A stretch of DNA of 64,000 nt from the NCBI RefSeq assembly GCF_044324875.1, contig NZ_CP172185.1; one strand, written 5' to 3'. The position numbers were made by a program, and so were the translations under genes. This document shows positions 1 through 64,000 of the stretch, piece by piece (positions within the stretch are counted from its first letter, which is position 1; each line of letters begins with the position of its first letter). The notes under the pieces were generated by a model. The model had not been told where the DNA came from. It searched no databases and saw nothing but the letters and a program-made list of their open reading frames with translations. This stretch comes from Escherichia coli (GTDB taxonomy: Bacteria; Pseudomonadota; Gammaproteobacteria; Enterobacterales; Enterobacteriaceae).

Positions 1-10
1 GCAGATAGGC

Positions 11-48
11 TAATAAAAGAACCCGAAGCCAGAACGACTGGCTTCGGG
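11..48 (-). terminator. Rho-independent terminator downstream of dsbI
   Basis: Inverted repeat cccgaagccag/ctggcttcggg (about 22-48) followed on the minus strand by a T-rich tail (ttcttttatt), just past the dsbI stop. Confidence 0.55.
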
Positions 49-58
49 TGTTGCTGAG

Positions 59-730
59 TTAGCCTCTGACGATTTTAAGCGCCCATGCGCCACTCATAAT
101 GACCAGCAGCACCAGACACATACCAAAAGCCAGCATACAAGCCTGAGCCATATTCATAAAATGCCATGGTGGTAGCAGATACCAGCCTTCAGATTGCTGA
201 TACATTTCCACAAACCACTGTTGCGTGCTGCTCAGTGTGACGCCATCAGGAACGATTGGGGCGTCATAGCCGCAATCCCCGGTAGGCTTGAACCAATTTG
301 GTGCCCACTGTGCCAGTGGCAGGTTAAAGGGAAAAGTTGGATCGGTAGAGCAACCCTGTACGCCAAACAGTGAATCGGGATCCGGATTATGTACTGCATG
401 GTGGATATCGTTCAGTTTGAGCGAAAACTTCAGTCCCAAAATGCTGCCGTAAAATGCCATCACGCAGCCAATTAGCTTTAGGATGATGTTCTTTGGGTTG
501 ATCGCTGCAACCAATCCTCCAATAACCATCACAAACATGGCGTAGCGAATGTATACACATTGCTCACAGGGTGCCATGTAGAGATAGATCTGGAAGAAAG
601 AGTGCGCCAGGATAATTAACGCGCCCATCGCAATGGCCATTAACAACCACAAAAAACGTTGTTCTTGCCATCTTACCAGCGTATCCACCGGTGAAGTGCG
701 AAGGTCTTTCCACATTCCCTTAATACCCAT
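59..730 (-). CDS. dsbI: DsbB-like disulfide oxidoreductase DsbI (membrane protein)
   Basis: 223-aa ORF with multiple hydrophobic segments and paired cysteines (CEQC); last gene after assT and dsbL. Family assignment from recall. Confidence 0.8.
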
Positions 731-744
731 AGCCTGTTTCCCTG

Positions 745-1413
745 TTATTTGCTTGCTAACTCGCGGATAAGGTCTGCCATTGAGTCAATAGATTTAATAC
801 TCTTGGTGTAGATCAGGTATTTACCATTGACGACATACGCCGGAACGCCCTGGATTTTTGCAACTTCATAAGAGGCTTTCCATTTTTCCAGTGTTTCTTG
901 AACCGCTGGTTCTTTCAGTGCCGCTTCAAAATCCGCCTGACTCATACCTGCGGCATCCAGACCGGTTTTGATAAAAGCAGCCGGATCTTTACCATCAGAC
1001 CAGCGTTCTTTTTTGTCATGATAAGCCGCGTAATAAGCAAACTTGGCTTTCTTAAACTGAGAGTTAGCATCAAATAAGGAAATGCCTGCTGCTTTATCTT
1101 TATTGATCAAGACCGCAAAGACTTCGCTTGCTTGTTTGCCGTATTCACCTTTTGTTTCCAGATGGAATGGAGTAAAAGCAACGATATCTTTCACTTTTTC
1201 CGATACCGGACCGGTAACCGCTTTGTCGTACTTGTAACAGAACGGGCAGGCGTAGCTAAATACCTTAATCAGCGTTTTGTCGGCATTCGGAATAGGTTTT
1301 TCCAGAACCATGTAATCCGTGCCTTCGGTAAATGCAGAAGCGGTAAATGAAACAGCCAAAGCTGCGGTAAGCAGTATGGTTTTAAATAGTGATGAGATCC
1401 CTAATTTCGACAT
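745..1413 (-). CDS. dsbL: Periplasmic thiol:disulfide oxidoreductase DsbL (DsbA-like)
   Basis: 222-aa ORF with N-terminal signal peptide and CPFC thioredoxin-type active site ([10 protein letters not shown]); sits between assT and dsbI. Confidence 0.8.
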
Positions 1414-1430
1414 TTTTATTCCCTTCTTAA

Positions 1431-3227
1431 TTATTTGAACATCTGTTGTGGACGGACTAACAGTGCACGATAGTGAGTCTGATTGGGTTTATCTGACAGC
1501 ACGTCGATTTCCACTTTCACTTCTTTGGTTTTGTAATCGATTTCGTTCAACTTACCGACGGTTGGCTGCCCGACATCGAACAAATGAATAGAACCACCGA
1601 AGCCAAACATGGTGTTACGGTCGGCTTGATATTCAATGATGGAGGTAATCGGGCTATAGAAATCGTAGCCACGTTCTTTACCGTATTCCCACACTTGCTG
1701 AACGGTGCCTTTCTTCTCATCAATCTTATATTCCACAAAGCGGGAGTATTTCATGGTTGGTAAGGCAGGTTGTTCCAGATGACGCCCATCGCCATTATCA
1801 AAAATGGTGAGCGTTCCTTTGCTGGAAATCCAGGCGGTATGCTGGGTGTAGGTAAAGTCGAAGTCTGAGTTTTCGCACAGGCCATTTTCGTTACAGGTAA
1901 TTGGCTTCCCGTTAGCATCAACCGGTTTCAGCAGCTTGCTGGCCAGCGGTTTTTCCCAACCTTTAGAGGGCGCAAGGATCCATTTCACTTGCTTATCACG
2001 ACCAATTTTCACAACACCCTGGTGGCGAGAGGAGAGGATGATTGAGTCATCTTTTGCGTCATAGGCGATTGAGTTAACGTGCGCCCAGTTACGACCTGGC
2101 CCTACACCCAGCGCGTCGCCGAACGGTGTATCTGGTTCCAGTTTTGCCTGTTGTCCTGCATGGGCAAGGTCAACGTTAACGCAAACTGCACCTGCATCCA
2201 GCGCGCCGAGCAGTGCATCGCGTTTCGGATCGAGGATCTTGGTCAGATCCCATACATCGACAACGCGACCAGATTTATCGACTTCGAGGATATGGTCACG
2301 AATGGTGGTGACGTGTACGCCGTCATCGCGACGGTAATTGCTCTTACCTACGCGCAACAATACTGTGCCATTAGGCGTCTCAATGGACTCATGAGTGGCG
2401 TCAGCAAATCCGCGCGGTAGTTTGTGATCTTCGAGCACCTGCCCCATCATGTCGAACTCGTACCAGTGCTGACCTTGTACAGCGGTAAAGGTGCCGCGTG
2501 GTGTTTCGCGGATACCCATCAGATAACCACGCTTGTTGATATCGCGGTCACGACCATCGTAGAAGGTGTTTTGATCCAACCACCAGCGGTATTCGCCTTC
2601 GGTATCGACGATAAAGGTGAATGGCGCGATATCAAAAGGGAGTGCGCCAGTTGCCGGACCCGCATCAAGGATACCGGCATTTTTATCTTTCTCACCATGC
2701 CAGTGGAGATCGGAACCTTGGGCGGTAAAGGTGTGGGTATTAACCAGATAGAGGCGATCTTCAAAACCCGGTGCGACTTTAATAACTTTGGTCTGTTGTA
2801 AATCGGAGATAGAGCGGTTATCCATGTAATTATTGACGATGGCCGAAGTGTGCACCACATAATCATCTTTCATGACCTTGCCGTTTTCTTTCCACTCAAC
2901 GGTCACTTTGTTAGCAAATTTCTGATAAAGACCAAAAATCGGTACACCATCATAAGTTTTTAGTGATTCCTGACCCACGGGATAGCTGATTTCTACGCCT
3001 TTTTCGCCCTTCCCATGGACGGTAACTTTGACATCAGAAATGACATGGCTATCTAAGTCAACCAAAGCGGTCAGTGGTGCATTGCCGTAGGGATCGACAA
3101 TGACCGCACCCAGTTGCCCGGCAGGTGGTGCGGGTTTAAAACCTGCTGCCATCACCCCCGGTGCTGACAAACCCAGAGTTATCGCCACAGCTCCGGCTAC
3201 CAGAGTTTTTCTATATTTATCAAACAT
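1431..3227 (-). CDS. assT: Periplasmic arylsulfate sulfotransferase AssT
   Basis: 598-aa ORF with signal peptide (MFDKYRKTLVAGAVAITLGLSAPGVMAAG); size and sequence fit the AssT family; first gene of an assT-dsbL-dsbI arrangement. Confidence 0.8.
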   Translation of the reverse strand: MFDKYRKTLVAGAVAITLGLSAPGVMAAGFKPAPPAGQLGAVIVDPYGNAPLTALVDLDSHVISDVKVTVHGKGEKGVEISYPVGQESLKTYDGVPIFGLYQKFANKVTVEWKENGKVMKDDYVVHTSAIVNNYMDNRSISDLQQTKVIKVAPGFEDRLYLVNTHTFTAQGSDLHWHGEKDKNAGILDAGPATGALPFDIAPFTFIVDTEGEYRWWLDQNTFYDGRDRDINKRGYLMGIRETPRGTFTAVQGQHWYEFDMMGQVLEDHKLPRGFADATHESIETPNGTVLLRVGKSNYRRDDGVHVTTIRDHILEVDKSGRVVDVWDLTKILDPKRDALLGALDAGAVCVNVDLAHAGQQAKLEPDTPFGDALGVGPGRNWAHVNSIAYDAKDDSIILSSRHQGVVKIGRDKQVKWILAPSKGWEKPLASKLLKPVDANGKPITCNENGLCENSDFDFTYTQHTAWISSKGTLTIFDNGDGRHLEQPALPTMKYSRFVEYKIDEKKGTVQQVWEYGKERGYDFYSPITSIIEYQADRNTMFGFGGSIHLFDVGQPTVGKLNEIDYKTKEVKVEIDVLSDKPNQTHYRALLVRPQQMFK

Positions 3228-3670
3228 GGATATATCTCCTTATATAACGCAAATATATAATAATGATGAATATCGACTGTTGAGGTGGTGCTAATAAATT
3301 TGTTTTGTGAATTAAAATGTATTAATAATAATCGTTATGAATATTTTTACTGGTTTTAGATTTTTTGTATTTCTCTGTAACAAATATTTTCTTTTGGTCG
3401 ATACTAGGTGGGCAATATATCAATAACAATATTCAATATTGTGTAGTGTGATCCCAGCGACATTGTTTTTTAATTATTAAATCTATTTTTGATGCGGTGT
3501 TTGATATAAATAAACTTATAAAACAATAGGTTACAAAGTGATTTTATTGATTAATTTAATTACAGTATCGCTTACATATGACGATTTAATATTAAATTAG
3601 GAATTAATGTTAAATAAAAGTGATGGATGTGATTGATTATATATAGATGGGGGTGATGATTTGCGAAGTA
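3228..3670. promoter_or_regulatory. AT-rich noncoding region upstream of assT (promoter region)
   Basis: About 440 bp with no convincing ORF, visibly far more AT-rich than flanking genes; directly upstream of the assT start. Confidence 0.4.
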
Positions 3671-3700
3671 TAATAAATTGCCCCGGTAAACGGGGCAATA
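3671..3700 (-). terminator. Terminator hairpin downstream of ygiC
   Basis: ttgccccg-gtaaa-cggggcaa stem-loop (about 3678-3698) followed by tttattata on the minus strand, just past the ygiC stop. Confidence 0.5.
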
Positions 3701-3710
3701 TTGAACAGTA

Positions 3711-4871
3711 TTACTCAACAAAAATATGCGGATAAAACCGAGACATATCCTGGGTGATCAACGCACGGTCTTCACGAATGCCAATTCCGGCAGGTTGATC
3801 GTTCACCAGCCAGCTACCAATCAGCATATAGCTGTCGCCGAATTTCGGTAACGGGTGGAATTGCTGAACAATCATCCCTTCTTCGCCATACGGACCTTCC
3901 GCTGCTTCAATGGTTTTGCCGTTCTCAATGATCGACACGTTTGCGCCTTCACGGGAGAAGAGCGGTTTAACCACATATTTTTCCATTTGCGGATGATCAT
4001 CTTCCGCAAAATAAGCGGGCAGCAGGTTCGGGTGATTCGGGAACATCTCCCACAACAGCGGTAGAAGCGCTTTGTTGGAGATAATGCTCTTCCACGCCGG
4101 TTCCAGCCAGCGTACGCCTGCATCCTCCAGCTTGGTGGAGAACATCTCACGCAGCATAAATTCCCACGGATACAGCTTGAACAGGTTAGAAATCACCTGA
4201 TCTTGTAAATCCGTGAACTGACCTTTTTCGCCTAAACCGATATCGTCGATGTAGAGGAATTCAGTAGCGATTTCAGCTTCTGTCGCGCAGTCCTGCAAAT
4301 ACTGGATGGTTCCGCGATCTTCCACCGTGTCGCGACAGCAGGTGAGATGCAGCAACTGGAAGCCATACTGTTCACGCAACTCGACAAAGCGATCGATTAG
4401 CTTTTCTTGCAGACTGTTAAACTGGTCGCTGCCTTCCGGCAGGTTACCGGCGTTAAGCTGATCTTCCAGCCAGATCCACTGAAAGAATGCGGCTTCATAC
4501 AGTGACGTTGGCGTATCGGCGTTATTTTCCAGAAGTTTAGGTTCGCCAGTACCATCCCACGCCAGATCAAGACGCGAATAAAGCGATGGCTGGTGAGTCA
4601 GCCATGACTGGCGCACAAAACTCCAGGTGTGTTTTGGAATGCGGAATTTGGTCATCAGCTCATCGCTGGCGATCACTTTTTCAACCACTTTCAGGCACAT
4701 CTGGTGCAGTTCGGCGGTGACTTCTTCCAGCTTTTCAACCTGGGCGAGGGTCAACTTGTAGTAAGCATCTTCACACCAGTACGGTTCGCCGTACATGGTG
4801 TGAAAATTGAAACCGTATTCGTGGGCTTTTTCGCGCCAGTCCGGGCGCTCGGTAATACTGACTCTTTCCAT
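3711..4871 (-). CDS. ygiC: Glutathionylspermidine synthase-like ATP-grasp protein YgiC
   Basis: 386-aa ORF matching E. coli YgiC in length and sequence as recalled; follows ygiB. Confidence 0.85.
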
Positions 4872-4876
4872 CGGTA

Positions 4877-5548
4877 TCAGCCACCCATTGAACGAGAAGA
4901 GGTGCCGGTTGCGCTACGCTGCATAGTGCTTTGTTTGGCAACAGATTCACCAAAACCGCCACGAGTAACGGTGGTGGTGGTTGCCGGTTTTGGTGCCATT
5001 GCCGTCTTCGGTACGGTCATGGTGCGGCCTGGCTGGGCTGCGCCATAGTTTTTACCGGTCGCGTCGGTATATTTACCGTAAGCCGGGCTGGCCGGGTTTT
5101 TCGAGGAGAACAGCGGCTGCTGTGCAAATCCCGCGCCGCCGCCCATCAGACGACCCATCATGTAACCGGCCATCAGCGGCATCCAGAAACTCCCGCTGGA
5201 TTGCTGGGCCTGCGCCTGGTTTTCTGGTGCCATGCCAGCCTGGGCTGGTGCCTGCTGGCACTGACCTTCACCAAATTCAGCAACACAGTCTTCACGGGTG
5301 GCGTATTTCGGCGCAGTACGTTCGGCTTCTTTCAGCGCATTGTTGTACGCGGTGGTACATTCGGCGCTTTTGCCTGGGTTTGCAGCTGAACAGTCGTCAG
5401 CATTTTGATAGAGAGACACTGTTTCATCACTCTTTTCACAGCCAGCCAGCATAAAAACAGTGGCAACCGCGAGAGCGACTGGTGTCAGATGGCGTGCGCT
5501 CCAGTTTTTGCGGAACGATGCGTGGCGTATGGATTTTGTCCGTTTCAT
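4877..5548 (-). CDS. ygiB: DUF1190 lipoprotein YgiB
   Basis: ORF 4877..5581 trimmed to the internal start [12 protein letters not shown] (223 aa); lipobox LAGC; Gly/Met-rich middle region. Confidence 0.8.
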
Positions 5549-5667
5549 TTTTGTCTTCCGGGACCAGTGGTAAATACCCATCAGAATAGAGGATGGCTGG
5601 TCGAAATTGAAGCGAGAAGGGGGAAGAATGCGGCAGATAACCCGTATCTTTACGTTGCCTTACGTTT

Positions 5668-5690
5668 AGACGGGGCCGAAGCCCCGTCGT
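5668..5690 (-). terminator. Stem-loop downstream of tolC
   Basis: gacggggc-cgaa-gccccgtc hairpin just past the tolC stop, followed on the minus strand by an A/T-rich stretch. Confidence 0.45.
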
Positions 5691-5695
5691 AGTCA

Positions 5696-7177
5696 TCAGT
5701 TACGGAAAGGGTTATGACCGTTACTGGTGGTAGTGCGTGCGGATGTTTGCTGAACGACGGGTGCCGGGCTATCAGGCGCATAACCATCAGCAATAGCATT
5801 CTGTTCCGGCGTTTGCGGGGCAACGTTTTCCGGATTAGTGGAAACCGGTTTGCTCAGCGCATTGTTCAGTGCCAGCAGATCCTGCTCGTTCAACGTACCC
5901 AGGGCTGACTTAATATTCAGCTGATTAATCAGGTAGTTATAACGCGCATTCGCCAGCTCTTGCTTGGCGTTGTACAGCGTGGTGGTCGCATCCAACACAT
6001 CAACAATGGTACGCGTACCGACCGAGTAGCCCGCTTCCATCGCATCTAATGAGCTTTGAGCGGAAACTACGGCTTGTTTGTAGGCGTTAATGCTACTGAT
6101 AGAAGCATTAATGTTGTTGAAGGAGGAACGTACGGTTTGCACGACGCTACGATGGGCGCTTTCCAGTTGCTCACTGGCACCAACAAAGTTGTACTGGGCC
6201 TGTTTCACCTGCGAGTTAACCATTCCGCCCTGATAAATCGGCAGCGAGAAGCTCAGGCCAACTTTGTTCTGGCCCATATTGCTATCGTCATACTGGGTAC
6301 CAGCGGCACCTCGGGTTTTCGAACCGCTATATGAGGTGTCAGAAATCCCGGTAGAAGCCGTTAAATCCAGAGTCGGTAAGTGACCATCCTGCGCCTGGCG
6401 AATTTGCTCGCGCGCCAGGTCCTGGCTCAAGCGCGCCTGTAACAACGACAGGTTGCGTTTTTCGGCTTCTTTCAGCAGCGCGTTAACCGGCTGTGGTTTG
6501 TCGGTTTTAAAGTTTTCGACATTCAGCGCCGCCAGTTCCGGATAGTAGTTACCGGTGATCTGGCGCAGCTGCTCTACCGCGTTATCAAGGTTATTACGTG
6601 CGGTCACTTCGTTCGCCAGCACGGTATCGTACTGTGCGCGGGCGTTCTGCACGTCAGTGATCGCTACCAGGCCCACGTTAAAACGTTGGGTGGTTTGATC
6701 TAATTGACGGTAGATCGCTTCTTTTTGCGCCTGTGTATAGGAAAGAACGTCAATAGCATTCAACACGTTGAAATAAGCGGTCGCGGTGTTGAGGATCAAG
6801 GTTTGTTGATCGGTCTGATACGTGACGTCCTGAATCCCAGCTGCTTTTTCCTGCAGCGTTAACGCACGCCATTTCGACATATCAAAAATGGATTGAGTTA
6901 ACTGCAGGGACGCACTGGTCGCGTTAGAGTTGATGCCGTTCGCGTCGCGGTAGCCGTTGCTATAGGTGTAATCTGCACCTAAACCTAGCTGTGGCAGTAA
7001 TGGACTGCGCGCTTCATTAATTTTTTCAAAGGCAGCATCACGATCGGCGGCAGACTTACGCAATTCCGGGTTACTAAGGCGTGCTTGCTGATAAACTTGC
7101 ATCAGGTTCTCGGCCTGGCTCAACGAACTGAACCCAGAGAGGCTCAGGCCGATAAGAATGGGGAGCAATTTCTTCAT
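5696..7177 (-). CDS. tolC: Outer membrane efflux channel TolC
   Basis: ORF 5696..7216 trimmed to MKKLLPILIGLSLSGFSSLSQAENLMQVYQQA (493 aa); sequence is TolC along its whole length. Confidence 0.95.
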   Translation of the reverse strand: MKKLLPILIGLSLSGFSSLSQAENLMQVYQQARLSNPELRKSAADRDAAFEKINEARSPLLPQLGLGADYTYSNGYRDANGINSNATSASLQLTQSIFDMSKWRALTLQEKAAGIQDVTYQTDQQTLILNTATAYFNVLNAIDVLSYTQAQKEAIYRQLDQTTQRFNVGLVAITDVQNARAQYDTVLANEVTARNNLDNAVEQLRQITGNYYPELAALNVENFKTDKPQPVNALLKEAEKRNLSLLQARLSQDLAREQIRQAQDGHLPTLDLTASTGISDTSYSGSKTRGAAGTQYDDSNMGQNKVGLSFSLPIYQGGMVNSQVKQAQYNFVGASEQLESAHRSVVQTVRSSFNNINASISSINAYKQAVVSAQSSLDAMEAGYSVGTRTIVDVLDATTTLYNAKQELANARYNYLINQLNIKSALGTLNEQDLLALNNALSKPVSTNPENVAPQTPEQNAIADGYAPDSPAPVVQQTSARTTTSNGHNPFRN

Positions 7178-7381
7178 TTGCATTCCTTGTGGTGAAGCAG
7201 TATTTAGCGCGATCAAACTGTAAAATTATTGCGGATTCTAGCAGAAGCCGCTACCGCAAAAGGTTGGCGTTACGTGCCATAGGGCGTTAATGTGCCTCAA
7301 TTTAACACATGACTGCTCAAACGGCAGTCAAACGTCGCTGAAATTCACATTTAATTCACTATTAGTGCCAGGACATTAACA

Positions 7382-8011
7382 ATGCTTAAGCCAGACAACC
7401 TGCCCGTTACATTTGGCAAAAACGATGTAGAAATTATTGCACGAGAAACACTTTATCGCGGCTTTTTTTCATTAGATCTTTATAGATTTCGTCATCGTCT
7501 ATTCAACGGGCAAATGAGTCATGAGGTACGGCGGGAAATTTTTGAGCGCGGTCACGCCGCAGTCTTGCTACCCTTTGACCCAGTGCGTGATGAAGTTGTG
7601 CTGATTGAGCAGATTCGGATTGCCGCGTACGACACCAGCGAAACCCCCTGGCTACTGGAGATGGTTGCCGGGATGATTGAAGAGGGTGAAAGTGTGGAAG
7701 ATGTTGCCCGTCGCGAAGCGATTGAAGAGGCGGGACTGATAGTCAAACGGACCAAACCGGTGTTAAGTTTCCTGGCAAGCCCGGGGGGCACCAGTGAGCG
7801 TTCGTCAATTATGGTGGGCGAAGTGGACGCCACGACCGCAAGCGGTATTCACGGTCTGGCTGATGAAAACGAAGATATTCGCGTTCATGTGGTAAGCCGG
7901 GAACAGGCATACCAGTGGGTAGAAGAGGGGAAAATCGACAACGCAGCGTCGGTCATCGCTTTGCAATGGCTGCAGCTGCATCATCAAGCGTTAAAAAATG
8001 AGTGGGCATAA
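7382..8011 (+). CDS. nudF: ADP-ribose pyrophosphatase (Nudix hydrolase)
   Basis: 209-aa ORF with Nudix motif ([22 protein letters not shown]); divergent from tolC as in E. coli. Confidence 0.9.
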
Positions 8012-8434
8012 ATGAAGCGTTACACACCTGACTTTCCTGAAATGATGCGCCTGTGCGAGATGAACTTTTCGCAATTGCGCCGTTTGTTGCCGCGCAATGA
8101 CGCACCCGGCGAAACTGTAAGCTATCAGGTGGCAAACGCACAATATCGGCTAACGATTGTGGAATCGACCCGATACACTACCCTGGTGACAATAGAACAG
8201 ACTGCGCCCGCGATCAGTTACTGGAGCCTTCCGTCAATGACGGTGCGTCTGTATCATGACGCGATGGTGGCTGAAGTGTGTTCAAGCCAGCAGATTTTTC
8301 GCTTCAAAGCGCGGTATGATTATCCTAATAAAAAGTTGCATCAACGCGACGAAAAGCATCAAATTAATCAGTTTCTAGCGGACTGGTTGCGATACTGTTT
8401 AGCACATGGAGCGATGGCGATTCCGGTTTACTAG
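8012..8434 (+). CDS. yqiB: DUF1249 protein YqiB
   Basis: 140-aa ORF starting immediately at the nudF stop; conserved position between nudF and cpdA. Confidence 0.8.
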
Positions 8435-8458
8435 CGTCGTGAAACCTAAGGACACCAT

Positions 8459-9286
8459 TTGGAAAGCCTGTTAACCCTTCCTCTGGCTGGTGAGGCCAGA
8501 GTCAGGATTTTACAAATTACCGACACTCACCTGTTTGCGCAAAAGCACGAAGCCCTGTTAGGGGTAAACACCTGGGAAAGCTACCAGGCGGTGCTGGAGG
8601 CGATTCGGCCACACCAGCACGAATTCGACCTGATTGTCGCGACAGGTGATTTAGCGCAGGATCAATCCTCTGCGGCCTATCAGCATTTCGCTGAAGGCAT
8701 CGCAAGTTTTCGTGCGCCCTGCGTCTGGCTGCCGGGCAACCACGATTTCCAGCCCGCGATGTACAGCGCGTTACAGGATGCGGGTATCTCCCCGGCGAAG
8801 CGGGTGTTTATTGGTGAGCAATGGCAAATCCTGTTGCTGGATAGCCAGGTGTTTGGCGTGCCGCACGGTGAGCTGAGCGAGTTTCAGCTTGAGTGGCTGG
8901 AACGTAAACTGGCCGATGCGCCAGAACGCCATACGTTGCTGCTGCTGCATCATCATCCGCTACCTGCGGGTTGTAGTTGGCTTGATCAACACAGCCTGCG
9001 TAACGCGGGCGAACTGGATACCGTGCTGGCGAAGTTTCCGCACGTCAAATACTTGCTGTGCGGTCATATTCATCAGGAGCTGGATCTCGACTGGAACGGT
9101 CGCCGCCTGCTGGCAACGCCGTCGACCTGTGTGCAGTTTAAGCCGCACTGTTCCAACTTTACGCTGGACACCATCGCGCCCGGCTGGCGTACTCTCGAGT
9201 TACATGCTGATGGCACGCTGACCACCGAGGTGCATCGCCTGGCGGACACACGTTTCCAACCTGATACCGCTTCAGAAGGCTACTGA
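8459..9286 (+). CDS. cpdA: 3',5'-cyclic AMP phosphodiesterase CpdA
   Basis: 275-aa ORF with metallophosphoesterase motifs (GDLAQD, GNHD, CGHIH). Confidence 0.9.
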
Positions 9287-9867
9287 TGTCTACGCTTCTT
9301 TATTTACACGGTTTCAACAGCTCGCCGCGCTCTGCAAAAGCGAGCTTGTTAAAAAACTGGTTGGCGGAACATCACCCTGACGTAGAGATGATCATTCCGC
9401 AGTTGCCGCCGTATCCTTCCGATGCGGCAGAACTGCTGGAATCCATTGTCCTGGAACATGGCGGCGATTCGCTGGGTATTGTCGGTTCGTCACTGGGGGG
9501 ATATTACGCCACCTGGTTGTCGCAATGTTTTATGCTGCCCGCAGTGGTGGTCAACCCGGCGGTGCGCCCGTTTGAACTGCTGACGGACTATCTCGGTCAG
9601 AACGAGAACCCCTACACCGGGCAGCAATATGTGCTAGAGTCACGCCATATTTACGATCTCAAAGTCATGCAGATTGACCCGCTGGAAGCGCCGGATTTGA
9701 TCTGGCTGCTGCAACAGACGGGAGATGAAGTGCTGGATTACCGCCAGGCGGTGGCGTACTACGCTTCCTGCCGCCAGACTGTCATAGAAGGCGGCAACCA
9801 CGCATTCACGGGCTTCGAAGATTATTTCAACCCGATCGTCGATTTTCTTGGTCTGCACCATCTCTGA
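9286..9867 (+). CDS. yqiA: Esterase YqiA (alpha/beta hydrolase)
   Basis: 193-aa ORF overlapping the cpdA stop by 1 nt; GSSLGG nucleophile-elbow motif. Confidence 0.85.
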
Positions 9868-9892
9868 CGATCAACTCGAATTGCTAACTTAA

Positions 9893-11788
<1,896 letters not shown>

Positions 11789-11816
11789 TAATCCTCCCGC
11801 CAGAAGAATAAAACAT

Positions 11817-11851
11817 AGCCCGGTATACAAGTGTATACCGGGCTTTTTTGA
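11817..11851. terminator. Bidirectional terminator between parE and the receptor gene
   Basis: agcccggtatac-aagt-gtataccgggct perfect hairpin followed by tttttt; the receptor stop codon (11852-11854) abuts it. Confidence 0.6.
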
Positions 11852-13993
11852 TCAAAATTCCATTTTCACCGTGAATTGCACTTCACGCGGATCGCCAATC
11901 TGATTCCCCAGATTATTTGTGGCGATGGAAGAGGTGTAATACGTTTTATCAAACAGTTTTTTGACGTTTAATTGCAGTGTGACCGGATACTGCAATTTCA
12001 TTTTGTATGCGGCGAAGGCATCGGCAACGAAATAGCCTGGCAGATAATAGTCAGCCCCATTGGTTGCCGAACGACGGCTTACGCCATGTCCACCACCGCC
12101 AAACGTCAGTGTGTTATTGCCTGGCATGTTATGAATGTCATAGGTCAGGAATAGCGAACCGGTATGACGAGGAACATTCGGCAATGGTTTCCCTGCATAA
12201 TCAGGATCTTCCAGAACCTTAGCATCGGTATAGCCGTAGCTGGCAATGATATTAATGTTTTCAGTTAATGCTCCCGCAAGGTCGACTTCTACCCCTCTTG
12301 AACGAACGCGGCCTGCCGTTTTGGCGATGGTTTCATCACCAATACTTTCGGTATACAACACGTTACGTTTATGGATATCAAACAGCGCAATATCTGCGGT
12401 TATACCATCGAACAGCTCGAATTTTGCCCCGACTTCGTAAGCATTAGATGATTCCGGTGGAAGATCTCCGATGTAGCTGGCAATTGACGATTGCGGCATA
12501 AATGTTTGCGAATAATTAGCAAATAAGGATACCGATGGCGTCAGTTTGTAGACTAACCCCAGTTTGGGCGTCCATTGTTCATCGCGGCTGTCAGTATTGA
12601 CATTAAAAGGACGGCCTTTACCCGCATACTGCGTGTAATACTGATAGCGGATCCCGGCGACGGCAATCCAGTTATCGGTCAGATAGAGCGCGTCCTGTGC
12701 ATACGCTGAGTAGCTCTCCTGTTTGATCGTCTGATCGCTGTCCGACGCCGAGACAGTTGTGCATTTGCTGGTATTGCCGTAAACAGGGTTGTAGATATTG
12801 AAATCTTTAGCGTTTTTACAGCGAATCATATCTGTGCGCAGAAGATCATAATATTCATATGACACCCCACCCAGAATCTCATTATAGAACCCAGCAATAT
12901 CAACATTCCCTTGCAGATCCGCACGAGTAGCATGCATACGCTGGGTAGATCCCTGAGTTGCATCAACACGCCGTGTCAGCGTTCCTGTCGTTGCATCATA
13001 CGCGGTAACACGAGCCTGATTATCGCCGTATTTATCCTGGCTGTAGCTGTAATCAAAGCGCGCTGTCCACTGGCTATTGAGATGATATTCTGCGTTGAGT
13101 TGCGCCAGATCGGACTGACCATCTGTAATATTAAACGGTTCGTCAAAACGTATTTTTCGATCAACGTTTACGGGCTGTTTCGTCGTAAGGTCGAAAATCG
13201 TTCCACGATCGAACGGAGTTTTATAATCCCGATGGGAATAGAGCATGGTTACTGTTGCATTATCACCAAACCAGGTGAGTGATGGGGCAATAAATGTACT
13301 GCGCTCTTTACCAAAGTTTCGCCAGTAATCTTCATCCTGCACTTCCCCGGTAAGGCGATACGCCAGTTGAGTGCCTTCAATGGGGCCAGTGATATCAAGT
13401 TGCCCGGTGCCACCACCGAAACTGGAGGACGTGGCTGAGACAGAACCATGGAATGTTTTTTCCGGGCGTTTGGTCACGACGTTAATCAATCCACCAGGAT
13501 CGAGAATGCCATACAGCGTGGAGGCCGGGCCTTTTAGCACTTCCACACGTTCTGTGGCGGCGTTGAAACTGCGAGGAAGTACAGTTCGCAGGCCGTTGGT
13601 CATGATGGAGCCATCCCGGTTAGCACCAAACCCACGACGTACAAAGGCGTCCTGAGTTCCGCCTAATGTATTGGTCTGTACCACGTTACTGACGTTATAA
13701 AGCGCTTCATCCAGCGTCGTTGCATTCTGATTTTCCAGAACCTGATCGCTAACCGTATTGACCACCTGCGGGATATCCAGCATCGGCATATCGGTTAATG
13801 TCGCCGTGGAGGTGCTCAGAGGTTGATAACCATCGGTTGCTTCAGTTGCGGTATTTGCATCTGCTGTAACAGTGATTGTTTCGCCATCTTTGGTCGTTAC
13901 AGAGTCTGTTGCATGAATCATCGGTGCCGCAAAAAGCAGTGAAAAGAGCGCCCGACCTTTGAGTCCTGAGAATGAAGGTGTGAACATAGCCAT
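11852..13993 (-). CDS. TonB-dependent outer membrane siderophore-type receptor
   Basis: 713-aa ORF with signal peptide, TonB-box-like ETITVTA near the N-terminus, plug-domain motifs and a C-terminal aromatic residue (..TVKMEF). Resembles the fit system receptor (tentative). Confidence 0.85.
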   Translation of the reverse strand: MAMFTPSFSGLKGRALFSLLFAAPMIHATDSVTTKDGETITVTADANTATEATDGYQPLSTSTATLTDMPMLDIPQVVNTVSDQVLENQNATTLDEALYNVSNVVQTNTLGGTQDAFVRRGFGANRDGSIMTNGLRTVLPRSFNAATERVEVLKGPASTLYGILDPGGLINVVTKRPEKTFHGSVSATSSSFGGGTGQLDITGPIEGTQLAYRLTGEVQDEDYWRNFGKERSTFIAPSLTWFGDNATVTMLYSHRDYKTPFDRGTIFDLTTKQPVNVDRKIRFDEPFNITDGQSDLAQLNAEYHLNSQWTARFDYSYSQDKYGDNQARVTAYDATTGTLTRRVDATQGSTQRMHATRADLQGNVDIAGFYNEILGGVSYEYYDLLRTDMIRCKNAKDFNIYNPVYGNTSKCTTVSASDSDQTIKQESYSAYAQDALYLTDNWIAVAGIRYQYYTQYAGKGRPFNVNTDSRDEQWTPKLGLVYKLTPSVSLFANYSQTFMPQSSIASYIGDLPPESSNAYEVGAKFELFDGITADIALFDIHKRNVLYTESIGDETIAKTAGRVRSRGVEVDLAGALTENINIIASYGYTDAKVLEDPDYAGKPLPNVPRHTGSLFLTYDIHNMPGNNTLTFGGGGHGVSRRSATNGADYYLPGYFVADAFAAYKMKLQYPVTLQLNVKKLFDKTYYTSSIATNNLGNQIGDPREVQFTVKMEF

Positions 13994-14093
13994 TTAGTCT
14001 GTTATCCCAAAAACTCGCGGATTGTCGCGAGTGAAAATTGTTTCTTATTGCTCACTAAGCACTATCCGTTTGTTATTTCGCCATCGGATATGT

Positions 14094-14114
14094 AATTGAG
14101 AATCATTCAATCAT
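14094..14114. promoter_or_regulatory. Candidate Fur box in the divergent receptor/ABC promoter region
   Basis: aattgagaatcattcaatcat partially matches the Fur consensus GATAATGATAATCATTATC; lies in the AT-rich 13994-14366 intergenic region. Match judged by eye only. Confidence 0.3.
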
Positions 14115-14366
14115 GCGGTAATGTAGTAGTAAATGAGAAATAACAAAAAATTGCTACATGTGTTTTTATGAGAGGTTAATGCAATTCAATTGATGGTAAT
14201 TTATTAATATTTAATGATTTTATTTTTATCTTTAAAAAAATTTCACCTGTTATTTACCTTGTTTTTGTATGGCTTTTAACTTCTTGACTACTACATTTTG
14301 TGGCGTCAAACTCTCAAAGGAGAATGAGTTTTATTTTTGTTTGTCTTTGATTAAGTTGGCGTACAC

Positions 14367-15176
14367 GTGGCACATAACGCAAAAGGGCAGGGGCTGATCC
14401 TCGACAATGTTTCTGCCGGGTATCACAAGAAAATCATTGTTGATGGTGTTTCTTTCTCCGTTCCCACAGAAAAAATGACCGTTCTGGTTGGGGCAAACGG
14501 CTGTGGAAAGTCGACGTTGCTCAGCACCATTGCACGTATCTTGCAACCTATGGGCGGCTCGATATTGCTGGATGGTAAAGCGATTCACGAGCAACCAACG
14601 AAAGCGTTATCCCGTAGACTTGGGATCTTGCCGCAGTCGCCATTATTGCCGGAGGGCTTAACCGTTTATGAACTGGTGTCGCGTGGGCGTTTTCCCTGGC
14701 AGAATTTCATTCGTCAATGGAGCGACGCCGACGAGCAGGCGGTAGAAGAGGCCCTGAAATTAACCGGTACGCAGGAGTTTGCACATTTACCTGTTGAAAA
14801 ACTTTCTGGTGGGCAGCGCCAGCGTTGCTGGATTGCGATGGTGTTGGCGCAAAAGACGCCTTATATCCTACTGGATGAACCCACAACCTGGCTTGATTTA
14901 CGTTATCAGGTTGAAATTCTTGAGTTATTACATGATTTAACGCGTCATCACGGGCGTACAGTCGTCGTGGTGTTGCATGATCTGAATTTTGCCGTCAATT
15001 ATGGTGATACGTTGATATTTTTACGCCAGGGGAAAGTGGTGCGTGTGTTGAATGAGGGGGAGCATTGCACGCCTGAGCTGGTAAAAGCTGTCTTTGACGT
15101 TGATGTTCACGCATCAATAAATCCTCTGACGGGAAAGCCGTTCTTCATGCCGTTTCGTGGTGTAGAAAAAGTATGA
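14367..15176 (+). CDS. Iron-siderophore-type ABC transporter ATP-binding protein
   Basis: 269-aa ORF (GTG start) with Walker A GANGCGKST, signature LSGGQRQR and Walker B ILLDEPTTWLD. Confidence 0.9.
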   Translation: MAHNAKGQGLILDNVSAGYHKKIIVDGVSFSVPTEKMTVLVGANGCGKSTLLSTIARILQPMGGSILLDGKAIHEQPTKALSRRLGILPQSPLLPEGLTVYELVSRGRFPWQNFIRQWSDADEQAVEEALKLTGTQEFAHLPVEKLSGGQRQRCWIAMVLAQKTPYILLDEPTTWLDLRYQVEILELLHDLTRHHGRTVVVVLHDLNFAVNYGDTLIFLRQGKVVRVLNEGEHCTPELVKAVFDVDVHASINPLTGKPFFMPFRGVEKV

Positions 15177-16156
15177 TGCGCACAGGGCTGGTTACTGTAA
15201 TTTTCCTCGCCTTACTGCTGGTGGGATGCGTGGTATATCCAGGGATTGGTGCCCGATTTATTGCACCACAAACGGTGTTGCAGGCATTTCTTCATTTTGA
15301 TCCGCAAAACTTCGATCACAACGTAATTGTAAGACTCCGTTTGCCGCGTTTAGCGGCAGCATTGCTTACCGGTGCTTCTCTTGGAGTTGCTGGTGCTTTG
15401 TTGCAGGCTGTCATTCGTAACCCATTGGGGGAGCCACATATTTTAGGCTTAAATGCCGGAGCCGCTCTTGCTGTCGTTGCTGCCAGTGCGCTTGGGCTGG
15501 CCTTTCCGGTTGGACGCCCACTGCTGGCATCTACGGGCGGCGCGTTATTGTTCCTGTTGATATTGCTGCTTTCCTCCGCAGGGCGTTCAGGGTTAACGCC
15601 AATGAAAGTTACTTTATGCGGCGTGGCGCTATCGGCGTTCGTGTCCTCAATAACGGCTGCAATCCTGATTCTTGACGAACAAACACTGCTGGCGATGCGG
15701 ACATGGCTAGCAGGTGATTTAGCGGGGCAGGATTGGGCGACGCTGGGTACGTCCGCCTGGTTTTCTCTGGGGGGATTTGTGTTAGCCCTTTACCTTGCAC
15801 CCTCCCTTAACATGTTGGCACTGGGCGATCGCATGGCGCAGGGGCTGGGCGTCTCTGTACTCCGCACGCGAACATTCACCCTGCTTGCGATCGCGTTGCT
15901 CTGTGGCGCAGCCGTATCGATTGCTGGCCCCATTGGTTTTGTCGGCCTGCTAGTACCGCAGATTGTCCGGCGTCTGGTATCAGCGGATCTGCGCGTTCTG
16001 CTCCCTCTTTCAGCTTGTGTCGGCGCGCTTTTGTTATTACTGGCAGATATTATTGCCCGGACGCTTTTCACGCCCCATGAGTTAGCGACCGGTGTCATGA
16101 CGGCGTTAGTTGGTGCGCCTGTTTTTGTCATTATGGCGACGAGGATGTTCAAATGA
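15173..16156 (+). CDS. ABC transporter permease (FecCD family)
   Basis: 327-aa polytopic membrane ORF; start overlaps the ATPase stop by 4 nt. Confidence 0.85.
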   Translation: MMRTGLVTVIFLALLLVGCVVYPGIGARFIAPQTVLQAFLHFDPQNFDHNVIVRLRLPRLAAALLTGASLGVAGALLQAVIRNPLGEPHILGLNAGAALAVVAASALGLAFPVGRPLLASTGGALLFLLILLLSSAGRSGLTPMKVTLCGVALSAFVSSITAAILILDEQTLLAMRTWLAGDLAGQDWATLGTSAWFSLGGFVLALYLAPSLNMLALGDRMAQGLGVSVLRTRTFTLLAIALLCGAAVSIAGPIGFVGLLVPQIVRRLVSADLRVLLPLSACVGALLLLLADIIARTLFTPHELATGVMTALVGAPVFVIMATRMFK

Positions 16157-17202
16157 GTCGGATAATGAACGTCGGGCTACGCCCACTACGTGTTGGTAAG
16201 TTTTCGACACTGGTACGCCCTAAAAATCTGGTGTTGCTTGGTGGGTTGTTTCTGTTTGCGGTTGGAATACTGATATTCGGTCTGATGCAGGGTTCTTTCT
16301 CCGTCCCGGCATCGGAAGTAGGACGAGCATTGTTCTCTCCAGAAAACGTAAGCACAGACGCACGTTATATTGTGCAGGATATTCGCTTGCCGAGAGTCAT
16401 CATGGCATTGCTATGCGGGGCCATGTTAGGTATGGCGGGGGCCGCGATGCAATCCATTGCGCGTAACGGCCTTGCCGATCCTGGTTTAATCGGCGTCAAA
16501 GAAGGATGTAGCGTGGCGGTGCTGTGGCTGATTTTCCAGTTTCCAATGCTGGGAATGTTCTGGCGTCCAGTGGCTGGTCTTGCTGGTGGCTTGTTGGTGG
16601 CTTTAATCGTGATTTTTTGTGCGCGCGATATTTCCCGCCCGCGATTTGTTCTGATTGGTATTGGTGTTTCCTGGTTTTTCGCCGCCGGTATCGGTGTATT
16701 TATGACCACTGCAGATGTTCGAGATGTACAAACTGCATTGATGTGGTTATCGGGAAGCCTGCATGCAGCTAACTGGATGTTAGTCGGTATTTCAGCCTGT
16801 TGGATGTTGCCAGCCGCTCTTTTATTGCTGTTCACCGCCAGGGCGGCGGATATCGCTCTGCTTGGTCATCAGGTTGCAACCGGGTTAGGGGTGAATAGTT
16901 CTCGTCTGGCGTTGTTACGTGTCGCCGCACCCATAATCCTGACAGCCGTCTGCGTTTCGTGTGTTGGTAACATCGGTTTTGTCGGATTGATAGCACCCCA
17001 TATATCACGTTTTATTCTACGTGGCGGGCAGACGACATTACTGCTGGGGAGCGCCGTATCGGGGGCGTTGTTAGTCATCCTGGCGGATAGCATTGGTCGT
17101 TTGGCTTTTTTGCCTTTGCAACTGCCTGCCGGAATCATTATTTCATTGATTGGTGGACCATTCTTTTTGCTACTGCTCTGGCAGCGCAGGAACAGTTTTT
17201 AA
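16153..17202 (+). CDS. ABC transporter permease (FecCD family), second subunit
   Basis: 349-aa polytopic membrane ORF overlapping the previous permease stop by 4 nt; paralogous to it. Confidence 0.85.
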   Translation: MSRIMNVGLRPLRVGKFSTLVRPKNLVLLGGLFLFAVGILIFGLMQGSFSVPASEVGRALFSPENVSTDARYIVQDIRLPRVIMALLCGAMLGMAGAAMQSIARNGLADPGLIGVKEGCSVAVLWLIFQFPMLGMFWRPVAGLAGGLLVALIVIFCARDISRPRFVLIGIGVSWFFAAGIGVFMTTADVRDVQTALMWLSGSLHAANWMLVGISACWMLPAALLLLFTARAADIALLGHQVATGLGVNSSRLALLRVAAPIILTAVCVSCVGNIGFVGLIAPHISRFILRGGQTTLLLGSAVSGALLVILADSIGRLAFLPLQLPAGIIISLIGGPFFLLLLWQRRNSF

Positions 17203-17212
17203 TGGGAGTTAT

Positions 17213-18160
17213 ATGCGTTTATTTTTTTCTCTGCTGATACTGTTGTCATTCTTTGCCCGCGCGACAGAACCTGTTCAGGTCTTTACTGATGATTTAGGGC
17301 GCAAAGTCACTGTTCCTGCTCATCCAAAGAGAATTGTCTCTTTACACGATCTTGATATCACTATTCCTCTGATTGAGCTCGGTGTACCTCCTGTCGCCAG
17401 CCACGGGCGAACCCGGCCTGACGGTAGCCATTTCATTCGATCAGGCGCGTTATTGACAGGTGTCGACTTTGATAATTCATCGATCGCTTTTATTGGCACC
17501 GCTGATATTGATATTGAAGCGATTGTGGCGGCAAAACCTGACCTGATCATCACAGAACCGACCCGTAATACGCCCATTGAACAACTGGAAAAAATTGCGC
17601 CCACGGTGAGCATTGATCATCTCAAAGGAGGCGCGCCAGAAATCTACCGCAAGCTGGCAGAACTTACAGGAACGCAGTCGCAGCTGGCGATACTTGAACG
17701 CCGCTATCAGGCACAAATCAATGCGCTGAAGGCGACGCTGGACAGCCAAAAAATAACGGTATCGGTGATTCAGGCAAATCAGGGAAAAATTAATGTGATG
17801 CATAGCTATCATTCGCTGGGGCGGGTATTACGCGATGCTGGTTTTCGCTTTCCGCCGCTGATTGAGAGCATTCCTGAAGGTGGGCGAATGGATGTGAGCG
17901 CAGAGCGTTTACCTGAACTGGATGCCGATTTTGTTTTTGCAACCTGGCGCGGTGACACCGGTGGTAAACCTCAGGATGAGCTGGCAGCAATGGAAAAAGT
18001 CATGCCGGGATGGTGTCAGTTTCTGACGGCCTGTCGTTCCGGGCGCTATGTGCTGATTTCTCGTGAAGAGGCGATTTCTAACTCCTTTGCATCTCTGGGG
18101 CTGATGGCTGCGCAGATACAATCACAAATTGCGGGACGACCTCTACCGGAGGCTAAATGA
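17213..18160 (+). CDS. Periplasmic substrate-binding protein (siderophore/cobalamin-type)
   Basis: ORF 17150..18160 trimmed to MRLFFSLLILLSFFARA, which has a signal peptide and an upstream gggag RBS; class III binding-protein-like sequence. Confidence 0.8.
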   Translation: MRLFFSLLILLSFFARATEPVQVFTDDLGRKVTVPAHPKRIVSLHDLDITIPLIELGVPPVASHGRTRPDGSHFIRSGALLTGVDFDNSSIAFIGTADIDIEAIVAAKPDLIITEPTRNTPIEQLEKIAPTVSIDHLKGGAPEIYRKLAELTGTQSQLAILERRYQAQINALKATLDSQKITVSVIQANQGKINVMHSYHSLGRVLRDAGFRFPPLIESIPEGGRMDVSAERLPELDADFVFATWRGDTGGKPQDELAAMEKVMPGWCQFLTACRSGRYVLISREEAISNSFASLGLMAAQIQSQIAGRPLPEAK

Positions 18161-19044
18161 TCCAGAAAGACAAAACGCGGGTTGATATTTATGGTGAGCG
18201 TTTTCGCACTCGCGCGAGTCAGTTAACGCCTGGGTTAAGAACTGTCGCAAGCTACATTAATGAGCATCGTGAAGTGGTACTCGAGCAAACGGCGATGGAA
18301 ATTGCGGCCACGTTGAACACTTCCGATGCCACAGTTATCAGGGCTATACAGGCTCTGGGGTTTGCCGGGCTGCGTGATCTGAAACGCACTCTGGAACAGT
18401 GGCTTGGTCCAGCCCTTAGTTCCAGCGAAAAGATGTCTACGACGGTGAGTAACTTGACGAGCGATGTTAACACCGCAATCGACTTTGTTCTTGAAGGGCA
18501 TTTGTATACTTGTAATGTCCTGTCAGAGCCTGAAAACCGCCACGCGCTTGCGCAAGCTGTAGCGTTGTTGGTGCAGGCACGGCAAGTCGCTATTTTTGGC
18601 ATTGGCGCTTCGGGTATCCTGGCGGACTATACCGCACGACTATTCAACCGCATAGGTTTGCCTGCCACGGCACTAAACCGTACGGGTATTGGCCTTGCCG
18701 AGCAACTGATCGCGCTTCAACGTGGCGATGTTCTGATCATGATGGCGCAAAAATCTGCGCACCGGGAAGGGCTGACAACGCTTCGTGAGGCGAGGCGGCT
18801 GGGGATCCCTGTTATTTTGCTGACAAACGCGCTGGATTCACGTTTTAGCAAAGACGCCAGTATCGTGATTCATGTTCCGCGCGGGGATGAAAAGGGGAAA
18901 ACGCCACTACATGGTACGGTATTGTTGTGCCTGGAAATGATTGTTTGGTCGGTGGCTTCCGCGATGCCGCAGCGTGCGGTTAAAACCATTAAGCGAATTA
19001 ACGATTTCCATCGGGGTTTGAAAACGGGAAGAAAGAATGGCTAA
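18157..19044 (+). CDS. RpiR/MurR-family transcriptional regulator (HTH plus SIS domain)
   Basis: 295-aa ORF overlapping the binding-protein stop by 4 nt; N-terminal helix-turn-helix region and C-terminal SIS-like Rossmann segment (VAIFGIGASGILADY). Confidence 0.75.
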   Translation: MIQKDKTRVDIYGERFRTRASQLTPGLRTVASYINEHREVVLEQTAMEIAATLNTSDATVIRAIQALGFAGLRDLKRTLEQWLGPALSSSEKMSTTVSNLTSDVNTAIDFVLEGHLYTCNVLSEPENRHALAQAVALLVQARQVAIFGIGASGILADYTARLFNRIGLPATALNRTGIGLAEQLIALQRGDVLIMMAQKSAHREGLTTLREARRLGIPVILLTNALDSRFSKDASIVIHVPRGDEKGKTPLHGTVLLCLEMIVWSVASAMPQRAVKTIKRINDFHRGLKTGRKNG

Positions 19045-19052
19045 TCTGACCT

Positions 19053-19084
19053 GAGGCCGGTAGCAACACCGGCCTCTTTTCAGG
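19053..19084 (+). terminator. Rho-independent terminator after the ABC/regulator operon
   Basis: gaggccgg-tagcaaca-ccggcctc hairpin followed by tttt; lies between the regulator stop and the ygiN stop. Confidence 0.55.
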
Positions 19085-19088
19085 AATG

Positions 19089-19403
19089 TTAAATCCCCGG
19101 TTGCAGAATACGGATATTCATCTCCAGCACGTCGCCTTTTACGGCTTCGCTGTACGCCTTCATGTGCGGGGTTTGCAGATGCGCTTCAAGATGCGCGATG
19201 CTTTCCCACTGCTCAATCATCACGATAGAATCCGGTGCCATAGACTGGAAACTCACGCCAGCAGCGCAATCCACCATTGGCGCATAGCCGTGGCAACCTT
19301 CTTCTTTCAGTACGGTTGGAACGATTTTAGCAAACTGATCCAATACCGCCTGACGGTGATGTTGACCAGGACGAGTACGGATTTCTGCGATTACGGTAAG
19401 CAT
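19089..19403 (-). CDS. ygiN: Quinol monooxygenase YgiN
   Basis: 104-aa ORF; antibiotic-biosynthesis-monooxygenase-like sequence; conserved partner downstream of mdaB. Confidence 0.9.
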   Translation of the reverse strand: MLTVIAEIRTRPGQHHRQAVLDQFAKIVPTVLKEEGCHGYAPMVDCAAGVSFQSMAPDSIVMIEQWESIAHLEAHLQTPHMKAYSEAVKGDVLEMNIRILQPGI

Positions 19404-19433
19404 GGTTAACTCCTTCTAAAGCCTAAGCTCTAG

Positions 19434-20015
19434 TTAACCAAAAATTTCCACAAGATGCTTGCGATATTCTTCAGTATAGCGGGGAACATCAGGCATTTTT
19501 ATCACGTCATTAGCGATAAATGTCGGCAGCGGTTCCATGCCAAGGAATTGGTTTGCTTTATGGAACGGCAGATACACACCGTCAACGCCAACGCCGTGGA
19601 AGAACTGATCTTTTTCGGTGAAGGCTTCCATTGGTGCGTTCCAGGTCAGAGAAAGCATATATTTTTTGCCCTGTACCAGGCCGCCGGAACCGTATTTTTT
19701 CGACGGATCTTTGCGGGTACGACCATCGCTGGCATACAGCGTCCCGTGACCTTCGGTGAATACATCATCAATGTATTTTTTCACTGTCCACGGCGCGCCC
19801 ATCCACCAGCCTGGCATCTGCCAAATCACCACATCAGCCCAGAGAAAGTTTTGTACTTCCGCTTTGACATCGTAGTCGCTGTCGGCGCGAACGATGCGGA
19901 CATCATGCCCGAGGTCGCGCAGTGTGCCATCCGCGACTTCGGTCAGGGTGTCGTTCAGTTGACCATTGGAGTGGGCGAATTTTTTCGCGCCGTTGATAAT
20001 TAGGATGTTGCTCAT
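19434..20015 (-). CDS. mdaB: NADPH:quinone oxidoreductase MdaB
   Basis: 193-aa ORF beginning MSNILIINGAKKFAHSNGQLN; flavodoxin-like fold protein. Confidence 0.9.
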   Translation of the reverse strand: MSNILIINGAKKFAHSNGQLNDTLTEVADGTLRDLGHDVRIVRADSDYDVKAEVQNFLWADVVIWQMPGWWMGAPWTVKKYIDDVFTEGHGTLYASDGRTRKDPSKKYGSGGLVQGKKYMLSLTWNAPMEAFTEKDQFFHGVGVDGVYLPFHKANQFLGMEPLPTFIANDVIKMPDVPRYTEEYRKHLVEIFG

Positions 20016-20075
20016 TTTTTAACCTCAAGGTGAGACGTTTGTCGACTATAGTACGTCACAGAGCGGTACGGTGAA

Positions 20076-20118
20076 ATTAGCAAAATGTGCAAAGTCTTTT
20101 GCTAATTTAGCAAAAGTC
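20076..20118. promoter_or_regulatory. Inverted/direct repeat element in the mdaB upstream / qseC downstream spacer
   Basis: attagcaaaa ... ttttgctaat inverted repeat with an additional ttagcaaaagtc copy; may be an mdaB operator and/or qseC terminator. Confidence 0.3.
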
Positions 20119-20124
20119 TTACCC

Positions 20125-21474
20125 TTACCAGCTCACCTTCGCCTCAAATCCACGTTGTTCCGCATTCCCAAACTCAACATTCATGCCATGCAATTTGGCG
20201 ATTCGCTGGACAATCGATAGCCCAAGTCCACTGCCGGTAGCGGTTTGTCCGGGTGGGCGATAGAAGCGTTCGCCAATTCTCGCCAGTGCCTCTGGCGTCA
20301 CACCGGGGCCGTTATCCCTCACGATGAAACTATCGGCATTCAGCGTGACGTCCACCACGCTGCCCTGTGGACTGTAGCGCACGGCGTTATCCAGAAGGTT
20401 TCGTACCAACAAACTTAGCAACAGCGGTTGTCCGGTGCGTTTGATGCCGTGGGCATTGAGTGTCAGTCGCACGTCAATTTTCGCCTGCTGCGCCGTGTGG
20501 TAAATATCCATCACCGATGATTGCAGGAGATCTTCAAGCGGGATCTCCGCGACGTCCTGAAGGTTATCCAGTGAGTCCAGCCGCGATAGCGTGAGCAGTT
20601 GATCAACCAGACGAGTAGCACGATCGATTCCGGAATGTAATTGAAGCAGCGCTTTTTTCCGCGCCTGCGGATCATCGTCAGAGAGCTGCGCAACTTCGGT
20701 TTGCACTTTCAGCGCCGTTAACGGGCTACGAAGTTCGTGAGCTGCGTCGGAGGTAAAGCGTCGTTCTCGAACCATCATCGCATGTGTGCGGGCGAACAGT
20801 TGATTCAACGACTCAACCAGTGGACGCACTTCGCTGGGTACGCCCGTCGCGTTTAGTGGTTTTTCCGAGTCAGGGTCACGCATACGTAGTGCCAGCGCCA
20901 GTTTGTTCAGCGGCGCGAGTTCACGACCCAGTAGTACCATCATGATGATTAACATAATCGGCAGTGCGACAAGCCACGGGATCAATTGCCCTGCAACAAT
21001 CGCCAGCGCCATGTCTTCGCGGTATTCCCATTCCTGACCAACAACGATGCGATATTTGCCATCAGGTGAGGTCATCCAGACAAAACGCCAGGGATCGTCT
21101 TCACCGACCAGTTGCCCGTCAGCAAAACCTTCCCGTTGATAGCTATAGGGAATATCTTCTCCGTTATCGCCATCGTTAAGGACCATTCTGCCGTCGTGGG
21201 TAAAGATGGCAAAGGTTAGCGCATCGTCATCAACATGACCGTGTTTTAATTTATTTGGCGTCTGTGCCATGCGATCTGCCGCGTTGATTTCGTTGAGATC
21301 GAGCGTACTTAACCGCTTGGCAAACAGCATCAGTTGGGTGTCGAACAACTCATCGACGTTATCCGTTGTTTGTTTCCAGGCGACAAAGCTGGAAAGCAGC
21401 CAGGTCACTGAGGCCAGAATTAAAAAGATTAGCGTCAGCCTGACTCGCAGACTAAGACGTTGGGTAAATTTCAT
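20125..21474 (-). CDS. qseC: Sensor histidine kinase QseC
   Basis: 449-aa ORF with two transmembrane segments, H-box ([12 protein letters not shown]) and ATPase motifs; overlaps the qseB stop. Confidence 0.95.
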
Positions 21475-22130
21475 TTCTCACCTAATGTGTAGCCAATACC
21501 ATGAACGGTACGAATAAAATCACTGCCGAGTTTGCGTCGCAGATGATGCACATGCACTTCAACGGCATTACTGGTGACCTCTTCGTCCCAGGTATACAGT
21601 TTCTCTTCAATCAGTTTGCGCGGCAGTACCCGACCAGCGTTACGCATCAGTAATTCCAGCAGGGCAAATTCTTTTGGTTTCAGAGTTAAGGGTTCGCCAG
21701 CCAGCGTGGCGATACGTTTGCCGGGGTCGAGCATGACGTTACCGTGGCGCAGTTCGTTGCTGGCCTGGCCGTTGGTTCGGCGCATCAGAGCTTCCAGCCT
21801 GGCGGCGACTTCTATCAACGCAAAAGGTTTACACAGATAATCGTCAGCTCCCAGACGCAGCCCCTCTACACGTTCCGCTAACGCATCGCGCGCGGTCAGG
21901 ATCAGTACCGGCTCACGCTGACCTTTTTCTCGCCATTCGCGCAAAATATCGCGACCATCCATGCCTGGTAAGGTTAAATCCAGGATCACCGCATCATAAG
22001 GCGCACTATATAGCGCCTCTTTTCCCTGACGACCTTGTGTAAACCAGTCGACGCTAAAACCCATTTTACTAAGGCCCGTTTTGATGCCGTCGCCAATCAG
22101 CATGTCATCTTCTATCAGTAAAATTCGCAT
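21471..22130 (-). CDS. qseB: Response regulator QseB (OmpR family)
   Basis: 219-aa ORF with receiver domain (MRILLIEDD...) and winged-helix C-terminus. Confidence 0.95.
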
Positions 22131-22281
22131 TTTTTCATCCCTGCGATAACCGTATTTGCTGCCAGTAAACCGTGTTGTAACGAGCTCTGTACAGCATTAA
22201 ATTTTATTTTTTTCCCTTAAGAAGTTGTTAAGGACTATCTTGTTAAATGCTCGGAAACAGACATTAAAGGGAGTAATAAAC

Positions 22282-22674
22282 ATGAAAAAATTCGCAGCAG
22301 TAATCGCAGTAATGGCCCTGTGCAGCGCACCGGTGATGGCAGCAGAGCAGGGCGGTTTTTCTGGCCCATCGGCAACGCAAAGTCAGGCCGGAGGATTCCA
22401 GGGGCCGAACGGCAGCGTAACGACCGTAGAAAGCGCAAAATCCCTGCGTGACGACACCTGGGTAACCCTGCGCGGCAATATCGTTGAACGCATCTCTGAC
22501 GATCTCTACGTGTTCAAAGATGCCAGCGGTACTATCAATGTTGATATCGACCACAAACGCTGGAACGGCGTGACGGTGACGCCGAAAGATACGGTTGAGA
22601 TTCAGGGTGAAGTCGATAAAGACTGGAATTCTGTTGAAATTGACGTCAAACAGATCCGCAAAGTAAATCCGTAA
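22282..22674 (+). CDS. ygiW: Periplasmic OB-fold stress protein YgiW
   Basis: ORF 22225..22674 trimmed to MKKFAAVIAVMALCSAPVMA (signal peptide, RBS aaggga); 130 aa. Confidence 0.9.
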   Translation: MKKFAAVIAVMALCSAPVMAAEQGGFSGPSATQSQAGGFQGPNGSVTTVESAKSLRDDTWVTLRGNIVERISDDLYVFKDASGTINVDIDHKRWNGVTVTPKDTVEIQGEVDKDWNSVEIDVKQIRKVNP

Positions 22675-22726
22675 TTGTTACCGCTCCCGGGACACATTCC
22701 CGGGAATAATTTCGCAGGGAGGCAAA

Positions 22727-23209
22727 ATGACAAACCTGACACTGGATGTAAATATTATCGATTTCCCATCAATCCCTGTGGCGATGTTGCCGCACCGCTG
22801 TAGCCCTGAGTTGCTCAACTACAGCGTGGCGAAATTTATCATGTGGCGTAAAGAGACGGGGCTTTCTCCTGTTAACCAAAGCCAGACTTTTGGCGTCGCC
22901 TGGGATGACCCTGCCACCACCGCACCGGAAGCGTTTCGCTTTGATATCTGCGGCAGCGTTAGCGAACCGATCCCCGATAATCGTTATGGTGTGAGTAATG
23001 GTGAACTTACCGGTGGACGTTATGCTGTGGCCCGCCATGTTGGCGAGCTGGACGATATTTCACACACGATATGGGGCATCATTCGCCACTGGCTACCTGC
23101 AAGCGGCGAGAAAATGCGTAAAGCACCGATTCTGTTTCACTACACCAATCTTGCCGAAGGGATGACAGAGCAGCGACTGGAAACAGATGTTTATGTGCCG
23201 TTGGCGTGA
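22727..23209 (+). CDS. ygiV: GyrI-like small-molecule-binding protein YgiV
   Basis: 160-aa ORF following ygiW after a short palindromic spacer. Confidence 0.8.
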   Translation: MTNLTLDVNIIDFPSIPVAMLPHRCSPELLNYSVAKFIMWRKETGLSPVNQSQTFGVAWDDPATTAPEAFRFDICGSVSEPIPDNRYGVSNGELTGGRYAVARHVGELDDISHTIWGIIRHWLPASGEKMRKAPILFHYTNLAEGMTEQRLETDVYVPLA

Positions 23210-23754
23210 TGAAGAATCTTTACCGGAGTGTGAGCCAAATCACTCGCGATAAGTTTGAGCGAATAATGCCACAGGCGTATTGTTGTTGGGCTTATAATTT
23301 CTCCGGTAAGGAATACCATGTATACGCGAAATTTATTATCCGGTGCGCCGTAAGCCGTCTCGAGGGTACCCATGAGCAGGCCGCACTTATGGCAGGAGGC
23401 GCGGGGCACAGGTGGAGACACTGCTAAGCTGGGCTGAACCGTATACTTACAGACGACTACTTTGATGCTTTAGGCTTCCCTGGACTCGCATAACCTCAAC
23501 TTCTCGAATCGCCCGGTGCGGACCCGCATGCCGAGTGGTGTGGCATGGGCGCAACCTTGTGTTGCCCCCTATGCCGATCAAGTCTACAGCAAAGAGTTGT
23601 ATATCAAGACACATTGATGTCTTTATCGCCGTCGGAGCACGTCCGGCGGCGCTATTCACGCTGATCTCCTGTGACTCGACGCGGCAGATAATGTAGTATC
23701 TCCGGCAATATTGCCCCTTTGAAGGCTGGCGAATAAGTTGAGGAATCAGAATTA

Positions 23755-26013
23755 ATGAGCGATATGGCAGAGCGCCTTGCGCTACATGAATTTACGGAAA
23801 ACGCCTACTTAAACTACTCCATGTACGTGATCATGGACCGCGCGTTGCCGTTTATTGGTGATGGTCTGAAACCTGTTCAGCGCCGCATTGTGTATGCGAT
23901 GTCTGAGCTGGGCCTGAATGCCAGCGCCAAATTTAAAAAATCGGCCCGTACCGTCGGTGACGTACTGGGTAAATACCATCCGCACGGCGATAGCGCTTGT
24001 TATGAAGCGATGGTCCTGATGGCGCAGCCGTTCTCTTACCGTTATCCGCTGGTTGATGGTCAGGGGAACTGGGGCGCGCCGGACGATCCGAAATCGTTCG
24101 CAGCAATGCGTTACACCGAATCCCGGTTGTCGAAATATTCCGAGCTGCTATTGAGCGAGCTGGGGCAGGGGACGGCTGACTGGGTGCCAAACTTCGACGG
24201 CACTTTGCAGGAGCCGAAAATGCTACCTGCCCGTCTGCCAAACATTTTGCTTAACGGCACCACCGGTATTGCCGTCGGCATGGCGACCGATATTCCACCG
24301 CATAACCTGCGTGAAGTGGCTCAGGCGGCAATCGCATTAATCGACCAGCCGAAAACCACGCTCGACCAGCTGCTGGATATCGTGCAGGGGCCGGATTATC
24401 CGACTGAAGCGGAAATTATCACTTCGCGCGCCGAGATCCGTAAAATCTACGAGAACGGACGTGGTTCAGTGCGTATGCGCGCGGTTTGGAAGAAAGAAGA
24501 TGGCGCGGTGGTTATCAGCGCATTGCCGCATCAGGTTTCAGGTGCGCGCGTACTGGAGCAAATTGCTGCGCAAATGCGCAACAAAAAGCTGCCGATGGTT
24601 GACGATCTGCGCGATGAATCTGACCACGAGAACCCGACCCGTCTGGTGATTGTGCCGCGTTCCAACCGCGTGGATATGGATCAGGTGATGAACCACCTCT
24701 TCGCAACCACCGATCTGGAAAAGAGCTATCGTATTAACCTCAATATGATCGGTCTGGATGGTCGTCCGGCGGTGAAAAACCTGCTGGAAATCCTCTCCGA
24801 ATGGCTGGTGTTCCGCCGCGATACCGTGCGCCGCCGACTGAACTATCGTCTGGAGAAAGTCCTCAAGCGCCTGCATATCCTCGAAGGTTTGCTGGTGGCG
24901 TTTCTCAATATCGACGAAGTGATTGAGATCATTCGTAATGAAGATGAACCGAAACCGGCGCTGATGTCGCGGTTTGGCCTTACGGAAACCCAGGCGGAAG
25001 CGATCCTCGAACTGAAACTGCGTCATCTTGCCAAACTGGAAGAGATGAAGATTCGCGGTGAGCAGAGTGAGCTGGAAAAAGAGCGCGACCAGTTGCAGGG
25101 CATTTTGGCTTCCGAGCGTAAAATGAATAACCTGCTGAAGAAAGAACTGCAGGCAGACGCGCAAGCCTACGGTGACGAACGTCGTTCGCCGTTGCAGGAA
25201 CGCGAAGAAGCGAAAGCGATGAGCGAGCACGACATGCTGCCGTCTGAACCTGTCACCATTGTGCTGTCGCAGATGGGCTGGGTACGCAGCGCTAAAGGCC
25301 ATGATATCGACGCGCCGGGCCTGAATTATAAAGCGGGCGATAGCTTCAAAGCGGCGGTGAAAGGTAAGAGCAACCAACCGGTAGTGTTTGTTGATTCCAC
25401 CGGTCGTAGCTATGCCATCGACCCGATTACGCTGCCGTCGGCGCGTGGTCAGGGCGAGCCGCTCACCGGCAAATTAACGTTGCCGCCTGGAGCGACCGTT
25501 GACCATATGCTGATGGAAAGCGACGATCAGAAACTGCTGATGGCTTCCGATGCGGGTTACGGTTTCGTCTGCACCTTTAACGATCTGGTAGCGCGTAACC
25601 GTGCAGGTAAGGCTTTGATCACCTTACCGGAAAATGCCCATGTTATGCCGCCGGTGGTGATTGAAGATGCTTCCGATATGCTGCTGGCAATCACTCAGGT
25701 AGGCCGTATGTTGATGTTCCCGGTAAGCGATCTGCCGCAGCTGTCGAAGGGCAAAGGCAACAAGATTATCAACATTCCATCGGCAGAAGCCGCGCGTGGA
25801 GAAGATGGTCTGGCGCAACTGTACGTTCTGCCGCCGCAAAGCACGCTGACCATTCATGTTGGGAAACGCAAAATTAAACTGCGTCCGGAAGAGCTACAGA
25901 AAGTCACTGGCGAACGTGGACGCCGCGGTACGTTGATGCGCGGTTTGCAGCGTATCGATCGTGTTGAGATCGACTCTCCTCGCCGTGCCAGCAGCGGTGA
26001 TAGCGAAGAGTAA
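23755..26013 (+). CDS. parC: DNA topoisomerase IV subunit A
   Basis: 752-aa ORF; GyrA/ParC N-terminal catalytic region (active-site AAMRYTE region) and C-terminal beta-pinwheel. Confidence 0.95.
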
Positions 26014-26054
26014 TATGCCGGGGAGGGCGCTGTTTCCTCCCGCTTGCAAGGAAC

Positions 26055-26084
26055 GCCGGATGAAACGTTAAGTCGTCATCCGGC
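26055..26084 (+). terminator. REP-like stem-loop downstream of parC
   Basis: gccggatga ... tcatccggc inverted repeat about 40 nt after the parC stop. Confidence 0.35.
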
Positions 26085-26246
26085 AGCGTATTCAACCCCC
26101 GGAAACGATAAAAATTCCCTTGAAACCGTTGTTTATTCATGCGTTGCGATTAACAATACGCTTTTCCAGAGAGCGGCTTTTAACAATGCCCTAACCTGAT
26201 TTCAGGTGACGTACAATGCCAGTCTCTCAGACCTTCAGAGGGTGTT

Positions 26247-26984
26247 ATGCTATATATCTTTCGTCTTATTATTACCGTGATTTACAGCATCTTAGTCTGT
26301 GTATTCGGCTCCATTTACTGCCTTTTCAGCCCGCGTAACCCGAAACATGTGGCCACCTTTGGGCATATGTTTGGCCGTCTTGCGCCGCTTTTCGGCCTGA
26401 AAGTGGAGTGCCGCAAACCTGCAGACGCTGAAAGCTACGGCAATGCTATCTATATCGCTAACCACCAGAACAACTATGACATGGTGACAGCATCGAACAT
26501 TGTGCAACCGCCGACGGTGACGGTGGGGAAAAAGAGCTTGCTGTGGATCCCCTTCTTCGGGCAGTTGTACTGGTTAACCGGCAACCTATTGATCGACAGA
26601 AACAATCGCACTAAAGCTCACGGCACTATTGCGGAAGTCGTGAATCACTTCAAAAAACGCCGTATTTCCATCTGGATGTTCCCGGAAGGTACCCGCAGCC
26701 GTGGTCGCGGCCTGCTACCGTTCAAGACCGGGGCATTTCACGCGGCAATTGCGGCGGGCGTCCCGATTATTCCCGTGTGCGTCTCTACAACTTCGAATAA
26801 GATTAATCTTAATCGACTGCACAACGGTCTGGTGATTGTCGAAATGTTGCCGCCAATTGACGTCAGTCAGTATGGCAAAGATCAGGTTCGCGAGTTGGCT
26901 GCCCATTGTCGTTCGATAATGGAACAAAAAATCGCTGAGCTCGATAAAGAAGTCGCAGAGCGCGAAGCCGCCGGAAAAGTTTAA
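26247..26984 (+). CDS. plsC: 1-acyl-sn-glycerol-3-phosphate acyltransferase
   Basis: 245-aa ORF with acyltransferase HX4D motif (NHQNNYD) and PEGTR motif. Confidence 0.9.
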   Translation: MLYIFRLIITVIYSILVCVFGSIYCLFSPRNPKHVATFGHMFGRLAPLFGLKVECRKPADAESYGNAIYIANHQNNYDMVTASNIVQPPTVTVGKKSLLWIPFFGQLYWLTGNLLIDRNNRTKAHGTIAEVVNHFKKRRISIWMFPEGTRSRGRGLLPFKTGAFHAAIAAGVPIIPVCVSTTSNKINLNRLHNGLVIVEMLPPIDVSQYGKDQVRELAAHCRSIMEQKIAELDKEVAEREAAGKV

Positions 26985-27058
26985 GTCGGCAATCTGTATT
27001 TTTGCGGGGAACACTTTCCTGCACGGTATTACTTTAGCCAGTTTTACATGGAGCAAAT

Positions 27059-28471
27059 ATGTCACTCAGTCGGCGTCAGTTCATTCAGGCATCGGGGATT
27101 GCACTTTGTGCAGGCGCTGTTCCCCTGAAGGCCAGCGCAGCCGGGCAACAGCAACCGCTACCCGTTCCGCCGCTGCTTGAATCTCGCCGTGGGCAACCGC
27201 TGTTTATGACTGTACAACGTGCGCACTGGTCATTTACGCCAGGGACACGCGCGTCGGTTTGGGGAATCAATGGTCGTTACCTGGGGCCGACTATCCGCGT
27301 CTGGAAGGGCGACGATGTTAAGCTTATTTACAGCAACCGCCTGACAGAAAATGTCTCAATGACGGTGGCCGGGCTACAGGTACCTGGCCCGCTGATGGGC
27401 GGTCCGGCACGGATGATGTCGCCAAACGCTGACTGGGCACCCGTACTGCCTATTCGCCAGAACGCAGCTACTCTGTGGTATCACGCCAATACTCCCAACC
27501 GCACGGCTCAGCAGGTCTATAACGGCCTTGCCGGAATGTGGCTGGTGGAAGATGAAGTCAGCAAGTCGCTGCCTATCCCCAACCATTATGGTGTGGATGA
27601 TTTTCCGGTCATTATTCAGGATAAACGGCTGGATAACTTTGGTACGCCAGAATACAACGAACCGGGAAGCGGCGGCTTTGTTGGTGATACGCTGCTGGTT
27701 AACGGTGTACAAAGCCCGTACGTTGAAGTCTCGCGTGGCTGGGTGCGCTTGCGTCTGTTGAACGCGTCGAACTCTCGTCGCTATCAACTACAGATGAGCG
27801 ATGGTCGCCCGTTACATGTGATTTCTGGCGATCAGGGATTCCTGCCCGCTCCTGTATCGGTGAAGCAACTTTCGCTGGCACCGGGCGAGCGTCGTGAGAT
27901 TCTGGTGGATATGAGCAACGGTGATGAAGTGTCGATCACCTGTGGCGAAGCGGCGAGCATTGTTGATCGTATTCGTGGCTTCTTTGAGCCATCCAGCATT
28001 CTGGTTTCTACGCTGGTGCTAACGCTGCGCCCAACCGGCCTTCTGCCGCTGGTCACAGACAGTCTTCCGATGCGCTTGCTGCCAACTGAAATCATGGCTG
28101 GTTCGCCGATTCGCAGTCGTGATATCAGTCTGGGTGATGACCCGGGTATTAATGGACAACTGTGGGACGTTAACCGTATTGATGTCACCGCGCAGCAAGG
28201 AACGTGGGAACGCTGGACGGTACGCGCGGACGAGCCGCAAGCGTTCCATATTGAAGGTGTGATGTTCCAGATCCGTAACGTGAATGGCGCGATGCCGTTC
28301 CCGGAAGACAGAGGCTGGAAAGATACCGTTTGGGTTGACGGACAAGTGGAGCTGCTTGTTTATTTCGGTCAGCCTTCCTGGGCGCACTTCCCGTTCTACT
28401 TCAACAGTCAGACGCTGGAAATGGCGGACCGTGGCTCGATAGGGCAACTGTTGGTCAATCCGGTACCGTAA
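27059..28471 (+). CDS. ftsP: Cell division multicopper-oxidase-like protein FtsP (SufI)
   Basis: 470-aa ORF with twin-arginine signal (SRRQFIQASGIALCAGA); cupredoxin-like sequence. Confidence 0.9.
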   Translation: MSLSRRQFIQASGIALCAGAVPLKASAAGQQQPLPVPPLLESRRGQPLFMTVQRAHWSFTPGTRASVWGINGRYLGPTIRVWKGDDVKLIYSNRLTENVSMTVAGLQVPGPLMGGPARMMSPNADWAPVLPIRQNAATLWYHANTPNRTAQQVYNGLAGMWLVEDEVSKSLPIPNHYGVDDFPVIIQDKRLDNFGTPEYNEPGSGGFVGDTLLVNGVQSPYVEVSRGWVRLRLLNASNSRRYQLQMSDGRPLHVISGDQGFLPAPVSVKQLSLAPGERREILVDMSNGDEVSITCGEAASIVDRIRGFFEPSSILVSTLVLTLRPTGLLPLVTDSLPMRLLPTEIMAGSPIRSRDISLGDDPGINGQLWDVNRIDVTAQQGTWERWTVRADEPQAFHIEGVMFQIRNVNGAMPFPEDRGWKDTVWVDGQVELLVYFGQPSWAHFPFYFNSQTLEMADRGSIGQLLVNPVP

Positions 28472-28581
28472 TCTTCATACTCGCCCGAGGAGGGCGAGTA
28501 TGGAATACCTTTCGATTTCTCTTTCGTTCCGGCTTATAATCCCCGGCCTTTGATTATTTTTTTATCATTTCTGGAAGCAAA

Positions 28582-30801
28582 ATGAGCTCTATCTCCCTGA
28601 TCCAACCGGATCGCGACCTGTTCTCCTGGCCGCAGTACTGGGCCGCCTGTTTTGGACCGGCACCGTTTTTGCCGATGTCTCGTGAAGAGATGGATCAACT
28701 TGGCTGGGATAGCTGCGACATCATTTTGGTTACTGGCGACGCGTATGTCGATCACCCAAGCTTCGGGATGGCGATTTGCGGTCGTATGCTGGAAGCGCAG
28801 GGCTTTCGTGTCGGGATCATTGCCCAACCGGACTGGAGCAGCAAAGACGACTTTATGCGTCTGGGTAAACCGAATCTGTTTTTCGGTGTTACTGCTGGCA
28901 ACATGGACTCGATGATCAACCGCTATACCGCCGATCGCCGTTTACGTCATGACGATGCCTACACACCGGATAACGTCGCGGGTAAGCGCCCGGATCGCGC
29001 CACGCTAGTTTATACCCAGCGTTGTAAAGAGGCGTGGAAAGATGTGCCGGTGATCCTCGGCGGTATTGAGGCTAGTCTGCGCCGTACCGCGCATTATGAT
29101 TACTGGTCCGATACCGTGCGCCGTTCCGTGCTGGTGGATTCGAAAGCCGACATGCTGATGTTCGGTAACGGTGAGCGTCCGCTGGTGGAAGTGGCGCATC
29201 GTCTGGCGATGGGCGAGCCGATTAGTGAAATCCGCGATGTGCGTAATACCGCGATTATCGTAAAAGAGGCGTTGCCAGGCTGGAGCGGTGTGGATTCCAC
29301 CCGTCTTGATACCCCAGGGAAAATCGACCCAATCCCGCATCCGTATGGCGAAGATTTGCCCTGTGCGGATAACAAACCGGTGGCCCCGAAAAAGCAGGAA
29401 GCCAAAGCCGTAACCGTGCAGCCGCCGCGCCCGAAACCGTGGGAAAAAACCTACGTATTGCTGCCTTCTTTCGAGAAAGTGAAGGGCGATAAAGTGCTGT
29501 ACGCCCATGCTTCGCGTATTCTGCACCACGAAACCAACCCTGGCTGCGCCCGCGCATTGATGCAAAAACACGGCGACCGCTATGTGTGGATCAACCCGCC
29601 TGCTATCCCGCTTTCTACCGAAGAGATGGACAGCGTTTTTGCGCTGCCGTACAAGCGCGTGCCGCATCCGGCCTATGGCAATGCTCGTATTCCGGCTTAC
29701 GAAATGATCCGTTTCTCGGTCAACATTATGCGTGGCTGCTTTGGTGGCTGTTCTTTCTGTTCTATTACCGAGCATGAAGGGCGCATTATTCAGAGCCGTT
29801 CGGAAGATTCGATCATCAATGAGATCGAAGCGATCCGCGACACCGTTCCAGGTTTTACGGGCGTAATTTCCGATCTCGGTGGGCCAACTGCCAACATGTA
29901 TATGTTGCGCTGCAAATCGCCACGCGCTGAGCAAACCTGCCGTCGTTTGTCGTGCGTTTATCCGGATATTTGTCCGCACATGGACACGAACCACGAACCA
30001 ACGATCAACCTCTATCGCCGTGCGCGTGATCTGAAAGGCATTAAAAAGATCCTGATTGCCTCTGGTGTGCGTTATGACATCGCCGTGGAAGATCCGCGCT
30101 ATATCAAAGAACTGGCGACCCATCACGTCGGCGGTTATCTGAAGATTGCCCCGGAACATACCGAAGAAGGGCCGTTATCGAAGATGATGAAGCCGGGCAT
30201 GGGCAGCTATGATCGCTTTAAAGAGCTGTTCGATACCTACTCGAAACAGGCAGGTAAAGAGCAGTATTTGATCCCGTATTTCATCTCGGCACACCCCGGT
30301 ACGCGCGATGAAGATATGGTGAATCTGGCGCTGTGGCTGAAAAAGCACCGCTTCCGCCTCGACCAGGTACAGAACTTCTACCCGTCGCCGCTGGCTAACT
30401 CGACCACTATGTATTACACCGGCAAAAACCCGCTGGCGAAGATTGGTTATAAAAGTGAAGACGTCTTTGTACCGAAGGGCGACAAGCAGCGTCGCCTGCA
30501 TAAAGCGTTGTTGCGTTACCACGATCCGGCAAACTGGCCGTTAATCCGCCAGGCGCTAGAAGCGATGGGCAAAAAGCATCTGATTGGCAGCCGTCGCGAT
30601 TGCTTAGTGCCTGCGCCAACCATTGAAGAGATGCGTGAGGCTCGTCGCCAGAACCGCAATACCCGTCCGGCGTTGACTAAACATACGCCGATGGCGACCC
30701 AGCGTCAGACGCCTGCTACGGCAAAAAAAGCGTCGTCTACGCAATCTCGTCCGGTGAATGCTGGTGTGAAGAAACGCCCTAAAGCGGCGGTTGGACGTTA
30801 A
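28582..30801 (+). CDS. ygiQ: Radical SAM protein YgiQ (UPF0313)
   Basis: 739-aa ORF with a Cys-rich radical-SAM-type motif (CFGGCSFCS) and a Lys/Arg-rich C-terminal tail. Confidence 0.9.
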
Positions 30802-30809
30802 AAAATATC

Positions 30810-30841
30810 CCCGGTAACAGAATGCTACCGGGAATTTTTTT
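30810..30841. terminator. Bidirectional terminator between ygiQ and yqhH
   Basis: cccggta-acagaatgc-taccggg hairpin followed by aattttttta. Confidence 0.55.
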
Positions 30842-30842
30842 A

Positions 30843-31100
30843 TCATTCTGCGTACATACGCAAGCAGCGCAGGCAATCAAAATAGTCCTGAGCATCAAGA
30901 CGCGTATTGGCTCTGTTAGCGTCGGATTTGGCAGCATAGATTTGTGGGCGTAATGCTTTCATATCCTGCTCAAGCCGGGCGATTTTGGCATTTAATGTTT
31001 GCACATTGCTCGCCAGCTGATTGACCTTTTGCTCATTGACGCAGCCACTGAGCAAGCAGGTTGCCAGAACAACAGCTCCCACGGTGAAAATCGTTTTCAT
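30843..31100 (-). CDS. yqhH: Lpp-like outer membrane lipoprotein YqhH
   Basis: 85-aa ORF with lipobox (LLSGC) and coiled-coil heptads resembling Braun lipoprotein. Confidence 0.75.
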
Positions 31101-31150
31101 ATAGTGTTCCCTTTTATTTATTGTTCCGGCTAATTGTTATTTAATTCAGC

Positions 31151-32077
31151 TCATTGCTTTAATCTGGCGGCGGTTTTTGCCTCAATTTGCTTAAGTAGGC
31201 TGCCGCTGTTCGGGCGGATAAAATCAGCGATTTCCCACTTACCTTCGCGCCGCTGTAAAATCAGTTCTTGCTCTTCGTTGTTGCCATTGGTCAGCGTAAA
31301 ACGAACATGAATGCGGGCGGAATCGGCGGTTTTCTCCAGGACACGGATTTCATCAACGCGTGAAAATAGCGACTCTTCGCCAAAACAGATCGGATTGTCG
31401 TAAATAAATTGCCGTTCTATTTGCATATCTTCATCGGGATTGTTGGCAGTCTTGAAGGTGGTTTTATAGAAGGCATTGACCGCCTGGCGGTAAGAGTCGG
31501 AAACCACCCACGTCCACGGCCAGCTATAATCAGCAATATGTTCAAAGAGTTCGGCAACAAAGGCTTCCGGCTGTTCTTTTTGCAACGAAGCTATAGCGGC
31601 CAGCGTTTTTTCATTCTCGCTATTAACTGCTTGTAAGACGCTGCCATGATTGCTGACAATATCGTCAATGACCCAACGACCATTTTCCGCCACCATTTTC
31701 AGTGTCTGTGTGGTCTTTTCTTTATCGTCTTTAAAGATACGAAAGCGCACAACGGCATCGGCATGATCGGCGTCAGGTTGGGTTATCGCTACGCTTTCTA
31801 ACACCAGATCGCCAAAATCCTGACAATCACAAACCGGATCATAATCCAGCCAGCCAATATTGCCCGGTAGTGTAAGATTATCGTTCAGGGTAAGCGCCTG
31901 TTGAATACGCGCTGAAGTTATCGCCCGCTCTCCGGTTTCACCGAAATAAGGCGTACTGGCATCTGATTTATAGTTCTGATAAATCTGCCGGACTGTTTGT
32001 TCTACGGTCTGTGAAGGAGGCTGCGCGTGTACGGTAAAACTTGCCAGGGCTGCTAAAAACAGAAGTATTATTTTCAT
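31151..32077 (-). CDS. yqhG: DUF3828 periplasmic protein YqhG
   Basis: 308-aa ORF with signal peptide; conserved position between dkgA and yqhH. Confidence 0.8.
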   Translation of the reverse strand: MKIILLFLAALASFTVHAQPPSQTVEQTVRQIYQNYKSDASTPYFGETGERAITSARIQQALTLNDNLTLPGNIGWLDYDPVCDCQDFGDLVLESVAITQPDADHADAVVRFRIFKDDKEKTTQTLKMVAENGRWVIDDIVSNHGSVLQAVNSENEKTLAAIASLQKEQPEAFVAELFEHIADYSWPWTWVVSDSYRQAVNAFYKTTFKTANNPDEDMQIERQFIYDNPICFGEESLFSRVDEIRVLEKTADSARIHVRFTLTNGNNEEQELILQRREGKWEIADFIRPNSGSLLKQIEAKTAARLKQ

Positions 32078-32276
32078 CTGTTTTTCACCTCTCCGTTGCG
32101 TTTATCCCGGGTGTAGATGAGTTGTTCCTTTAAGAGCTTCCGGCTCTGCATGATGATGTCCTTATATTTGGCATTCCTGAACAAGGAAGAGTAACAATGG
32201 GCAGGACGCGAGGGGAATAAATGATTTCTGAAAAGTCCGGTAGCGGAACAATACCGCCACCGGGAGAATTTGCACG

Positions 32277-33104
32277 TTAGCCGCCAAACTGGTCAGGATC
32301 GGGACCGAGACGCTTGCCCTGATCGAGTTTTGCAATTTCGCCGAGTTCGTCTTTGTCGAGACGGAAATCCCAGACATCAAAGTTTTCGACAATGCGTGAA
32401 GGTGTGACCGATTTCGGGATCACCACCAGGCCGCTATCCAGATGCCAGCGGATAACAATCTGCGCCGGGGTTTTGCCGTATTTATCTGCCAGATCGCGAA
32501 TGACTTTCTGATCGAAAACGCCTTTCCCTCCTTGCGCTAATGGGCTCCAGGATTCGGTCTGGATTTTGTGTGTCGCGTTCCAGGCATGTAGCTGGCGTTG
32601 TTGCATCAGCGGGTGAAGTTCGATCTGATTAATAACAGGCGTCACGCCAGTTTCATCAATCAGGCGTTGCAGGTGATGGATCTGGAAGTTGCACACGCCG
32701 ATGCTTTTGATTAATCCCTCTTTTTGCAATTCGATCATGCCTTTCCATGCTTCGACATAATGGTCGATAGCGGGAACGGGCCAGTGCATTAAGTAGAGGT
32801 CGATATAATCAAGCTGGAGTTTTTTCAGGCTGTCGAGCAGGGCTTCGCGGGGGCGCTTGTGGTCGTCGTTCCACAGTTTAGTGGTGATGAACAGTTCTTC
32901 TCTGTTGACTGAGGCATTTTTCAGGGCTTTGCCGACACCTTCTTCGTTCTTATAGGCCGCGGCGGTATCAATCGAGCGATAACCCACGTCTAACGCTTTT
33001 TGAATGGCGGTGATTACTTCCTCATTACTTGCTTGCCAGACGCCCAGTCCCAGCTGGGGCATGACATTGCCATCCTGTAGCTTAATAACGGTTGGATTAG
33101 CCAT
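32277..33104 (-). CDS. dkgA: 2,5-diketo-D-gluconate reductase A (aldo-keto reductase)
   Basis: 275-aa ORF; aldo-keto reductase motifs; matches DkgA from recall. Confidence 0.9.
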   Translation of the reverse strand: MANPTVIKLQDGNVMPQLGLGVWQASNEEVITAIQKALDVGYRSIDTAAAYKNEEGVGKALKNASVNREELFITTKLWNDDHKRPREALLDSLKKLQLDYIDLYLMHWPVPAIDHYVEAWKGMIELQKEGLIKSIGVCNFQIHHLQRLIDETGVTPVINQIELHPLMQQRQLHAWNATHKIQTESWSPLAQGGKGVFDQKVIRDLADKYGKTPAQIVIRWHLDSGLVVIPKSVTPSRIVENFDVWDFRLDKDELGEIAKLDQGKRLGPDPDQFGG

Positions 33105-33208
33105 ACGTTCCTCCTTTATATGAACTCACCGGAGCAGGCTCCGGTGAGGTGTTGTGAACTTAAGTCTGGACGAAATGCCCGAAAACGAAAGTTTGAGGCG
33201 TAAAAAGC

Positions 33209-34372
33209 TTAGCGGGCGGCTTCGTATATACGGCGGCTGACATCCAGCGTAATGTCATGATTTTCGCCCAGTTGGGTCATGCCGTGCTCTTCCAGTTTTT
33301 TCAGCAAAGCCGGGATGGAGCTGCCGTCCAGACCGTAGTCGGAGAGGTGGGTAGGCACGCCTAATTGCTCAAAGAAATTGCGGGTTGCGGCAATCGCGGC
33401 GTCAATACGCTCATCGTCGGAACCTTCAGTGATGTTCCAGACGCGTTCAGCATATTGCAGCAGCTTAGCGCGCTTGGTATCGCGTTTTTCATTCCACAGT
33501 GCAGGCAGGACGATAGCCAGTGTTTGCGCGTGATCCAGACCGTGCATCGCAGTCAGTTCGTGGCCCAGCATATGCGTTGCCCAGTCCTGCGGTACGCCAG
33601 CGCCAATCAAACCGTTCAGCGCCTGCGTCGCCGCCCACATAACGTTGGCGCGCACATCGTAGTTTTCTGGCTCTTTCAGGGCTTTCGGACCATCTTCGAT
33701 CAGCGTCAACAAAATGCCTTCTGCGAAACGGTCCTGAATTTTGGCATCAACCGGTTTGGTAACATACTGTTCCACGGTGTGTACAAAGGCGTCCACTACA
33801 CCGTTAGCCACCTGACGCGGCGGCAGGGTGTAGGTATAAACCGGATCGAGCACGGCAAATACGGGCTGAACATGGGCAGAATGGAACGCCTGCTTGTCGC
33901 CTGTGGTTTTACGGGAGATCACCGCACCTGCGTTGGATTCTGAACCGGTTGCTGGCAGCGTCAGCACACAGCCCATCGGGATGGCGCTTTTAATCTCTTT
34001 ACCGCCCGTTTGCAGAATGTGCCACGGATCGATATTTTCCGGATAGTTAGCCGCTGCGGCGATAAATTTGGTGCCGTCCAGTACAGAACCGCCGCCAACT
34101 GCCAGCAGGAAAGTCACTTTTTGTTCGCGAACCAGTTTCACGGCGTTCATCAGCGTTTCATAAGCCGGGTTTGGCTCAATACCGCCAAATTCCAGCACGT
34201 CCATGCCTTTCAGGGCATCCAGAACTTGATCGAGAACGCCGGTTTTTTTCACGCTGCCGCCACCGTAGGTAATCAATACGCGAGCATCGTGAGGAATTTG
34301 TTCGCGTAAACCAGCGATTGCGCCTTTACCAAACAGAATGCGGGTTGGGGTGTGCAGATTAAAGTTGTTCAT
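33209..34372 (-). CDS. yqhD: NADPH-dependent aldehyde reductase YqhD (iron-containing alcohol dehydrogenase family)
   Basis: ORF 33209..34396 trimmed to [17 protein letters not shown] (387 aa); iron-containing alcohol dehydrogenase motifs. Confidence 0.9.
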
Positions 34373-34508
34373 TACTTGCTCCCTTTGCTGGGCCAATATG
34401 AGGGCAGAGAACGATCTGCCTGATGTTTTTCATTGTGATCGCCAGCGCCCTGGCTCTCAATGCTCATTTCTGCCAATGTCTTGCCTATTTCTCCAGAGTG
34501 CTGGAGAA

Positions 34509-35465
34509 ATGCTACAAAATTGCGCACAATCAAATTGCCGCATTATTCCTAAGAAATTACGCGATATGAAACGTGAAGAGATTTGCCGCTTGCTGGCGGA
34601 TAAAGTTAATAAACTGAAAAATAAAGAAAATAGTTTGTCAGAACTGTTGCCCGATGTGCGTTTGTTGTATGGCGAGACGCCTTTCGCACGTACACCGGTG
34701 ATGTACGAGCCTGGCATCATAATTCTCTTTTCCGGACATAAAATCGGTTATATCAATGAACGCGTGTTTCGTTATGATGCCAATGAATACCTGCTGCTGA
34801 CGGTGCCGTTGCCGTTTGAGTGCGAAACCTATGCCACGTCAGAGGTGCCGCTGGCAGGGTTGCGTCTCAATGTCGATATTTTGCAGTTACAGGAACTGTT
34901 GATGGACATTGGCGAAGATGAGCATTTCCAGCCGTCGATGGCAGCCAGCGGGATTAACTCCGCCACGTTATCAGAAGAGATTTTATGCGCGGCGGAGCGG
35001 TTACTCGACGTGATGGAGCGACCACTGGATGCGCGTATTCTCGGCAAACAGATCATCCGCGAAATTCTGTACTACGTGCTGACCGGACCTTGCGGCGGCG
35101 CGTTACTGGCGCTGGTCAGTCGCCAGACTCACTTCAGCCTGATTAGCCGCGTGCTGAAACGGATTGAGAATAAATACACCGAAAACCTGAGCGTCGAGCA
35201 ACTGGCGGCAGAAGCCAACATGAGCGTATCGGCGTTCCACCATAATTTTAAGTCTGTCACCAGCACCTCGCCGTTGCAGTATTTGAAGAATTACCGTCTG
35301 CATAAGGCGCGGATGATGATCATCCACGACGGCATGAAAGCCAGTGCGGCAGCGATGCGCGTCGGTTACGAAAGCGCATCGCAATTTAGCCGTGAGTTTA
35401 AACGTTACTTTGGTGTGACGCCGGGGGAAGATGCGGCAAGAATGCGGGCGATGCAGGGGAATTAA
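34509..35465 (+). CDS. yqhC: AraC-family transcriptional activator YqhC
   Basis: ORF 34338..35465 trimmed to [13 protein letters not shown] (318 aa); C-terminal AraC-type helix-turn-helix; divergent from yqhD. Confidence 0.8.
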
Positions 35466-35504
35466 ATACGTTCCCGGTACAGCAACCGGGAACGGGGAAA
35501 ATCG

Positions 35505-36164
35505 TCAGGCGTTACAGTATTTTTTTTTAATCACCACAAACAGCGTGCCTAACAAGCCAGCGGTTAACAAGGCAATTGGCAGGATCATCAGGATCGTCAT
35601 TACCTGATCTTCATGGCGTTTAACGAACGGAATCATACTTAATGCATAGCCGAAACTGGTTACCACGCTGACCCACAGCAATCCACTTAACCAGTTGAAA
35701 AACTGGAAGCGGCGGTTTGGCAGACCGGAAATTCCCGCCATGGTTGGCAGCAACGTACGGACAAATGCAAGAAAACGTCCAGCCAGCAGCGCCAGCAGAC
35801 CGTGGCGGTCAAACATGCAGGTGGCGCGCTGGTGATATTTAGCGGGAAGCTGTGCCAGCCAGCCTTTCACCGTTTTGGTATTCCCTAACCAGCGCCCCTG
35901 AATATAACTTAACCAGCAGCCCAGACTTGCTGCGGCGGTCAGAATCGCAATCGTAGGCAGAAAATCCATAACCCCCTGGGCAATCAATGCGCCAGCCAAT
36001 ATCAACAAGCTGTCGCCTGGCAAAAATGAGGCGGGCAGCAGGCCGTTTTCTAAAAACAGCGTGGCAAACATGACAAAGTAAACAACGCTAACAATATGAG
36101 GATCCGCCAGCGCGGCAAAGTCGTGTTGCCAGAGCGCAGCGATGATATCTTGAATAACAGCCAT
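35505..36164 (-). CDS. yghB: DedA-family inner membrane protein YghB
   Basis: 219-aa polytopic membrane ORF with DedA/SNARE-associated signature. Confidence 0.85.
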
Positions 36165-36303
36165 GGACTTTCCTGTGGAACAGCGTTTAAGCCTTTATCT
36201 GCCTATTGTACTCCTGAATCGTCCGGGACGCCTTGATCCCGGACGCAACAATTTAAGACTTTTCACAATAAAATGTCTGCAAAATTGTCCAAAAGTGGCA
36301 ATG

Positions 36304-37491
36304 TTATACAATTCGCGCAAAACCGGCGTCCAGATCGGCAATCAGATCGTCGACATCTTCCAGACCAATATGCAGGCGAATCAAGGTCCCGCTAAAATCG
36401 ATCTCGCCTTGCGGGCGAATGGCGGCGATATGTTCTGGTTGATTTGCCAGGATCAACGATTCATAACCGCCCCACGAGTAGGCCATGCTGAATAAACTGA
36501 AGTTATCCAGATAGTTCGCCAGCTCTTCATCATTGAGTTTTTTCTTAAGCACAAAGGAAAATAGCCCGCTGCTACCTGTAAAGTCTCGTTTCCAGAATTC
36601 GTGGCCTTTACTGCCAGGCAGAGCAGGGTGGTTAACTCGCGCTACTTGCGGATGTTCTGCCAGCCATTCAGCCACTTTCAGACTGCTTTCATGATGTTGA
36701 CGCAGGCGAACACCCAAAGTGCGCAGGCCACGGCTGGTTATATAGGCGGTATCGGCATCGACCATCTGGCCCATCAGATAGGCATTCTCCCGCAGCTGCT
36801 CCCAGCAACGGGCATTGCACACGGCAGTGCCAATCATCGCATCTGAATGCCCCACCAGATATTTGGTAGCGGCCTGAATGGAAACATCGATGCCAAAATC
36901 CAGCGCCTTAAACAGCACACCGGCCGCCCAGGTGTTATCGATCATAATGATGGCATCTGGCACCACATTGCGCACGGCGGCAACAATCGCCGGAACGTCG
37001 TGGACTTCCATGGTGATGGAGCCTGGGGATTCCAGAAACACGATTTTAGTGTTTGGCTGCACATGTTTAACGATATCTGCGCCAATCAGCGGATCAAACC
37101 ACGATGTCGTTACGCCCAGTTTGCTGAGGATTTTGCTACAGAAATCCTGACTCGGTTCATAGGCAGTGTTGGTCATTAACACATGATCGCCCTGTTCGAC
37201 AAAAGCAAGAATAGAATTAGCAACCGCCGCTGCCCCGCAGGGGAACAGCACGCAGCCTGCGCCACCTTCCAGTTCACACATCGCTTGTTGTAAGGAAAAA
37301 TGGGTTAACGTTCCGCGCCGCCCATAGAACAACTCGCCATTGGCGCGATTGCGTGTCGCGTGCTTTTTGGCTTCCACACTGTCAAAGACCAGCGAAGAAG
37401 CGCGCTGAATCACGCTATTTACCGCGCCGAGAGTGTATTTTTTGCTGCGTCCTGCATTCACCAGTTGAGTATCAAGCTTTTTGTCCGCCAT
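36304..37491 (-). CDS. metC: Cystathionine beta-lyase
   Basis: ORF 36304..37626 trimmed to [19 protein letters not shown] (395 aa); PLP-dependent Cys/Met-metabolism family. Confidence 0.95.
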
Positions 37492-37509
37492 GTCGGGATT
37501 CCTGTTTTT

Positions 37510-37533
37510 ATACGTCTGGATGTCTAAACTAGC
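37510..37533 (-). promoter_or_regulatory. Candidate MetJ operator (tandem met boxes) upstream of metC
   Basis: Three tandem 8-bp units atacgtct-ggatgtct-aaactagc resembling the AGACGTCT met-box consensus, about 20 bp upstream of the metC start. Confidence 0.35.
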
Positions 37534-37654
37534 ATGAATATTCTCGGGCGCATCCTGAAGAATTGGCATAAAGCAGAAAATTTTCGCAAATGGCGTGCTG
37601 GTGACTTTTTTACTGCGTAAACGCAAGGAAAAGAAAGCAAAGGTACGGCAGTAT

Positions 37655-37710
37655 GCAAATAGTAATGAGAACGACTATCAATTCGACGTCGTTTTGATAT
37701 TATTATGCGC
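37655..37710 (+). promoter_or_regulatory. Fur-box-like AT-rich region upstream of exbB
   Basis: caaatagtaatgagaacgactatcaattc and ttttgatattattatgc show partial matches to the Fur consensus; exbB is iron-regulated in E. coli. Confidence 0.3.
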
Positions 37711-37742
37711 AGATTTTGTGACTTGCGTCCTGGAGATACACA

Positions 37743-38477
37743 GTGGGTAATAATTTAATGCAGACGGACCTTTCCGTCTGGGGTATGTATCAGCACGCCG
37801 ATATTGTCGTTAAGTGCGTGATGATTGGGCTTATTTTGGCCTCCGTAGTCACCTGGGCAATCTTCTTCAGTAAGAGCGTAGAGTTCTTCACTCAGAAGCG
37901 TCGCCTTAAGCGCGAGCAGCAACTGCTGGCTGAAGCGCGTTCCTTAAACCAGGCCAACGATATCGCCGCTGATTTTGGTAGCAAAAGCTTAAGCCTGCAT
38001 TTGCTCAATGAAGCGCAGAATGAGCTGGAACTGTCAGAAGGCAGCGACGATAACGAAGGTATTAAAGAACGTACCAGCTTCCGTCTGGAGCGTCGGGTCG
38101 CCGCAGTAGGTCGTCAAATGGGCCGCGGTAACGGTTATCTGGCAACCATCGGCGCGATTTCGCCGTTCGTTGGTCTGTTTGGTACGGTCTGGGGCATCAT
38201 GAACAGCTTTATTGGTATCGCGCAAACGCAGACCACTAACCTGGCAGTCGTTGCGCCGGGTATTGCAGAAGCTCTGTTAGCAACGGCAATCGGCCTCGTG
38301 GCAGCGATTCCGGCGGTCGTTATCTATAACGTATTTGCACGTCAGATTGGCGGCTTTAAAGCGATGCTGGGTGATGTCGCAGCGCAGGTATTGTTGCTGC
38401 AAAGCCGTGACCTGGATCTGGAAGCCAGCGCCGCTGCGCATCCGGTTCGTGTCGCACAAAAATTACGCGCAGGATAA
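37743..38477 (+). CDS. exbB: TonB-system proton channel ExbB
   Basis: 244-aa ORF (GTG start) matching ExbB from recall. Confidence 0.95.
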   Translation: MGNNLMQTDLSVWGMYQHADIVVKCVMIGLILASVVTWAIFFSKSVEFFTQKRRLKREQQLLAEARSLNQANDIAADFGSKSLSLHLLNEAQNELELSEGSDDNEGIKERTSFRLERRVAAVGRQMGRGNGYLATIGAISPFVGLFGTVWGIMNSFIGIAQTQTTNLAVVAPGIAEALLATAIGLVAAIPAVVIYNVFARQIGGFKAMLGDVAAQVLLLQSRDLDLEASAAAHPVRVAQKLRAG

Positions 38478-38483
38478 TGTCCG

Positions 38484-38909
38484 ATGGCAATGCATCTTAA
38501 CGAAAACCTCGACGATAACGGCGAAATGCATGATATCAACGTGACGCCGTTTATCGACGTGATGTTGGTTTTGCTGATTATCTTTATGGTGGCGGCACCG
38601 TTAGCGACGGTAGATGTGAAGGTGAATTTGCCTGCTTCTACCAGCACGCCGCAGCCGCGCCCGGAAAAACCGGTTTATCTGTCGGTGAAAGCAGACAACT
38701 CGATGTTTATTGGTAACGATCCGGTCACCGATGAAACAATGATTACGGCGTTGAATGCGTTAACCGAAGGCAAGAAAGACACCACCATCTTCTTCCGAGC
38801 GGACAAAACCGTCGATTACGAGACGTTGATGAAGGTAATGGATACGCTGCATCAGGCGGGTTACCTGAAAATAGGTCTGGTCGGCGAAGAAACTGCGAAA
38901 GCGAAATAA
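38484..38909 (+). CDS. exbD: TonB-system protein ExbD
   Basis: 141-aa ORF with a single N-terminal transmembrane segment; follows exbB by 6 nt. Confidence 0.95.
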   Translation: MAMHLNENLDDNGEMHDINVTPFIDVMLVLLIIFMVAAPLATVDVKVNLPASTSTPQPRPEKPVYLSVKADNSMFIGNDPVTDETMITALNALTEGKKDTTIFFRADKTVDYETLMKVMDTLHQAGYLKIGLVGEETAKAK

Positions 38910-38914
38910 AAATG

Positions 38915-38949
38915 ATGCCCGGTTGCTTTTCACAACCGGGCATTTTTTT
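38915..38949. terminator. Bidirectional terminator between exbD and yghA
   Basis: atgcccggttg-cttttca-caaccgggcat hairpin followed by ttttttt. Confidence 0.6.
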
Positions 38950-39832
38950 AACCTAAATGCTCGCCGCCGCAGACACCGTGCACTTCTGCGGTGACGTAGC
39001 TCGACTCCTGACTTGCCAGGTAAACATATACAGGGGCCAGTTCCGCCGGTTGCCCCGCACGCTTCATCGGCGTTTTCTGACCAAACTGCGGGATCTTATC
39101 CTGCGTCTGTCCGCCGGAAATTTGCAGTGCTGTCCAGATCGGGCCAGGTGCAACAATATTCACACGAATACCTTTCTCCGCGACCTGTTTTGCCAGGCCT
39201 CGGCTGTAGTTCAGAATCGCCGCCTTCGTAGCCGCATAGTCCAGTAAATGCGGGCTTGGCTGGTATGCCTGGATTGACGAAGTGGTGATGATACTAGCAC
39301 CTTTCGGTAGCAGGGGGAGCGCTTCCTGGGTTAGCCAGAACAGCGCGAAAACGTTAATGGTAAAGGTCTTTTGAAACTGTTCGCTGGTGAGGTCTGCAAT
39401 ATCAGGAATGGCAACCTGTTTCCCGGCGACCAGCGCCATAATATCCAGCCCGCCTAACGCCTTGTGCGCTTCGTGAACCAGCGAACGGGCGAATTTCTCA
39501 TCGCTTAAATCGCCTGGCAGCAGGACGGCTTTGCGTCCGCATTCTTCAATGATCTTTTTCACATCCTGAGCGTCTTGTTCTTCTACGGGAAGATAACTAA
39601 TCGCCACGTCAGCCCCTTCACGCGCGTAAGCAATGGCGGCAGCGCGACCGATTCCGGAATCGCCCCCTGTCACCAGTGCTTTACGATCTTTCAGGCGACC
39701 GCTACCAACATAGGTTTTCTCGCCGCAATCCGGTACCGGTGTCATCTTCGCCTGGATGCCTGGCGTCGGTTGTTTCTGTTTGGGATATTCACCAGTGTAA
39801 TACTGCGTGGTCGGGTCTTTTAAATGAGACAT
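38948..39832 (-). CDS. yghA: NADP-dependent short-chain dehydrogenase/reductase YghA
   Basis: 294-aa ORF with Rossmann motif [10 protein letters not shown] and the SDR catalytic region. Confidence 0.85.
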
Positions 39833-39953
39833 CGTTTTTCTCCCTTCAGGTTCAACGTCCTTTAAGGGTAGACGCTCTCGATGCGTTGATAAGGGAACCA
39901 GGAAGATCCCTAAACCTCGGATTTATGCGACAAAGGTTTAACGGATATGTTGA

Positions 39954-40517
<564 letters not shown>

Positions 40518-40524
40518 TCTGATT

Positions 40525-40550
40525 CGGGCGCGGTTCTCGCGCCCGTTATT
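40525..40550. terminator. Terminator hairpin between yqhA and gpr
   Basis: cgggcgcg-gttct-cgcgcccg hairpin followed by ttatt. Confidence 0.5.
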
Positions 40551-40556
40551 AACAGG

Positions 40557-41597
40557 TCATTTATCGGAAGACGCCTGCCACAGATTCAGCTCGCCATCGG
40601 CGATATGCTGATCAATCTGCGCCAGCTCCTCGGCACTGAATGCCAGGTTGTTTAACGCCTGCACGTTCTCTTCCAGTTGTTCCGGACGGCTGGCACCAAT
40701 CAACACCGAGGTGACGCGTTCATCTTTCAGCAACCAGCTTAACGCCATTTGCGCCATTGATTGTCCACGCTGCTGTGCCATTTCATTCAATAACCGCAGG
40801 CTGTTGAGGTTGGCTTCGGTGAGCATTTTCGGCGTCAGACCACGAACTTTATTCCCTTCACGATGCATCCGTGAATCTTGCGGAATACCGTTGAGATATT
40901 TTCCGGTCAGCAATCCCTGAGCCAGAGGAGTAAAGGCAATGCAGCCCACGCCGTTATGTTGCAGGGTATCCAGCAGGCCGCTTTTATCCACCCAGCGGTT
41001 CAGTAAATTGTACGAAGGTTGATGAATTAACAGCGGAATTTTCCACTCGCGCAGCAACTCGACCATTTTTTGCGTCCGCTCTGGCGAGTAAGAGGAGATC
41101 CCGACATAAAGCGCCTTACCGCTTTGTACCGCATGAGCCAGCGCAGAGGCGGTTTCTTCCATCGGCGTATTTTCATCGACGCGATGAGAGTAAAAGATAT
41201 CGACATACTCAAGCCCCATACGCTTCAGGCTTTGGTCGAGGCTGGCGAGCAGGTATTTACGTGAACCGCCAGAGCCGTAAGGGCCGGGCCACATATCGTA
41301 GCCAGCCTTGGTAGAGATAATCAGTTCATCGCGATAAGCGGCAAAATCCTCCCGCAGCAGGCGACCAAAGTTCTCTTCTGCGCTTCCTGGAGGCGGCCCG
41401 TAATTGTTGGCTAAATCAAAGTGCGTAATGCCTAAATCAAACGCTTTACGCAGGATCGCACGCTGTGATTCCAGCGCGTTAACGTGACCGAAATTGTGCC
41501 ATAAACCGAGCGATAACGCGGGCAGGCGTAAACCGCTTTTTCCGCAATAACGGTACTGCATCTGCCCGTAACGCTCGGGATTCGCTAACCAGACCAT
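40557..41597 (-). CDS. gpr: L-glyceraldehyde 3-phosphate reductase (aldo-keto reductase YghZ)
   Basis: 346-aa ORF; aldo-keto reductase family (Kv-beta-like). Confidence 0.9.
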   Translation of the reverse strand: MVWLANPERYGQMQYRYCGKSGLRLPALSLGLWHNFGHVNALESQRAILRKAFDLGITHFDLANNYGPPPGSAEENFGRLLREDFAAYRDELIISTKAGYDMWPGPYGSGGSRKYLLASLDQSLKRMGLEYVDIFYSHRVDENTPMEETASALAHAVQSGKALYVGISSYSPERTQKMVELLREWKIPLLIHQPSYNLLNRWVDKSGLLDTLQHNGVGCIAFTPLAQGLLTGKYLNGIPQDSRMHREGNKVRGLTPKMLTEANLNSLRLLNEMAQQRGQSMAQMALSWLLKDERVTSVLIGASRPEQLEENVQALNNLAFSAEELAQIDQHIADGELNLWQASSDK

Positions 41598-41753
41598 GAC
41601 CTCTCCTTTCCACCATTCAATTTCGAAACAATGTTTCTAGTTTAGCGATTCATCAGCGCGTATCCCGTAGTCTGGCTCACAGAGTGACGAAAAACTGGGC
41701 AAAAACACGCGCTTATGCTTTGCTTAAAAAAACACCAGTTGAGGAGTGCAACG

Positions 41754-42637
41754 ATGCCGCGTTTAACCGCCAAAGATTTCCCACAAGAGTTGCTGGATTA
41801 CTACGACTATTACGCTCACGGGAAAATCTCGAAACGTGAGTTCCTCAACCTTGCGGCGAAGTATGCGGTAGGCGGGATGACGGCATTAGCGTTGTTTGAT
41901 TTGCTCAAGCCAAATTATGCGCTGGCGACTCAGGTAGAGTTTACCGACCCGGAGATTGTTGCTGAGTACATCACGTATCCTTCACCAAATGGTCACGGCG
42001 AGGTACGGGGTTATCTGGTGAAGCCCGCAAAGATGAGCGGCAAAACGCCAGCCGTGGTGGTGGTGCATGAGAATCGTGGACTGAATCCGTATATCGAAGA
42101 TGTGGCACGGCGAGTGGCGAAGGCGGGGTATATCGCCCTGGCACCTGACGGCTTAAGTTCCGTTGGAGGTTATCCGGGTAATGATGATAAAGGTCGTGAG
42201 CTGCAACAGCAGGTTGATCCAACCAAACTGATGAATGATTTCTTTGCCGCAATTGAGTTTATGCAACGCTATCCGCTAGCGACAGGCAAAGTGGGTATTA
42301 CCGGATTTTGCTATGGCGGTGGCGTATCGAACGCGGCGGCTCGTATCCGGAACTGGCCTGCGCGGTGCCGTTTTATGGTCGACAGGCACCCACCGCCGAT
42401 GTGGCGAAGATTGAAGCGCCTTTACTACTCCACTACGCGGAACTGGACACCCGAATCAACGAGGGCTGGCCTGCTTACGAGGCGGCGTTGAAAGCCAATA
42501 ATAAGGTCTATGAGGCGTATATCTATCCGGGGGTTAATCACGGATTCCATAATGATTCCACGCCCCGTTATGACAAATCTGCCGCCGATCTTGCCTGGCA
42601 AAGGACGCTGAAATGGTTCGATAAATATCTCTCCTGA
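41754..42637 (+). pseudogene. yghX: Dienelactone hydrolase family gene yghX, frameshifted
   Basis: Two overlapping ORFs in different frames (41715..42491 and 42308..42637) together cover one dienelactone-hydrolase-like protein; the frame switches near 42336-42345 (..GGGVSNAAA then continuing as [12 protein letters not shown] in the other frame). Confidence 0.7.
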
Positions 42638-42755
42638 TAGGTTTATCTCTTACGGGATTACGTCTTAAACAAGCATGAAAAAATAGCGTGCGCAAAAGTC
42701 GTTCTTTGCCTAAAATATCGCTATATATGGCAATATATAGCGAATGAGGTGAACG

Positions 42756-43043
42756 ATGAATAACCATTTTGGTAAAGGCTTAATGGCGGGATTAAAAGCA
42801 ACGCATGCCGACAGTGCGGTTAATGTGACAAAATACTGTGCCGATTATAAACGCGGTTTTGTATTAGGCTACTCACACCGGATGTACGAAAAGACCGGAG
42901 ATCGCCAGCTTAGCGCCTGGGAAGCGGGTATTCTGACGCGCCGCTATGGACTGGATAAAGAGATGGTAATGGATTTCTTTCGTGAGAATAATTCCTGTTC
43001 TACGTTGCGCTTTTTTATGGCCGGTTATCGCCTCGAAAATTGA
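42756..43043 (+). CDS. yghW: DUF2623 protein YghW
   Basis: 95-aa ORF with a good RBS context, upstream of the hyb operon. Confidence 0.7.
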
Positions 43044-43231
43044 TCAAACATACGTATTATCTTGCTTTAATTAATTACACTAATGCTTCTTCCCTTCGTT
43101 TTAGCGCCCCGCCGCAGTATCATGATATCGATAACCATAATAAATGTGTGGTAAATGGCGCATCGATCGCATTATTGATTTTGCGATTGAGGCAAAATAT
43201 ATGCCAGGTCTTCGCAACGGAATAACTATAA

Positions 43232-44350
43232 ATGACTGGAGATAACACCCTCATCCATTCTCACGGCATTAACCGTCGTGATTTCATGAAGCTTTGTGCA
43301 GCATTAGCCGCCACCATGGGGTTAAGTAGCAAAGCCGCTGCAGAGATGGCCGAATCGGTTACTAACCCGCAGCGTCCGCCAGTTATCTGGATTGGCGCGC
43401 AGGAGTGCACCGGTTGTACGGAATCTCTGCTTCGTGCAACGCATCCAACGGTAGAAAACCTCGTGCTGGAGACTATCTCTCTGGAATATCACGAAGTGCT
43501 TTCCGCCGCCTTCGGTCATCAGGTCGAAGAGAACAAACATAACGCTCTCGAGAAGTACAAAGGGCAGTATGTGTTAGTGGTGGATGGTTCCATCCCATTA
43601 AAAGATAATGGTATTTATTGCATGGTTGCCGGTGAGCCGATTGTGGATCACATCCGCAAAGCGGCGGAAGGCGCAGCAGCCATTATCGCTATCGGTTCCT
43701 GCTCTGCGTGGGGCGGTGTTGCCGCGGCTGGGGTTAACCCAACTGGCGCGGTCAGTCTGCAAGAAGTTCTGCCAGGCAAAACTGTAATCAACATTCCTGG
43801 CTGCCCGCCGAACCCGCACAACTTCCTCGCGACCGTTGCGCACATCATCACTTACGGCAAACCACCGAAGCTGGATGATAAAAACCGTCCGACTTTCGCC
43901 TACGGTCGTCTGATTCACGAACACTGTGAACGTCGCCCGCACTTCGATGCTGGTCGCTTTGCGAAAGAGTTCGGCGACGAAGGCCACCGTGAAGGCTGGT
44001 GCCTGTACCACCTCGGCTGTAAAGGGCCAGAAACTTACGGCAACTGCTCAACGCTGCAATTCTGCGACGTTGGCGGCGTGTGGCCGGTGGCGATTGGTCA
44101 CCCGTGCTATGGCTGTAACGAAGAAGGTATCGGCTTCCATAAAGGCATCCATCAGCTTGCCAACGTCGAAAACCAGACTCCGCGTTCACAGAAACCGGAC
44201 GTTAACGCTAAAGAAGGCGGCAACGTCTCTGCAGGCGCTATTGGTTTGCTCGGCGGTGTGGTTGGGCTGGTTGCCGGTGTCAGCGTGATGGCGGTGCGTG
44301 AACTGGGTCGTCAGCAAAAGAAAGATAACGCTGACTCACGGGGAGAATAA
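43232..44350 (+). CDS. hybO: Hydrogenase 2 small subunit
   Basis: 372-aa ORF with Tat signal ([16 protein letters not shown]) and Fe-S cluster cysteine motifs. Confidence 0.95.
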
Positions 44351-44352
44351 CC

Positions 44353-45339
44353 GTGAACAGACGTAATTTTATCAAAGCAGCCTCCTGCGGGGCATTGCTG
44401 ACGGGCGCGTTGCCGTCTGTCAGTCATGCGGCTGCTGAAAACCGCCCGCCAATTCCGGGATCGCTGGGGATGTTGTACGACTCGACCTTGTGCGTTGGCT
44501 GCCAGGCTTGCGTCACCAAGTGTCAGGATATCAATTTCCCTGAACGTAACCCGCAAGGGGAACAGACCTGGTCGAACAACGACAAACTGTCGCCGTATAC
44601 CAATAACATCATTCAGGTGTGGACCAGCGGCACAGGGGTCAACAAAGACCAGGAAGAGAACGGCTACGCGTACATTAAGAAACAGTGTATGCACTGCGTC
44701 GATCCGAACTGTGTCTCCGTGTGTCCGGTCTCTGCGCTGAAAAAAGATCCGAAAACCGGCATTGTCCATTACGACAAAGATGTGTGCACTGGCTGCCGTT
44801 ACTGCATGGTCGCCTGCCCATACAACGTGCCGAAGTACGACTACAACAACCCATTTGGTGCGCTGCATAAGTGTGAACTGTGCAACCAGAAAGGTGTGGA
44901 ACGTCTTGATAAAGGCGGTCTGCCTGGCTGCGTAGAAGTGTGCCCGGCGGGCGCGGTGATTTTTGGTACGCGTGAAGAGCTGATGGCTGAGGCGAAAAAA
45001 CGTCTGGCGCTGAAGCCAGGCAGCGAATACCACTATCCGCGTCAGACGCTGAAATCTGGCGACACTTACCTGCATACGGTGCCGAAATATTATCCGCATC
45101 TGTACGGCGAGAAAGAGGGCGGCGGTACTCAGGTTCTGGTACTGACGGGTGTGCCTTATGAAAATCTCGACCTGCCGAAACTGGACGATCTTTCTACCGG
45201 TGCGCGTTCCGAAAATATTCAACACACCCTGTATAAAGGCATGATGCTACCACTGGCTGTGCTGGCGGGCTTAACCGTGCTGGTTCGTCGCAACACCAAA
45301 AACGACCATCACGACGGAGGAGACGATCATGAGTCATGA
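44353..45339 (+). CDS. hybA: Hydrogenase 2 ferredoxin-type 4Fe-4S subunit
   Basis: 328-aa ORF (GTG start) with several CxxCxxCxxxCP ferredoxin motifs and a twin-arginine N-terminus. Confidence 0.95.
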
Positions 45340-46507
45340 TCCACAACCGCTGGGCGGCAAAATCATCAGTAAACCGGTCATGATTTTTGGACCGTTAATC
45401 GTCATCTGTATGCTCCTGATTGTGAAGCGTCTGGTGTTCGGTCTGGGCTCTGTCTCTGACCTGAACGGCGGCTTCCCGTGGGGCGTGTGGATCGCGTTTG
45501 ACCTGCTGATTGGCACCGGCTTTGCCTGTGGCGGCTGGGCGCTGGCGTGGGCGGTATACGTCTTTAACCGTGGGCAATACCATCCGCTGGTGCGTCCGGC
45601 GCTGTTGGCGAGTCTGTTTGGTTACTCACTGGGTGGCTTGTCGATCACTATCGACGTGGGTCGCTACTGGAACCTGCCGTACTTCTACATTCCGGGTCAC
45701 TTCAACGTGAACTCGGTACTGTTCGAGACGGCGGTCTGTATGACCATCTATATCGGCGTGATGGCACTGGAGTTTGCTCCGGCACTGTTTGAACGTCTGG
45801 GCTGGAAGGTGTCGCTACAGCGTCTGAACAAGGTGATGTTCTTCATCATTGCACTTGGCGCGCTGCTGCCGACTATGCACCAGTCTTCAATGGGGTCGCT
45901 GATGATCTCGGCGGGCTACAAGGTGCATCCGTTGTGGCAGAGCTATGAAATGTTGCCGTTGTTCTCGCTGCTGACGGCGTTCATCATGGGCTTCTCGATT
46001 GTCATCTTTGAAGGTTCGCTGGTGCAGGCGGGTCTGCGTGGCAACGGTCCGGATGAAAAGAGTCTGTTCGTTAAGCTGACCAACACCATCAGTGTGTTGC
46101 TGGCGATTTTCATCGTGCTGCGCTTTGGCGAGCTTATCTATCGCGACAAGCTGTCGTTAGCGTTTGCCGGTGACTTCTATTCCGTGATGTTCTGGATTGA
46201 AGTCCTGCTGATGCTCTTCCCGCTGGTCGTTCTGCGTGTGGCGAAGCTGCGTAATGATTCCCGCATGCTGTTCCTGTCAGCACTGAGCGCGCTGTTAGGT
46301 TGTGCAACCTGGCGTCTGACCTATTCGCTGGTGGCATTCAACCCGGGCGGCGGTTACGCCTACTTCCCGACCTGGGAAGAACTGTTGATTTCTATTGGTT
46401 TTGTGGCTATTGAGATTTGCGCTTACATCGTACTCATTCGTCTACTGCCGATACTTCCTCCTTTAAAACAAAACGATCATAATCGTCATGAGGCGAGCAA
46501 AGCATGA
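45329..46507 (+). CDS. hybB: Hydrogenase 2 integral membrane subunit
   Basis: 392-aa polytopic membrane ORF overlapping hybA and hybC. Confidence 0.95.
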
Positions 46508-48207
46508 GCCAGAGAATTACTATTGATCCGGTAACCCGTATTGAGGGGCATTTACGCATCGATTGCGAAATCGAAAATGGCGTCGTTTCGAAAGCATGGG
46601 CTTCCGGTACCATGTGGCGCGGCATGGAAGAGATCGTGAAAAACCGCGATCCGCGCGATGCATGGATGATTGTGCAACGTATCTGTGGCGTATGTACTAC
46701 CACTCACGCGCTGTCTTCCGTTCGTGCGGCAGAAAGTGCGCTGAATATCGACGTTCCGGTTAACGCGCAATACATCCGTAACATCATTCTGGCTGCGCAC
46801 ACCACGCATGACCATATCGTTCATTTCTATCAACTTTCGGCGCTGGACTGGGTGGATATCACTTCTGCACTGCAAGCTGACCCAACCAAAGCCTCCGAAA
46901 TGCTGAAAGGCGTTTCGACCTGGCATCTGAACAGTCCGGAAGAGTTCACTAAAGTTCAGAACAAGATCAAAGATCTGGTTGCCAGCGGTCAGTTGGGAAT
47001 TTTCGCCAATGGCTACTGGGGTCACCCGGCGATGAAACTGCCGCCGGAAGTGAACCTGATTGCGGTAGCGCACTACCTGCAGGCGCTGGAGTGCCAGCGT
47101 GACGCTAACCGCGTCGTGGCGCTGCTGGGCGGTAAAACGCCGCACATTCAGAACCTGGCAGTAGGTGGGGTCGCTAACCCGATCAACCTCGACGGTCTGG
47201 GCGTGCTGAATCTTGAGCGTCTGATGTACATCAAGTCCTTCATCGACAAGCTGAGCGACTTTGTTGAGCAGGTTTATAAGGTTGATACCGCGGTTATCGC
47301 CGCGTTCTACCCGGAATGGCTGACGCGCGGTAAAGGTGCGGTGAACTACCTGAGCGTGCCGGAATTCCCGACCGACAGTAAAAACGGCAGCTTCCTGTTC
47401 CCGGGCGGCTACATTGAGAATGCGGATCTGTCCTCGTATCGTCCGATCACTTCTCATTCCGATGAATACCTGATCAAAGGCATTCAGGAAAGCGCGAAGC
47501 ACTCCTGGTATAAAGACGAAGCGCCGCAGGCACCGTGGGAAGGTACCACCATTCCGGCTTATGATGGTTGGTCTGACGACGGTAAATACTCCTGGGTGAA
47601 ATCACCGACTTTCTACGGCAAAACGGTAGAAGTGGGGCCGCTGGCTAACATGCTGGTGAAACTGGCGGCAGGTCGCGAATCTACCCAGAATAAACTGAAT
47701 GAAATCGTTGCGATTTATCAGAAACTGACTGGCAACACGCTGGAAGTGGCGCAGCTGCACTCCACGCTGGGCCGTATTATTGGTCGTACCGTTCACTGCT
47801 GCGAATTGCAGGATATCCTGCAAAATCAATACAGTGCACTGATCACCAATATCGGCAAAGGCGATCACACCACCTTCGTGAAACCGAACATTCCGGCAAC
47901 GGGTGAGTTCAAAGGTGTTGGCTTCCTCGAAGCGCCGCGCGGTATGCTCTCTCACTGGATGGTGATCAAAGACGGTATCATCAGCAACTACCAGGCAGTT
48001 GTTCCATCAACCTGGAACTCTGGCCCGCGTAACTTCAATGATGACGTCGGTCCTTACGAGCAGTCGTTGGTGGGTACACCGGTTGCTGATCCGAATAAAC
48101 CGCTGGAAGTGGTGCGTACCATTCACTCCTTCGATCCGTGCATGGCCTGTGCGGTACACGTAGTGGATGCCGACGGCAACGAAGTGGTTTCAGTGAAGGT
48201 TCTGTAA
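46504..48207 (+). CDS. hybC: Hydrogenase 2 [NiFe] large subunit
   Basis: 567-aa ORF with N-terminal RICGVCTTTH and C-terminal DPCMACAVH nickel-binding motifs. Confidence 0.95.
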   Translation: MSQRITIDPVTRIEGHLRIDCEIENGVVSKAWASGTMWRGMEEIVKNRDPRDAWMIVQRICGVCTTTHALSSVRAAESALNIDVPVNAQYIRNIILAAHTTHDHIVHFYQLSALDWVDITSALQADPTKASEMLKGVSTWHLNSPEEFTKVQNKIKDLVASGQLGIFANGYWGHPAMKLPPEVNLIAVAHYLQALECQRDANRVVALLGGKTPHIQNLAVGGVANPINLDGLGVLNLERLMYIKSFIDKLSDFVEQVYKVDTAVIAAFYPEWLTRGKGAVNYLSVPEFPTDSKNGSFLFPGGYIENADLSSYRPITSHSDEYLIKGIQESAKHSWYKDEAPQAPWEGTTIPAYDGWSDDGKYSWVKSPTFYGKTVEVGPLANMLVKLAAGRESTQNKLNEIVAIYQKLTGNTLEVAQLHSTLGRIIGRTVHCCELQDILQNQYSALITNIGKGDHTTFVKPNIPATGEFKGVGFLEAPRGMLSHWMVIKDGIISNYQAVVPSTWNSGPRNFNDDVGPYEQSLVGTPVADPNKPLEVVRTIHSFDPCMACAVHVVDADGNEVVSVKVL

Positions 48208-48701
48208 TGCGTATTTTAGTCTTAGGGGTTGGCAATATTTTGCTGACCGATGAAGCCATCGGTGTGCGGATTGTCGAAGCGTTAGAGCAACGATATATTC
48301 TGCCGGATTATGTTGAGATCCTCGATGGCGGCACGGCGGGAATGGAGCTGCTTGGCGACATGGCAAATCGCGATCATCTGATCATTGCGGATGCCATTGT
48401 GTCGAAGAAGAGCGCGCCGGGAACGATGATGATCCTGCGGGATGAAGAAGTTCCGGCGTTGTTTACCAACAAAATCTCTCCGCATCAGCTTGGCCTGGCC
48501 GACGTATTGTCGGCCCTGCGCTTCACCGGTGAGTTTCCGAAAAAGCTGACCCTGGTCGGCGTGATCCCGGAATCGCTGGAGCCACACATCGGCTTAACGC
48601 CGACGGTTGAAGCAATGATTGAACCTGCGCTTGAGCAGGTTCTGGCTGCGCTGCGCGAATCAGGCGTGGAAGCCATCCCACGGGAGGCGACTCATGACTG
48701 A
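48207..48701 (+). CDS. hybD: Hydrogenase 2 maturation endopeptidase
   Basis: ORF 48138..48701 trimmed to MRILVLGVGNILLTDE (164 aa); start overlaps the hybC stop (TAATG). Confidence 0.9.
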   Translation: MRILVLGVGNILLTDEAIGVRIVEALEQRYILPDYVEILDGGTAGMELLGDMANRDHLIIADAIVSKKSAPGTMMILRDEEVPALFTNKISPHQLGLADVLSALRFTGEFPKKLTLVGVIPESLEPHIGLTPTVEAMIEPALEQVLAALRESGVEAIPREATHD

Positions 48702-49182
48702 AGAGATAGCAGGTTTCCAGACCTCCCCGAAGGCGCAAGTACAGGCAGCTTTTGAAGAAATTGCCCGGCGTTCGATGCATGATCTCTCTTTTCTGCATCC
48801 TTCAATGCCGGTGTATGTTTCTGACTTTACGCTGTTCGAAGGTCAGTGGACGGGGTGTGTGATCACCCCGTGGATGCTGAGTGCAGTTATCTTCCCCGGC
48901 CCGGATCAACTCTGGCCGCTGCGCAAAGTGAGTGAAAAAATTGGTCTGCAACTGCCGTATGGCACCATGACCTTTACCGTTGGCGAACTGGACGGTGTTT
49001 CGCAATACCTCTCCTGCTCGCTGATGTCGCCGCTTTCGCACAGCATGTCGATTGAAGAGGGCCAACGCCTGACGGATGACTGCGCACGAATGATCCTTTC
49101 GCTGCCAGTCACGAATCCGGATGTACCACACGCAGGGCGTCGCGCCCTGCTGTTTGGCCGCAGGAGTGGCGAAAATGCATGA
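48694..49182 (+). CDS. hybE: Hydrogenase 2-specific chaperone
   Basis: ORF 48619..49182 trimmed to MTEEIAGFQTSPKAQ (162 aa). Confidence 0.85.
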   Translation: MTEEIAGFQTSPKAQVQAAFEEIARRSMHDLSFLHPSMPVYVSDFTLFEGQWTGCVITPWMLSAVIFPGPDQLWPLRKVSEKIGLQLPYGTMTFTVGELDGVSQYLSCSLMSPLSHSMSIEEGQRLTDDCARMILSLPVTNPDVPHAGRRALLFGRRSGENA

Positions 49183-49516
49183 GTTGTCGCTTTGCCAGAG
49201 CGCCGTTGAAATTATCCAACGGCAGGCGGAGCAGCACGATGTTAAGCGCGTCACCGCCGTGTGGCTGGAAATTGGCGCGCTCTCCTGCGTTGAGGAGAGC
49301 GCCGTCCGTTTTAGTTTTGAAATTGTCTGCCACGGAACGGTGGCGCAAGGGTGCGATTTACATATCGTCTATAAACCCGCCCAGGCCTGGTGCTGGGATT
49401 GCAGCCAGGTGGTGGAGATTCATCAGCACGATGCGCAGTGTCCGCTCTGTCATGGCGAGCGGTTGCGTGTCGATACCGGCGATTCGCTGATCGTCAAAAG
49501 TATTGAAGTTGAATAA
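49175..49516 (+). CDS. hybF: Hydrogenase nickel-incorporation protein (HypA-like)
   Basis: ORF 49121..49516 trimmed to MHELSLCQSAVEI (113 aa); zinc-finger CxxC pairs. Confidence 0.9.
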   Translation: MHELSLCQSAVEIIQRQAEQHDVKRVTAVWLEIGALSCVEESAVRFSFEIVCHGTVAQGCDLHIVYKPAQAWCWDCSQVVEIHQHDAQCPLCHGERLRVDTGDSLIVKSIEVE

Positions 49517-49528
49517 CCGGAGTTAACA

Positions 49529-49777
49529 ATGTGTATTGGCGTTCCAGGCCAGGTGCTGGCTGTCGGTGAGGATATTCACCAGCTTGCGCAGGTTGAAGTA
49601 TGTGGTATCAAGCGCGACGTGAATATCGCCCTGATTTGTGAAGGTAACCCTGCCGATCTGCTGGGCCAGTGGGTGCTGGTACACGTCGGATTTGCCATGA
49701 GCATCATCGACGAAGATGAAGCCAAAGCCACATTAGACGCGCTGCGCCAAATGGATTACGACATTACCAGCGCGTGA
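49529..49777 (+). CDS. hybG: Hydrogenase maturation chaperone (HypC-like)
   Basis: 82-aa ORF beginning MCIGVPGQV, the characteristic HypC/HybG N-terminus. Confidence 0.9.
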
Positions 49778-49785
49778 TGATTAAA

Positions 49786-49819
49786 GCCGGATGCGGCGTA
49801 AATGCTTTATCCGGCTACA
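49786..49819. repeat. REP (repetitive extragenic palindromic) element
   Basis: gccggatgcggcgtaaatgctttatccggctaca matches the canonical E. coli REP unit; lies between the hybG and yghU stops. Confidence 0.6.
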
Positions 49820-49846
49820 TAGCGATAAGCCTGCCAATGTTGCGAC

Positions 49847-50713
49847 TTACCCCTGACGCTTATCTTCCGTATTCGTCTCAAAATCACTGGCGTCATGGCG
49901 CTCATGCAACTGCTCGTTCAGCGGCCCGTTGGTGCGGTTAACAATACGCCCACGCTTCACCGCCGGACGTTCGCCCACTTCTTTCGCCCAGCGTTGTACG
50001 TGTTTATAACTTCCCGCATCCAGAAACTCTGCGGCATCATACACGCCGCCTAACACCACGTTGCCAAACCACGGCCAAATCGCCATATCCGCAATGGTGT
50101 ACTCATCGCCCGCAACAAACTTATGCTGCGCCAGTTGCTTATCCAGCACGTCGAGCAGGCGCTTGGCTTCCATGGTAAAGCGATTGATGGCGTACTCAAT
50201 TTTCACCGGCGCGTAATGGTAAAAGTGACCAAAACCACCGCCGAGAAACGGCGCAGCACCCTGTAACCAGAACAACCAGTTCATTGCTTCAGTACGCTTT
50301 GCCAGATCCTGCGGCAGGAAGTAGCCAAATTTCTCCGCCAGATAAAGCAGAATCGATCCAGACTCAAACACGCGGATCGGCGGATTATGCGTATGATCGC
50401 GCAGCGCCGGGATCTTCGAGTTTGGGTTTACTTCGACAAAACCGCTGGAGAATTGATCGCCATCGCCTATGCGTATCAGCCAGGCATCGTACTCTGCGCC
50501 AGTAACGCCCAGCTCCAGCAGCTCCTCAAGCATAATCGTTACTTTCTGACCGTTCGGCGTTCCCAGCGAATAGAGTTGCAGCGGATGTTTGCCCACCGGC
50601 AGCGTTTTTTCATGCGTCGGACCAGAAACCGGGCGATTGATATTGGCGAACGCGCCGCCAGCGGATTTATCCCACGTCCAGACTTTCGCGGGCTGATAAG
50701 TATTGTCTGTCAT
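49847..50713 (-). CDS. yghU: Glutathione S-transferase-like disulfide reductase YghU
   Basis: ORF 49847..50761 trimmed to MTDNTYQPAKVWTWD (288 aa); Nu-class GST-like. Confidence 0.9.
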   Translation of the reverse strand: MTDNTYQPAKVWTWDKSAGGAFANINRPVSGPTHEKTLPVGKHPLQLYSLGTPNGQKVTIMLEELLELGVTGAEYDAWLIRIGDGDQFSSGFVEVNPNSKIPALRDHTHNPPIRVFESGSILLYLAEKFGYFLPQDLAKRTEAMNWLFWLQGAAPFLGGGFGHFYHYAPVKIEYAINRFTMEAKRLLDVLDKQLAQHKFVAGDEYTIADMAIWPWFGNVVLGGVYDAAEFLDAGSYKHVQRWAKEVGERPAVKRGRIVNRTNGPLNEQLHERHDASDFETNTEDKRQG

Positions 50714-50917
50714 AGTGAGTTGCCTTCTCAGTGGTAGTGTTGAAGCAGTGTAGCAGGTCACTTGCTGTACAGAATGTGAATTTTTTAACCCTTTGCGCCA
50801 GCCGCTGCGATGAGGTGTATGATTAGTCTGACCTCTGTCCGGTTAATGTCGCTGAGCAGGTAATCAGAGCACAACAATTACGCCAACTGCTTAGGTTGTA
50901 TTGTTAAAGGTAAAGTG

Positions 50918-52777
50918 ATGAGCAAAGGAACGACCAGCCAGGATGCCCCGTTCGGGACATTATTGGGCTACGCCCCAGGTGGGGTAGCAATCTACTCTTC
51001 AGATTACAGTTCTCTCGATCCGCAGGAATACGAAGATGACGCCGTATTCCGTAGCTATATCGACGACGAATATATGGGCCACAAATGGCAATGCGTTGAA
51101 TTTGCTCGCCGTTTTCTCTTTCTGAATTACGGTGTGGTCTTTACTGACGTGGGTATGGCGTGGGAGATTTTCTCGCTGCGCTTCCTGCGTGAAGTGGTTA
51201 ATGACAACATCCTGCCATTGCAGGCATTTCCTAATGGCTCGCCGCGTGCACCGGTCGCGGGCGCGCTTCTTATCTGGGATAAAGGCGGTGAATTTAAAGA
51301 CACTGGCCATGTCGCCATCATTACCCAATTGCATGGCAACAAAGTCCGTATTGCGGAACAGAACGTGATTCATTCCCCGTTACCGCAAGGGCAACAGTGG
51401 ACACGCGAGCTGGAGATGGTGGTCGAAAACGGCTGCTATACCCTTAAAGACACGTTTGATGACACCACCATTCTGGGCTGGATGATCCAGACGGAAGATA
51501 CTGAATACAGCTTACCGCAGCCGGAAATTGCAGGCGAGCTGCTGAAAATCAGCGGAGCGCGCCTGGAAAACAAAGGTCAGTTTGACGGTAAATGGCTGGA
51601 TGAAAAAGATCCGCTACAAAACGCCTATGTGCAGGCCAACGGTCAGGTGATCAATCAGGATCCGTATCATTACTACACCATTACCGAGAGTGCCGAGCAG
51701 GAGCTGATTAAAGCCACCAACGAACTGCACCTGATGTATCTTCACGCCACCGACAAGGTGCTGAAAGATGACAACCTGCTGGCGCTGTTCGACATTCCGA
51801 AAATCCTTTGGCCACGTTTGCGTCTCTCCTGGCAGCGTCGCCGTCACCATATGATCACCGGTCGTATGGATTTCTGTATGGACGAACGTGGCCTGAAGGT
51901 CTACGAATACAACGCCGATTCCGCCTCCTGTCATACCGAAGCGGGCTTGATCCTCGAACGTTGGGCGGAGCAGGGCTATAAAGGCAACGGCTTCAATCCG
52001 GCGGAAGGGCTGATTAACGAACTGGCCGGTGCCTGGAAACACAGTCGTGCACGTCCGTTTGTCCATATCATGCAGGACAAAGATATCGAGGAAAACTATC
52101 ACGCGCAGTTTATGGAGCAGGCGCTGCACCAGGCGGGCTTTGAAACGCGTATCTTGCGCGGGCTGGATGAACTGGGCTGGGATGCTGCCGGGCAACTGAT
52201 TGATGGGGAAGGGCGACTGGTTAACTGCGTGTGGAAAACCTGGGCGTGGGAAACCGCGTTTGATCAGATTCGTGAAGTTAGCGACCGTGAGTTTGCTGCG
52301 GTGCCGATCCGTACCGGTCATCCGCAAAATGAAGTGCGTCTTATCGACGTATTGCTGCGCCCGGAAGTGCTGGTCTTTGAACCTCTGTGGACAGTGATCC
52401 CCGGCAACAAAGCGATTCTGCCGATCCTCTGGTCGCTGTTCCCGCACCATCGTTACCTGCTGGATACTGATTTCACTGTTAATGATGAACTGGTAAAAAC
52501 AGGTTACGCAGTGAAACCGATCGCCGGTCGCTGTGGCAGTAACATCGACCTCGTCAGCCATCATGAAGAGGTGCTGGACAAAACCAGCGGTAAATTTGCC
52601 GAGCAGAAAAACATCTATCAGCAACTGTGGTGTTTGCCGAAAGTGGACGGTAAATACATTCAGGTATGTACCTTCACCGTTGGCGGCAACTACGGTGGGA
52701 CGTGTTTGCGCGGTGATGAATCACTGGTCATTAAAAAAGAGAGTGATATTGAACCGTTAATTGTGGTGAAAGAGTAA
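50918..52777 (+). CDS. gss: Bifunctional glutathionylspermidine synthetase/amidase
   Basis: ORF 50915..52777 with start taken at MSKGTTSQDAPFG (619 aa); N-terminal CHAP amidase and C-terminal ATP-grasp synthetase. Confidence 0.95.
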   Translation: MSKGTTSQDAPFGTLLGYAPGGVAIYSSDYSSLDPQEYEDDAVFRSYIDDEYMGHKWQCVEFARRFLFLNYGVVFTDVGMAWEIFSLRFLREVVNDNILPLQAFPNGSPRAPVAGALLIWDKGGEFKDTGHVAIITQLHGNKVRIAEQNVIHSPLPQGQQWTRELEMVVENGCYTLKDTFDDTTILGWMIQTEDTEYSLPQPEIAGELLKISGARLENKGQFDGKWLDEKDPLQNAYVQANGQVINQDPYHYYTITESAEQELIKATNELHLMYLHATDKVLKDDNLLALFDIPKILWPRLRLSWQRRRHHMITGRMDFCMDERGLKVYEYNADSASCHTEAGLILERWAEQGYKGNGFNPAEGLINELAGAWKHSRARPFVHIMQDKDIEENYHAQFMEQALHQAGFETRILRGLDELGWDAAGQLIDGEGRLVNCVWKTWAWETAFDQIREVSDREFAAVPIRTGHPQNEVRLIDVLLRPEVLVFEPLWTVIPGNKAILPILWSLFPHHRYLLDTDFTVNDELVKTGYAVKPIAGRCGSNIDLVSHHEEVLDKTSGKFAEQKNIYQQLWCLPKVDGKYIQVCTFTVGGNYGGTCLRGDESLVIKKESDIEPLIVVKE

Positions 52778-52792
52778 TACATGTTGTAGCAA

Positions 52793-52826
52793 CCCTGCAC
52801 TGATTATGAAGAATAATCAGTGCAGG
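52793..52826 (+). terminator. Perfect 15-bp inverted repeat immediately downstream of gss
   Basis: ccctgcactgattat-gaag-ataatcagtgcaggg; the T-tract after it is weak (attaatcaaaat), so terminator function is uncertain. Confidence 0.45.
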
Positions 52827-53068
52827 GATTAATCAAAATATTCAATATTTATATATTCCAATATTTATTCATTTCATATGTGAATGTATTAACCAGTGGA
52901 ATACCTGTGTTTTGATTATTTCTAAAGGTTTTGAATGAATGCTTATTATCTGATACACAAGAAATAACACGCTTTTTATCGTTAAAAAATGATATTTCAC
53001 TTTGCCCACGCCGTTAAAGTCACTGATAATGCGTCCGTTCGTAAATTCAAAATGGCGTAATCTAATAT

Positions 53069-54568
53069 ATGCTAAATTTATTTGTTGGCCTTGATATATA
53101 CACGGGGCTTTTGTTATTACTTGCTCTGGCATTTGTGTTGTTCTACGAAGCAATCAATGGTTTTCATGATACGGCGAATGCGGTGGCAACCGTTATTTAT
53201 ACTCGTGCCATGCAACCACAACTTGCTGTGGTGATGGCGGCATTTTTTAACTTTTTTGGCGTATTGCTAGGCGGACTTAGCGTTGCCTATGCCATTGTCC
53301 ATATGTTGCCAACCGATTTGTTGCTGAATATGGGGTCAACTCACGGCCTGGCGATGGTCTTTTCCATGCTGCTGGCGGCGATTATCTGGAACCTGGGAAC
53401 GTGGTTCTTTGGTTTACCGGCCTCCAGTTCGCATACCTTGATTGGTGCGATTATCGGCATCGGTTTAACCAACGCGCTGTTAACCGGCTCATCGGTGATG
53501 GATGCGTTAAACCTGCGTGAAGTGACCAAAATTTTCTCCTCGCTGATTGTTTCCCCTATCGTCGGCCTGGTCATTGCGGGAGGTCTGATATTCCTGCTGC
53601 GCCGCTACTGGAGCGGGACGAAAAAGCGTGACCGTATTCACCGCATTCCGGAAGATCGCAAAAAGAAAAAAGGCAAACGTAAGCCACCATTCTGGACGCG
53701 TATTGCGCTGATTGTTTCCGCTGCGGGCGTGGCGTTTTCGCACGGCGCGAACGACGGGCAGAAAGGGATCGGCCTGGTGATGCTGGTACTGGTGGGGATT
53801 GCTCCTGCTGGTTTCGTCGTCAATATGAATGCGTCCGGCTATGAAATTACCCGTACCCGCGATGCCGTCACCAACTTTGAACACTATCTGCAACAGCATC
53901 CTGAACTGCCGCAGAAGTTAATTGCGATGGAACCTCCATTGCCTGCGGCATCGACTGATGGCACGCAAGTAACGGAGTTTCATTGTCATCCGGCAAATAC
54001 CTTTGATGCGATTGCGCGCGTTAAAACGATGTTGCCAGGTAATATGGAAAGCTACGAGCCGTTAAGCGTGAGTCAGCGCAGCCAGCTGCGCCGCATTATG
54101 CTGTGCATCTCTGATACCTCTGCGAAGCTGGCGAAACTGCCAGGCGTCAGTAAAGAAGATCAGAACCTGCTGAAAAAACTGCGCAGCGATATGTTAAGCA
54201 CCATTGAGTACGCTCCGGTGTGGATCATCATGGCGGTAGCACTGGCGCTCGGCATTGGTACCATGATTGGCTGGCGTCGTGTAGCGATGACCATCGGTGA
54301 GAAGATTGGTAAGCGCGGCATGACGTATGCGCAAGGGATGGCGGCGCAGATGACGGCGGCGGTATCTATCGGCCTTGCCAGTTATATTGGGATGCCTGTT
54401 TCCACAACACACGTCCTCTCGTCTGCGGTAGCAGGGACGATGGTGGTGGACGGCGGTGGGTTACAGCGTAAAACGGTAACCAGCATCCTGATGGCGTGGG
54501 TGTTTACTTTACCGGCGGCGATTTTTCTGTCTGGTGGGTTGTACTGGATAGCATTGCAGTTGATTTAA
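53069..54568 (+). CDS. pitB: Low-affinity inorganic phosphate transporter (PiT family)
   Basis: 499-aa polytopic membrane ORF with PiT-family motifs (GANDGQKG); preceded by an AT-rich upstream region. Confidence 0.9.
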
Positions 54569-54577
54569 CCTTCCTGA

Positions 54578-54615
54578 AAATGCCCGGTCCTGGCGATCGG
54601 GCATTTCCATTTTTG
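54578..54615. terminator. Bidirectional terminator between pitB and yghT
   Basis: atgcccg ... cgggcat hairpin followed by ttccattttt. Confidence 0.5.
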
Positions 54616-54616
54616 G

Positions 54617-55309
54617 CTAGTGATAACCACGCGCGGTCATAAAATCCGTAATCGCTTTTTCTGCATCAACCAGCACCTTTTCCAGTGGCTGATTGGCATC
54701 GATATCAACCAGTTGTGCACCACCAAAGGTTAACTGTGGCGTTATTGCAATCTTCCTCGCCAGCGATTCCCGTTTATGGTCGGGTTTACGCGCGCAGGCA
54801 ACTTCAAGGTCAACATTGAGTTTGATGACCAGATCAGGTTTATGGCTCGCCATCCAGTGAAACGCTTTACGTTCCTGGCTTGCCAGCCATGAGACAAACC
54901 GGCCGCCTTCAACGTTAGGCGGGAACACTGTACCATCGTAAGCGCCAGGAATTTGGTCCTGAGGATAACGGTCGGTTAGAACAATTAACCCGCGACGACG
55001 ACAGGCAAGCATATGACGAAAGCGCAGTAAGCGACGGGCGACAAACGCTGTAATTACCAGCGCCGGAACAGGGCCAGGCAATTTTTTTGCTGTTTTCACC
55101 TGATTTCGTTCAATTGTTTTATGTAAGGATTTTCCCATCAACGGTAATTTTGTCACTGCACGACCGACATTTCCGGCCTGTTTTCCTAAATGAACTCTTT
55201 CGGCTGCACCATATTTTTCGACAACGGTAATGAGATGTTCACACACCGTTGACTTGCCTGAACCATCGCTACCAATAACGGCAATTAATGGAGGTGTTAT
55301 TGACTGCAT
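54617..55309 (-). CDS. yghT: P-loop NTPase of unknown function YghT
   Basis: 230-aa ORF with Walker A (GSDGSGKST) and hydrophobic-Asp Walker-B-like LTDRYPQ; paralog of the next two genes. Confidence 0.8.
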
Positions 55310-55389
55310 GAATATATCCTTTAATTTAAATATCCATTAAAAATATTTATTTGGTTAATATGTTTTTATGAAAGCGTAATTCAGGTCAA

Positions 55390-55414
55390 TGTCACAATTA
55401 ACCATTGTCACAAT
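55390..55414. promoter_or_regulatory. Direct repeat TGTCACAAT x2 in the yghT/yghS divergent promoter region
   Basis: tgtcacaat at about 55390-55398 and 55406-55414 within an AT-rich divergent intergenic region; candidate operator. Confidence 0.3.
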
Positions 55415-55482
55415 AAGGTTGAACGGATATTCTGAGCACGGACCACGTAATATTCAATACATTATTTGCTGCCGGGTTTTTC

Positions 55483-56196
55483 GTGAATCAACGTAATATG
55501 TCAATAATTAATTCCACGCCAGTGCGTGTTATTGCCATTGTAGGATGTGATGGTTCAGGTAAATCGACCCTCACGGCAAGCCTGGTAAATGAACTGGCAG
55601 CAAGAATGCCAACAGAACACATTTATCTCGGGCAATCGTCCGGGCGAATTGGCGAATGGATTTCACAGCTCCCTGTTATTGGCGCACCTTTTGGGCGTTA
55701 TCTGCGAAGTAAAGCGGCACATGTGCACGAAAAGCCCTCAACACCGCCTGGCAATATTACTGCGCTGGTTATCTATCTGCTTTCCTGCTGGCGGGCGTAT
55801 AAGTTTCGCAAAATGTTGTGTAAAAGCCAGCAAGGCTATCTGCTCATCACCGACCGCTACCCGCAGGTTGAAGTGCCGGGTTTTCGCTTTGATGGCCCGC
55901 AATTGGCAAAAACCACGGGCGGTAACGGTTGGATAAAAATGTTAAGGCAGCGCGAGCTGAAGCTGTACCAATGGATGGCGTCTTATTTGCCCGTATTGTT
56001 GATTCGTCTTGGCATTGATGAACAAACGGCGTTTGCGCGTAAACCTGACCACCAACTGGCGGCGTTACAGGAAAAAATCGCCGTTACGCCGCAACTGACA
56101 TTCAATGGCGCAAAGATCCTTGAACTGGATGGTCGGCAACCAGCCGATGAAATTATGCAAGCGTCACTACGCGCAATTCACGCCGCGCTTTCCTGA
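55483..56196 (+). CDS. yghS: P-loop NTPase of unknown function YghS
   Basis: 237-aa ORF with Walker A (GCDGSGKST) and ITDRYPQ; paralog of yghT and yghR. Confidence 0.8.
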   Translation: MNQRNMSIINSTPVRVIAIVGCDGSGKSTLTASLVNELAARMPTEHIYLGQSSGRIGEWISQLPVIGAPFGRYLRSKAAHVHEKPSTPPGNITALVIYLLSCWRAYKFRKMLCKSQQGYLLITDRYPQVEVPGFRFDGPQLAKTTGGNGWIKMLRQRELKLYQWMASYLPVLLIRLGIDEQTAFARKPDHQLAALQEKIAVTPQLTFNGAKILELDGRQPADEIMQASLRAIHAALS

Positions 56197-56227
56197 TCAC
56201 CAAAATGGATAGGGGATGATTTAACGA

Positions 56228-56986
56228 ATGGATGCACTACAAACACAAACTGTTAATAGTACAACCGCGCCGCAGCCCAACTACATTCCGGGGCTGATTG
56301 CGGTGGTCGGGTGTGATGGCACCGGTAAATCCACGCTGACCACCGACCTGGTGAAATCGCTGCAACAACACTGGCAAACCGAGCGCCGCTATCTGGGGCT
56401 GCTCTCCGGCGAAGACGGCGACAAAATCAAACGATTGCCGTTGGTTGGCGTCTGGCTGGAACGGCGACTGGCGGCCAAATCCTCGAAAACCCAAAGCATG
56501 AAAACCAAATCTCCAGCGCTATGGGCGGCGGTGATTATGTACTGCTTCTCGCTGCGAAGAATGGCGAATCTACGCAAGGTTCAGCGACTGGCGCAAAGTG
56601 GCGTTCTGGTGGTCAGCGATCGCTTCCCGCAGGCTGAAATTTCGGGCTTTTATTATGACGGACCGGGGATCGGCGTCGAACGTGCGACCGGGAAAATCAG
56701 CATGTTTCTGGCGCAGCGCGAACGGCGTTTATACCAAAAAATGGCGCAATACCGTCCTGAATTAATCATTCGTTTGGGGATTGATATTGATACTGCCATC
56801 TCCCGCAAGCCTGACCATGACTATGCCGAGCTGCAGGACAAAATCGGCGTCATGTCGACGATTGGCTATAACGGCACAAAAATTCTTGAGATTGATTCCA
56901 GAGCGCCCTACAGCGAAGTGCTGGAACAGGCACAGAAGGCGGTTTCTCTGGTTGCCATCGTTTCTGACCGCCGAAGTTTAACTTAA
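56228..56986 (+). CDS. yghR: P-loop NTPase of unknown function YghR
   Basis: 252-aa ORF with Walker A (GCDGTGKST) and VSDRFPQ; third paralog. Confidence 0.8.
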   Translation: MDALQTQTVNSTTAPQPNYIPGLIAVVGCDGTGKSTLTTDLVKSLQQHWQTERRYLGLLSGEDGDKIKRLPLVGVWLERRLAAKSSKTQSMKTKSPALWAAVIMYCFSLRRMANLRKVQRLAQSGVLVVSDRFPQAEISGFYYDGPGIGVERATGKISMFLAQRERRLYQKMAQYRPELIIRLGIDIDTAISRKPDHDYAELQDKIGVMSTIGYNGTKILEIDSRAPYSEVLEQAQKAVSLVAIVSDRRSLT

Positions 56987-57031
56987 GGCTGGCGGGATAC
57001 TTTTTACTATCAACGATAAGGTCAGGCTGAA

Positions 57032-58381
57032 TTGGCGGGTTTTAACATCAAACATTGGTTTGCAGATGGCGCGTTTCGCACCATTATTCGCAATAGCGCC
57101 TGGTTAGGCTCCAGTAATGTCGTGAGCGCCTTGCTGGGTCTGTTGGCGCTCTCGTGTGCCGGTAAAGGGATGACGCCCGCCATGTTTGGCGTACTGGTGA
57201 TTGTGCAATCGTACGCCAAGTCGATCAGCGATTTTATTAAGTTTCAGACATGGCAGTTGGTGGTGCAGTACGGAACACCAGCATTAACCAACAATAATCC
57301 ACAGCAATTCCGCAATGTCGTCTCATTTTCCTTCTCGCTGGATATCGTCAGCGGCGCGGTGGCGATTGTCGGCGGCATTGCCTTACTCCCTTTTCTTTCC
57401 CATTCATTAGGTCTGGATGACCAAAGCTTTTGGCTGGCAGCGCTGTATTGCACGCTCATTCCTTCAATGGCTTCCTCCACGCCGACCGGCATTCTGCGTG
57501 CGGTAGATCGCTTCGACTTAATTGCTGTACAGCAGGCGACGAAACCTTTTCTGCGCGCAGCGGGGAGCGTCGTTGCCTGGTATTTTGACTTTGGTTTTGC
57601 GGGTTTTGTTATTGCCTGGTACGCCTCGAATCTTGTTGGCGGCACCATGTACTGGTGGTTTGCCGCACGTGAATTACGCCGCAGAAATATCCATAACGCG
57701 TTCAAATTGAATCTGTTTGAGTCTGCCCGACACATCAAAGGCGCGTGGAGTTTTGTCTGGTCAACCAACATTGCCCATTCCATCTGGTCGGCGCGTAATT
57801 CGTGCAGCACAGTGTTGGTGGGGATCGTGTTAGGACCCGCTGCCGCCGGGTTATTTAAAATCGCCATGACATTCTTCGACGCCGCCGGAACGCCAGCGGG
57901 TTTACTGGGCAAAAGTTTTTACCCAGAGGTGATGCGTTTAGATCCGCGTACCACCAGACCGTGGTTGTTAGGCGTGAAGTCAGGTTTACTGGCGGGCGGA
58001 ATCGGTATTCTGGTGGCGCTCGCGGTGTTGATCGTCGGCAAGCCGCTCATTTCGCTGGTGTTTGGCGTTAAGTATCTCGAAGCGTATGACCTGATTCAGG
58101 TGATGCTGGGCGCAATTGTGATCTCGATGCTGGGCTTCCCTCAGGAGTCATTGCTATTGATGGCGGGAAAACAGCGCGCTTTTCTCGTGGCGCAAACCAT
58201 CGCCTCAATCGGCTACATCGTATTGCTGTTCATGTTCTGTCATCTGTTTGGCGTGCTGGGGGCTGCATTTGCTTACTTCGGTGGGCAATGTCTGGATGTG
58301 GTGTTCTCGCTAATTCCGACCTTAAAGGCATTTTTTCAGCGCCATTCCTTGCTTTATAACTCAGCCGGAGAGAAATCCTGA
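57032..58381 (+). CDS. yghQ: Polytopic inner membrane protein, Wzx/MOP-flippase-like (YghQ)
   Basis: 449-aa ORF, hydrophobic throughout with many predicted transmembrane segments; the ORF-track start is a TTG, so the true start may be an internal ATG (for example about 57170). Confidence 0.7.
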   Translation: MAGFNIKHWFADGAFRTIIRNSAWLGSSNVVSALLGLLALSCAGKGMTPAMFGVLVIVQSYAKSISDFIKFQTWQLVVQYGTPALTNNNPQQFRNVVSFSFSLDIVSGAVAIVGGIALLPFLSHSLGLDDQSFWLAALYCTLIPSMASSTPTGILRAVDRFDLIAVQQATKPFLRAAGSVVAWYFDFGFAGFVIAWYASNLVGGTMYWWFAARELRRRNIHNAFKLNLFESARHIKGAWSFVWSTNIAHSIWSARNSCSTVLVGIVLGPAAAGLFKIAMTFFDAAGTPAGLLGKSFYPEVMRLDPRTTRPWLLGVKSGLLAGGIGILVALAVLIVGKPLISLVFGVKYLEAYDLIQVMLGAIVISMLGFPQESLLLMAGKQRAFLVAQTIASIGYIVLLFMFCHLFGVLGAAFAYFGGQCLDVVFSLIPTLKAFFQRHSLLYNSAGEKS

Positions 58382-59217
58382 TGATGAGAAAATATTTCCC
58401 GCTTGAGGCGAGCGAGCGTCTATTTGTTGCGATTGAAGAAGATGATGTTGTTGATGCACAGGTCAGTTTGCCGCCGACTATCGCACTAAGTTGTACCACC
58501 GAAATCATCCATGATAATTACGCGTTATGCCTGCAATTCTGGCTCAATGGCGTCAATCGCCAGGAGTTACTGCGTTTAATATGCAAACAGGCCAAAGGCG
58601 ATGAGCTGACTGCTGATGAGCGCAAACAATTTAAATACATGCGAGCGCGCTACAAGCACCTGCGTTTTGCGCAACGGCTGTATTTAAAAAAGCATCAGGC
58701 CGGATTTTTATTCGGCAAAACGACCGTTTTTTTGGGGCGTTTTCAGGACGGCTTTCGTAACGGTAAGAAAAATATTGTGTCGTATTACGGCAACCTGTTA
58801 CGGGTTTATTTAAGCTCTCCGGTCTGGTCGTTGGTGAACTATTCATTACGCCATAGCCAGTTAGAAAGCGTAAGCGGTTTTATTGCCTATCGGCAAAAGC
58901 AAATGCATACCCTGAAAGAGATAATTGCCAAACCGCGACTAACTGGCAGGGAATTTCATGATGTGCGAAAAATCATCAGCCAGCAGGTTTCTTATTACGA
59001 CACCTTAAGATCGCTTGATCCTGAAAATAAAGAGGCGTTACTGATTTCCCGTTTTCTCGCCGCCATTAATGGTCTGATGGGGGATAAGCACGACGACATG
59101 GTGGCGGATGATATGGAAAACCGCCAGTCGTATGATGCACCGGTGGCGCTGGATAGCGATATTCGCCAGCGTTTAGAACTGCTGATTTCGCGTTTCCCAC
59201 TCTATCCGGAGCAATAA
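58381..59217 (+). CDS. Hypothetical soluble protein (no recognised domain)
   Basis: 278-aa ORF whose ATG overlaps the yghQ stop (ATGA) and whose stop overlaps the next start (TAATG); no transmembrane segment or signal peptide seen. Confidence 0.6.
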   Translation: MMRKYFPLEASERLFVAIEEDDVVDAQVSLPPTIALSCTTEIIHDNYALCLQFWLNGVNRQELLRLICKQAKGDELTADERKQFKYMRARYKHLRFAQRLYLKKHQAGFLFGKTTVFLGRFQDGFRNGKKNIVSYYGNLLRVYLSSPVWSLVNYSLRHSQLESVSGFIAYRQKQMHTLKEIIAKPRLTGREFHDVRKIISQQVSYYDTLRSLDPENKEALLISRFLAAINGLMGDKHDDMVADDMENRQSYDAPVALDSDIRQRLELLISRFPLYPEQ

Positions 59218-59777
59218 TGCCATCTCGTTGGATTTTCGCTCTGATCATCGCACTCTTAGCGCCAGGCGCGGTGGCACACAATTTCGTCACTGGCAAAACG
59301 GTTACCCCTGTTTATATCCAGGAAGGCGGTGAGTTGCTTCTGAAAAGCGACGACGAAATTCACTACCAAAAGTGGAACAGCACACAGCTGGCGGGAAAAG
59401 TTCGCATTATTCAGTATATCGCCGGGCGTAAGTCGGCGAAGAAAAAGAACTCACTGTTAATTAAAGCGGTTGAAGCGGCAAACTTTCCGCAGGATCGTTT
59501 TCAGCCCACCACCATTGTGAACACCGATGATGCCATTTTTGGTACTGGCTATTTTGTCGTTGGCAAAATCGAAAAAAATAAACGCCGCTATCCGTGGGCG
59601 CAATTCGTTATTGACGGCAATGGACAGGGACGCGTTGCCTGGCGGTTGCCGGAGCAGAGTTCAACCATTCTGGTGCTGAATAAAGACGGGCAAATTCAGT
59701 GGGCAAAGGACGGCAGCCTGACGCCGGAAGAGGTAGATCATGTCATTGCGCTGGCGCAGAAACTGATCAATGAATAA
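59217..59777 (+). CDS. Secreted/periplasmic protein with signal peptide (possibly YtfJ-like)
   Basis: 186-aa ORF with N-terminal signal peptide (MPSRWIFALIIALLAPGAVA); family assignment tentative. Confidence 0.55.
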   Translation: MPSRWIFALIIALLAPGAVAHNFVTGKTVTPVYIQEGGELLLKSDDEIHYQKWNSTQLAGKVRIIQYIAGRKSAKKKNSLLIKAVEAANFPQDRFQPTTIVNTDDAIFGTGYFVVGKIEKNKRRYPWAQFVIDGNGQGRVAWRLPEQSSTILVLNKDGQIQWAKDGSLTPEEVDHVIALAQKLINE

Positions 59778-59807
59778 AAAATTCAAAGGATTGAGGGCGT
59801 TAGCGAG

Positions 59808-60878
59808 ATGAAGCTGGTTGAACACTACATCATGCGTGGTACGCGCCGTCTGGTGTTGATTATCGTCGGTTTTCTGATCTTTATTTTCGCCAGCTACTCC
59901 GCACAGCGTTATCTGACCGAAGCGGCAAATGGGACATTAGCTCTTGATGTTGTGCTGGATATCGTTTTCTACAAAGTGCTGATTGCACTGGAGATGTTGT
60001 TACCTGTTGGACTGTATGTGTCAGTTGGCGTGACGCTAGGGCAGATGTATACCGATTCGGAAATTACCGCTATCTCTGCGGCGGGGGGCAGTCCGGGACG
60101 CTTGTACAAAGCCGTTCTTTATCTGGCGATACCGCTAAGTATTTTTGTCACCCTTCTGTCGATGTATGGTCGTCCGTGGGCTTATGCGCAGATTTATCAA
60201 CTGGAGCAACAGTCACAGTCGGAGCTGGATGTTCGCCAGTTGCGGGCAAAGAAATTTAACACTAACGATAACGGACGAATGATCCTTTCCCAGACGGTTG
60301 ATCAGGATAATAATCGCCTGACTGACGCGCTGATTTATACTTCTACTGCCAATCGAACCCGCATTTTCCGCGCCCGTTCGGTTGATGTGGTTGACCCATC
60401 TCCCGAGAAACCGACCGTTATGTTGCACAACGGGACAGCCTATCTTCTCGATCATCAGGGGCGTGACGACAACGAACAGATCTACCGTCATCTGCAATTA
60501 CATCTGAATCCGCTGGATCAAAGCCCTAACGTCAAACGCAAAGCGAAATCGGTCACGGAGCTGGCGCGCTCCGTCTTTCCAGCCGATCATGCCGAACTGC
60601 AATGGCGACAAAGCCGTGGCCTGACAGCATTGTTGATGGCGCTGCTGGCCATTTCATTAAGTCGGGTAAAACCGCGGCAAGGGCGATTTTCAACATTATT
60701 GCCACTGACGTTGCTGTTTATTGCCATTTTTTATGGCGGCGACGTCTGCCGTACGCTGGTGGCTAACGGCGCGATTCCCCTCATTCCTGGTTTGTGGTTA
60801 GTACCCGGACTCATGCTAATGGGCCTGCTGATGCTGGTCGCACGCGACTTCTCTTTGCTGCAGAAATTTTCCCGATGA
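59808..60878 (+). CDS. YjgP/YjgQ-family permease, LptF paralog
   Basis: 356-aa ORF with the N-terminal helix pair, LG..Y.DSEITA motif, a large periplasmic insert and the RQGRF motif typical of LptF/LptG; location shows it is not the canonical lptF. Confidence 0.8.
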   Translation: MKLVEHYIMRGTRRLVLIIVGFLIFIFASYSAQRYLTEAANGTLALDVVLDIVFYKVLIALEMLLPVGLYVSVGVTLGQMYTDSEITAISAAGGSPGRLYKAVLYLAIPLSIFVTLLSMYGRPWAYAQIYQLEQQSQSELDVRQLRAKKFNTNDNGRMILSQTVDQDNNRLTDALIYTSTANRTRIFRARSVDVVDPSPEKPTVMLHNGTAYLLDHQGRDDNEQIYRHLQLHLNPLDQSPNVKRKAKSVTELARSVFPADHAELQWRQSRGLTALLMALLAISLSRVKPRQGRFSTLLPLTLLFIAIFYGGDVCRTLVANGAIPLIPGLWLVPGLMLMGLLMLVARDFSLLQKFSR

Positions 60879-61954
60879 ATGTTTTCAGTCGCTATTTAAT
60901 CCGTCATCTCTTTCTCGGTTTTGCCGCCGCCGCAGGGCTATTGCTGCCGCTTTTTACCACCTTCAACCTGATTAACGAACTGGATGATGTCAGCCCGGGT
61001 GGTTATCGCTGGACTCAGGCGGTGCTGGTGGTGCTGATGACCTTACCGCGCACACTGGTCGAACTTTCGCCGTTTATCGCATTATTGGGAGGGATTGTTG
61101 GCCTGGGGCAGTTATCGAAAAACAGTGAGCTTACCGCCATTCGCAGCACGGGGTTTTCTATCTTCCGTATTGCACTAGTGGCGCTGGTTGCCGGGATATT
61201 TTGGACTGTTTCGTTAGGCGCGATAGATGAGTGGGTGGCGTCGCCATTGCAGCAACAGGCGCTGCAAATCAAATCGACTGCCACCGCGTTGGGGGAGGAC
61301 GATGACATTACCGGCAATATGCTTTGGGCCAGGCGCGGTAATGAATTTGTGACGGTGAAATCGCTGAACGAGCAGGGCCAGCCTGTGGGCGTGGAGATAT
61401 TTCATTATCGCGACGATCTCTCGCTCGAATCCTACATTTTTGCACGCAGTGCCTCCATTGAAGACGACAAAACGTGGATCCTGCATGGTGTGAATCATAA
61501 AAAATGGTTGAATGGCAAAGAAACGCTGGAAACATCAGATAATCTTGCCTGGCAATCGGCCTTCACCAGTATGAATCTTGAAGAGTTATCGATGCCGGGA
61601 AATACTTTTTCTGTCCGTCAACTTAATCATTACATCCATTATTTGCAGGAAACTGGGCAACCCAGCAGCGAATACCGCCTTGCACTGTGGGAAAAACTGG
61701 GACAACCCATCCTGACCCTGGCGATGATTTTGCTGGCTGTGCCGTTTACCTTTAGTGCCCCGCGTTCGCCTGGGATGGGTAGCCGTCTCGCTGTAGGCGT
61801 CATCGTGGGCTTACTTACCTGGATCAGCTATCAAATCATGGTCAATCTGGGATTGCTATTTGCGTTGAACGCACCTGTTACCGCGCTCGGTTTACCGGTA
61901 GCGTTTGTGCTGGTGGCGTTGAGCCTGGTGTATTGGTATGACAGACAACATTAA
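60875..61954 (+). CDS. YjgP/YjgQ-family permease, LptG paralog
   Basis: ORF 60794..61954 trimmed to MNVFSRYLIRHLFLGF (359 aa), whose ATG overlaps the upstream stop (ATGA); LptG-like motifs (SEL.A..S.G, PRSPGMGSR). Confidence 0.8.
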   Translation: MNVFSRYLIRHLFLGFAAAAGLLLPLFTTFNLINELDDVSPGGYRWTQAVLVVLMTLPRTLVELSPFIALLGGIVGLGQLSKNSELTAIRSTGFSIFRIALVALVAGIFWTVSLGAIDEWVASPLQQQALQIKSTATALGEDDDITGNMLWARRGNEFVTVKSLNEQGQPVGVEIFHYRDDLSLESYIFARSASIEDDKTWILHGVNHKKWLNGKETLETSDNLAWQSAFTSMNLEELSMPGNTFSVRQLNHYIHYLQETGQPSSEYRLALWEKLGQPILTLAMILLAVPFTFSAPRSPGMGSRLAVGVIVGLLTWISYQIMVNLGLLFALNAPVTALGLPVAFVLVALSLVYWYDRQH

Positions 61955-61988
61955 ACCCGCCGTGGCGCAACACCACAGCGGGCTCACA

Positions 61989-63161
61989 TTACTGCTTCAG
62001 AGTAGCGAACGCTTGAATGATGGCATCAATTTGCTCACGACTGTGGGCAGCGTTTACGCTACAGCGCAGCAGCGTGATGCCTGCAGGCGCGGCAGGTGGC
62101 AGGATAAGATTCACATAAACGCCCAGCGAAATAAGCTCGCGCCAGATGCGTAAACCTTCCTCTTTCGAACCGATTATTACTGGCACTACCGGGCTAATAT
62201 GTGAACTTAACTCATAACCCAGTTTTTGCAGACCGTCATACAGATGGTTGGCATTATCCATCAGCTTTTGCCGCAACTCTGGTTGTGTAGCAATGGTTCT
62301 TAACGACGAGCGCACGGTCGCAATGCAGGACGGAGAAGGAGAGGCGGTAAAAATATACGGGCGGCTGCCGTAGCGCAGCACTTCCATCGCTTCCGAACCG
62401 ACAGCAAAACCGCCAATCGAGGCCAGACTTTTACTGAAAGTACCAACGATAATATCCACATCATCTTCAACGCCAACGGCTTCAGCCAGTCCGCGCCCCG
62501 TTGCGCCTAACACGCCAAACGAATGCGCTTCATCGACAATCAAATAACCACCGAGACGACGTTTGATATCAACAATTTCCGCCAGCGGCGCAACGTCACC
62601 GAGCATACTGTAGATGCCTTCAACGATGATAATCGCCTCTTTTGCCCGTTCACCGAGGCGAACCATGCGCCGTTCCAGATCTTTAGCATCGTTATGGCGG
62701 AAACGAATAATTTCCGCGCCACCGAGAGAACAGGCGTCATAAATACTGGCGTGGCTGTCGGCATCCAGTAACACCACGGCGTTATGGTCGGCAAGTGCGC
62801 TGATGACGCCTAAATTAGCGGTATAACCGGTTGAAAAAACGATAGCGGTAGGGCGATTAAAAAACTCGGCGATCTCTTTCTCTAACGCCAGATGCGGCGC
62901 ATAACTGCCGTTTGCCATACGAGAACCGGTGGTGCCGGTGCCTTGGGCCGCTAACGCTGCCTGACCTTCGGCGATGGCATCATGATTGAAGGTTAATCCG
63001 AGATAATTATTGGTCCCGGCCAGAATCACTTTTTTATTGCCGATCCGGCCTTCGGTGGCGGAATACACTTCATCAATACAGGTACCAAACGGCGTTAACC
63101 CGTTGTCACTAAATTGCAGTCGCTCGCCAGCAAGACGCGCATATTTATCGTATAGCCCCAT
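61989..63161 (-). CDS. Serine palmitoyltransferase-like PLP-dependent alpha-oxoamine synthase
   Basis: 390-aa ORF with the PLP-lysine motif GTFSKS (Spt-type; BioF has TFGKG, KBL has GTLGKA) and further blocks recalled from Sphingomonas Spt (AIVFSTGY.ANLG, LDADSHASIYD, VDEAHS, RPYIFTAS, PPA.PAG, LLRCS). Confidence 0.8.
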   Translation of the reverse strand: MGLYDKYARLAGERLQFSDNGLTPFGTCIDEVYSATEGRIGNKKVILAGTNNYLGLTFNHDAIAEGQAALAAQGTGTTGSRMANGSYAPHLALEKEIAEFFNRPTAIVFSTGYTANLGVISALADHNAVVLLDADSHASIYDACSLGGAEIIRFRHNDAKDLERRMVRLGERAKEAIIIVEGIYSMLGDVAPLAEIVDIKRRLGGYLIVDEAHSFGVLGATGRGLAEAVGVEDDVDIIVGTFSKSLASIGGFAVGSEAMEVLRYGSRPYIFTASPSPSCIATVRSSLRTIATQPELRQKLMDNANHLYDGLQKLGYELSSHISPVVPVIIGSKEEGLRIWRELISLGVYVNLILPPAAPAGITLLRCSVNAAHSREQIDAIIQAFATLKQ

Positions 63162-63409
63162 TATTTATTCTCCAGCCATGGAAGTAGTGTTTCCATTAAT
63201 TGCGCAGGGGTTTTGACATCCAGCAGAATATTAATAGGAATGGAAATATCGAATCTGTCTTCCAGCATCATTAAGAGATCCATCACTTTGATCGACTCCA
63301 GGCCAAGATCGTTGACGAGATCGCTGTCGGGCTTAATTTCCACACCGTTTTCGACCAAATCCTGTAAACAGGAAAGGATGTAATCCATTACTATTTCACG
63401 ATTTACCAT
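63161..63409 (-). CDS. Acyl carrier protein (dedicated ACP)
   Basis: 82-aa acidic ORF with the phosphopantetheine-attachment context DLGLESIKVMDL; stop overlaps the Spt-like start (TAATG). True start may be the internal Met at about 63388. Confidence 0.7.
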   Translation of the reverse strand: MVNREIVMDYILSCLQDLVENGVEIKPDSDLVNDLGLESIKVMDLLMMLEDRFDISIPINILLDVKTPAQLMETLLPWLENK

Positions 63410-63440
63410 AGAAACGTTAACACACCTTTAAACAAGACAA

Positions 63441-64000
63441 TCAAAATAGCCCGTTGCGTAATGCGTGTTCCAGGCTAATCCCGGGAAACCAATTAATATC
63501 TTCAGAAATACGGTTATTACTTGCTGACCAGTCGGCGTGGGTTAATTCACGGATTTTCGAGCGGGTCAGCATAGGTTCTTTACCTGCCAGGCGACTCAAC
63601 GTGGTACTGATATCCGCAAGGCAGGTGAGTACCGACAGAGGAATACCAACCATTCGAACGGAACCACAACGGGCGTCGGCGGCAAGCTGTCTTACGCGTT
63701 GCCAGTCATAGCCGCCGGCGACGCCATCGCATAATTCATAGGTTTGCGTCTGTACAGTTTCGGCGCTTAACCACTGCCCCACGGCTTGCGCGAAATCGGT
63801 GACGTGCAGGAAAGAGAGCTGTGTATCTGGCGCACCAAGTCGTGGCAGTAGGCCGCGCAGCATCCAGTCAAACAGCGGTTTTAACTCTTTATCGCCGGGA
63901 CCATACACGGCTGTCGGGCGAAAAATGCCCAGCGTAATTTCGTCAGCCATTGCGGTCAGTCGTTGTTCGGCGACGTGTTTGGAATTTGCGTACCAGGAGA
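63441..64000 (-). CDS. NAD(P)-dependent epimerase/dehydratase-family reductase, 3' portion (gene runs off the window)
   Basis: Frame is open to the window edge; only the C-terminal part is present, resembling extended-SDR epimerase/reductase proteins. N-terminal Rossmann region lies beyond 64000. Confidence 0.55.
   Translation of the reverse strand, partial: SWYANSKHVAEQRLTAMADEITLGIFRPTAVYGPGDKELKPLFDWMLRGLLPRLGAPDTQLSFLHVTDFAQAVGQWLSAETVQTQTYELCDGVAGGYDWQRVRQLAADARCGSVRMVGIPLSVLTCLADISTTLSRLAGKEPMLTRSKIRELTHADWSASNNRISEDINWFPGISLEHALRNGLF

Follow-up and report, generated by a model that had tools for sequence, protein, structure and literature searches.

The gap between ygiV and parC in an mqsRA-less Escherichia coli: a probable scar of ygiS left by IS609 and a group II intron

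Introduction

In Escherichia coli K-12 MG1655 the gene order is ygiV-mqsR-mqsA-ygiS-parC, and a preliminary description of a 64,000-nucleotide stretch of E. coli contig NZ_CP172185.1 (the window) had rightly placed mqsRA and ygiS between ygiV and parC in that strain. In the window only about 545 bp lie between the two outer genes, and the question raised by this locus is what this short interval consists of, and whether the missing genes were lost from it or had never been there. The preliminary description had regarded the interval as unassigned, and had offered either a deletion scar or an ancestral state as its origin. Chromosomal toxin-antitoxin (TA) modules are regarded as horizontally acquired in a passage of the TA literature (PMC5120126), and a pan-genome paper places ygiS and mqsRA among the variably present genes (PMC11390585). 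Here, the interval was aligned with other genomes, its parts were assigned by homology, and the states of the locus were counted in 5426 complete E. coli genomes.

Results

Layout and breakpoints of the ygiV-parC interval

Both flanking genes lie on the + strand, ygiV at 22727-23209 (97.7% identity to K-12) and parC at 23755-26013, and both borders were given by the ORFs and by RefSeq annotation in matching genomes. By these ORF coordinates the gap is exactly 23210-23754, and the spacing of 545 bp stated earlier was borne out. Alignment of the window with K-12, O157:H7, O111:H8 and AST85, using blastn and MAFFT, placed breakpoints at 23217, 23339/23340 and 23581/23582, and all parts of the gap described below read on the + strand.

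Homology of the ygiV side to K-12 extends to 23211 in blastn and in the five-genome alignment. The mqsRA empty site (23210-23216) consists of a T and GAAGAA, at a place where K-12 has ~0.93 kb with mqsR, mqsA and their terminator. It is followed by the upstream (promoter) region of ygiS (23217-23317), homologous to the K-12 mqsA-ygiS intergenic region, and by ygiS nt 1-22 (23318-23339), the last four of which are TTAT (23336-23339), the target tetranucleotide of IS609. Across 23217-23339 the window was 99% identical to K-12 in blastn, and the residual ygiS ATG now starts an ORF of 11 codons, MYTRNLLSGAP and a stop. K-12 is without the next 242 bp (23340-23581), and K-12-type sequence was found again from 23582 onwards by blastn and alignment. 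It begins with ygiS nt 1573-1608 (23582-23617), which are the last 11 codons and the stop, and which directly follow a TTAT in intact ygiS. The two tips of ygiS (22 and 36 nt) together with the upstream region retain 98-99% identity to K-12, and the remainder of the gap (23618-23754) is an ordinary ygiS-parC intergenic region and parC leader, near-identical in K-12, O157:H7, O111:H8 and AST85. The right-hand BLAST match reached further, to 23576, because GAT is present by chance in both sequences; between this GAT and GTCTACAG, every intact ygiS examined has TAT, whereas the window has CAA.

The GC-rich palindromes pointed out in the preliminary description exist, and correspond to domains V and VI of a group II intron (see below) and to two hairpins near the ygiS stop codon, one around and after it (23603-23626) and one downstream in the intergenic region (23627-23651). 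Scanning the gap for promoter and terminator consensus sequences gave the same counts as in shuffled sequences. The absence of mqsRA and ygiS also stood, as there is zero mqsR or mqsA sequence and ygiS is reduced to its two tips. The label 'unassigned' did not, since all 545 bp could be assigned by alignment and homology. The gap is an ordinary and largely already-known polymorphism that is fully explained and contains neither a new gene nor a new system.

Absence of mqsRA is ancestral while ygiS was lost

Neither blastn nor alignment found similarity to K-12 mqsR or mqsA in window positions 22700-24000. Outgroups were sought by a YgiV peptide-pattern scan of species-representative genomes, which recovered five loci, all of them Escherichia, and none from E. 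fergusonii or other genera, so that only a few outgroups could be compared. In O157:H7, E. albertii, E. whittamii and a cryptic-clade genome, ygiV is followed by the ygiS upstream region after 6-13 nt, and the short junction (GAAGAA, GGGGAA or similar) was seen in O157:H7, O111:H8, AST85, E. albertii, E. whittamii and SCPM-O-B-8794. Moreover, E. albertii, E. whittamii and the divergent SCPM-O-B-8794 have the order ygiV-ygiS-parC without mqsRA, and their ygiS is full-length. With this order in the outgroups, the lack of mqsRA is the original condition, whereas ygiS has been lost. These comparisons show that the ancestral Escherichia order was ygiV-ygiS-parC, and that mqsRA was inserted later, on the branch that led to K-12-like strains; the lineage of the window never received it. 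Each of the two origins offered at the outset accordingly holds for one part of the gap: the ancestral state for mqsRA, by the outgroup junctions, but not for ygiS, and the deletion scar for ygiS, by its retained tips and the intact gene of the outgroups.

Most of the insert is the 3' part of a class C group II intron

A sensitive search matched the 242-bp insert to group II introns on plasmids of Sinorhizobium, Polaromonas, Cupriavidus, Rhizobium and E. coli. Positions 23354-23578 were 93% identical to the 3'-terminal stretch of an E. coli intron (L020) that is full-length and has its ltrA intact, and 75-80% identical to the plasmid introns of Polaromonas, Cupriavidus and Rhizobium; the Polaromonas match spans the end of ltrA and ~80 nt downstream of it, i.e. 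the 3' end of that intron. The full-length intron measures ~1.83 kb; homology to such copies begins at 23354, with ~225 nt to go to the 3' end, and what is left in the window is the last 225 nt. The 5' GUGCG and domains I-IV are absent, with no D1-D4 Rfam match in window positions 22600-24000. The 3' end of the intron was placed at GAT (23578), as a second intron abuts there in a Polaromonas tandem (GAT followed directly by GTGCG).

The frame that starts at 23341 translates into RCAVSRLEGTHEQAALMAGGAGHRWRHC, a stop, AGLNRILTDDYFDALGFPGLA and a second stop. In this frame, 23354-23493 is a remnant of the C-terminus of the intron reverse transcriptase (RT)/maturase, comprising the last ~46 codons with one nonsense codon (23425-23427) ahead of the natural stop (23491-23493). 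Over residues 413-455 of Polaromonas LtrA, a protein of 456 aa which itself scores 413 bits against TIGR04416 (cut-off 300), the remnant shows 60% identity (E 2e-15). It is also a close match to the C-terminus of the intact E. coli LtrA of L020; the remnant alone matches no NCBIfam model.

Downstream of the coding remnant, folding and pair counts identified the hairpin of domain V (23508-23539), with a CGC triad, a 2-nt GC bulge and one C-A mismatch from decay, and the hairpin of domain VI (23542-23575), with a candidate branch-point A at 23571 ahead of the intron terminus ...GCCGAU at 23578. In an alignment of 10 homologous copies 93% of the cells in domains V and VI were paired, as against 36-54% in slid controls. 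Five pairs of the two domains had changed on both sides, a number that was reached in 4 of 500 shuffles, and the compensatory changes in domain V of intact introns run from C-G to U-A and G-C. RF00029 (domains V and VI) went unmatched in Rfam scans of 1.4 kb at E up to 1 and of 131 nt at E up to 10. Among the intact Polaromonas introns, intron 1 went undetected and intron 2 reached 35.6 bits (gathering 40); since intact relatives are also missed or under-scored, RF00029 is insensitive to this intron lineage. The sole Rfam match in the gap scans was a chance snoRNA over the 3' end of ygiV.

Class C introns habitually insert right after a hairpin. The 5' end of the relatives, GTGCG, follows directly on a terminator hairpin and T-run in Cupriavidus (TTTTTTT, then GTGCG), and on a hairpin and AGGATGT in Polaromonas and E. 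coli. Insertion after a stem-loop was seen in the relatives L016, L004, L003 and L020, and the 5' exon of the window copy is deleted.

Part of this fragment has been catalogued as E.c.F12, a class C group II intron fragment of 118 bp that is '79% similar to P.s.I1' and is recorded in IAI1, SE11, E24377A, 55989 and Shigella (Leclercq & Cordaux 2012, PLoS One 7:e52268; Tables S2, S3). I found that E.c.F12 of E. coli IAI1 (NC_011741 3251207-3251324, minus strand) lies inside the ygiV-parC gap and equals window positions 23461-23578, with 114 of 118 positions identical and the same GAT end. There is no mention of ygiS, ygiV or parC in the main text and supplementary tables of that study, and the passages on ygiS in two papers on mqsRA and TA systems (PMC5120126, PMC6918082) do not describe a ygiS scar. 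An RmInt1-like class D intron, which the many matches to Sinorhizobium plasmids had suggested, was ruled out by the class C label of 2012, the CGC triad and the after-hairpin sites of the relatives.

Both deletion ends carry the signature of IS609

A full-length chromosomal relative of the intron was present in only 3 of the 5426 genomes. In the full-length E. coli copies, on plasmid pHum4b and in Polaromonas, the intron starts ~40 nt downstream of an IS200/IS605 tnpB, and the tnpA-tnpB part of the intron-bearing unit is IS609, an element present in 5015 of 5426 genomes. Directly after TTAT, the left end of intron-less IS609 reads CCGGTGCGCCGTAAAACCCC and continues into a hairpin, and the right end consists of a hairpin and AGGATGTCAA, with the terminus ...GGAGGATGTCAA. 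The intron homes between ...GGATGT and CAA, at a site 3 nt from the right end of the IS. An empty-site test of the IS609::intron unit of L020 found its joined flanks contiguous in 456 genomes and the unit to extend from just after TTAT to CAA; the first flanking base is T, as opposed to C in the empty sites, which leaves a 1-nt ambiguity at the right boundary.

In the window, the TTAT of ygiS nt 19-22 is followed by CCGGTGCGCCGTAA (23340-23353), and this is the exact IS609 left end, in register, of a K-12 derivative (L025) and of O157:H7 (L026). Only these first 14 nt remain, the left-end hairpin being gone, and the 14-mer has one match in the 64-kb window where 0.01 would be expected by chance. 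The right junction reads ...GAT, CAA and GTCTACAG, and comparison with other copies and with IS609 right ends identified CAA (23579-23581) as the last 3 nt of the element. CAA stands directly 3' of the intron in 6 of the 10 related copies listed, with a different flank each time, and its flank in the window is unlike the flanks of every other copy; 3 nt are weak alone, and take their weight from the other copies and from the TTAT context. A TTAT also occupies nt 1569-1572 of intact ygiS, a motif which a random end-point would meet with a chance of 1 in 256. With TTAT both at ygiS nt 19-22 and at nt 1569-1572, IS609 activity appears to have defined both deletion ends. Only intron lies between 23353 and 23579; the subterminal hairpins of IS609 (CCCCATCCTTCAGGGCGGGG type), tnpA and tnpB are absent there, and with hairpins and tnpA/tnpB gone the IS609 remnant is immobile. 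A search for intermediates in the 5426 genomes yielded no IS609 left end at ygiS nt 1572 and no right end beside ygiS nt 23.

The scar is frequent, old and apparently neutral

Three states of the locus account for most of the 5426 genomes. The K-12-like order ygiV-mqsRA-ygiS-parC was found in 2298 (mqsRA in 42%), the scar arrangement of the window in 1353 (25%), and most of the remaining ~1770 have ygiV-ygiS-parC, as in O157:H7. The latter two states share the same mqsRA-less junction of 6 nt (GAAGAA or GGGGAA) in place of ~0.93 kb. Rarer arrangements also exist, and ygiS was lost independently at least three more times, namely by deletion in AST85 and by decay in Escherichia sp. E1V33 and in MOD1-EC7003.

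The scar itself occurs as two alleles. That of the window is common to phylogroup-D-like strains (e.g. 042 and PCN033), and the other, from B1 strains and Shigella (O111:H8, IAI1), is collinear with it and has identical junctions. The two differ at 4.6% of the intron-fragment sites, compared with 6.2% of third codon positions in ygiV and 4.1% in parC, and two changes in domain V of the B1 allele break pairs and are non-compensatory. Taken together, the identical junctions, the synonymous-like divergence and the uncompensated changes in domain V indicate that the scar has a single, old origin and has been decaying neutrally since. Judged by this decay and by the neutral divergence, the latter counted over only 11 substitutions, the scar is probably inert. 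Its present-day effect would be that of a ygiS null allele, in which the ygiS promoter is predicted to read into the 11-codon ORF and the dead intron while the parC leader is untouched.

Discussion

Proposed origin of the scar

Very probably, the gap is the wreck of ygiS left by an IS609 copy that carried a class C group II intron, and amounts to an inert scar as opposed to a gene or system. The junction sequences show that an IS609 copy sat in ygiS with the intron in its usual homing site, 3 nt from the right end. The IS609 left end abuts TTAT at ygiS nt 19-22, and CAA abuts ygiS nt 1573, which comes after another TTAT in the intact gene; ygiS nt 23-1572 would hence have been removed by an event specified by IS609. 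Two routes are conceivable. TnpA of IS609 might have cleaved and joined single strands between the two TTAT sites, or two IS609 copies, one at each TTAT, might have recombined by homology. A second, internal deletion fused nt 14 of the IS609 left end to a point in the RT/maturase coding region of the intron and took with it both IS hairpins, tnpA, tnpB and intron domains I-IV. Because only the last 225 nt of the intron are left, the remnant can neither transpose nor splice.

The route through TnpA can be put forward tentatively, as a possibility rather than the expected outcome: TnpA may have cut at the end of IS609 and, 1.55 kb along the same strand, at another TTAT, and linked the two cut sites to each other, while the ygiS strand between them was excised as a circle. 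If true, this would be a natural case of the single-strand 'peel' chemistry of IS200/IS605 elements deleting a chromosomal gene, with the deletion later fixed in a quarter of E. coli.

Alternative readings of the gap

Could the whole interval predate both acquisitions, neither ygiS nor mqsRA ever having been in the lineage? The mqsRA half of this reading holds, as the junction without mqsRA is common to O157:H7 and three outgroup species, yet for ygiS it was refuted by the retained gene tips: the first 22 nt, the last 36 nt and the upstream region persist at 98-99% identity, and full-length ygiS stands at the same position in E. albertii, E. whittamii and SCPM-O-B-8794. As an account of the whole interval it is scarcely credible. 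Equally implausible is that the short ORFs are new small proteins or a replacement TA pair. ORFs of 70-76 aa do exist on both strands, as had been noted, one of 76 aa (23191-23421, - strand), one of 73 aa (23206-23427, + strand) and one of 70 aa (23447-23659, - strand), but a search for TA and other protein families against PADLOC and NCBIfam gave no match to any of the three at E up to 1, and in none of the 60 closest genomes does PGAP call a CDS there. The 73-aa ORF is chimeric, running from the stop region of ygiV through the ygiS promoter into the dead RT C-terminus, where the nonsense mutation ends it; over the final 28 codons it shares the reading frame of the intron RT/maturase C-terminus, so that the earlier statement of 'no recognisable similarity' fails for this ORF. 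The other two are antisense to the relics, and divergence is at a neutral rate. The short ORFs are almost certainly spurious. The resemblance to an IS5 terminal repeat concerned the 17-mer GAAGGCTGGCGAATAAG at 23721-23737, ~20 nt upstream of the parC start, and might be taken for a solo IS5 repeat marking an IS5-mediated deletion. The likeness is real in that GAAGG-T-GCGAATAAG agrees with the IS5 end at 15 of 16 bases with two 1-nt gaps, and only 0.7% of random 54-mers from the window score equally. The 17-mer is, however, identical in K-12, O157:H7, O111:H8 and AST85, with or without an intact ygiS, and belongs to an invariant parC leader; neither an IS5 body nor a partner repeat was found, other IS5 matches in the gap being 9-11 nt long with E above 0.1, and the 17-mer lies outside both deletion junctions. 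Its invariance and position refuted IS5 as the cause of the gap, and the likeness stands without the scar; there is hardly any chance that it marks the deletion. Were the 17-mer an IS5 end that became fixed long ago throughout Escherichia, it would still have no bearing on the ygiV-parC polymorphism.

Two further readings start from the intron fragment itself. The intron might have retrotransposed on its own near the 3' end of ygiS, with an illegitimate deletion then removing the bulk of ygiS along with the 5' portion of the intron and IS609 playing no role, which would suit the intact intron 3' end at 23578 and the resumption of ygiS a few bases on. A reverse-spliced intron leaves its 3' exon unchanged, and CAA follows the intron here where every intact ygiS examined has TAT; the left junction shows, after TTAT, 14 nt that match the IS609 left end exactly; and class C introns of this lineage follow a hairpin, while ygiS has none at the right distance. 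Direct intron insertion with deletion, in which abortive reverse transcription or microhomology joining would have supplied CAA, was rejected on the strength of the IS609 ends, and is very improbable. A somewhat better, although still low, chance attaches to the remnant having been kept for a function, for example as an RNA from the ygiS promoter that carries domains V and VI and modulates parC, or to the loss of YgiS having itself been selected. The scar is old and frequent (25% of genomes) and ygiS was lost repeatedly and independently in AST85, E1V33 and MOD1-EC7003; furthermore, loss of ygiS could help in bile, because YgiS is reported, in a passage of PMC6918082, to promote import of deoxycholate. 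Against this, the two domain V changes of the B1 allele are non-compensatory, the intron fragment diverges at the rate of synonymous sites, nothing ties a remnant RNA to parC, and selected loss of ygiS would account for the deletion but not for any role of the residue. The IS609 wreck with its intron is the preferred reading.

Implications

What follows for annotation is a tidier locus: 242 bp can be labelled as a dead IS609::group II intron remnant and no new gene call is needed, a result of little wider weight. For physiology, ygiS emerges as a recurrently lost accessory gene. With a quarter of strains being natural ygiS nulls and over half being without mqsRA, the polymorphism is relevant to studies that tie mqsRA and ygiS to bile (deoxycholate) tolerance. 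The record of E.c.F12 is extended by its host IS, and the locus provides a plausible case of a gene deletion specified by an IS200/IS605 element. Of the intron piece, 118 of 225 bp were already catalogued; the one mildly novel point is that both deletion ends in ygiS bear an IS609 signature.

Comparison with known systems

Compared with the K-12 ygiV-mqsR-mqsA-ygiS-parC locus, the window has the same flanking genes, ygiS upstream region and parC leader, and differs in having 6 nt for ~0.93 kb of mqsRA and a ygiS cut to 22 and 36 nt. With E.c.F12 it shares locus and sequence, including orthologues in B1 strains and Shigella, but the catalogued 118 bp compare with 225 intron-derived bp here, flanked by IS609 termini and ygiS tips, and the 4.6% diverged allele described here belongs to phylogroup-D-like strains outside the strain list of 2012.

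Class C (IIC) introns, which home after stem-loops, have in common with the window copy what is left of the RT/maturase C-terminus, a domain V with the CGC triad, and domain VI. The hairpin preceding the relatives is a terminator in Cupriavidus and an IS609-type right-end hairpin in E. coli and Polaromonas. The window copy, in contrast, lacks its 5' exon as well as domains I-IV, retains very little of the ORF, and has a nonsense codon and a domain V mismatch; the missing parts together with these two defects make it a dead fragment.

In the IS608 paradigm, insertion takes place 3' of TTAC, and a TCAA placed 10 nt beyond the hairpin closes the right end (PMC3201880). Of its element the window keeps no more than 14 nt at the left and 3 nt at the right, and the IS609 target is TTAT where that of IS608 is TTAC. 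The likeness to this paradigm lies in insertion 3' of a tetranucleotide, no target duplication, a left end that matches, and a right end that finishes in (T)CAA 10 nt past the hairpin.

Apparent repeated loss of ygiS and a neighbouring polymorphism

Loss of ygiS appears to be recurrent. Degraded copies of the gene were found in E. coli AST85 (comparison locus L008, 3872-4208), Escherichia sp. E1V33 (L011, 3716-4143), and Escherichia sp. MOD1-EC7003 (L009, 5554-5925), three more cases besides that of the window, independent and with different breakpoints. A separate observation concerns strain CP52E (search match H96), where an IS1 transposase is annotated inside the mqsRA-ygiS stretch. In the window itself, the ygiS start codon opens an 11-codon ORF, MYTRNLLSGAP* (23318-23353), which is preceded by the intact ygiS upstream region and extends into the left-end remnant of IS609; this short ORF is probably without meaning.

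Close to the ygiV-parC gap lies another small polymorphism of presence and absence, that of ygiZ. The interval between mdaB (19434-20015) and qseC (20125-21474) spans only 20016-20124 in the window and carries no ygiZ, lacking ~590 bp that are found in AST85 and K-12, with ~5 nt at the junction. In AST85 the missing segment corresponds to L008 197-786, with ygiZ inside it at 409-741. On the other side of the gap, the ParC protein of the window (23755-26013) is wild type at the quinolone-resistance-determining residues S80 and E84.

Relatives and derivatives of the intron

The E. coli IS609 copy that carries a full-length intron (L020, strain MFDS1022581, 1147-4334) has a tnpB that is ~390 bp shorter than in a typical IS609. 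Directly to the right of this copy the flank starts with T, whereas all three of the empty sites examined, where the two flanks stand joined with the element absent, have C.

Shorter derivatives of the same intron, of ~480 bp, were present on many E. coli plasmids, both F-type and others (search matches H186-H210; for example NZ_CP021729.1, 10074-10555). They matched the 1.8-kb intron query at 95% identity over 27% of its length, and since they did so only in two pieces near the two ends of the query, they lack the middle of the intron, with its ORF. A separate 125-bp piece of the intron 3' end, at 84% identity, was found on ~200 plasmids.

Downstream of a tnpB on plasmid 2 of Polaromonas sp. 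JS666 (L004, 1877-5590), I found two introns of this family in direct tandem: the terminal GAT of the first abuts the GTGCG of the second, and the second intron is in turn followed by CAA. The arrangement suggests that the same IS right-end site was homed into repeatedly.

In the K-12 segment L019 (NC_000913.3, 273000-276000), the reverse-transcriptase-domain gene ykfC (PF00078) of prophage CP4-6 adjoins IS5A. Among the entries in Table S2 of Leclercq & Cordaux is E.c.I4-tr1, a group II intron fragment of 1764 bp that K-12 strains carry in this prophage; ykfC and E.c.I4-tr1 may be the same gene.

Follow-up and report, generated by a model that had tools for sequence, protein, structure and literature searches.

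Organization of the yghX locus

We analyzed a 64,000-nucleotide stretch of Escherichia coli DNA (hereafter, the window), in which the yghX gene occupies positions 41754-42637; all coordinates refer to this stretch, and all yghX features described below lie on its plus strand. The list of open reading frames of the window contains two overlapping frames at this locus, ORF1 (41754-42491) and ORF2 (42308-42637), the latter being in the -1 frame with respect to the former and overlapping it by 184 nt. The ATG at 41754 coincides with the start annotated in intact yghX alleles and lies 7 nt downstream of a Shine-Dalgarno-like GAGGAG at 41741-41746, as read from the sequence, with an upstream ATG at 41715 as the alternative start of ORF1. 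Scans against Rfam and for promoters and terminators revealed nothing relevant at the yghX locus. Further downstream, a perfect 11-bp inverted repeat, TCGCTATATAT-TGCC-ATATATAGCGA, is found at 42718-42743, just upstream of the yghW start (42756), and might act as an operator or form a terminator-like hairpin.

The two ORFs match consecutive parts of the same protein family profiles. Positions 1-115 of the Pfam dienelactone hydrolase profile PF01738 align with ORF1 (75.9 bits) and positions 119-217 with ORF2 (75.5 bits), both scores being above the gathering score of 21 bits, although each ORF contains a partial domain only. The NCBIfam profile NF041440 ("YghX family hydrolase") is divided in the same way, with positions 1-194 on ORF1 (383.6 bits, E = 5e-115) and positions 196-292 on ORF2 (183.6 bits, E = 4e-54), and such a placement of consecutive profile halves is far beyond chance. 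The curated NF041440 cut-off of 460 bits, which applies to the whole protein, is exceeded by the restored or intact YghX (586.7 bits) and reached by neither ORF; thus, the locus is yghX by descent, and no product of it is a full member of the family. The gene order yqhA, gpr (yghZ), yghX, yghW, hybO is the same as in the annotated genomes of NY1601, K-12 and 1919D62, so that the split gene, flanked by gpr (yghZ) and yghW and lying upstream of hybO, is in its orthologous position. Based on the abutting profile halves and the conserved neighbours, we concluded that ORF1 and ORF2 are one yghX gene in two frames. The preliminary description of this DNA, made from its letters alone, had likewise proposed that a single hydrolase-like protein of the dienelactone hydrolase type, YghX, is split into two overlapping ORFs, and NF041440, PF01738 and the gene order agree with it on each of these points.

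A 4-bp deletion separates the two frames

Alignment with intact orthologues, by which the preliminary description had expected the exact indel to be found, located the lesion to the base. In comparison with NY1601, K-12 and 1919D62, the tetranucleotide GTCG (codons Val197-Ala198) is missing between 42341 and 42342 (GCGGCT^CGTATCC), after codon Ala196, which falls within the span of 42336-42345 originally estimated for the frame switch. As a result, yghX measures 884 bp in the window versus 888 bp in intact alleles (e.g. NY1601, encoding WP_001305985.1), and re-insertion of GTCG yields a translation identical to the intact 295-aa WP_001305985.1. The 5' part of the gene (41754-42341) comprises native codons 1-196, with 100% identity in tblastn to residues 1-196 of WP_001305985.1, and encodes the N-terminal YqhI-like and signal-like region together with the initial two thirds of the hydrolase fold. 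It is followed in ORF1 by an out-of-frame tail of 49 missense codons (42342-42491, TGA stop at 42489-42491), which has no similarity to YghX in that frame. The 3' part (42344-42637, matching residues 198-295 in tblastn) comprises native codons Tyr199-Ser295 in the -1 frame and ends with the native stop codon at 42635-42637. Over 1201 bp, the window and NY1601 are 99.7% identical, the four gap columns being their sole difference. Only two indels were found in 35.5 kb of window sequence compared with NY1601; besides the GTCG deletion, there is a difference of 1 bp in an intergenic region at 30822.

The deletion can be placed in only one way, and no microhomology, direct repeat or homopolymer was found at its junction. 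Simple replication slippage was considered as the mechanism of the deletion and is unsupported, given the lack of any repeat, microhomology or homopolymer at the junction. Recoding was considered separately: a site of programmed -1 frameshifting by the ribosome, or of slippage during transcription, could still give full-length YghX from a two-frame gene. In favour of such a site, the downstream frame is in the -1 register, towards which most programmed frameshifts are directed, and the two ORFs share 184 nt. However, no slippery heptamer of the X XXY YYZ type occurs in any frame between 42300 and 42491, there is no homopolymer run at the junction, and a shift made elsewhere than at the junction would leave missense residues within the fold. 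Moreover, every orthologue examined, in E. coli, E. fergusonii and Citrobacter, is a single-frame gene of 295 aa (888 bp), and the two-frame layout is therefore not conserved. Recoding, including the slippage site that the preliminary description had offered as an alternative, is accordingly very improbable.

The deletion is present in independent assemblies

One window taken alone cannot rule out a sequencing or assembly error behind which the real gene is intact, an alternative that had also been raised in the preliminary description, and the source genome lies outside the RefSeq set of complete E. coli genomes. The distribution of the truncated product argues strongly against an error of this kind. 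The exact 245-aa product of ORF1 was found on 123 contigs (126 index blocks) from independent projects, deposited as NCBI assemblies or assembled from single SRA runs; its carriers include GCA_958308375.1, GCA_900482385.1, SRR31141048 and SRR31121854, and in GCA_900482385.1 the fragment is recorded as "hydrolase [Escherichia coli]" (SRA98949.1). Over 4.5-20.7 kb, the carrier loci that we retrieved match the window at 99.97-100% identity, and they contain the same deletion. The metC allele of this clone led to two further genomes, GCA_049006665.1, which stands for 17 similar places, and GCA_044691445.1, and both are 99.99% identical to the window and have the deletion. The deletion site is neither a homopolymer nor a repeat, and no other coding indel was detected across the window, in which all of the approximately 55 other genes shared with NY1601 are full length and free of stops. 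An artefact thus has hardly any chance of being the correct explanation, and we consider the deletion a genuine mutation.

The clone carrying the deletion and its genomic background

Between the window and other members of the clone there are 1-2 SNPs per 11-20 kb. Among complete RefSeq genomes, the best match to the window reaches only 99.1% identity over 24 kb. Within an approximately 5-kb block at 38000-43000, spanning yghA-yqhA-gpr-yghX-yghW, the window has zero SNPs relative to NY1601, whereas the flanks differ by 1-4%, a pattern that suggests a recombination mosaic. The zero substitutions relative to NY1601 indicate that the intact parental allele still exists unchanged elsewhere, and the window copy of yghX shows no secondary decay, which points to a young lesion. 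Judged from these sequence comparisons, the deletion is evolutionarily young, with an age that is only loosely bounded. We also searched for a sister genome with intact yghX through the metC allele, but the contigs with a 295-aa yghX are only 98.1-98.8% identical and represent other lineages, and therefore they cannot date the deletion.

In several clone members the sequence breaks at 43221-43222, 10 nt before the hybO start, and several have an IS1 inserted there. The NCTC genome GCA_900482385.1 has IS1 at this position joined to abgA-abgB-abgT-ogt-fnr-uspE, a large IS1-mediated rearrangement by which yghW has been parted from the hyb operon. The insertion is absent from the window. In addition, most draft assemblies of the clone are fragmented into contigs of 20-50 kb, and together with the IS1 insertions this makes the genome of the clone appear rich in insertion sequences, IS1 in particular. 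The IS1 rearrangement and the fragmented drafts prompted us to consider a Shigella origin, which was rejected because the named clone-specific protein records are all assigned to Escherichia coli and one of the carrier contigs is 5.75 Mb long. In the same NCTC genome, a 1-bp indel at window position 35520 extends the called product of yghB from 219 aa to 233 aa; it may reflect an error of assembly or be a second small lesion of that isolate.

Outside yghX, several differences in gene content were noted. The 1.5-kb ygiS gene of NY1601 is absent from the window, where ygiV and parC are separated by 237 bp of unannotated sequence (23339-23576); the ygiS-less arrangement was observed in 1353 of the 5426 complete E. 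coli genomes and is thus a common presence/absence polymorphism. Relative to NY1601, the window also lacks a 1.7-kb segment with hcp, a hypothetical gene and ygiZ, a copy of IS1397, and a 7.7-kb TRAP-transporter/dehydrogenase island located in NY1601 between ftsP and ygiQ, the positions of the absent segments being 20119-20125, 26069-26073 and 28472-28532. The only Rfam match of the window at the gathering threshold is the ES173 small RNA (33143-33206, minus strand, 99 bits), between dkgA and yqhD. The gene cluster at 57032-63409 falls outside the classical K-12 picture and is common to NY1601; it contains polysaccharide-biosynthesis/flippase-like, hypothetical and YtfJ-family genes, LptF/LptG paralogues, a serine palmitoyltransferase and an acyl carrier protein.

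The deletion is distinct from the K-12 lesions

The yghX gene of K-12 is annotated as a frameshifted pseudogene, and its pseudogene status was correctly stated in the preliminary description, which suggested that the lesion in the window may be old and shared with K-12. This annotation is what speaks for a common lesion inherited from an ancestor, and the nucleotide alignment contradicts such an origin. Two lesions were identified in K-12: 2 bp are deleted at codon 37 (GAAG[TA]TGCGG, corresponding to approximately 41862 in the window) and 1 bp close to codon 157 (CCAA[C]CAAA, approximately 42223), the sites being located at 1762/1763 and 2121/2122 of the retrieved K-12 locus, respectively. The window is wild type at both of these sites and has neither component of a K-12-type allele, and K-12 is wild type at the site of the GTCG deletion. 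The two K-12 deletions sum to -3, and the frame is restored after approximately 120 out-of-frame codons.

The distribution of the three lesions was compared among 5426 complete E. coli genomes using 40-nt junction queries that seed only if the junction is present. The junction of the K-12 2-bp deletion was found in 1251 of these genomes and that of the 1-bp deletion in 1198, whereas the junction of the 4-bp deletion was found in none (0/5426); an intact 44-mer spanning the site, used as a positive control, was present in at least 3986. A 24-mer across the junction of the window also gave no exact match in a set with one genome per species, a result that is uninformative, since the E. coli representative in that set is outside the clone. 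The absence of the 4-bp junction, compared with the 1251 and 1198 occurrences of the K-12 junctions, indicates that the lesion of the window is independent and clone-specific rather than old and shared, and the probability that it is the ancestral K-12 lesion is practically negligible. Regarding the order of events in K-12, the 2-bp deletion is probably older than the 1-bp deletion, because it is present in slightly more genomes and occurs alone in strain 1919D62.

Predicted consequences for the YghX protein

The parent gene encodes a 295-aa enzyme of the dienelactone-hydrolase (alpha/beta-hydrolase) fold with a signal-peptide-like N-terminus. Residues ~59-294 of YghX are near-identical to PDB entry 4ZV9, deposited as an "uncharacterized protein" (E = 6.5e-160), and the mature domain therefore has a solved structure. 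The catalytic triad of the Pseudomonas dienelactone hydrolase consists of Cys123, Asp171 and His202. By alignment to 4U2C, which is the C123S variant of that enzyme, and to 1DIN, the corresponding residues of YghX are Cys186, Asp233 and His264. The nucleophile Cys186 (codon TGC, 42309-42311), aligned with residue 123 of 4u2c, lies in the motif G-F-C-Y-G-G upstream of the deletion, and the codons for Asp233 (GAC, 42446-42448) and His264 (CAC, 42539-42541), aligned with Asp171 and His202 of the dienelactone hydrolase, lie downstream of it. The deletion thus falls within the triad, and no single polypeptide contains all three residues, Cys186 being encoded in ORF1 and Asp233 and His264 only in the downstream frame.

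Translation from the native start would give a 245-aa product in which 196 native residues, including the nucleophilic cysteine, are followed by 49 missense residues. Such a product would be missing two of the three triad residues, Asp233 and His264, together with the final third of the alpha/beta-hydrolase fold, and for this reason it is expected to have no catalytic activity and probably to be unstable. ORF2 retains the aspartate and the histidine and has lost the nucleophile together with the N-terminal region. Its translation contains no internal methionine, and the first possible start is a TTG that is not preceded by an obvious Shine-Dalgarno sequence; given the lack of both an ATG and a visible ribosome-binding site, ORF2 is probably not translated. 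To our knowledge, no substrate of YghX has been established experimentally, and hence the loss of function is defined in structural terms only.

The N-terminal region of the protein has features of its own. Residues 1-58 (41754-41927) form a long signal-peptide-like N-terminus, in which a twin-arginine motif in its Lys-Arg variant (S-K-R-E-F-L-N) precedes a hydrophobic segment with A-L-A at its end; the 4ZV9 construct starts just after this region. Judged from the sequence, YghX may be a periplasmic enzyme. The Pfam family YqhI (PF23678) matches residues 1-36. In K-12, the 47-aa small protein YqhI, which was detected by epitope tagging, consists of YghX residues 1-36 and 11 out-of-frame residues (PMC6001520). 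The production of YqhI in K-12 supports the functionality of the native yghX start.

Evolutionary interpretation

Taken together, these results lead us to assign a probability of about 0.93 to the interpretation of 41754-42637 as a yghX pseudogene that arose by a genuine, clone-specific and young 4-bp deletion, independently of the K-12 lesions. In this interpretation, a gene for a 295-aa enzyme with the Cys186-Asp233-His264 triad lost GTCG after codon 196, which shifted the rest of the gene into the -1 frame, and the resulting allele is fixed in one tight, IS1-rich E. coli clone.

The gene has been damaged elsewhere as well. K-12-type lesions are present in ~23% of the complete genomes, and other independent truncations belong to the same 90% cluster, with products of 283 aa in S. 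flexneri and 282 aa in E. coli. At least three independent sets of lesions are therefore on record, namely the 2-bp and 1-bp deletions of the K-12 clade, the 4-bp deletion of the present clone, and the C-terminal truncations of S. flexneri and other strains. Because of the K-12-type lesions and the other truncations, yghX looks like a dispensable gene that has been repeatedly lost in E. coli, and its loss would represent ordinary gene decay, either neutral or under relaxed selection. The papers found on yghX mostly use the pseudogene of K-12 as a place for integration into the chromosome; none of them addresses function.

The several independent inactivations could also mean that loss of yghX was adaptive and selected in some lineages, or that the truncated N-terminal product is itself functional, as might be suggested by the detection of the N-terminal fragment as YqhI in K-12. 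However, a dispensable gene would be lost recurrently just as well, the lesions differ in position and leave no common retained product, and the gene is intact in most genomes (intact junction in at least 3986 of 5426), and we therefore regard this explanation as unlikely. Somewhat more doubtful still is its far-reaching form, in which yghX inactivation would be recurrently selected across E. coli and Shigella, the N-terminal piece would have acquired a role of its own, and the present allele would be adaptive.

Under the favoured interpretation as a decayed gene, the allele is one more independent yghX pseudogene, of little wider import given that yghX was already recognized as a pseudogene in K-12. 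The 4-bp deletion provides a clean clone-specific marker, found on 123 contigs of one clone and in none of the 5426 complete genomes. With respect to annotation, the locus should be recorded as one pseudogene rather than as two "hydrolase" ORFs, and the result corrects the assumption that every yghX frameshift is the K-12 lesion.

Comparison with known systems

The closest reference is the intact YghX (WP_001305985.1; NF041440; PDB 4ZV9), to whose gene the DNA of the window is identical over 1.2 kb save for the four missing bases. In contrast to that gene, the window allele cannot encode the full protein, and its fragments score 383.6 and 183.6 bits against the family profile. The Pseudomonas dienelactone hydrolase ClcD (1DIN, 4U2C; PF01738) has the same fold family and the same positions of the Cys-Asp-His triad; however, it is a distant relative of YghX (E ~1e-15), which has an additional N-terminal region of ~58 residues and no known substrate, and in the window yghX the triad is split across two frames. 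The K-12 yghX pseudogene, with its small ORF yqhI, shares with the window allele both the gene and its locus, which is bordered by gpr (yghZ) and yghW and lies upstream of the hyb operon; it is also frameshifted, and in both cases a truncated N-terminal product can come from the native start. The two alleles differ in their lesions, the K-12 allele having the -2 deletion at codon 37 and the -1 deletion near codon 157 for a net change of -3, whereas the window has a single -4 deletion after codon 196. They also differ in their spread, since the K-12 lesions are widespread (1198-1251 of 5426 genomes), whereas the deletion in the window is absent from that set and limited to one clone.

Follow-up and report, generated by a model that had tools for sequence, protein, structure and literature searches.

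Between the convergent genes hybG and yghU, the 64,000-nucleotide stretch of Escherichia coli DNA analysed here (the window) carries a single diverged y-type repetitive extragenic palindrome (REP), standing alone at a locus where REPs have been gained, lost and recombined repeatedly between strains. We regard this identification as practically certain. The element, a 34-nt imperfect palindrome at positions 49786–49819 (GCCGGATGCGGCGTAAATGCTTTATCCGGCTACA), is an ordinary and already-known one with nothing new in kind. Combined with the role at the 3' end of hyb mRNA that is set out below, the identification makes up the best explanation of this sequence, and taken as a whole that explanation is, in our judgement, likely to be correct.

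The REP is extragenic, lying wholly inside the 69-nt spacer that separates the two genes. The TGA of hybG is followed by a gap of 8 nt to the REP (7 nt to the first base pair in the predicted fold), and a further 27 nt lie between the GTAG end of the REP and the yghU stop codon. Gene names follow the RefSeq annotation of those E. coli genomes that match the window at 100% identity across 49650–49950, and the gene order around the REP (hybOABCDEFG, then yghU on the opposite strand, gss and pitB) is the same as in E. coli. The coordinates of the features are collected in Table 1.

Table 1. Features of the hybG–yghU spacer and its flanking genes, in window coordinates.
Feature	Position	Strand	Description
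hybG	49529–49777	+	Stop TGA 49775–49777; 82-aa ORF; last gene of the hybOABCDEFG operon; hydrogenase maturation factor
yghU	49847–50713	-	Stop 49847–49849; ORF and RefSeq annotation (4-base offset between locus sequence L014 and the window allowed for); glutathione-dependent disulfide-bond oxidoreductase
y-type REP (palindromic unit), single	49786–49819		+ strand (hyb-sense) is the iREP form ending CTAC; - strand (yghU-sense) is the REP form starting GTAG
Predicted stem-loop in hyb mRNA	49786–49815	+	Lower stem 49786–49793 : 49808–49815; bulge 49794, 49807; upper stem 49795–49797 : 49804–49806; loop 49798–49803 GUAAAU; from RNA fold
AAAT in REP loop	49800–49803		Site of IS1397-family insertion in other strains with the window allele; duplicated
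CTAC foot	49815–49818	+	GTAG on the other strand; 1 nt deeper in the stem than in the consensus
Right flank of REP	49820–49846		Diverged counterpart of the sequence after the distal y unit in BIME-type alleles

As a reference we used the y consensus, an imperfect palindrome of about 35 nt (GTAGGCCGGATAAGGCGTTCACGCCGCATCCGGCA), and numbered the window REP as the y REP of the TnpA-REP studies (PMC3333891, PMC8266576). Within the window, Hamming and blastn-short scans gave 27 of 30 positions identical to this consensus (E = 2e-5). Set against the full 35 nt, the window copy carries three substitutions in the upper stem and loop (G14A, G17A and C20T) and has lost G5. Position-by-position comparison showed that GTAG, T11, the A12A13/G26C27 bulge and G32 are all kept; these are the determinants named in earlier work on REPs (PMC3333891, PMC8266576), in which GTAG has a role in TnpA-REP binding (PMC3333891). 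Because the loss of G5 turns GGCCTAC into GGCTAC, the CTAC/GTAG foot moves 1 nt deeper into the stem, a shift that may impair recognition of the unit by TnpA-REP (RAYT). At the level of sequence, the window copy thus has every defining feature of a y-type REP that we tested, with this one deviation. The initial annotation had described a canonical REP between convergent hybG and yghU, ordinary for E. coli, and its position, palindrome, gene names and convergent layout were all upheld. That such an element is ordinary in E. coli agrees both with the consensus match and with the spread of the 35-mer family consensus, which 5,425 of the 5,426 complete E. coli genomes contain, each having 8 to more than 40 near-exact copies (the upper figure being a lower bound). 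‘Canonical’, on the other hand, is too strong a word for what is a y-type REP but also a single diverged unit with three substitutions and a 1-nt deletion.

E. coli genomes contain hundreds of REP copies, which the TnpA-REP (RAYT) transposase is thought to have spread. Pattern, Hamming and blastn-short scans found no further REP in the 64-kb window. A strict full-length consensus pattern with a fixed 5-nt loop gave 0 matches and missed even the target itself, its spacing being too rigid, and the tail pattern CTTATCMGGCCTAC misses the window REP because of the 1-nt deletion; diverged single units such as this one escape strict REP consensus patterns. Across the complete E. coli genomes, the exact window variant is found at a median of one place per genome, and is essentially single-locus. 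The initial annotation named a lack of further copies as its refutation, and the outcome of that check turns on whether the exact variant or the abundant family is counted as the motif. Two sets of candidates elsewhere in the window were rejected. Extra matches to the half-REP 13-mer at 29660, 38845 and 62887 have no REP palindrome, are coding-like in appearance and are attributed to chance. A hairpin in the parC–plsC spacer (26055–26084, GCCGGATGAAACGTTAAGTCGTCATCCGGC) is stable on both strands (-17.2 kcal/mol on the + strand and -18.1 on the - strand, z ~ -3.4 to -4.1) and is not followed by a T-run; its likeness to REPs is confined to the outer stem GCCGGATG/CATCCGGC.

That no second REP occurs in the window, and that the sole Rfam match to the palindrome is naRNA4 (RF02564), might be taken to mean that we are dealing with a chance palindrome or with an naRNA4 member and not with a REP. 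Rfam holds no REP family, and the naRNA4 model consists of two hairpins, the first of which matches the y-REP consensus used here. The model aligns to the - strand of 49786–49816 (E = 0.003–0.009) and scores 28.1 bits, where the gathering score is 59.5; its second hairpin is forced onto the hybG coding sequence. Since only hairpin 1 aligns cleanly, the match is independent confirmation of a single y-type unit, and membership in naRNA4 is ruled out. The consensus identity, the kept determinants and the IS1397 insertions described below all point to a REP, and we consider both the chance and the naRNA4 readings effectively refuted.

The REP had also been taken to confirm an Escherichia background. 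The background is indeed correct, on the evidence of the flanking genes; the REP alone is no proof of E. coli, as the same unit types are found at the hybG–yghU locus in E. albertii, E. whittamii and other Escherichia species. Over positions 40000–60000, the best match among the 5,426 complete E. coli genomes is 99.0% identical to the window, and the differences are distributed as a mosaic, with 2 mismatches over 46–51 kb and up to 52 per kb at 59–60 kb, a pattern typical of what recombination would be expected to leave.

Comparison of the spacer across genomes revealed two main alleles. The single-unit allele of the window occurs in 802 of the 5,426 complete E. coli genomes (~15%) at a coverage of at least 80%; about 70 more carriers gave split or partial matches, and the four of these that were examined break at the REP loop. 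Across 852 genomes the window-type allele is at least 99% identical. A two-unit, BIME-type allele is present in 4,528 of the 5,426 genomes (~83%), K-12 included, a count that takes in variant forms such as the M16807 type. In K-12 MG1655 the spacer measures 122 nt and holds an inverted z2 unit, a linker and then a y unit. A BIME comprises at least two REPs in alternating orientation with a linker, and the window, with its single unit, contains none. Other arrangements also exist: strain M16807 has a left half-remnant of the hybG-proximal unit (AAAGCCGGATGC) followed by z2 and y, E. albertii has a half-remnant of the same unit in the form AAAGCCGGAGGC, again followed by z2 and y, and Escherichia sp. 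MOD1-EC7003 has eight units, the first of which directly follows TGATGATTAAA, as in the window, in a cluster that runs into a truncated yghU.

Several details of these spacers deserve mention in their own right. In MOD1-EC7003 (positions 9781–10230 of locus sequence L012), the units are ordered y'-z2-y-y'-z2-y'-z2-y and are joined to internal yghU sequence, such that the 3' end of yghU has apparently been lost. In Escherichia sp. E1V33 (locus sequence L011, ~90–200 nt past the hybG stop), the z2 unit is followed by a different palindromic repeat, CCCCTCACACTAACCCTCTCCCCGAAGGGGCGAGGGGAC, apparently similar to the enterobacterial boxC repeat. The K-12 y unit (locus sequence L002) is without its CTAC tail, reading GGCC followed directly by TGGATGG where A21 and M16807 read GGCCTACATTGGTC[G/T]GGATGG, a 10-nt difference. 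The K-12 y unit at hybG–yghU is thus decayed as well, in a different manner from the window copy.

Two histories fit the single unit of the window. Recombination between two y units in the same orientation could have deleted the intervening z2, or the single unit could be original and the clusters a product of later growth. On its left, the window unit has the flank of the hybG-proximal unit; on its right, the sequence is similar to that bordering the distal y unit (alignment score 8.5, shuffle mean 3.7, with 3 of 500 shuffles reaching 8.5). The REP body differs by three mismatches from each candidate partner unit and so favours neither history. Variation between strains in the number of REP units at a locus has already been described (PMC3333891), and the hybG–yghU spacer is a hot-spot of such REP rearrangement. 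REPs found at one locus in different strains are not necessarily the same unit.

The spacer has been visited by insertion sequences as well. IS1397 is an IS3-family element for which REP-specific insertion in E. coli was demonstrated experimentally, according to the summary in PMC1525189. In Ecol_881 (locus sequence L008, ~765–2205), which has the window-type allele, an IS3-family element occupies the REP loop; over the 545 nt compared, it shares 98% identity with a copy annotated as IS1397-family. Its junctions read GCGGCGTAAAT joined to TGAACTGCACC and GGGGTTCAGTTCA joined to AAATGCTTTATCCGGC, with AAAT duplicated, so placed that it is seen at both. NRZ14408 (locus sequence L009, from ~2236) carries an IS1397-family element at the same loop site in the opposite orientation, and there must therefore have been at least two independent insertions. 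Both of the IS-split window-type carriers that were fetched (of the four examined at the break) have the element in the loop. That IS1397-family elements enter the loop of the window allele implies that the REP-specific transposase still accepts this copy as a REP despite its divergence. An IS1397-family element is also found in the y-unit loop of a K-12-type allele, in Survcare321 (locus sequence L006, from ~808); the REP downstream of hybG is thus a recurrent IS1397 target, hit in several strains, in either orientation and in each of the two spacer alleles. The spacer as a whole offers a small, well-populated natural case of REP and BIME gain, loss and IS1397 targeting, and because natural strains supply intact, two-unit and IS-split versions, ideas about REP function could be tried out on it.

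These same observations bear on whether the unit does anything at all. It might be no more than what is left of a selfish REP/BIME cluster, decaying neutrally and of no consequence to the cell, and we think this quite conceivable, if not the reading that we would choose. The three substitutions and the deletion that shifts GTAG would suit such a remnant, as would the lack of a partner unit, given that most K-12 REPs are paired (84 of the 584 reported are single; PMC3333891). Other arrangements prevail in ~83% of genomes, some carriers of the window allele are split by an IS, and the combination of a left flank like that of the proximal unit with a right flank like that of the distal one is what would be expected had REP–REP recombination deleted the middle. 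Yet a stable hairpin of any kind, placed where an operon ends, impedes exonucleases somewhat (PMC6061677), and the near-identity of the allele in 852 genomes also argues against neutral decay, though recent common ancestry may explain it. From the prevalence of other arrangements and the existence of IS-split carriers it follows that any function of the REP at this locus is either generic or dispensable, and we found no evidence that the hybG–yghU locus needs this particular REP sequence.

As + strand RNA, the 34-mer folds into a hairpin of -17.8 kcal/mol, a stability that none of 200 dinucleotide-preserving shuffles attained (z = -4.1). This is weaker than the fold of the consensus y unit (-21.3 kcal/mol), and as - strand, yghU-sense RNA the window unit reaches only -12.9 kcal/mol. 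An intrinsic (Rho-independent) terminator was considered and rejected: a scan of the spacer on both strands found no such site, and there is no U-tract, as no T-run follows the hairpin on the + strand. On the - strand, a weak U-tract, UUUAAU, comes after the stem. Outside the spacer, the coding sequence of yghU contains two overlapping terminator-like matches (50236–50253, - strand); with 2 found against 1.2 expected, they are probably meaningless.

A stable hairpin between convergent genes, with the weak U-tract on its - strand side, could nonetheless be imagined as a bidirectional terminator that separates the hyb and yghU transcripts, all the more so as REPs are reported to facilitate Rho-dependent termination (PMC2817692). 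The empty spacer scan and the missing + strand T-run weigh against this, and so does the behaviour of K-12, whose transcripts pass a stronger, two-unit BIME in both directions. In a bicyclomycin-based data set for K-12 MG1655 (PMC7815308, supplementary file 2), a hyb-sense Rho termination region at 3139530 (- strand; score 3.3, p = 8e-7) lies antisense to yghU, ~186 nt past the hybG stop and beyond the REPs, and a yghU-sense region at 3139969 (+ strand; score 4.2, p = 9e-6) lies antisense to hybG/hybF. As both Rho regions lie beyond the REPs, each in its own direction, even the two-unit BIME must be read through both ways. These data come from a BIME-type allele and apply to the window allele by analogy; with them in view, we think a bidirectional terminator unlikely. 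Read-through in K-12 is thus convergent, with hyb-sense RNA running antisense into yghU and yghU-sense RNA running antisense across hybG until Rho stops them. Each of the two genes may therefore interfere with the transcripts of the other.

The role that we prefer for the REP is at the 3' end of hyb mRNA. The initial annotation had likewise marked a possible stabilizing site for the hyb transcript, a plausible suggestion that corresponds to the textbook role of REPs and fits the K-12 Rho data. RNA polymerase leaving hybG would read through the REP because it meets no U-tract, and Rho would terminate hyb transcription further downstream, within antisense yghU. The 3'-to-5' exonucleases PNPase and RNase II would then trim the transcript back to the REP hairpin, which would in this way come to form the stable 3' end of hyb mRNA. 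There is precedent, for Rho-dependent E. coli transcripts end just past U-less stem-loops that block PNPase and RNase II, and annotated REPs make up 24% of these structures (PMC6061677). For hybG, no 3' end appears in the Term-seq tables of K-12; the likely reason is that these data are aerobic, whereas expression of hyb is anaerobic. The literature that we searched did not name hybG and yghU together. On the analogy with K-12, we lean somewhat towards this sequence of read-through, Rho termination and trimming as the mechanism.

In the nrdAB case of Liang, Rudd and Deutscher from 2015, a REP close to the stop codon is said to lower translation. As quoted from Liang et al. (2015) in PMC12306157, REPs less than 16 nt from a stop codon reduce translation by ribosome stalling. 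At the end of hybG, the terminating ribosome would likewise have to unwind the REP hairpin near the stop codon, and if it stalled there the output of HybG would fall. Such a translational attenuator is compatible with a stabilizing role at the mRNA end. The stem begins 7–8 nt past the hybG TGA, and the K-12 allele is also within the limit, at 12–15 nt. Speaking against attenuation, the window hairpin is weaker than the consensus, and hybG is not among the entries of the RepRanger supplements that we searched; we hold it to be possible but doubtful.

The distance from the hybG stop to the start of the hairpin thus varies between alleles, being 7–8 nt in the single-unit allele and 12–15 nt in the BIME allele, and in the IS1397-split alleles no intact hairpin is left. 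One could go further and see in the REP arrangement after hybG a natural cis-regulatory polymorphism, by which lineages would vary both in how far ribosomes stall at the hybG stop and in the stability of the hyb mRNA 3' end. Were that so, lineages would differ in their capacity for hydrogenase-2 maturation, but we consider the idea improbable. The REP of the window belongs, as a routine copy, to one of the most familiar families of bacterial repeats, and such effects as it is likely to have are those found in textbooks; in itself it matters very little.

Set beside known systems, the window element is first of all a y-type REP in the Gilson and Bachellier nomenclature, equivalent to the y REP of Ton-Hoang et al. 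(2012), with which it shares its length class, lower stem, T11, G32, bulge, GTAG/CTAC foot, extragenic site and targeting by IS1397. It departs from the y-type consensus in that G14A, G17A and C20T weaken its upper stem and the loss of G5 pulls GTAG 1 nt inward, and from a typical y-type REP in that no other locus holds a near-identical copy. The z2–y BIME of K-12 MG1655 occupies the same locus between the same flanking genes, with its y unit in the same orientation. That BIME has two units, a 122-nt spacer and a y unit without the CTAC tail, whereas in the window a single unit lies in a spacer of 69 nt; moreover, the window unit directly follows TGATGATTAAA, a point at which K-12 has no REP unit. 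The REPs that protect mRNA 3' ends provide a functional comparison. In the work of Newbury et al. in 1987, the malE–malF REP hairpin reportedly protects an mRNA 3' end. With malE–malF and with the genome-wide set of such REPs (Dar and Sorek, 2018), the window copy shares a stable stem-loop that lacks a U-tract and closes an operon, and termination by Rho downstream has been mapped in its K-12 counterpart; it differs from them as a single unit with a weaker hairpin, known here from sequence and fold. Finally, among stop-proximal REPs of the nrdAB type, which lie within 15 nt of the upstream stop codon, the window REP at 7–8 nt is a candidate case by its distance.

Follow-up and report, generated by a model that had tools for sequence, protein, structure and literature searches.

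A single-copy, U-poor stem-loop very probably defines the 3' end of the gss mRNA of Escherichia coli

The perfect palindrome that follows gss in the Escherichia coli DNA analysed here (a stretch of 64 kb, referred to as the window) is very probably the hairpin that defines the 3' end of the gss mRNA. It would act as a U-poor protective 3' stem-loop, and on balance we favour, with reservation, an end made mainly by Rho and subsequent trimming, possibly in a mixed fashion. In the proposed mechanism, the palindrome would form the final structured part of the gss transcript, folding into a 15-bp stem-loop of about -25 kcal/mol. RNA polymerase would be stopped at or beyond this hairpin, in the untranslated, G-free and AT-rich spacer before pitB, mainly through the action of Rho and possibly with some inefficient release induced by the hairpin. 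The 3' tail would then be shortened by PNPase and RNase II as far as the stem, which blocks them, leaving a stabilised gss mRNA, and through the same events the pitB control region would be spared transcription from gss.

Genomic context and structure of the hairpin

The hairpin lies between two genes of the same orientation. The first one, gss (50918-52777, + strand), encodes a bifunctional glutathionylspermidine amidase/synthase and was assigned by the NCBIfam equivalog NF007801 (1282 bits) and by the RefSeq annotation of the orthologous locus. The next gene, pitB (53069-54568, + strand), encodes a low-affinity phosphate transporter and was assigned by a match to the PitA/PitB family and by its RefSeq name. 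The true start of gss is the ATG at 50918 (MSKGTTSQ...), adjacent to the GTG at 50915 of the mechanical ORF list, and the NF007801 profile aligns from residue 2 of the GTG-started ORF. The stop codon TAA (52775-52777) is separated from the stem by a spacer of 15 nt (TACATGTTGTAGCAA, 52778-52792, + strand), which has no A-tract and is nearly invariant among E. coli.

The 5' arm of the stem (CCCTGCACTGATTAT, 52793-52807) and its 3' arm (ATAATCAGTGCAGGG, 52813-52827), both given on the + strand, were delimited by repeat search, RNA folding and covariation, and they enclose a loop of 5 nt, GAAGA (52808-52812, + strand), given by the repeat search and the folding. Each arm is 15 nt long and the inverted-repeat search found them 100% complementary; the perfect 15-bp inverted repeat that an earlier note on this DNA had described directly after gss is therefore real. 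Its start had been correctly placed at 52793, and its end, which had been set at 52826, is to be moved one base further, to 52827. The stem stands on a foot of five C/G-rich base pairs (CCCUG/CAGGG). Folded as RNA, the isolated 35-nt hairpin reaches -25.3 kcal/mol and the 81-nt region -27.4 kcal/mol, with a z-score of -6.7 as compared with 200 shuffles of the sense strand. In the window, no other perfect inverted repeat of hairpin type is as long. Arms of 15 nt or more did not occur in any of 200 simulations of the window with a first-order Markov model, in which the mean count of arms of 13 nt or more was 0.015.

Other long hairpins of the window offer internal contrasts to this U-poor one. 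Those at 11817-11844 and 38915-38943, both perfect, are preceded by an A-tract and followed by TTTTT(T), and are canonical intrinsic terminators, probably working in both directions. The long perfect hairpin at 21-49 has an A-tract on its upstream side only, which makes it a terminator acting on the minus strand. At 42718-42743, another perfect inverted repeat, AT-rich and of 11 bp (TCGCTATATAT-GGCA-ATATATAGCGA), is located directly before atgaggtgaacgatg; devoid of a U-tract, it is not obviously a terminator and could be an operator or a leader structure of the gene cluster that extends from about 43232.

Directly after the gss hairpin, the GC content drops to 24-25%, in agreement with the earlier placing of the palindrome at the edge of the AT-rich region before pitB. 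The stretch from 52828 to 52878 (+ strand) is free of G and AT-rich, and from its composition it could be a Rho loading region, possible but weak. This AT-rich spacer also contains a second, imperfect inverted repeat (52832-52877, with arms of 18 nt that are 72% complementary), which is probably an effect of composition.

Mapped 3' end of the gss mRNA

The earlier note had considered that a search for other copies of the palindrome and the mapping of the 3' end of the gss transcript would tell a simple terminator from more unusual readings, a single-copy palindrome with the transcript ending right after it speaking for the former. Such an end has already been published. From three datasets, obtained with K-12 and BW25113, Bar et al. 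2023 (PMC10687069, Supplementary Data 2-4) report a gss 3' terminus termed 'primary', which lies on the minus strand of NC_000913.3: in the LB RNAtag-seq data of the same authors (peak 3136604-3136612, dominant position 3136606, R 0.966), in the RNAtag-seq data of Barsheshet (peak 3136604-3136613, dominant position 3136606, R 0.911) and in the re-analysed term-seq data of Dar and Sorek for BW25113 (peak 3136604-3136613, dominant position 3136605, R 0.667, with p = 0, 1 and 0 in the three replicates). The K-12 allele of the hairpin is printed in the same table, with a free energy of -25.9 kcal/mol; the longest run of U given there is 3.

These positions were transferred to the window in two ways, firstly through the printed sequence windows, calibrated on the thrL and satP rows, and secondly through the coordinates given in the table for the gss CDS (3136663-3138522). 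Both transfers place the dominant end on the C of GGGG-AUUAAUC. Position 3136606 thus corresponds to 52834 of the window and the term-seq position 3136605 to 52835, that is 7-8 nt after the stem and within the U-poor tail AUUAAUCA (52828-52835, + strand). Since the mapped end is in gss sense, and no antisense terminus is listed in the searched parts of the tables of PMC10687069, the functional strand is that of the gss-sense RNA. The density of read starts on gss is low in the same data.

The long perfect duplex between two co-oriented genes could also be taken for an endonuclease processing site, at which RNase III or RNase E would split a gss-pitB co-transcript, but this reading is very unlikely, the mapped end being located 7-8 nt 3' of an intact stem and not within it. 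Typical RNase III substrates extend over about two helical turns, and the 15-bp stem is below this length; RNase III was set aside as unlikely on account of this length and of an end lying outside the intact stem. It also speaks against processing that the searched parts of the tables of PMC10687069 contain neither a terminus linked to pitB nor a downstream fragment. The RNase processing site suggested in the earlier note consequently does not hold as an endonuclease site and survives in a more modest form, in which the stem halts 3'-to-5' exonucleases; such a role is known and common, and it is most likely the one played by this hairpin.

With its 3' boundary at this position, the gss transcription unit is fixed at its end, and gss and pitB form separate units.

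A single copy at a constant site

Over 401 bp, the window shares 99.8% identity with E. coli strain CFSAN018748. A 45-nt probe over the hairpin was searched in complete E. coli genomes (n = 5426) and found it in 5402 of them at one place per genome, which was the gss-pitB spacer in every case; where two were counted per genome, the palindrome appears to have matched itself on both strands. In the 64-kb window, no second copy was detected beyond chance with up to 3 mismatches. No true plasmid copy was found in PLSDB, where the four matches correspond to three multi-megabase records and one record of 354 kb; the three former, of 4.8-4.9 Mb, are evidently full-size E. coli chromosomes labelled as plasmids, and the matches they contain are therefore no sign of plasmid carriage. 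Nor was there a real phage copy, the sole match having an E-value of 0.8. A permissive scan of 52300-53300 against Rfam 15 yielded only unrelated matches below threshold (e.g. rli38, with 28.7 bits for a gathering score of 49). The copy search proposed in the earlier note thus gives, like the mapped end, the outcome that the note had named as speaking against its unusual readings.

These results bear directly on the possibility, also raised beforehand, that the palindrome is the remnant of a small mobile element or, more generally, a member of a dispersed or mobile palindromic family of the REP/BIME or MITE type. It sits in an intergenic region, and REP-like sequences do occur after gss in some Kluyvera-like genomes. 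However, the multiple copies expected of such repeats were not found, flanking direct repeats are absent and there is no likeness to the REP consensus. The single copy at a constant site, always the gss-pitB junction, and the absence of real plasmid or phage copies lead us to reject this reading, to which we leave next to no probability.

Insertion sequences were encountered at the locus in two diarrhoeal isolates, both of which have lost pitB. In strain 360D-1, an IS1 end (GGTAATGACTCC...) starts within the right arm of the hairpin, after ATAATCAG (around 52820 of the window), and in strain E70, IS1 cuts off the last gss codons (around 52768-52777 of the window). The right-hand IS1 junction looks alike in the two strains, and IS1 is followed in both by a truncated and then an intact gene of the nucleoside/nucleotide-kinase family, which by their size and order appear to correspond to the window ORFs 55483-56196 and 56228-56986. 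The whole arrangement has the appearance of adjacent deletions mediated by IS1, about 2.9 kb in size and differing at their left ends. In another strain, E. coli O157:H7 7.1_Anguil, pitB is annotated as a pseudogene lacking its C-terminus; the O157 allele of the hairpin has two G-U changes.

Conservation and compensatory changes

The hairpin is conserved across the genus Escherichia. Among 80 loci, the gss-pitB junction with a homologous hairpin was recovered in all four of the other Escherichia lineages, namely E. albertii, E. whittamii and two further species, which keep the stem, and in none of the other genera. The loop is CAAAA in E. whittamii and is lengthened in E. albertii.

Within E. 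coli, the sequence of the window represents a rare allele, present in 24 genomes and carrying a restored U4-A pair. The K-12 type (CCCCGTAC.../...GTACGGGG) and the window type (CCCTGCAC.../...GTGCAGGG) are distinguished by two double changes that preserve pairing, and the path between them (U6-A, C6.A, C6-G, then C4-G, C4.A, U4-A) can be followed step by step among sequenced E. coli. The mismatch intermediate C6.A occurs in strain C4 and the intermediate C4.A in strain 1190 and others, and the perfect middle state CCCCGCAC/GTGCGGGG, in which the C6-G pair is restored, was predicted and then found at 100% identity in 116 genomes. With all five states of this two-pair switch present in E. coli, the stepwise compensation of a 3' stem-loop can be cleanly followed at the level of the population; the series is a neat illustration and no new kind of thing.

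An additional compensation, from A7-U to G7-C, was observed in E. whittamii, bringing the symmetric double substitutions to stem positions 4, 6 and 7, i.e. three pairs changed on both sides. One-sided changes have also been fixed in large lineages, G10.U in BL21 and both U1.G and U12.G in O157:H7 (about 1118 genomes for the BL21 and O157 types together), and E. albertii has the one-sided change U9.G; all of these fixed one-sided changes form G-U pairs in the gss-sense RNA. Across 10 distinct Escherichia haplotypes, pairing is found in 94.7% of the cells as against 26-47% in slid registers, four stem pairs vary by G-U changes only and the covariation score lies above those of all 500 shuffles; the haplotypes being few and closely related, this score is supportive and does not amount to a formal proof. 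These comparisons of sequences indicate that selection acts on the base pairing of the hairpin and not on base identity.

We also considered reading the functional strand from the counts of G-U versus C-A pairs, and dropped this approach, as the mismatch intermediates are G-U pairs on the - strand and the counts are 4-5 versus 2. The proportion of paired cells is 94.7% on the + strand versus about 92.7% on the - strand, the latter value coming from a hand count. With wobble counts thus indecisive, the assignment of the strand rests on the mapped RNA end.

The pattern of substitutions also weighs on the protein-binding palindrome of the earlier note, according to which a dimeric regulator would bind the DNA, for example at an operator on the upstream edge of the pitB control region. 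Perfect dyad symmetry beside an AT-rich promoter region is what such a site would offer, and the inner part of the palindrome, ACTGATTAT/ATAATCAGT, is nearly invariant in E. coli. Nevertheless, base identity is not conserved in both half-sites: the double substitutions at positions 4, 6 and 7 maintain pairing while altering both half-sites within one species, and the one-sided inner-stem changes fixed in the BL21 and O157 types are all G-U in the gss-sense RNA. Moreover, the site is part of the gss transcript as mapped, with the pitB start codon about 240 bp further downstream, and no match to a known motif was established. Compared by hand with the Fur box, the inner palindrome agrees at 10 of 19 positions, and this candidate was set aside. 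As it is pairing that has been conserved through compensatory changes, and not base identity, the operator reading is rejected and retains only a very small probability.

Tail sequence and possible direct release of RNA polymerase

The hairpin shares two features with canonical intrinsic terminators, a stable GC-rich stem-loop in the RNA (15 bp, -25.3 kcal/mol) and an RNA 3' end within 7-9 nt after the stem (52834/52835). It does not have the third one, a U-rich tract of 7-8 nt directly 3' of the stem. The tail ATTAATCAAAATATT has only 3 U in its first 8 nt and no U run longer than 2, with one G/C in 8 (7/8 A/U). By a TransTermHP-type formula, the tail scores -2.50, at the default TransTermHP limit, as compared with -5.1 to -5.45 for the canonical terminators that follow gss in other genera. 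A consensus promoter/terminator scan made no call at the hairpin, and no A-tract exists in the 15 nt before the stem. The earlier remarks that the T-tract is weak, and that a long stem combined with such a tract departs from the textbook intrinsic terminator, are thus well founded.

Direct release is nevertheless an alternative to be weighed for the making of the end. A very stable GC-based hairpin, together with the A/U-rich 8-nt hybrid formed by AUUAAUCA, might release RNA polymerase without a true U-tract and independently of Rho, a possibility that we regard as real although rather unlikely. The tail has a single G/C in 8 and a score at the usual prediction limit, the five C/G-rich base pairs lie at the foot of the stem, and coverage falls sharply at the site (R 0.91-0.97). 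The 3' end is located at the classic distance from the stem, and this distance of 7-8 nt, together with an A/U-rich tail giving a weak RNA-DNA hybrid, is also what a weak intrinsic terminator would give. True intrinsic terminators are moreover found at the equivalent position after gss in many other genera. Against direct release stand the shortage of U in the tail, the missing upstream A-tract and the silence of the consensus scan, as well as the homologous hairpins of the four other Escherichia lineages. In these, the stem is maintained next to unrelated, non-conserved tails that have only 1-2 U in 8 and no U-tract, the one of E. albertii (AGCAUGUC) being GC-rich. Since the stem is kept while the tails differ and are U-poor, the conserved function does not need a U-tract, and among the comparative arguments this one from the genus is the strongest.

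Beyond the genus, a strong hairpin is present within 110 nt after gss in 71 of 79 Enterobacteriaceae loci, some of these hairpins being canonical and many others U-poor or REP-like. In at least 18 of these loci (e.g. in Enterobacter, Citrobacter and Lelliottia), the hairpin is followed by 5 or more U in 8, a lower bound because the script misses some canonical terminators in which the A-tract and the U-tract are paired with each other. Because 71 of the 79 loci carry a hairpin of varying type, a 3' hairpin is a constant need of gss and its type is interchangeable. This mix of types agrees with the published idea that the two types of terminators interconvert easily. In three loci of Kluyvera and related genomes, the first ~90 nt after gss contain REP-like palindromes (GCCGGATAAGGCG...CGCCTTATCCGGCCTAC) and no private hairpin, so that the same requirement at the 3' end is solved differently there.

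Rho and trimming as the preferred route to the 3' end

In E. coli, Rho-terminated transcripts have precise ends directly after stable stem-loops that lack a U-tract and an upstream A-tract; such ends show more C than G downstream and are made by PNPase/RNase II trimming, and Rho dependence is more frequent among genes of weak expression (Dar and Sorek 2018, PMC6061677). The gss mRNA likewise has a precise end directly after a stable stem-loop devoid of both tracts, and the fact that U-poor stem-loop ends are characteristic of Rho-dependent transcripts in this species counts against direct release (PMC6061677). From this likeness we infer the route of Rho and trimming, rather than direct release, for gss.

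The sequence downstream of the hairpin is consistent with Rho in one respect: its first 51 nt comprise 6 C and no G, with spaced UC/CC dinucleotides. At only ~12% C, however, this stretch is a poor rut site by usual standards, and the surplus of C over G is lost beyond ~60 nt downstream. No Rho region is recorded for the 3' end of gss by Adams et al. 2021, as would be expected if RNA polymerase were released without Rho, and the curated term-seq list of that study contains no gss terminus, gss expression being low. Because gss is weakly expressed, its absence from these lists is weak evidence against Rho. The TERMITe supplements do not mention gss, and a full-text literature search combining gss, pitB and terminator found nothing.

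Given its genus-wide upkeep through compensatory changes without the gain of a U-tract in any lineage, the hairpin might have a further role beyond that of an exonuclease block. It might be a docking site for a 3'-UTR protein of the ProQ type, an insulator setting the entry of gss transcription into the silenced AT-rich promoter region of pitB, or an evolutionarily stable form midway between Rho-dependent and intrinsic termination, to all of which together we attach a slim chance. As to the preferred route through Rho and trimming, the locus, with its single copy, lends itself to asking whether U-less hairpins at transcript ends cause termination on their own or only shield ends produced by Rho.

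Comparison with known systems

The gss hairpin is an ordinary object, single-copy, already contained in published 3'-end catalogues and belonging to a well-described class, and it has little import beyond annotation. With canonical intrinsic terminators, it shares a GC-rich foot located soon after the stop codon and a 3' end 7-8 nt past the stem. It differs from them in that they have both a U-rich tract of 7-8 nt and an A-tract, whereas the gss hairpin and its congeneric homologues have no U-tract. The REP/BIME elements that stabilise mRNAs at their 3' side are, like it, extragenic palindromes of the 3'-UTR able to block 3' exonucleases, but they constitute a repeated family, whereas the gss hairpin is single-copy and of unrelated sequence. 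The class of ends described by Dar and Sorek, whose term-seq data contain the gss terminus, resembles it in the stable stem-loop before a precise end, the lack of U- and A-tracts, the weak expression and, over the first 51 nt downstream, the excess of C over G. Rho dependence and trimming were demonstrated for that class and would apply to gss by analogy, the gss downstream region being unusually poor in C and its stem, with 15 perfect base pairs, standing at the long end for such protective elements.

Follow-up and report, generated by a model that had tools for sequence, protein, structure and literature searches.

In the Escherichia coli locus described here, three paralogous proteins of a predicted kinase fold, YghT, YghS and YghR, together with a neighbouring protein of predicted CHAD fold, probably put a phosphate-rich head on an undescribed outer-membrane sphingolipid. 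The genes yghR, yghS and yghT are long-standing E. coli genes without assigned function, whose context is hidden by a deletion in K-12. By analysing a stretch of 64,000 nucleotides of E. coli DNA (contig NZ_CP172185.1, hereafter the window), we place the three kinases and the CHAD-fold protein in a conserved, putative head-group module of a ceramide locus. A literature search on yghR, yghS and yghT returned screens and lists with no functional study, in line with an earlier note on this DNA that had called their function undescribed even in K-12, and the literature searched contained no report of an E. coli sphingolipid.

Organization of the locus

The genes and intergenic elements of the region are as follows, with coordinates referring to the window.

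54578..54606, no strand: G+C-rich hairpin between the convergent pitB and yghT, with a 12-bp stem followed by a T run (inverted repeat I3)
54617..55309, minus strand: yghT, 230-aa P-loop kinase of the dTMPK superfamily, 'T' orthogroup (from ORF, motifs and orthogroup analysis)
55310..55482, no strand: divergent control region between yghT and yghS, 173 bp, AT-rich, with a sigma-70-like site at 55405-55433 (plus strand)
55483..56196, plus strand: yghS, 237-aa kinase, 'S' orthogroup, first gene of a long operon
56228..56986, plus strand: yghR, 252-aa kinase, 'R' orthogroup, 31 bp downstream of yghS
57032..58381, plus strand: yghQ, 449-aa MOP/Wzx-type flippase (NF007773, E 2e-8; in 48/79 loci)
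58381..59217, plus strand: ybl138-type gene, 278-aa protein of predicted CHAD fold, its start overlapping the stop of yghQ
59217..59777, plus strand: ytfJ-like gene, YtfJ family, with an N-terminal signal-like segment (TIGR01626, 213 bits; cut-off 151)
59808..60878, plus strand: lptF2, paralog of the LPS-export permease LptF (TIGR04407, 318 bits)
60875..61954, plus strand: lptG2, LptG paralog (TIGR04408, 305 bits; RefSeq coordinates transferred from locus L001)
61989..63161, minus strand: spt, serine palmitoyltransferase (ORF, RefSeq and the E. coli spt in PMC9386255)
63161..63409, minus strand: acpR, specialised acyl carrier protein for Spt (RefSeq, transferred from L001 21162-21410; PMC9386255)
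63441..64000, minus strand: cerR/epi, NAD-dependent reductase of ceramide synthesis, cut by the window end (RefSeq, PMC9386255)

The three reading frames, labelled yghT, yghS and hypothetical protein/yghR in RefSeq, lie exactly at the coordinates given previously, and both ORFs and RefSeq annotation confirm that they flank a lipid locus. Their description as tandem genes holds for yghS and yghR, whereas yghT is divergent across the AT-rich 173-bp spacer (GC 0.39 in 55000-55499). In pairwise BLASTP comparisons YghT shares 36% identity with YghS (E 1e-53) and 34% with YghR (E 7e-47), while YghS and YghR are 44% identical (E 2e-62), a paralogy that is far above chance. Repeats within the region correspond to coding motifs common to the paralogs. 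The Walker A motif GxDGSGKST and the hydrophobic-DRYPQ motif that had been attributed to all three proteins are present in YghT (GSDGSGKST) and YghS (GCDGSGKST), each followed by h-x-DRYPQ, but are altered to GCDGTGKST and VSDRFPQ in YghR. Common to all three are the patterns GxDG[ST]GKST and DR[YF]PQ and an invariant RKPDH, which had been overlooked. As had been remarked, the ABC signature is missing, all three proteins being free of LSGGQ-like motifs and even of an SGG tripeptide. With a median pI of 9.6-10.0 the kinases are highly basic, and inspection of their sequences revealed no transmembrane or evident lipid-binding segment.

With the flippase gene, the CHAD-like gene, the ytfJ-like gene and lptF2G2, yghS and yghR, which lead it, form a seven-gene operon. 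Genes in this unit are separated by 31 bp (yghS-yghR), 45 bp (yghR-yghQ) and 30 bp (ytfJ-like-lptF2), with one-base overlaps at yghQ/CHAD-like and CHAD-like/ytfJ-like and a further overlap at lptF2/lptG2, and 'yghSR' has been tabulated as one transcription unit (PMC9962212). The sole promoter-like match upstream of these genes is the one at 55405-55433 (plus strand) in the divergent spacer, an arrangement that lends no support to the earlier proposal that each kinase gene has its own promoter region. Promoter-like matches in the spacer are no commoner than in shuffled sequence, and neither the promoter scan nor the terminator scan rises above background or proves anything by itself. Overexpression of SlyA in K-12 induces yghS (PMC5797941). 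On the other side, the hairpin at 54578..54606 is likely a bidirectional terminator closing the yghT unit.

In K-12 the locus is truncated by an IS5-linked deletion, which leaves the kinase genes as remnants, a circumstance that the earlier note had missed; YghQ of K-12 is truncated to 355 aa. An intact ceramide synthesis and export cluster is found in about three quarters of complete E. coli genomes; the kinases are present in 4604 E. coli genomes compared to 4086 with the spt-lpt block, and K-12 is among the roughly 500 additional ones.

A separate family of P-loop kinases

The comparison of folds with known kinases that had been suggested previously finds dTMP kinases as best matches of the YghT, YghS and YghR models, and the predicted structures display a dTMPK/dNK-like fold with P-loop, DRX motif and LID. 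Close structural relatives comprise dTMPK, dNK, adenylate kinase and NadR, all with soluble substrates. Sequence searches give a more distant picture: TIGR00041 scores of the three proteins are 25.4, 25.0 and 31.1 bits at a curated cut-off of 83.25 bits, NCBIfam returns just these sub-threshold dTMPK matches and P-loop-only matches, and Pfam contains no significant match, with Thymidylate_kin (PF02223) at an i-E-value of 0.012 or worse. Matches to PDB sequences are weak, the profile E-values being 2e-6 for the Aquifex dTMPK and 0.026 for the cPPK3 homolog 2plr/5h70. A DAGK_cat match is absent in both Pfam and NCBIfam, the fold being that of P-loop proteins. Among P-loop kinases, YghT, YghS and YghR fall into the dTMP-kinase/deoxynucleoside-kinase branch, where they make up a family of their own that neither Pfam nor NCBIfam names.

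The residues expected of a kinase are retained. At least 90% conservation in 127 sequences of the T, S and R groups is found for the P-loop Lys, the DR[YF] Arg, the R-K-x-D-H of the LID and Arg104; D124 and R125 are invariant, and no sequence of the three orthogroups lacks DR[YFW]. The acceptor's phosphate is clamped in dTMP kinases by two arginines, that of 'SANR' and that of DRY. Arg104 aligns with the 'SANR' arginine, and since this arginine pair appears to be conserved, it argues for a phosphorylated acceptor instead of the hydroxyl of a sphingoid base or ceramide, with a weak sequence alignment behind the assignment. The predicted fold and the conserved catalytic residues thus lend support to the kinase idea put forward in the earlier note.

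That these proteins are ordinary dTMP kinase paralogs is suggested by the RefSeq/PGAP product names of yghT and yghS, by the weak TIGR00041 and PF02223 matches and by the best fold matches, yet we regard this reading as extremely improbable and conclude that YghT, YghS and YghR are not dTMP kinases. They score about one third of the TIGR00041 cut-off, and a region of about 70 residues between strands 2 and 3, modelled with low confidence, takes the place of the thymine-binding helices, the nucleobase-binding segment being longer than and different from that of canonical Tmk. Specific to the YghT/S/R family are the Pro-Gln that invariably follows DRY and the R-K-P-D-H of the LID, and the genomic context of the family is lipid synthesis, unrelated to nucleotide metabolism. 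The essential tmk of E. coli sits elsewhere. Analogous archaeal paralogs are devoid of dTMPK activity (PMC12995831). A role as ATPases that power the flippase YghQ or LptF2G2 transport in place of a kinase function might appear attractive in an operon that contains a flippase and two ABC-type permeases with no ATPase gene of their own. We regard it as very unlikely. The proteins lack both the LSGGQ signature and the ABC fold, and an identity as ABC ATPases was rejected on these grounds. The view that they are small kinase-type P-loop proteins rather than transporter ATPases, already expressed in the earlier note, is borne out by these properties and by the Caulobacter LptF2G2 paralogs, which work with the housekeeping LptB (bioRxiv 10.64898/2026.04.12.717747).

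Conservation and genomic context

In a survey of 79 genomes, with 44 enterobacterial loci and 35 others that extend as far as Myxococcales, T, S and R separate into three monophyletic orthogroups, each with all catalytic motifs. Identities amount to 56-58% within and 35-41% between orthogroups, and the triplication is, by this measure, ancient. T is the most widespread of the three and is at times found alone or duplicated, while R is always accompanied by S in the surveyed loci. The three genes are adjacent in 64/79 loci, and the divergent layout of T against S-R is kept in E. coli, Xanthomonadales, Betaproteobacteria, Halioglobus and Myxococcales. A protein in which S and R are naturally fused (P0121), encoded in a bona fide Spt locus, leads us to predict an S-R heterodimer. 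YghT, YghS and YghR are predicted to be three non-redundant, catalytically intact ATP-dependent phosphotransferases.

The module of kinases and CHAD-like protein has a proteobacterial distribution. When a Robiginitomaculum T-type protein was used as query for kinases in alphaproteobacterial sphingolipid producers, the best 120 matches were all from environmental gamma- or betaproteobacteria; homologs of the CHAD-like protein are carried by alphaproteobacterial sphingolipid producers. Distant relatives of the kinases of about 490 aa, which contain an extra N-terminal domain, are located in polysaccharide loci beside Wzx, Wzy and GT4 genes, so that ceramide specificity is not a property of the whole family; a search of Pfam with one such protein of 502 aa, including the N-terminal domain, gave nothing significant.

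Linkage was counted in the 50 loci with full 10-kb flanks. Within this distance, 45 of these loci contain S and R, 43 the CHAD-like gene, 41 CerR and 40 Spt, where adjacency to a single-copy gene would be expected by chance in well under 1%. The functional link to the flippase, Lpt-paralog and Spt genes that the earlier note had raised is thus reinforced by the proximity of Spt in 40/50 loci from many genera. Outside Enterobacterales, Spt is within 10 kb in just 7/16 fully flanked loci, and several loci combine a T-type kinase and a CHAD-like gene with glycosyltransferase, carbamoyltransferase, PAP2 and RND genes instead of Spt. In E. coli, cerR is followed beyond the window by aasR and yghO, the latter of the ceramide synthase type. 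Other recurrent neighbours encode PAP2 phosphatases of LpxE-like (20 loci) and PgpB/SepP-like (14 loci) type, a phosphate O-methyltransferase that resembles LmtA and is sited between S- and T-type genes, a hydroxylase of the OlsC/LpxO kind, an LptA-like protein and, in 17 enterobacterial loci, a DgkA paralog. These are enzymes with lipid-bound phosphate or acyl chains as substrates. The ytfJ-like gene is restricted to Enterobacterales (40/44 enterobacterial and 0/35 other loci).

The commonest and most constant neighbour of the kinases is the CHAD-like gene, present in 59/79 loci, whose product at 58381-59217 is a key partner that the earlier note had passed over. Its predicted structure shows the two-bundle helical fold of CHAD domains. 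The CHAD Pfam profile matched neither the protein nor 39 orthologs at E up to 10, and a profile search of PDB sequences was likewise without match at E up to 10. Residues R60, R88, K92, H93, R95, H105, H193, R196, K197 and H237 are invariant in its orthologs, and this set of basic residues would be compatible with an anionic ligand.

A proposed head-group module and its relation to known systems

From these sequence comparisons, we propose that YghT, YghS and YghR may use ATP to phosphorylate the head group of an anionic lipid derived from ceramide, and that a pyro- or oligophosphate might be built in this way, a proposal that we consider evenly poised between right and wrong. Weighing against it are the scarcer proximity of Spt outside Enterobacterales, the polysaccharide loci of the distant relatives and the surplus of E. 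coli genomes with the kinases over those with the spt-lpt block. The head-group module of the enterobacterial ceramide locus would consist of the MOP flippase YghQ together with the three kinases and Ybl138. The kinases, soluble and highly basic, would work on the cytoplasmic side of the inner membrane with ceramide produced by AasR, AcpR, Spt, CerR and YghO, YghS and YghR acting as a pair and YghT on its own. Most likely, they would lengthen a phosphomonoester to a pyrophosphate or short oligophosphate, starting from ceramide-1-phosphate supplied either by one of the three kinases or by DgkA, the E. coli version of which reportedly phosphorylates ceramide in vitro. The phosphate-rich head would be held by the CHAD-fold protein, and the anionic lipid would be flipped by YghQ before being extracted to the outer membrane by LptF2G2 with LptB. 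In a bolder and unlikely version, most E. coli and many Proteobacteria would make a ceramide with a phosphoanhydride chain through a PPK3-like assembly in which three catalytic kinases of dTMPK fold work on a CHAD-fold scaffold, with YghQ flipping and the LptF2G2 paralog exporting the product, and some lineages trimming or capping it in the periplasm via LpxE-like and LmtA-like enzymes.

Two other readings draw on the same evidence. The kinases could phosphorylate a soluble small molecule such as a nucleotide, a sugar, a glycerate-like acid or an amino alcohol, with another enzyme transferring the activated precursor to ceramide, as would befit proteins without transmembrane or evident lipid-binding segment, whose close structural relatives all use soluble substrates and whose distant relatives reside in polysaccharide loci. 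The Caulobacter head group derives from soluble phosphoglycerate via CDP activation (PMC12275187, PMC11324152). The E. coli locus, however, encodes no nucleotidyltransferase, CDP-alcohol transferase or glycosyltransferase for attachment, the LpxE-like and LmtA-like neighbours work on lipid-bound phosphate, and three conserved kinases for a soluble precursor would be unusual, which together render a soluble substrate doubtful. In the other reading, the three kinases and the CHAD-fold protein constitute a bacterial PPK3-like heteromeric polyphosphate kinase (ATP + polyPn <-> ADP + polyPn+1), which would make or consume free inorganic polyphosphate and whose place beside the lipid genes would be secondary, with polyP serving for example as phosphate donor or store, or with Pi supplied by the adjacent PitB. 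Here, pitB is adjacent in only 10/79 loci, the recurrent neighbours are lipid enzymes and transporters with no PPX, SixA, NUDIX or Pst among them, and the DRX arginine that is lost in the regulatory PPK3 subunit is kept in all three paralogs. The profile E-value to the cPPK3 homolog is also weaker than that to the Aquifex dTMPK, and E. coli already possesses PPK1. We thus judge a polyphosphate kinase improbable.

If the head-group kinase proposal holds, the locus would define a new anionic lipid of the E. coli outer membrane, with a bearing on resistance to polymyxin and detergents like that of CPG2 in Caulobacter, and a second, non-homologous route to phosphosphingolipids. A PPK3-type design of dTMPK paralogs plus CHAD would extend from archaeal energy metabolism to bacterial envelope biogenesis, and a ceramide with a phosphoanhydride chain would be a membrane lipid of a new class, in which polyphosphate chemistry is put to a new use. 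The analysis also corrects a widespread mis-annotation as dTMP kinase.

Among known systems, the E. coli module resembles the operon of PPK3, the heteromeric archaeal polyphosphate kinase Saci_2019/Saci_2020 of Sulfolobus acidocaldarius, which combines paired dTMPK-like subunits with CHAD (J Biol Chem 2026, PMC12995831). Paired dTMPK-fold paralogs are encoded together in both, as seen here in the adjacency of the genes and the S-R fusion. In contrast to the two PPK3 paralogs, the E. coli module contains three, none of which is an obvious regulatory subunit; it has none of PPX, SixA and Pst among its recurrent neighbours, is embedded in a locus for ceramide synthesis and Lpt-paralog export, is proteobacterial in distribution and in sequence is no nearer to PPK3 than to canonical dTMPK. 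CHAD domain proteins (6qv5, 3e0s, 6rn5) bind polyphosphate granules, and Ybl138 is predicted to share their fold, but it is encoded beside flippase and lipid genes, not PPK or PPX, and is not fused to a triphosphate tunnel enzyme. In Caulobacter, the cpgA-E head-group genes occupy the same position between ceramide synthesis and LptF2G2/flippase export, and the outcome there is an anionic sphingolipid of the outer membrane; genes of this type are not in the E. coli locus (RefSeq annotation; PMC11324152), and no YghT/S/R or CHAD-like gene has been described in the Caulobacter cluster. The Caulobacter ceramide kinase CpgB carries a GGDG motif and is a member of the DAG-kinase/LCB5 family (PMC10331486), its fold being unrelated to that of YghT/S/R, and homology to CpgB was rejected. 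CC_1167 and CC_1157, described as 'unrelated' genes of the Caulobacter sphingolipid cluster, were rejected as counterparts of the CHAD-like protein and the kinases; they contain a CDP-glycerol glycerophosphotransferase-type domain and a HIT domain. A precedent for the proposed activity is found in lipid A synthesis, where the 4'-kinase LpxK, a P-loop kinase that is soluble or peripheral, phosphorylates the precursor of an outer-membrane lipid ahead of its flipping, and where the later modifiers of the LpxE, LmtA and LpxO types have look-alikes in loci related to the one described here.

Three paralogous genes and a predicted operon

The three paralogous P-loop proteins described in the earlier note are real, with the stated interval covering precisely three ORFs, in a part of the E. 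coli chromosome that shares 98-99% identity with thousands of complete genomes:

54617-55309, minus strand: yghT, ORF of 230 aa
55483-56196, plus strand: yghS, ORF of 237 aa
56228-56986, plus strand: yghR, ORF of 252 aa
55310-55482: yghT/yghS divergent spacer, 173 bp, AT-rich (GC about 0.39 in 55000-55499)

The paralogy is manifested in sequence identities of 36% between YghT and YghS (E 1e-53), 34% between YghT and YghR (E 7e-47) and 44% between YghS and YghR (E 2e-62). The Walker A and DR motifs that had been ascribed to all three proteins are found as described in YghT and YghS (G[SC]DGSGKST and h-x-DRYPQ), whereas YghR carries GCDGTGKST and DRFPQ; an invariant RKPDH is common to all. Neither an ABC signature nor a transmembrane segment was detected in any of the three proteins, which are soluble and highly basic, with a median pI of 9.6-10.0.

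The assumption of a kinase-type P-loop protein lacking the ABC signature is sustained by profile searches, which place the proteins among P-loop phosphotransferases of the dTMPK/dNK branch, with their activity being predicted. Among NCBIfam models, dTMP kinase scores highest, with 25-31 bits compared to a cut-off of 83; Pfam provides no significant match, and no curated family in either search claims them. A profile built from 127 members of the family matches PDB thymidylate kinases only at an E of 2e-6. In dTMPKs, the nucleobase is bound by the stretch that connects strands 2 and 3; here this stretch is about 70 residues long, shows a distinctive conserved Gly/Pro pattern and is modelled with the lowest confidence. 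We consider the RefSeq product name 'dTMP kinase' an over-annotation, with scores roughly a third of the TIGR00041 cut-off. The same PGAP label on YghT and YghS (window 54617-56196; L001, the RefSeq-annotated E. coli locus) has spread over thousands of genomes as a propagating mis-annotation.

The description of the genes as tandem applies to yghS and yghR but not to the divergent yghT, and a separate promoter for each gene is at odds with gaps of 31 bp between yghS and yghR and 45 bp between yghR and yghQ, after which the genes abut or overlap, with a 30-bp gap 5' of lptF2 as sole exception. Based on this close spacing, we predict yghS-yghR-yghQ-CHAD-like-ytfJ-like-lptF2-lptG2 to be a single seven-gene operon, divergent from yghT. 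Upstream of these genes, a promoter scan found a single promoter-like site, located in the divergent spacer, with such sites occurring at background frequency, and 'yghSR' is entered as a single unit in a published table (PMC9962212). In K-12, yghS is upregulated 3.1-fold upon SlyA overexpression and apparently marked as contained in published H-NS data sets (PMC5797941), which, in conjunction with the AT-rich spacer, suggests silencing of the locus under laboratory conditions. The window's only Rfam match above the gathering score, an ES173 family sRNA (33143-33206, minus strand, 99 bits), is unrelated to the kinases.

Phylogeny of the kinase family

Searching a single genome for each species yielded 248 relatives, and the analysis retained the 79 best loci, those most similar to YghT. 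Every relative is clearly closest to one of YghT, YghS or YghR, and neighbour-joining of 127 non-redundant sequences resolves T, S and R as three monophyletic orthogroups, with identities of 56-58% within and 35-41% between groups. Their divergent T / S-R layout is kept from Escherichia to Dyella, Rhodanobacter, Methylotenera, Rhodocyclaceae, Halioglobus and a Myxococcales genome. The P-loop, DR[YFW], RKxDH and about 35 further positions are at least 90% conserved in all three groups and, since each has kept its catalytic motifs, none looks like a dead subunit. As judged from these alignments, the kinases are a conserved, ancient and maintained triad.

Among the 79 best loci, T is universal, at times duplicated and at times alone, while S (66/79) and R (64/79) nearly always occur together. 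A natural S-R fusion (P0121, 492 aa), which keeps the gene order, is found on 5 contigs, including locus L085 (5947-7425, plus strand), where it is accompanied by genes for a T-type kinase, a CHAD-like protein, a hydroxylase, a flippase, Spt, ACP, CerR and AasR. Together, these patterns suggest that S and R may form a physical pair and that T works separately. T-T-type tandem fusions also exist (P0122, P0124).

Distant relatives of about 490-500 aa (P0164, P0169, P0172) contain an N-terminal domain of about 260 aa with the motif HWKSN.HL..AL.GE.D.D.LV, which has no Pfam match and is reminiscent of a nucleotidyltransferase. Their genes are located directly 3' of a Polysacc_synt flippase gene, as at locus L081 (7223-8731), and followed by genes for another small P-loop protein, GT4 and Wzy. 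In P0216, flippase, N-terminal domain and kinase are fused, and in P0256 a GT4 domain and a kinase.

Genomic context

Downstream of yghR, the window encodes the MOP/Wzx-type flippase YghQ, a 278-aa protein, a YtfJ-family protein and paralogs of LptF and LptG, with spt, a dedicated ACP and a CerR-type reductase on the opposite strand; an acyl-ACP synthetase gene and yghO (ceramide-synthase type) are found just past the window end. The E. coli locus encodes no other head-group enzyme. For strain BL21, the five ceramide genes were noted previously (PMC9386255), and in Caulobacter, LptF2/LptG2 of the sphingolipid locus and the housekeeping LptB constitute a transporter (bioRxiv 10.64898/2026.04.12.717747). 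Our literature search found no paper that links the sphingolipid locus to yghR/S/T or to the CHAD-like gene.

58381-59217, plus strand: 278-aa 'hypothetical protein' (UniProt name Ybl138), starting at the yghQ stop codon
59217-59777, plus strand: YtfJ-family protein, operon member with signal-peptide-like N-terminus

The 278-aa protein, which accompanies the kinases more consistently than any other neighbour, has no match in Pfam, NCBIfam or PDB sequences, and its alignment displays invariant R..KHLR.A, G..QD, FH..RK and NG.MG..HD motifs. Its fold is confidently that of a CHAD domain, which went undetected by any sequence profile searched. A Foldseek search against AFDB50 independently returned homologs with 26-42% identity and TM scores of 0.90-0.96, named 'CHAD domain-containing protein' in UniProt, from Sphingomonas, Zymomonas, Acetobacter, Gluconobacter, Komagataeibacter and Pseudomonas veronii. 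Species of Sphingomonas, Zymomonas and Gluconobacter bear Spt (PMC9386255), and CHAD domains are described as polyphosphate-binding modules (bioRxiv 10.1101/567040).

We clustered all ORFs of the 79 loci, with crude ORF calling, and counted neighbours within 10 kb of the kinases, where absence of spt does not imply its absence from the genome. The 278-aa protein was found in 55 loci, Spt and CerR in 48 each, the flippase in 44, LptF2/G2 in 39 and YtfJ in 37, followed by AasR, AcpR and YghO. Where both flanks extend to at least 9 kb (50 loci), S and R are present 45 times, the 278-aa protein 43 times, CerR 41 times and Spt 40 times, far above chance for a single-copy gene. The co-variation with the neighbouring locus raised in the earlier note is evident overall. 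Outside Enterobacterales, the link to Spt is looser (7 of 16 full-flank loci), and those to the 278-aa protein (12 of 16) and the flippase (11 of 16) persist. Among the 79 best loci, the YtfJ gene is restricted to enterobacteria (40/44 versus 0/35 others).

Further recurrent neighbours all act on membrane lipids. They include PAP2 phosphatases resembling LpxE and PgpB/SepP, an acyl hydroxylase of OlsC/LpxO type, an LptA-like protein, RND efflux genes, an LmtA-like phosphate O-methyltransferase encoded between divergent S- and T-type genes in non-enterobacterial loci, and a DgkA paralog in 17 enterobacterial loci (PF01219, E 5e-31) of Serratia, Pantoea, Rosenbergiella, Erwinia and others:

L072 9234-9977, plus strand: LmtA-like membrane methyltransferase (lipid A 1-phosphate O-methyltransferase family)
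L059 6379-7122, plus strand: LmtA-like membrane methyltransferase, likewise in L046, L063 and L079
L012 997-1356, minus strand: second copy of DgkA, an integral-membrane diacylglycerol kinase, inside the sphingolipid locus

The last is 45% identical to E. coli DgkA and might act as a ceramide kinase that adds the first phosphate; the E. coli sphingolipid locus contains no such copy.

The phosphate transporter gene pitB (region 53069-54606) is convergent with yghT, with a common 12-bp-stem hairpin (54578-54606). Although polyphosphate kinases typically neighbour phosphate transporters, this adjacency is confined to Escherichia and a few close genera (10 of the 79 best loci) and therefore probably coincidental.

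In K-12 MG1655 (L084, NC_000913.3 3130146-3132408), an IS5 element (IS5LO) adjoins a truncated yghQ, and a deletion from the yghQ 3' end to the acyl-ACP synthetase gene has removed the CHAD-like and ytfJ-like genes, lptF2, lptG2, spt, acpR, cerR and aasR, leaving the kinases, truncated yghQ and yghO, which is why these y-genes seemed to be orphans. Across 5,426 complete E. coli genomes, the kinase block is present in 4,604 and the block from the CHAD-like gene to spt in 4,086.

Predicted role and relation to known systems

The kinase fold, the catalytic motifs kept intact in three maintained orthogroups, and the linkage, both within the operon and across phyla, to genes for ceramide synthesis, Lpt paralogs, a MOP flippase and a CHAD-fold protein point to YghT/S/R as head-group kinases of the sphingolipid pathway, an assignment to which we give an even chance. 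The main idea of the earlier note, small kinases of a lipid pathway, has survived the analysis. Acting on the cytoplasmic side of the inner membrane, the three enzymes would phosphorylate a lipid derived from ceramide. In dTMP kinases, the arginines of the 'SANR' and DRY motifs clamp the acceptor phosphate; Arg104, which aligns with the former, and the DRY residue Arg125 are both kept by the family, which favours a phosphorylated acceptor. The reaction might thus proceed from Cer-1-P to Cer-PP and perhaps further, with the first phosphate provided by one of the three kinases or by DgkA, which in E. coli phosphorylates ceramide in vitro. The phosphate-rich head would be bound by the CHAD-fold protein, and the product flipped by YghQ and exported by LptB-LptF2G2; in other lineages, PAP2 phosphatases and the LmtA-like methyltransferase might remodel the phosphates as on lipid A. 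An oligo- or polyphosphate-lipid as product is an improbable version of this assignment.

The CHAD partner would suit a PPK3-like kinase acting on free polyphosphate, which we regard as unlikely in light of the neighbouring genes and the three intact active sites. Phosphorylation of a soluble head-group precursor matches known substrates of the fold but would require an enzyme to attach the precursor, which the E. coli locus lacks, and is similarly doubtful. Scores, motifs, fold and context contradict both true dTMP kinases, which the product name implies and which we can hardly credit, and transport ATPases, which appear very improbable. Within the remaining probability, the kinases possibly act on other lipid-linked substrates, since in polysaccharide loci the distant relatives of about 490 aa adjoin genes for Wzx, Wzy and GT4, and fusions with flippase or GT4 domains occur.

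In Caulobacter, the anionic head group, ceramide phosphoglycerate, is made by CpgB, a ceramide kinase of the DAG-kinase family (PMC10331486), and further cpg genes (PMC10331486; PMC11324152). The E. coli locus contains no Caulobacter-type cpg genes, and descriptions of the Caulobacter cluster mention neither YghT/S/R-like nor CHAD-like genes, with the head-group slot being occupied by cpg genes in one and by the kinase/CHAD module in the other. By this analogy, the module looks like a non-homologous replacement for the Caulobacter pathway, which, with the ancient triad and the CHAD-fold partner, makes the region more interesting than the earlier note had conveyed.

The combination of kinases and a CHAD-fold protein echoes the design of the newly found PPK3, a heteromeric archaeal polyphosphate kinase composed of cPPK3 and rPPK3 subunits (PMC12995831). 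We nevertheless refrain from filing YghT/S/R as PPK3, as there are three paralogs, all of which keep the DRX arginine that is lost in rPPK3, as neither PPX nor SixA is found among the recurrent neighbours, and as their similarity to cPPK3 in profile searches is no closer than to an ordinary dTMPK. Still, the shared design makes phosphoanhydride chemistry a serious possibility for YghT/S/R.

Follow-up and report, generated by a model that had tools for sequence, protein, structure and literature searches.

A 9-bp direct repeat between yghT and yghS of Escherichia coli probably lies within a sigma-70 promoter of the yghS operon

The divergent genes yghT and yghS of Escherichia coli are separated by 173 bp of AT-rich DNA (positions 55310-55482; 30% G+C), in which the 9-bp sequence TGTCACAAT occurs twice, 16 bp apart from start to start with a gap of 7 bp. 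What is the role of this repeat? The first-pass annotation took it for the binding site of a dimeric or tandem-binding regulator that controls both genes. We examined the repeat in the window, that is, the whole stretch of 64 kb analysed here, and in related genomes.

Our preferred reading, to which we give a probability of about 0.6, is that a sigma-70 promoter serves the yghS operon and that the repeat falls in its core and upstream portions. The features under discussion are listed in Table 1.

Table 1. Positions of the genes, repeat copies and predicted elements in the window
Feature	Position	Strand	Remarks
yghT	54617-55309	-	Divergent P-loop gene
Block under strong purifying selection in Escherichia	55388-55482		Promoter and predicted yghS 5' UTR; 4/93 sites variable
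Upstream ORF, 35 codons	55389-55496		ATG inside copy 1; stop 1 nt before the ATG at 55498
Repeat copy 1, TGTCACAAT	55390-55398	+	Exact match; ACAnT (55394-55398) runs into TTA (55398-55400)
Candidate dyad ACAAT-TAACC-ATTGT	55394-55408		5-bp arms, 5-bp spacer; centre 55401 (about -39/-40); right arm overlaps the -35
Predicted -35 hexamer TTGTCA	55405-55410	+	5/6 matches to TTGACA; inside copy 2 and the preceding T
Repeat copy 2, TGTCACAAT	55406-55414	+	Exact match; first five bases and the preceding T form the predicted -35 hexamer
Predicted -10 hexamer TATTCT	55428-55433	+	4/6 matches to TATAAT, A2 and T6 among them; follows a conserved A
yghS	55483-56196	+	P-loop gene, first of the + strand cluster
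yghS-to-lptG-like cluster, seven genes	55483-61954	+	Tightly packed on one strand

The repeat and its expectation by chance

The presence of two exact copies at this spacing in an AT-rich divergent region was confirmed. TGTCACAAT occurred exactly twice in the window, both times within the yghT/yghS intergenic region, which was 100% identical to that of strain 4/1-1. Extended by their flanks, the copies read CAATGTCACAAT and CATTGTCACAAT and were identical at 11 of 12 positions. The two 16-bp units containing them were identical at 12 of 16. Since each unit is partly palindromic, the pair can also be read as a 23-bp dyad, TGTCACAAT-TAACC-ATTGTCACA, the arms of which are complementary at eight of nine positions.

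Of dinucleotide shuffles of the region, 4% had an exact direct repeat 9 bp or longer at a spacing of at most 30 bp, and 0.8% had one with an internal palindrome as well. In the window, 11 such repeats were counted where 5.8±2.5 were expected. Because the window has dozens of intergenic regions, the repeat alone was insignificant. The sequence statistics are weak, and a chance origin of the repeat is compatible with the sequence alone.

Other short repeats were seen nearby. A second repeat with a period of 16 bp, ATATCCTTTAA / ATATCCATTAA, is present in the same intergenic region (55314-55340). Within Escherichia only its ATATCC is conserved, and its first copy overlaps the ribosome-binding site of yghT. 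The inverted sequence, GGATAT, at 55425-55430 overlaps the -10 box. In the gss-pitB intergenic region (52843-52868), CAATATTTAT occurs twice, likewise 16 bp apart, directly after a terminator-like hairpin at the end of gss.

Conservation of the intergenic region

The intergenic region was found in about 4,690 of 5,426 complete E. coli genomes. A 31-bp core (55386-55416) was identical in 4662 of 4684 genomes and carried one mismatch in the other 22. The commonest variant nearby, C>T at 55424 in 96 genomes, fell outside the repeat. The variants at 55418, 55424, 55435, 55436, 55441 and 55468 were located in the spacer, around the predicted start or in the leader, and the hexamers were free of them.

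Three other Escherichia lineages were retrieved through the YghS protein, and were thus not selected for the motif. Across the window and these lineages, the repeat block contained no variable site. This indicated that the TGTCACAAT repeat is constrained. In the same comparison, the four-fold sites of yghS and yghT were variable at 98 of 224 positions (44%).

The two halves of the intergenic region differed in this respect. The yghT-proximal half had 17 variable sites in 80, versus 4 in 93 in the yghS-proximal half. The latter corresponds to the block at 55388-55482, and its difference from the four-fold sites was highly significant (P about 7e-18). The constraint on the repeat, on the other hand, was not above that on the following 60 bp (Fisher P = 0.3). 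The proposal that the site controls both divergent genes was left without support, because the conserved block adjoins yghS and not yghT, and the yghT-proximal half evolves faster.

The patch of low variation among the Escherichia lineages runs on from 55388 to 55655 and takes in the promoter and the first ~58 codons of yghS. Seven of 33 four-fold sites were variable in this patch, compared with 36 of 80 in the remainder of yghS (P = 0.02), and its non-coding part was more conserved than either flanking coding sequence. In E. coli PCP06171, an IS1 element lies immediately upstream of copy 1 (equivalent to window position ~55386/55387), so that the conserved promoter block stays with yghS and is cut off from the yghT side.

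For the comparison across genera, orthologues of YghS with 65-90% identity were found by a protein search in many Enterobacterales, across dozens of genera. They had been missed by a peptide-pattern scan of species-representative genomes, whose only close hits were three Escherichia loci, next to some distant MAG homologues lacking the divergent pair. Twelve yghT-yghS loci were compared, and the divergent pair was kept in all twelve. The upstream region was alignable in nine lineage representatives (E. coli, E. albertii, two enterobacterial contigs, a Hafnia MAG, C. amalonaticus, Pseudocitrobacter, Shimwellia and Pluralibacter). Kosakonia and Serratia had longer intergenic regions that did not align with that of E. 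coli.

Two short elements stood out in the alignment. TTGTCA(C) at 55405-55411 had a majority fraction of 0.94, with the -35 hexamer identical in eight of the nine representatives, and (A)TATTCT at 55427-55433 had one of 0.98. The distance between the hexamers was 17 bp in all alignable lineages except Shimwellia (16 bp). The sequence of this spacer drifted (majority fraction 0.71), as in CAATAAGGTTGAACGGA, CAACTATGATGAGCATA, CAACTTTATTGAACAGA and CATTCAGGCCGAAAAGA. Almost invariant hexamers at a fixed spacing with a drifting spacer are the typical footprint of a sigma-70 promoter.

The repeat itself fared differently. The TGTC of copy 1 had a majority fraction of 0.56, versus 0.54 for the upstream flank, and the AAT tail of copy 2 (55412-55414) one of 0.67. 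The segment ACAnT plus TTA (55394-55400, about -46 to -40) was moderately conserved, at 0.82. Copy 1 reads TGCCACAAT in E. albertii, and in the other genera copy 1 is without its TGTC and copy 2 without its AAT. The 9-bp direct repeat is thus limited to E. coli and the cryptic Escherichia clades. Conservation of the repeat in related strains, as proposed for an operator, was thus borne out by 4662 of 4684 E. coli genomes and by the three Escherichia lineages, but not by E. albertii and the other genera.

The GTG at 55483 is replaced by ATG in other genera, and this alternation confirmed it as the start codon of yghS. In the predicted leader (55447-55482), TAATATWCAAT (55447-55457) and a GGnTTTTTC before the start codon were also conserved across genera. 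ACGTAATAT also occurs twice, at 55445 and 55491.

The block might also be conserved for a product, either the 35-codon upstream ORF or an RNA (a small RNA or a structured leader). In E. coli, the reading frame stays open and covers the conserved block. However, its changes within Escherichia were two synonymous and four non-synonymous, third codon positions were not more variable, and the ATG is lost elsewhere: it reads AAAG in one enterobacterial contig (L145) and in Hafnia, and AACG in C. amalonaticus. For a structured RNA, the folding z-scores were 0.32 and -0.21, and the best Rfam matches reached at most 22 bits against gathering scores of at least 50, so that no family attained its threshold. 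We consider a conserved product of either kind extremely improbable.

Promoter and operator readings

The pair TTGTCA-17 bp-TATTCT was the only promoter reported by a consensus scan of the region. It was also the top sigma-70 candidate by PWM on the yghS strand. The predicted transcription start falls at ~55438-55441, leaving a leader of ~43 nt before the GTG. Since the conserved unit is this pair of hexamers at this spacing, copy 2 is best read as the -35 hexamer.

We propose that a sigma-70 promoter would drive yghS and, very probably, the whole seven-gene cluster as far as the lptG-like gene. Copy 2 would supply its -35 element, with the -10 element seventeen bp downstream, and transcription would begin near 55440. 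Copy 1 would then lie at about -50 to -42, and its ACAnTTA would sit where a regulator half-site or a promoter-proximal UP-like contact is expected. The 9-bp direct repeat as such would be a coincidence or an old local duplication of 16 bp, the latter being proposed because the 16-bp units match at 12 of 16 positions; it would not be the functional unit.

The sequence itself, its pattern of conservation and the constant spacing are observed directly. The use of TTGTCA/TATTCT by RNA polymerase, the start site and the extent of the operon are counted here as inferred. No yghS start site was found in the TSS papers and supplements. Neither yghS nor yghT had an entry in those searched, some supplements being possibly incomplete. 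Searches of the literature by gene name, b-number and motif string gave no operator, regulator site or start site for either gene; the motif string returned only primers. The promoter feature carried no annotation in the RefSeq records examined.

The predicted promoter resembles H-NS-silenced sigma-70 promoters in its near-consensus -35 TTGTCA, 17-bp spacer and weak -10 TATTCT, in hexamers and spacing that are kept while the spacer sequence drifts, and in its AT-rich, horizontally acquired context. It differs from a typical sigma-70 promoter in a -10 that matches at only 4/6 positions, an unusually conserved 43-nt leader, and the ACAnTTA at -46 to -40. In K-12, yghS is H-NS-bound and was up 3.1-fold on SlyA overexpression (PMC5797941). 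This suggested that the yghS promoter behaves as silenced but functional. A weak FlhDC SELEX peak has also been reported near yghS, with the proposed motif inside the yghT coding sequence (PMC9962212).

Two observations go beyond what a plain promoter requires. E. coli and the cryptic clades have kept copy 1 without any change, and the ACAAT in it is exactly complementary to the ATTGT overlapping the -35. These argue against a reading as promoter only. A -35 hexamer can belong to a regulator site as well, and the promoter reading is therefore compatible with an operator.

A dimeric regulator might bind the candidate dyad ACAAT-N5-ATTGT, or its extended form TGTCACAAT-N5-ATTGTCACA, near -40. 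It could repress by occlusion or, if the promoter is silenced by H-NS, work as an activator of the class-II type, and the direct repeat would be a by-product of partly palindromic arms. The 5-bp arms are perfect complements (5/5) one helical turn apart, and the extended arms match at 8/9 positions. In the nine representatives, the positions of the left arm were conserved at 0.78, 0.89, 1.0, 0.56 and 0.89 (mean 0.82). The 5-bp spacer, on the other hand, varied (TAACC, TAGGC, TAGTC, TACCC and TAATT), which is common for uncontacted spacers. Conservation within Escherichia begins exactly at the left edge of the element, at 55388. The complementarity of ACAAT and ATTGT together with the free 5-bp spacer makes a dimeric regulator near -40 a real possibility.

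Against it, in Pseudocitrobacter and a related contig the left arm has decayed to ATATT or CCATT, although the hexamers are kept there, and the near-invariance of the right arm is expected anyway because that arm is the -35 box. No second site was present within the window or the island, no regulator gene in the island, and none of the E. coli consensus sequences compared beat the shuffles. We hold binding of a dimeric regulator here as a tentative, minority possibility. The element in copy 1 may be the site of such a regulator, an AT-rich UP-like contact or a coincidence, and these were not separated by the comparison.

The same dyad was sought in metagenomes, and at least 120 loci were found; among the matches listed, 31 were the E. 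coli region itself. The remaining loci had unrelated contexts, in numbers compatible with chance and a few abundant organisms. As they were selected for an exact match, they are silent on variation inside the motif. One context in gut metagenome contigs bears on the regulator reading by analogy. There the 23-bp dyad lies in the intergenic region between genes for a two-component system and an ABC transporter, which suggests, by analogy only, that such a dyad can occupy a regulator-controlled promoter.

This arrangement recalls the regulator sites upstream of Bce-type ABC transporter genes in Firmicutes, with TGTCACAAT-N5-ATTGTCACA between OmpR-family regulator plus kinase genes and ABC-ATPase plus FtsX-permease genes. 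The organism and the genes are unrelated to those of yghS, the match came from searching for the exact pattern, and binding there is only inferred. In human-gut contigs the dyad was seen at 17 or more loci (L018 5660-5745; also, e.g., L059 and L065) as AAAAATCACAAT-CC-TGTCACAAT-CTAAC-ATTGTCACA-AA-AYTGTGATTTTT. It is probably the regulator site of the Bce-type system, or a terminator or promoter hairpin. Five other metagenome contigs (L019, L028, L072, L078 and L106) carried tandem TGTCACA(A/T) arrays with an 8-bp period, which are iteron- or centromere-like and unrelated to E. coli.

With respect to known systems, the dyad shares with the class II or -35-overlapping repressor sites of the CRP/FNR type (near -41.5) its 5-bp arms, their separation of one turn and a centre near -40, and its downstream arm overlaps the -35. 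The spacer, however, is 5 bp long, versus 6 for CRP and 4 for FNR, and the half-sites ACAAT/ATTGT matched TGTGA/TCACA and TTGAT/ATCAA at best at 7 of 10 positions, which is the chance level.

Comparison with the sites of known E. coli regulators, which the operator proposal had invited, did not yield a candidate. The sites of CRP, FNR, PhoB, DnaA, MlrA, CusR, PdhR, DgoR, SlyA, LexA, Fur, ArcA, IHF, H-NS, Zur and sigma-54 all matched no better than shuffled sequence. For every consensus tested, the best match observed was reached in at least 135 of 500 shuffles, the comparison using consensus strings and not a curated matrix library. The Pho box of PhoB (direct repeats of CTGTCAT) shares with the repeat a TGTCA core present twice in direct orientation, and a phosphate transporter gene, pitB, is a neighbour. 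The period, however, is 16 bp in the yghS repeat versus 11 bp in the Pho box, and conservation of the TGTC is lacking in copy 1 of the yghS repeat. A Pho box was matched best (12/18) at a place in the region other than the repeat, and at the chance level.

The tandem form of the original proposal takes the two TGTCACAAT units as sites for a head-to-tail dimer or for two dimers, acting on both yghT and yghS. In its favour, the repeat is exact and lies in the middle of the divergent region, E. coli and the cryptic clades show no variation in it, and Shimwellia too has GTCAC twice, 16 bp apart. But past the E. coli clade neither the TGTC of copy 1 nor the AAT of copy 2 is conserved, E. albertii having diverged already, and the conserved block is on the yghS side, not that of yghT. 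Tandem binders have periods of 10-11 bp, with 11 bp for the OmpR/PhoB type, or of about 21 bp, as for the LytTR type. A period of 16 bp does not suit them, since the units would then face opposite sides of the helix. Nor did the Pho box or any other consensus compared fit the region.

The first-pass annotation had suggested looking for the same repeat upstream of yghQ and of the spt operon, and it proved absent from both. It was not enriched in the window or the island, and its absence from the island's other promoters also argues against tandem sites. The yghO/spt-operon region shares the 9-mer TCACAATAA with the yghS region, and five shared 9-mers versus 2.4 expected is within chance. That region has direct repeats of its own, CATTCATAA and CATTCACAA, 18 bp apart (L002 13937-13971). 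Its CATTCACAATAA is the yghS-side CATTGTCACAATAA minus GT, a likeness estimated to be within chance (about P = 0.1).

Control by tandem sites thus appears very improbable. Of the binding-site proposal there remains that the DNA is cis-regulatory promoter DNA under purifying selection (4/93 variable sites versus 98/224); the tandem repeat is not the conserved unit.

The repeat units might also be read as tandem or back-to-back extended -10 promoters, with TGTCACAAT as TGn plus CACAAT on the + strand and TGTGACAAT / TGTGACATT on the - strand, giving initiation in both directions without a -35. The four TGn-hexamer readings had the best extended -10 scores in the region, and such symmetry would suit a divergent promoter. 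However, the TG and the T at position 6 of the hexamer are not conserved: copy 2 becomes CACAAC, CACATT or CACGAC, and copy 1 is without TG in most lineages. We regard this arrangement as very improbable.

Genes served by the promoter

The products of both yghT and yghS are P-loop proteins, as the first-pass annotation had it, with weak thymidylate-kinase-like Pfam matches. The cluster that starts with yghS continues with yghR, yghQ (flippase-like), a gene without assignment, a YtfJ-family gene, an LptF-like gene and an LptG-like gene. These are most likely the genes served by the yghS promoter. The cluster is convergent with an operon for an acyl-AMP ligase, an epimerase, an ACP and a serine palmitoyltransferase.

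This layout resembles that of the Caulobacter sphingolipid region, which has second LptF and LptG copies and a flippase (PMC11324152). The stretch from 55483 to 63161 of the window, together with locus L002 (12600-19311), resembles a sphingolipid-type island. It contains an acyl-AMP ligase, an epimerase/dehydratase, an ACP, a serine palmitoyltransferase, YghO, the flippase-like YghQ, second LptF/LptG copies and three P-loop kinase-like proteins. The genes yghS-yghR-yghQ through the LptF/G-like genes appear to be the transport and modification arm of this island. Examination of the gene content revealed no obvious regulator gene encoded in the island.

The surroundings differ in other lineages. 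In Kosakonia and Serratia, the yghT homologue adjoins spt directly, not pitB. In one enterobacterial contig (L149 1-575), the yghT-yghS pair adjoins the gene of a sigma-54-dependent activator (GAF, Sigma54_activat and HTH_8 domains), and its 150-bp yghT-yghS intergenic region did not align with that of E. coli.

If the dyad were an operator, its regulator might turn on, or hold silent, the export arm (flippase and LptF/LptG-like genes) of a cryptic island of the sphingolipid type. The island is shared by E. coli and several other Enterobacterales, and the site is kept even in K-12, where the spt half is deleted. We consider this operator reading speculative and rather unlikely.

Most likely the element is ordinary promoter DNA, a core promoter rather than a direct-repeat operator, and the conspicuous direct repeat is the wrong unit to target. 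The significance is modest: an H-NS-silenced E. coli operon that is still uncharacterised gains a concrete promoter model, with support from the comparison of genera. It names the bases to mutate in reporter fusions, namely TTGTCA, TATTCT and ACAAT. If it were true that a regulator binds the dyad, this would provide a handle on when E. coli expresses a cryptic lipid system.
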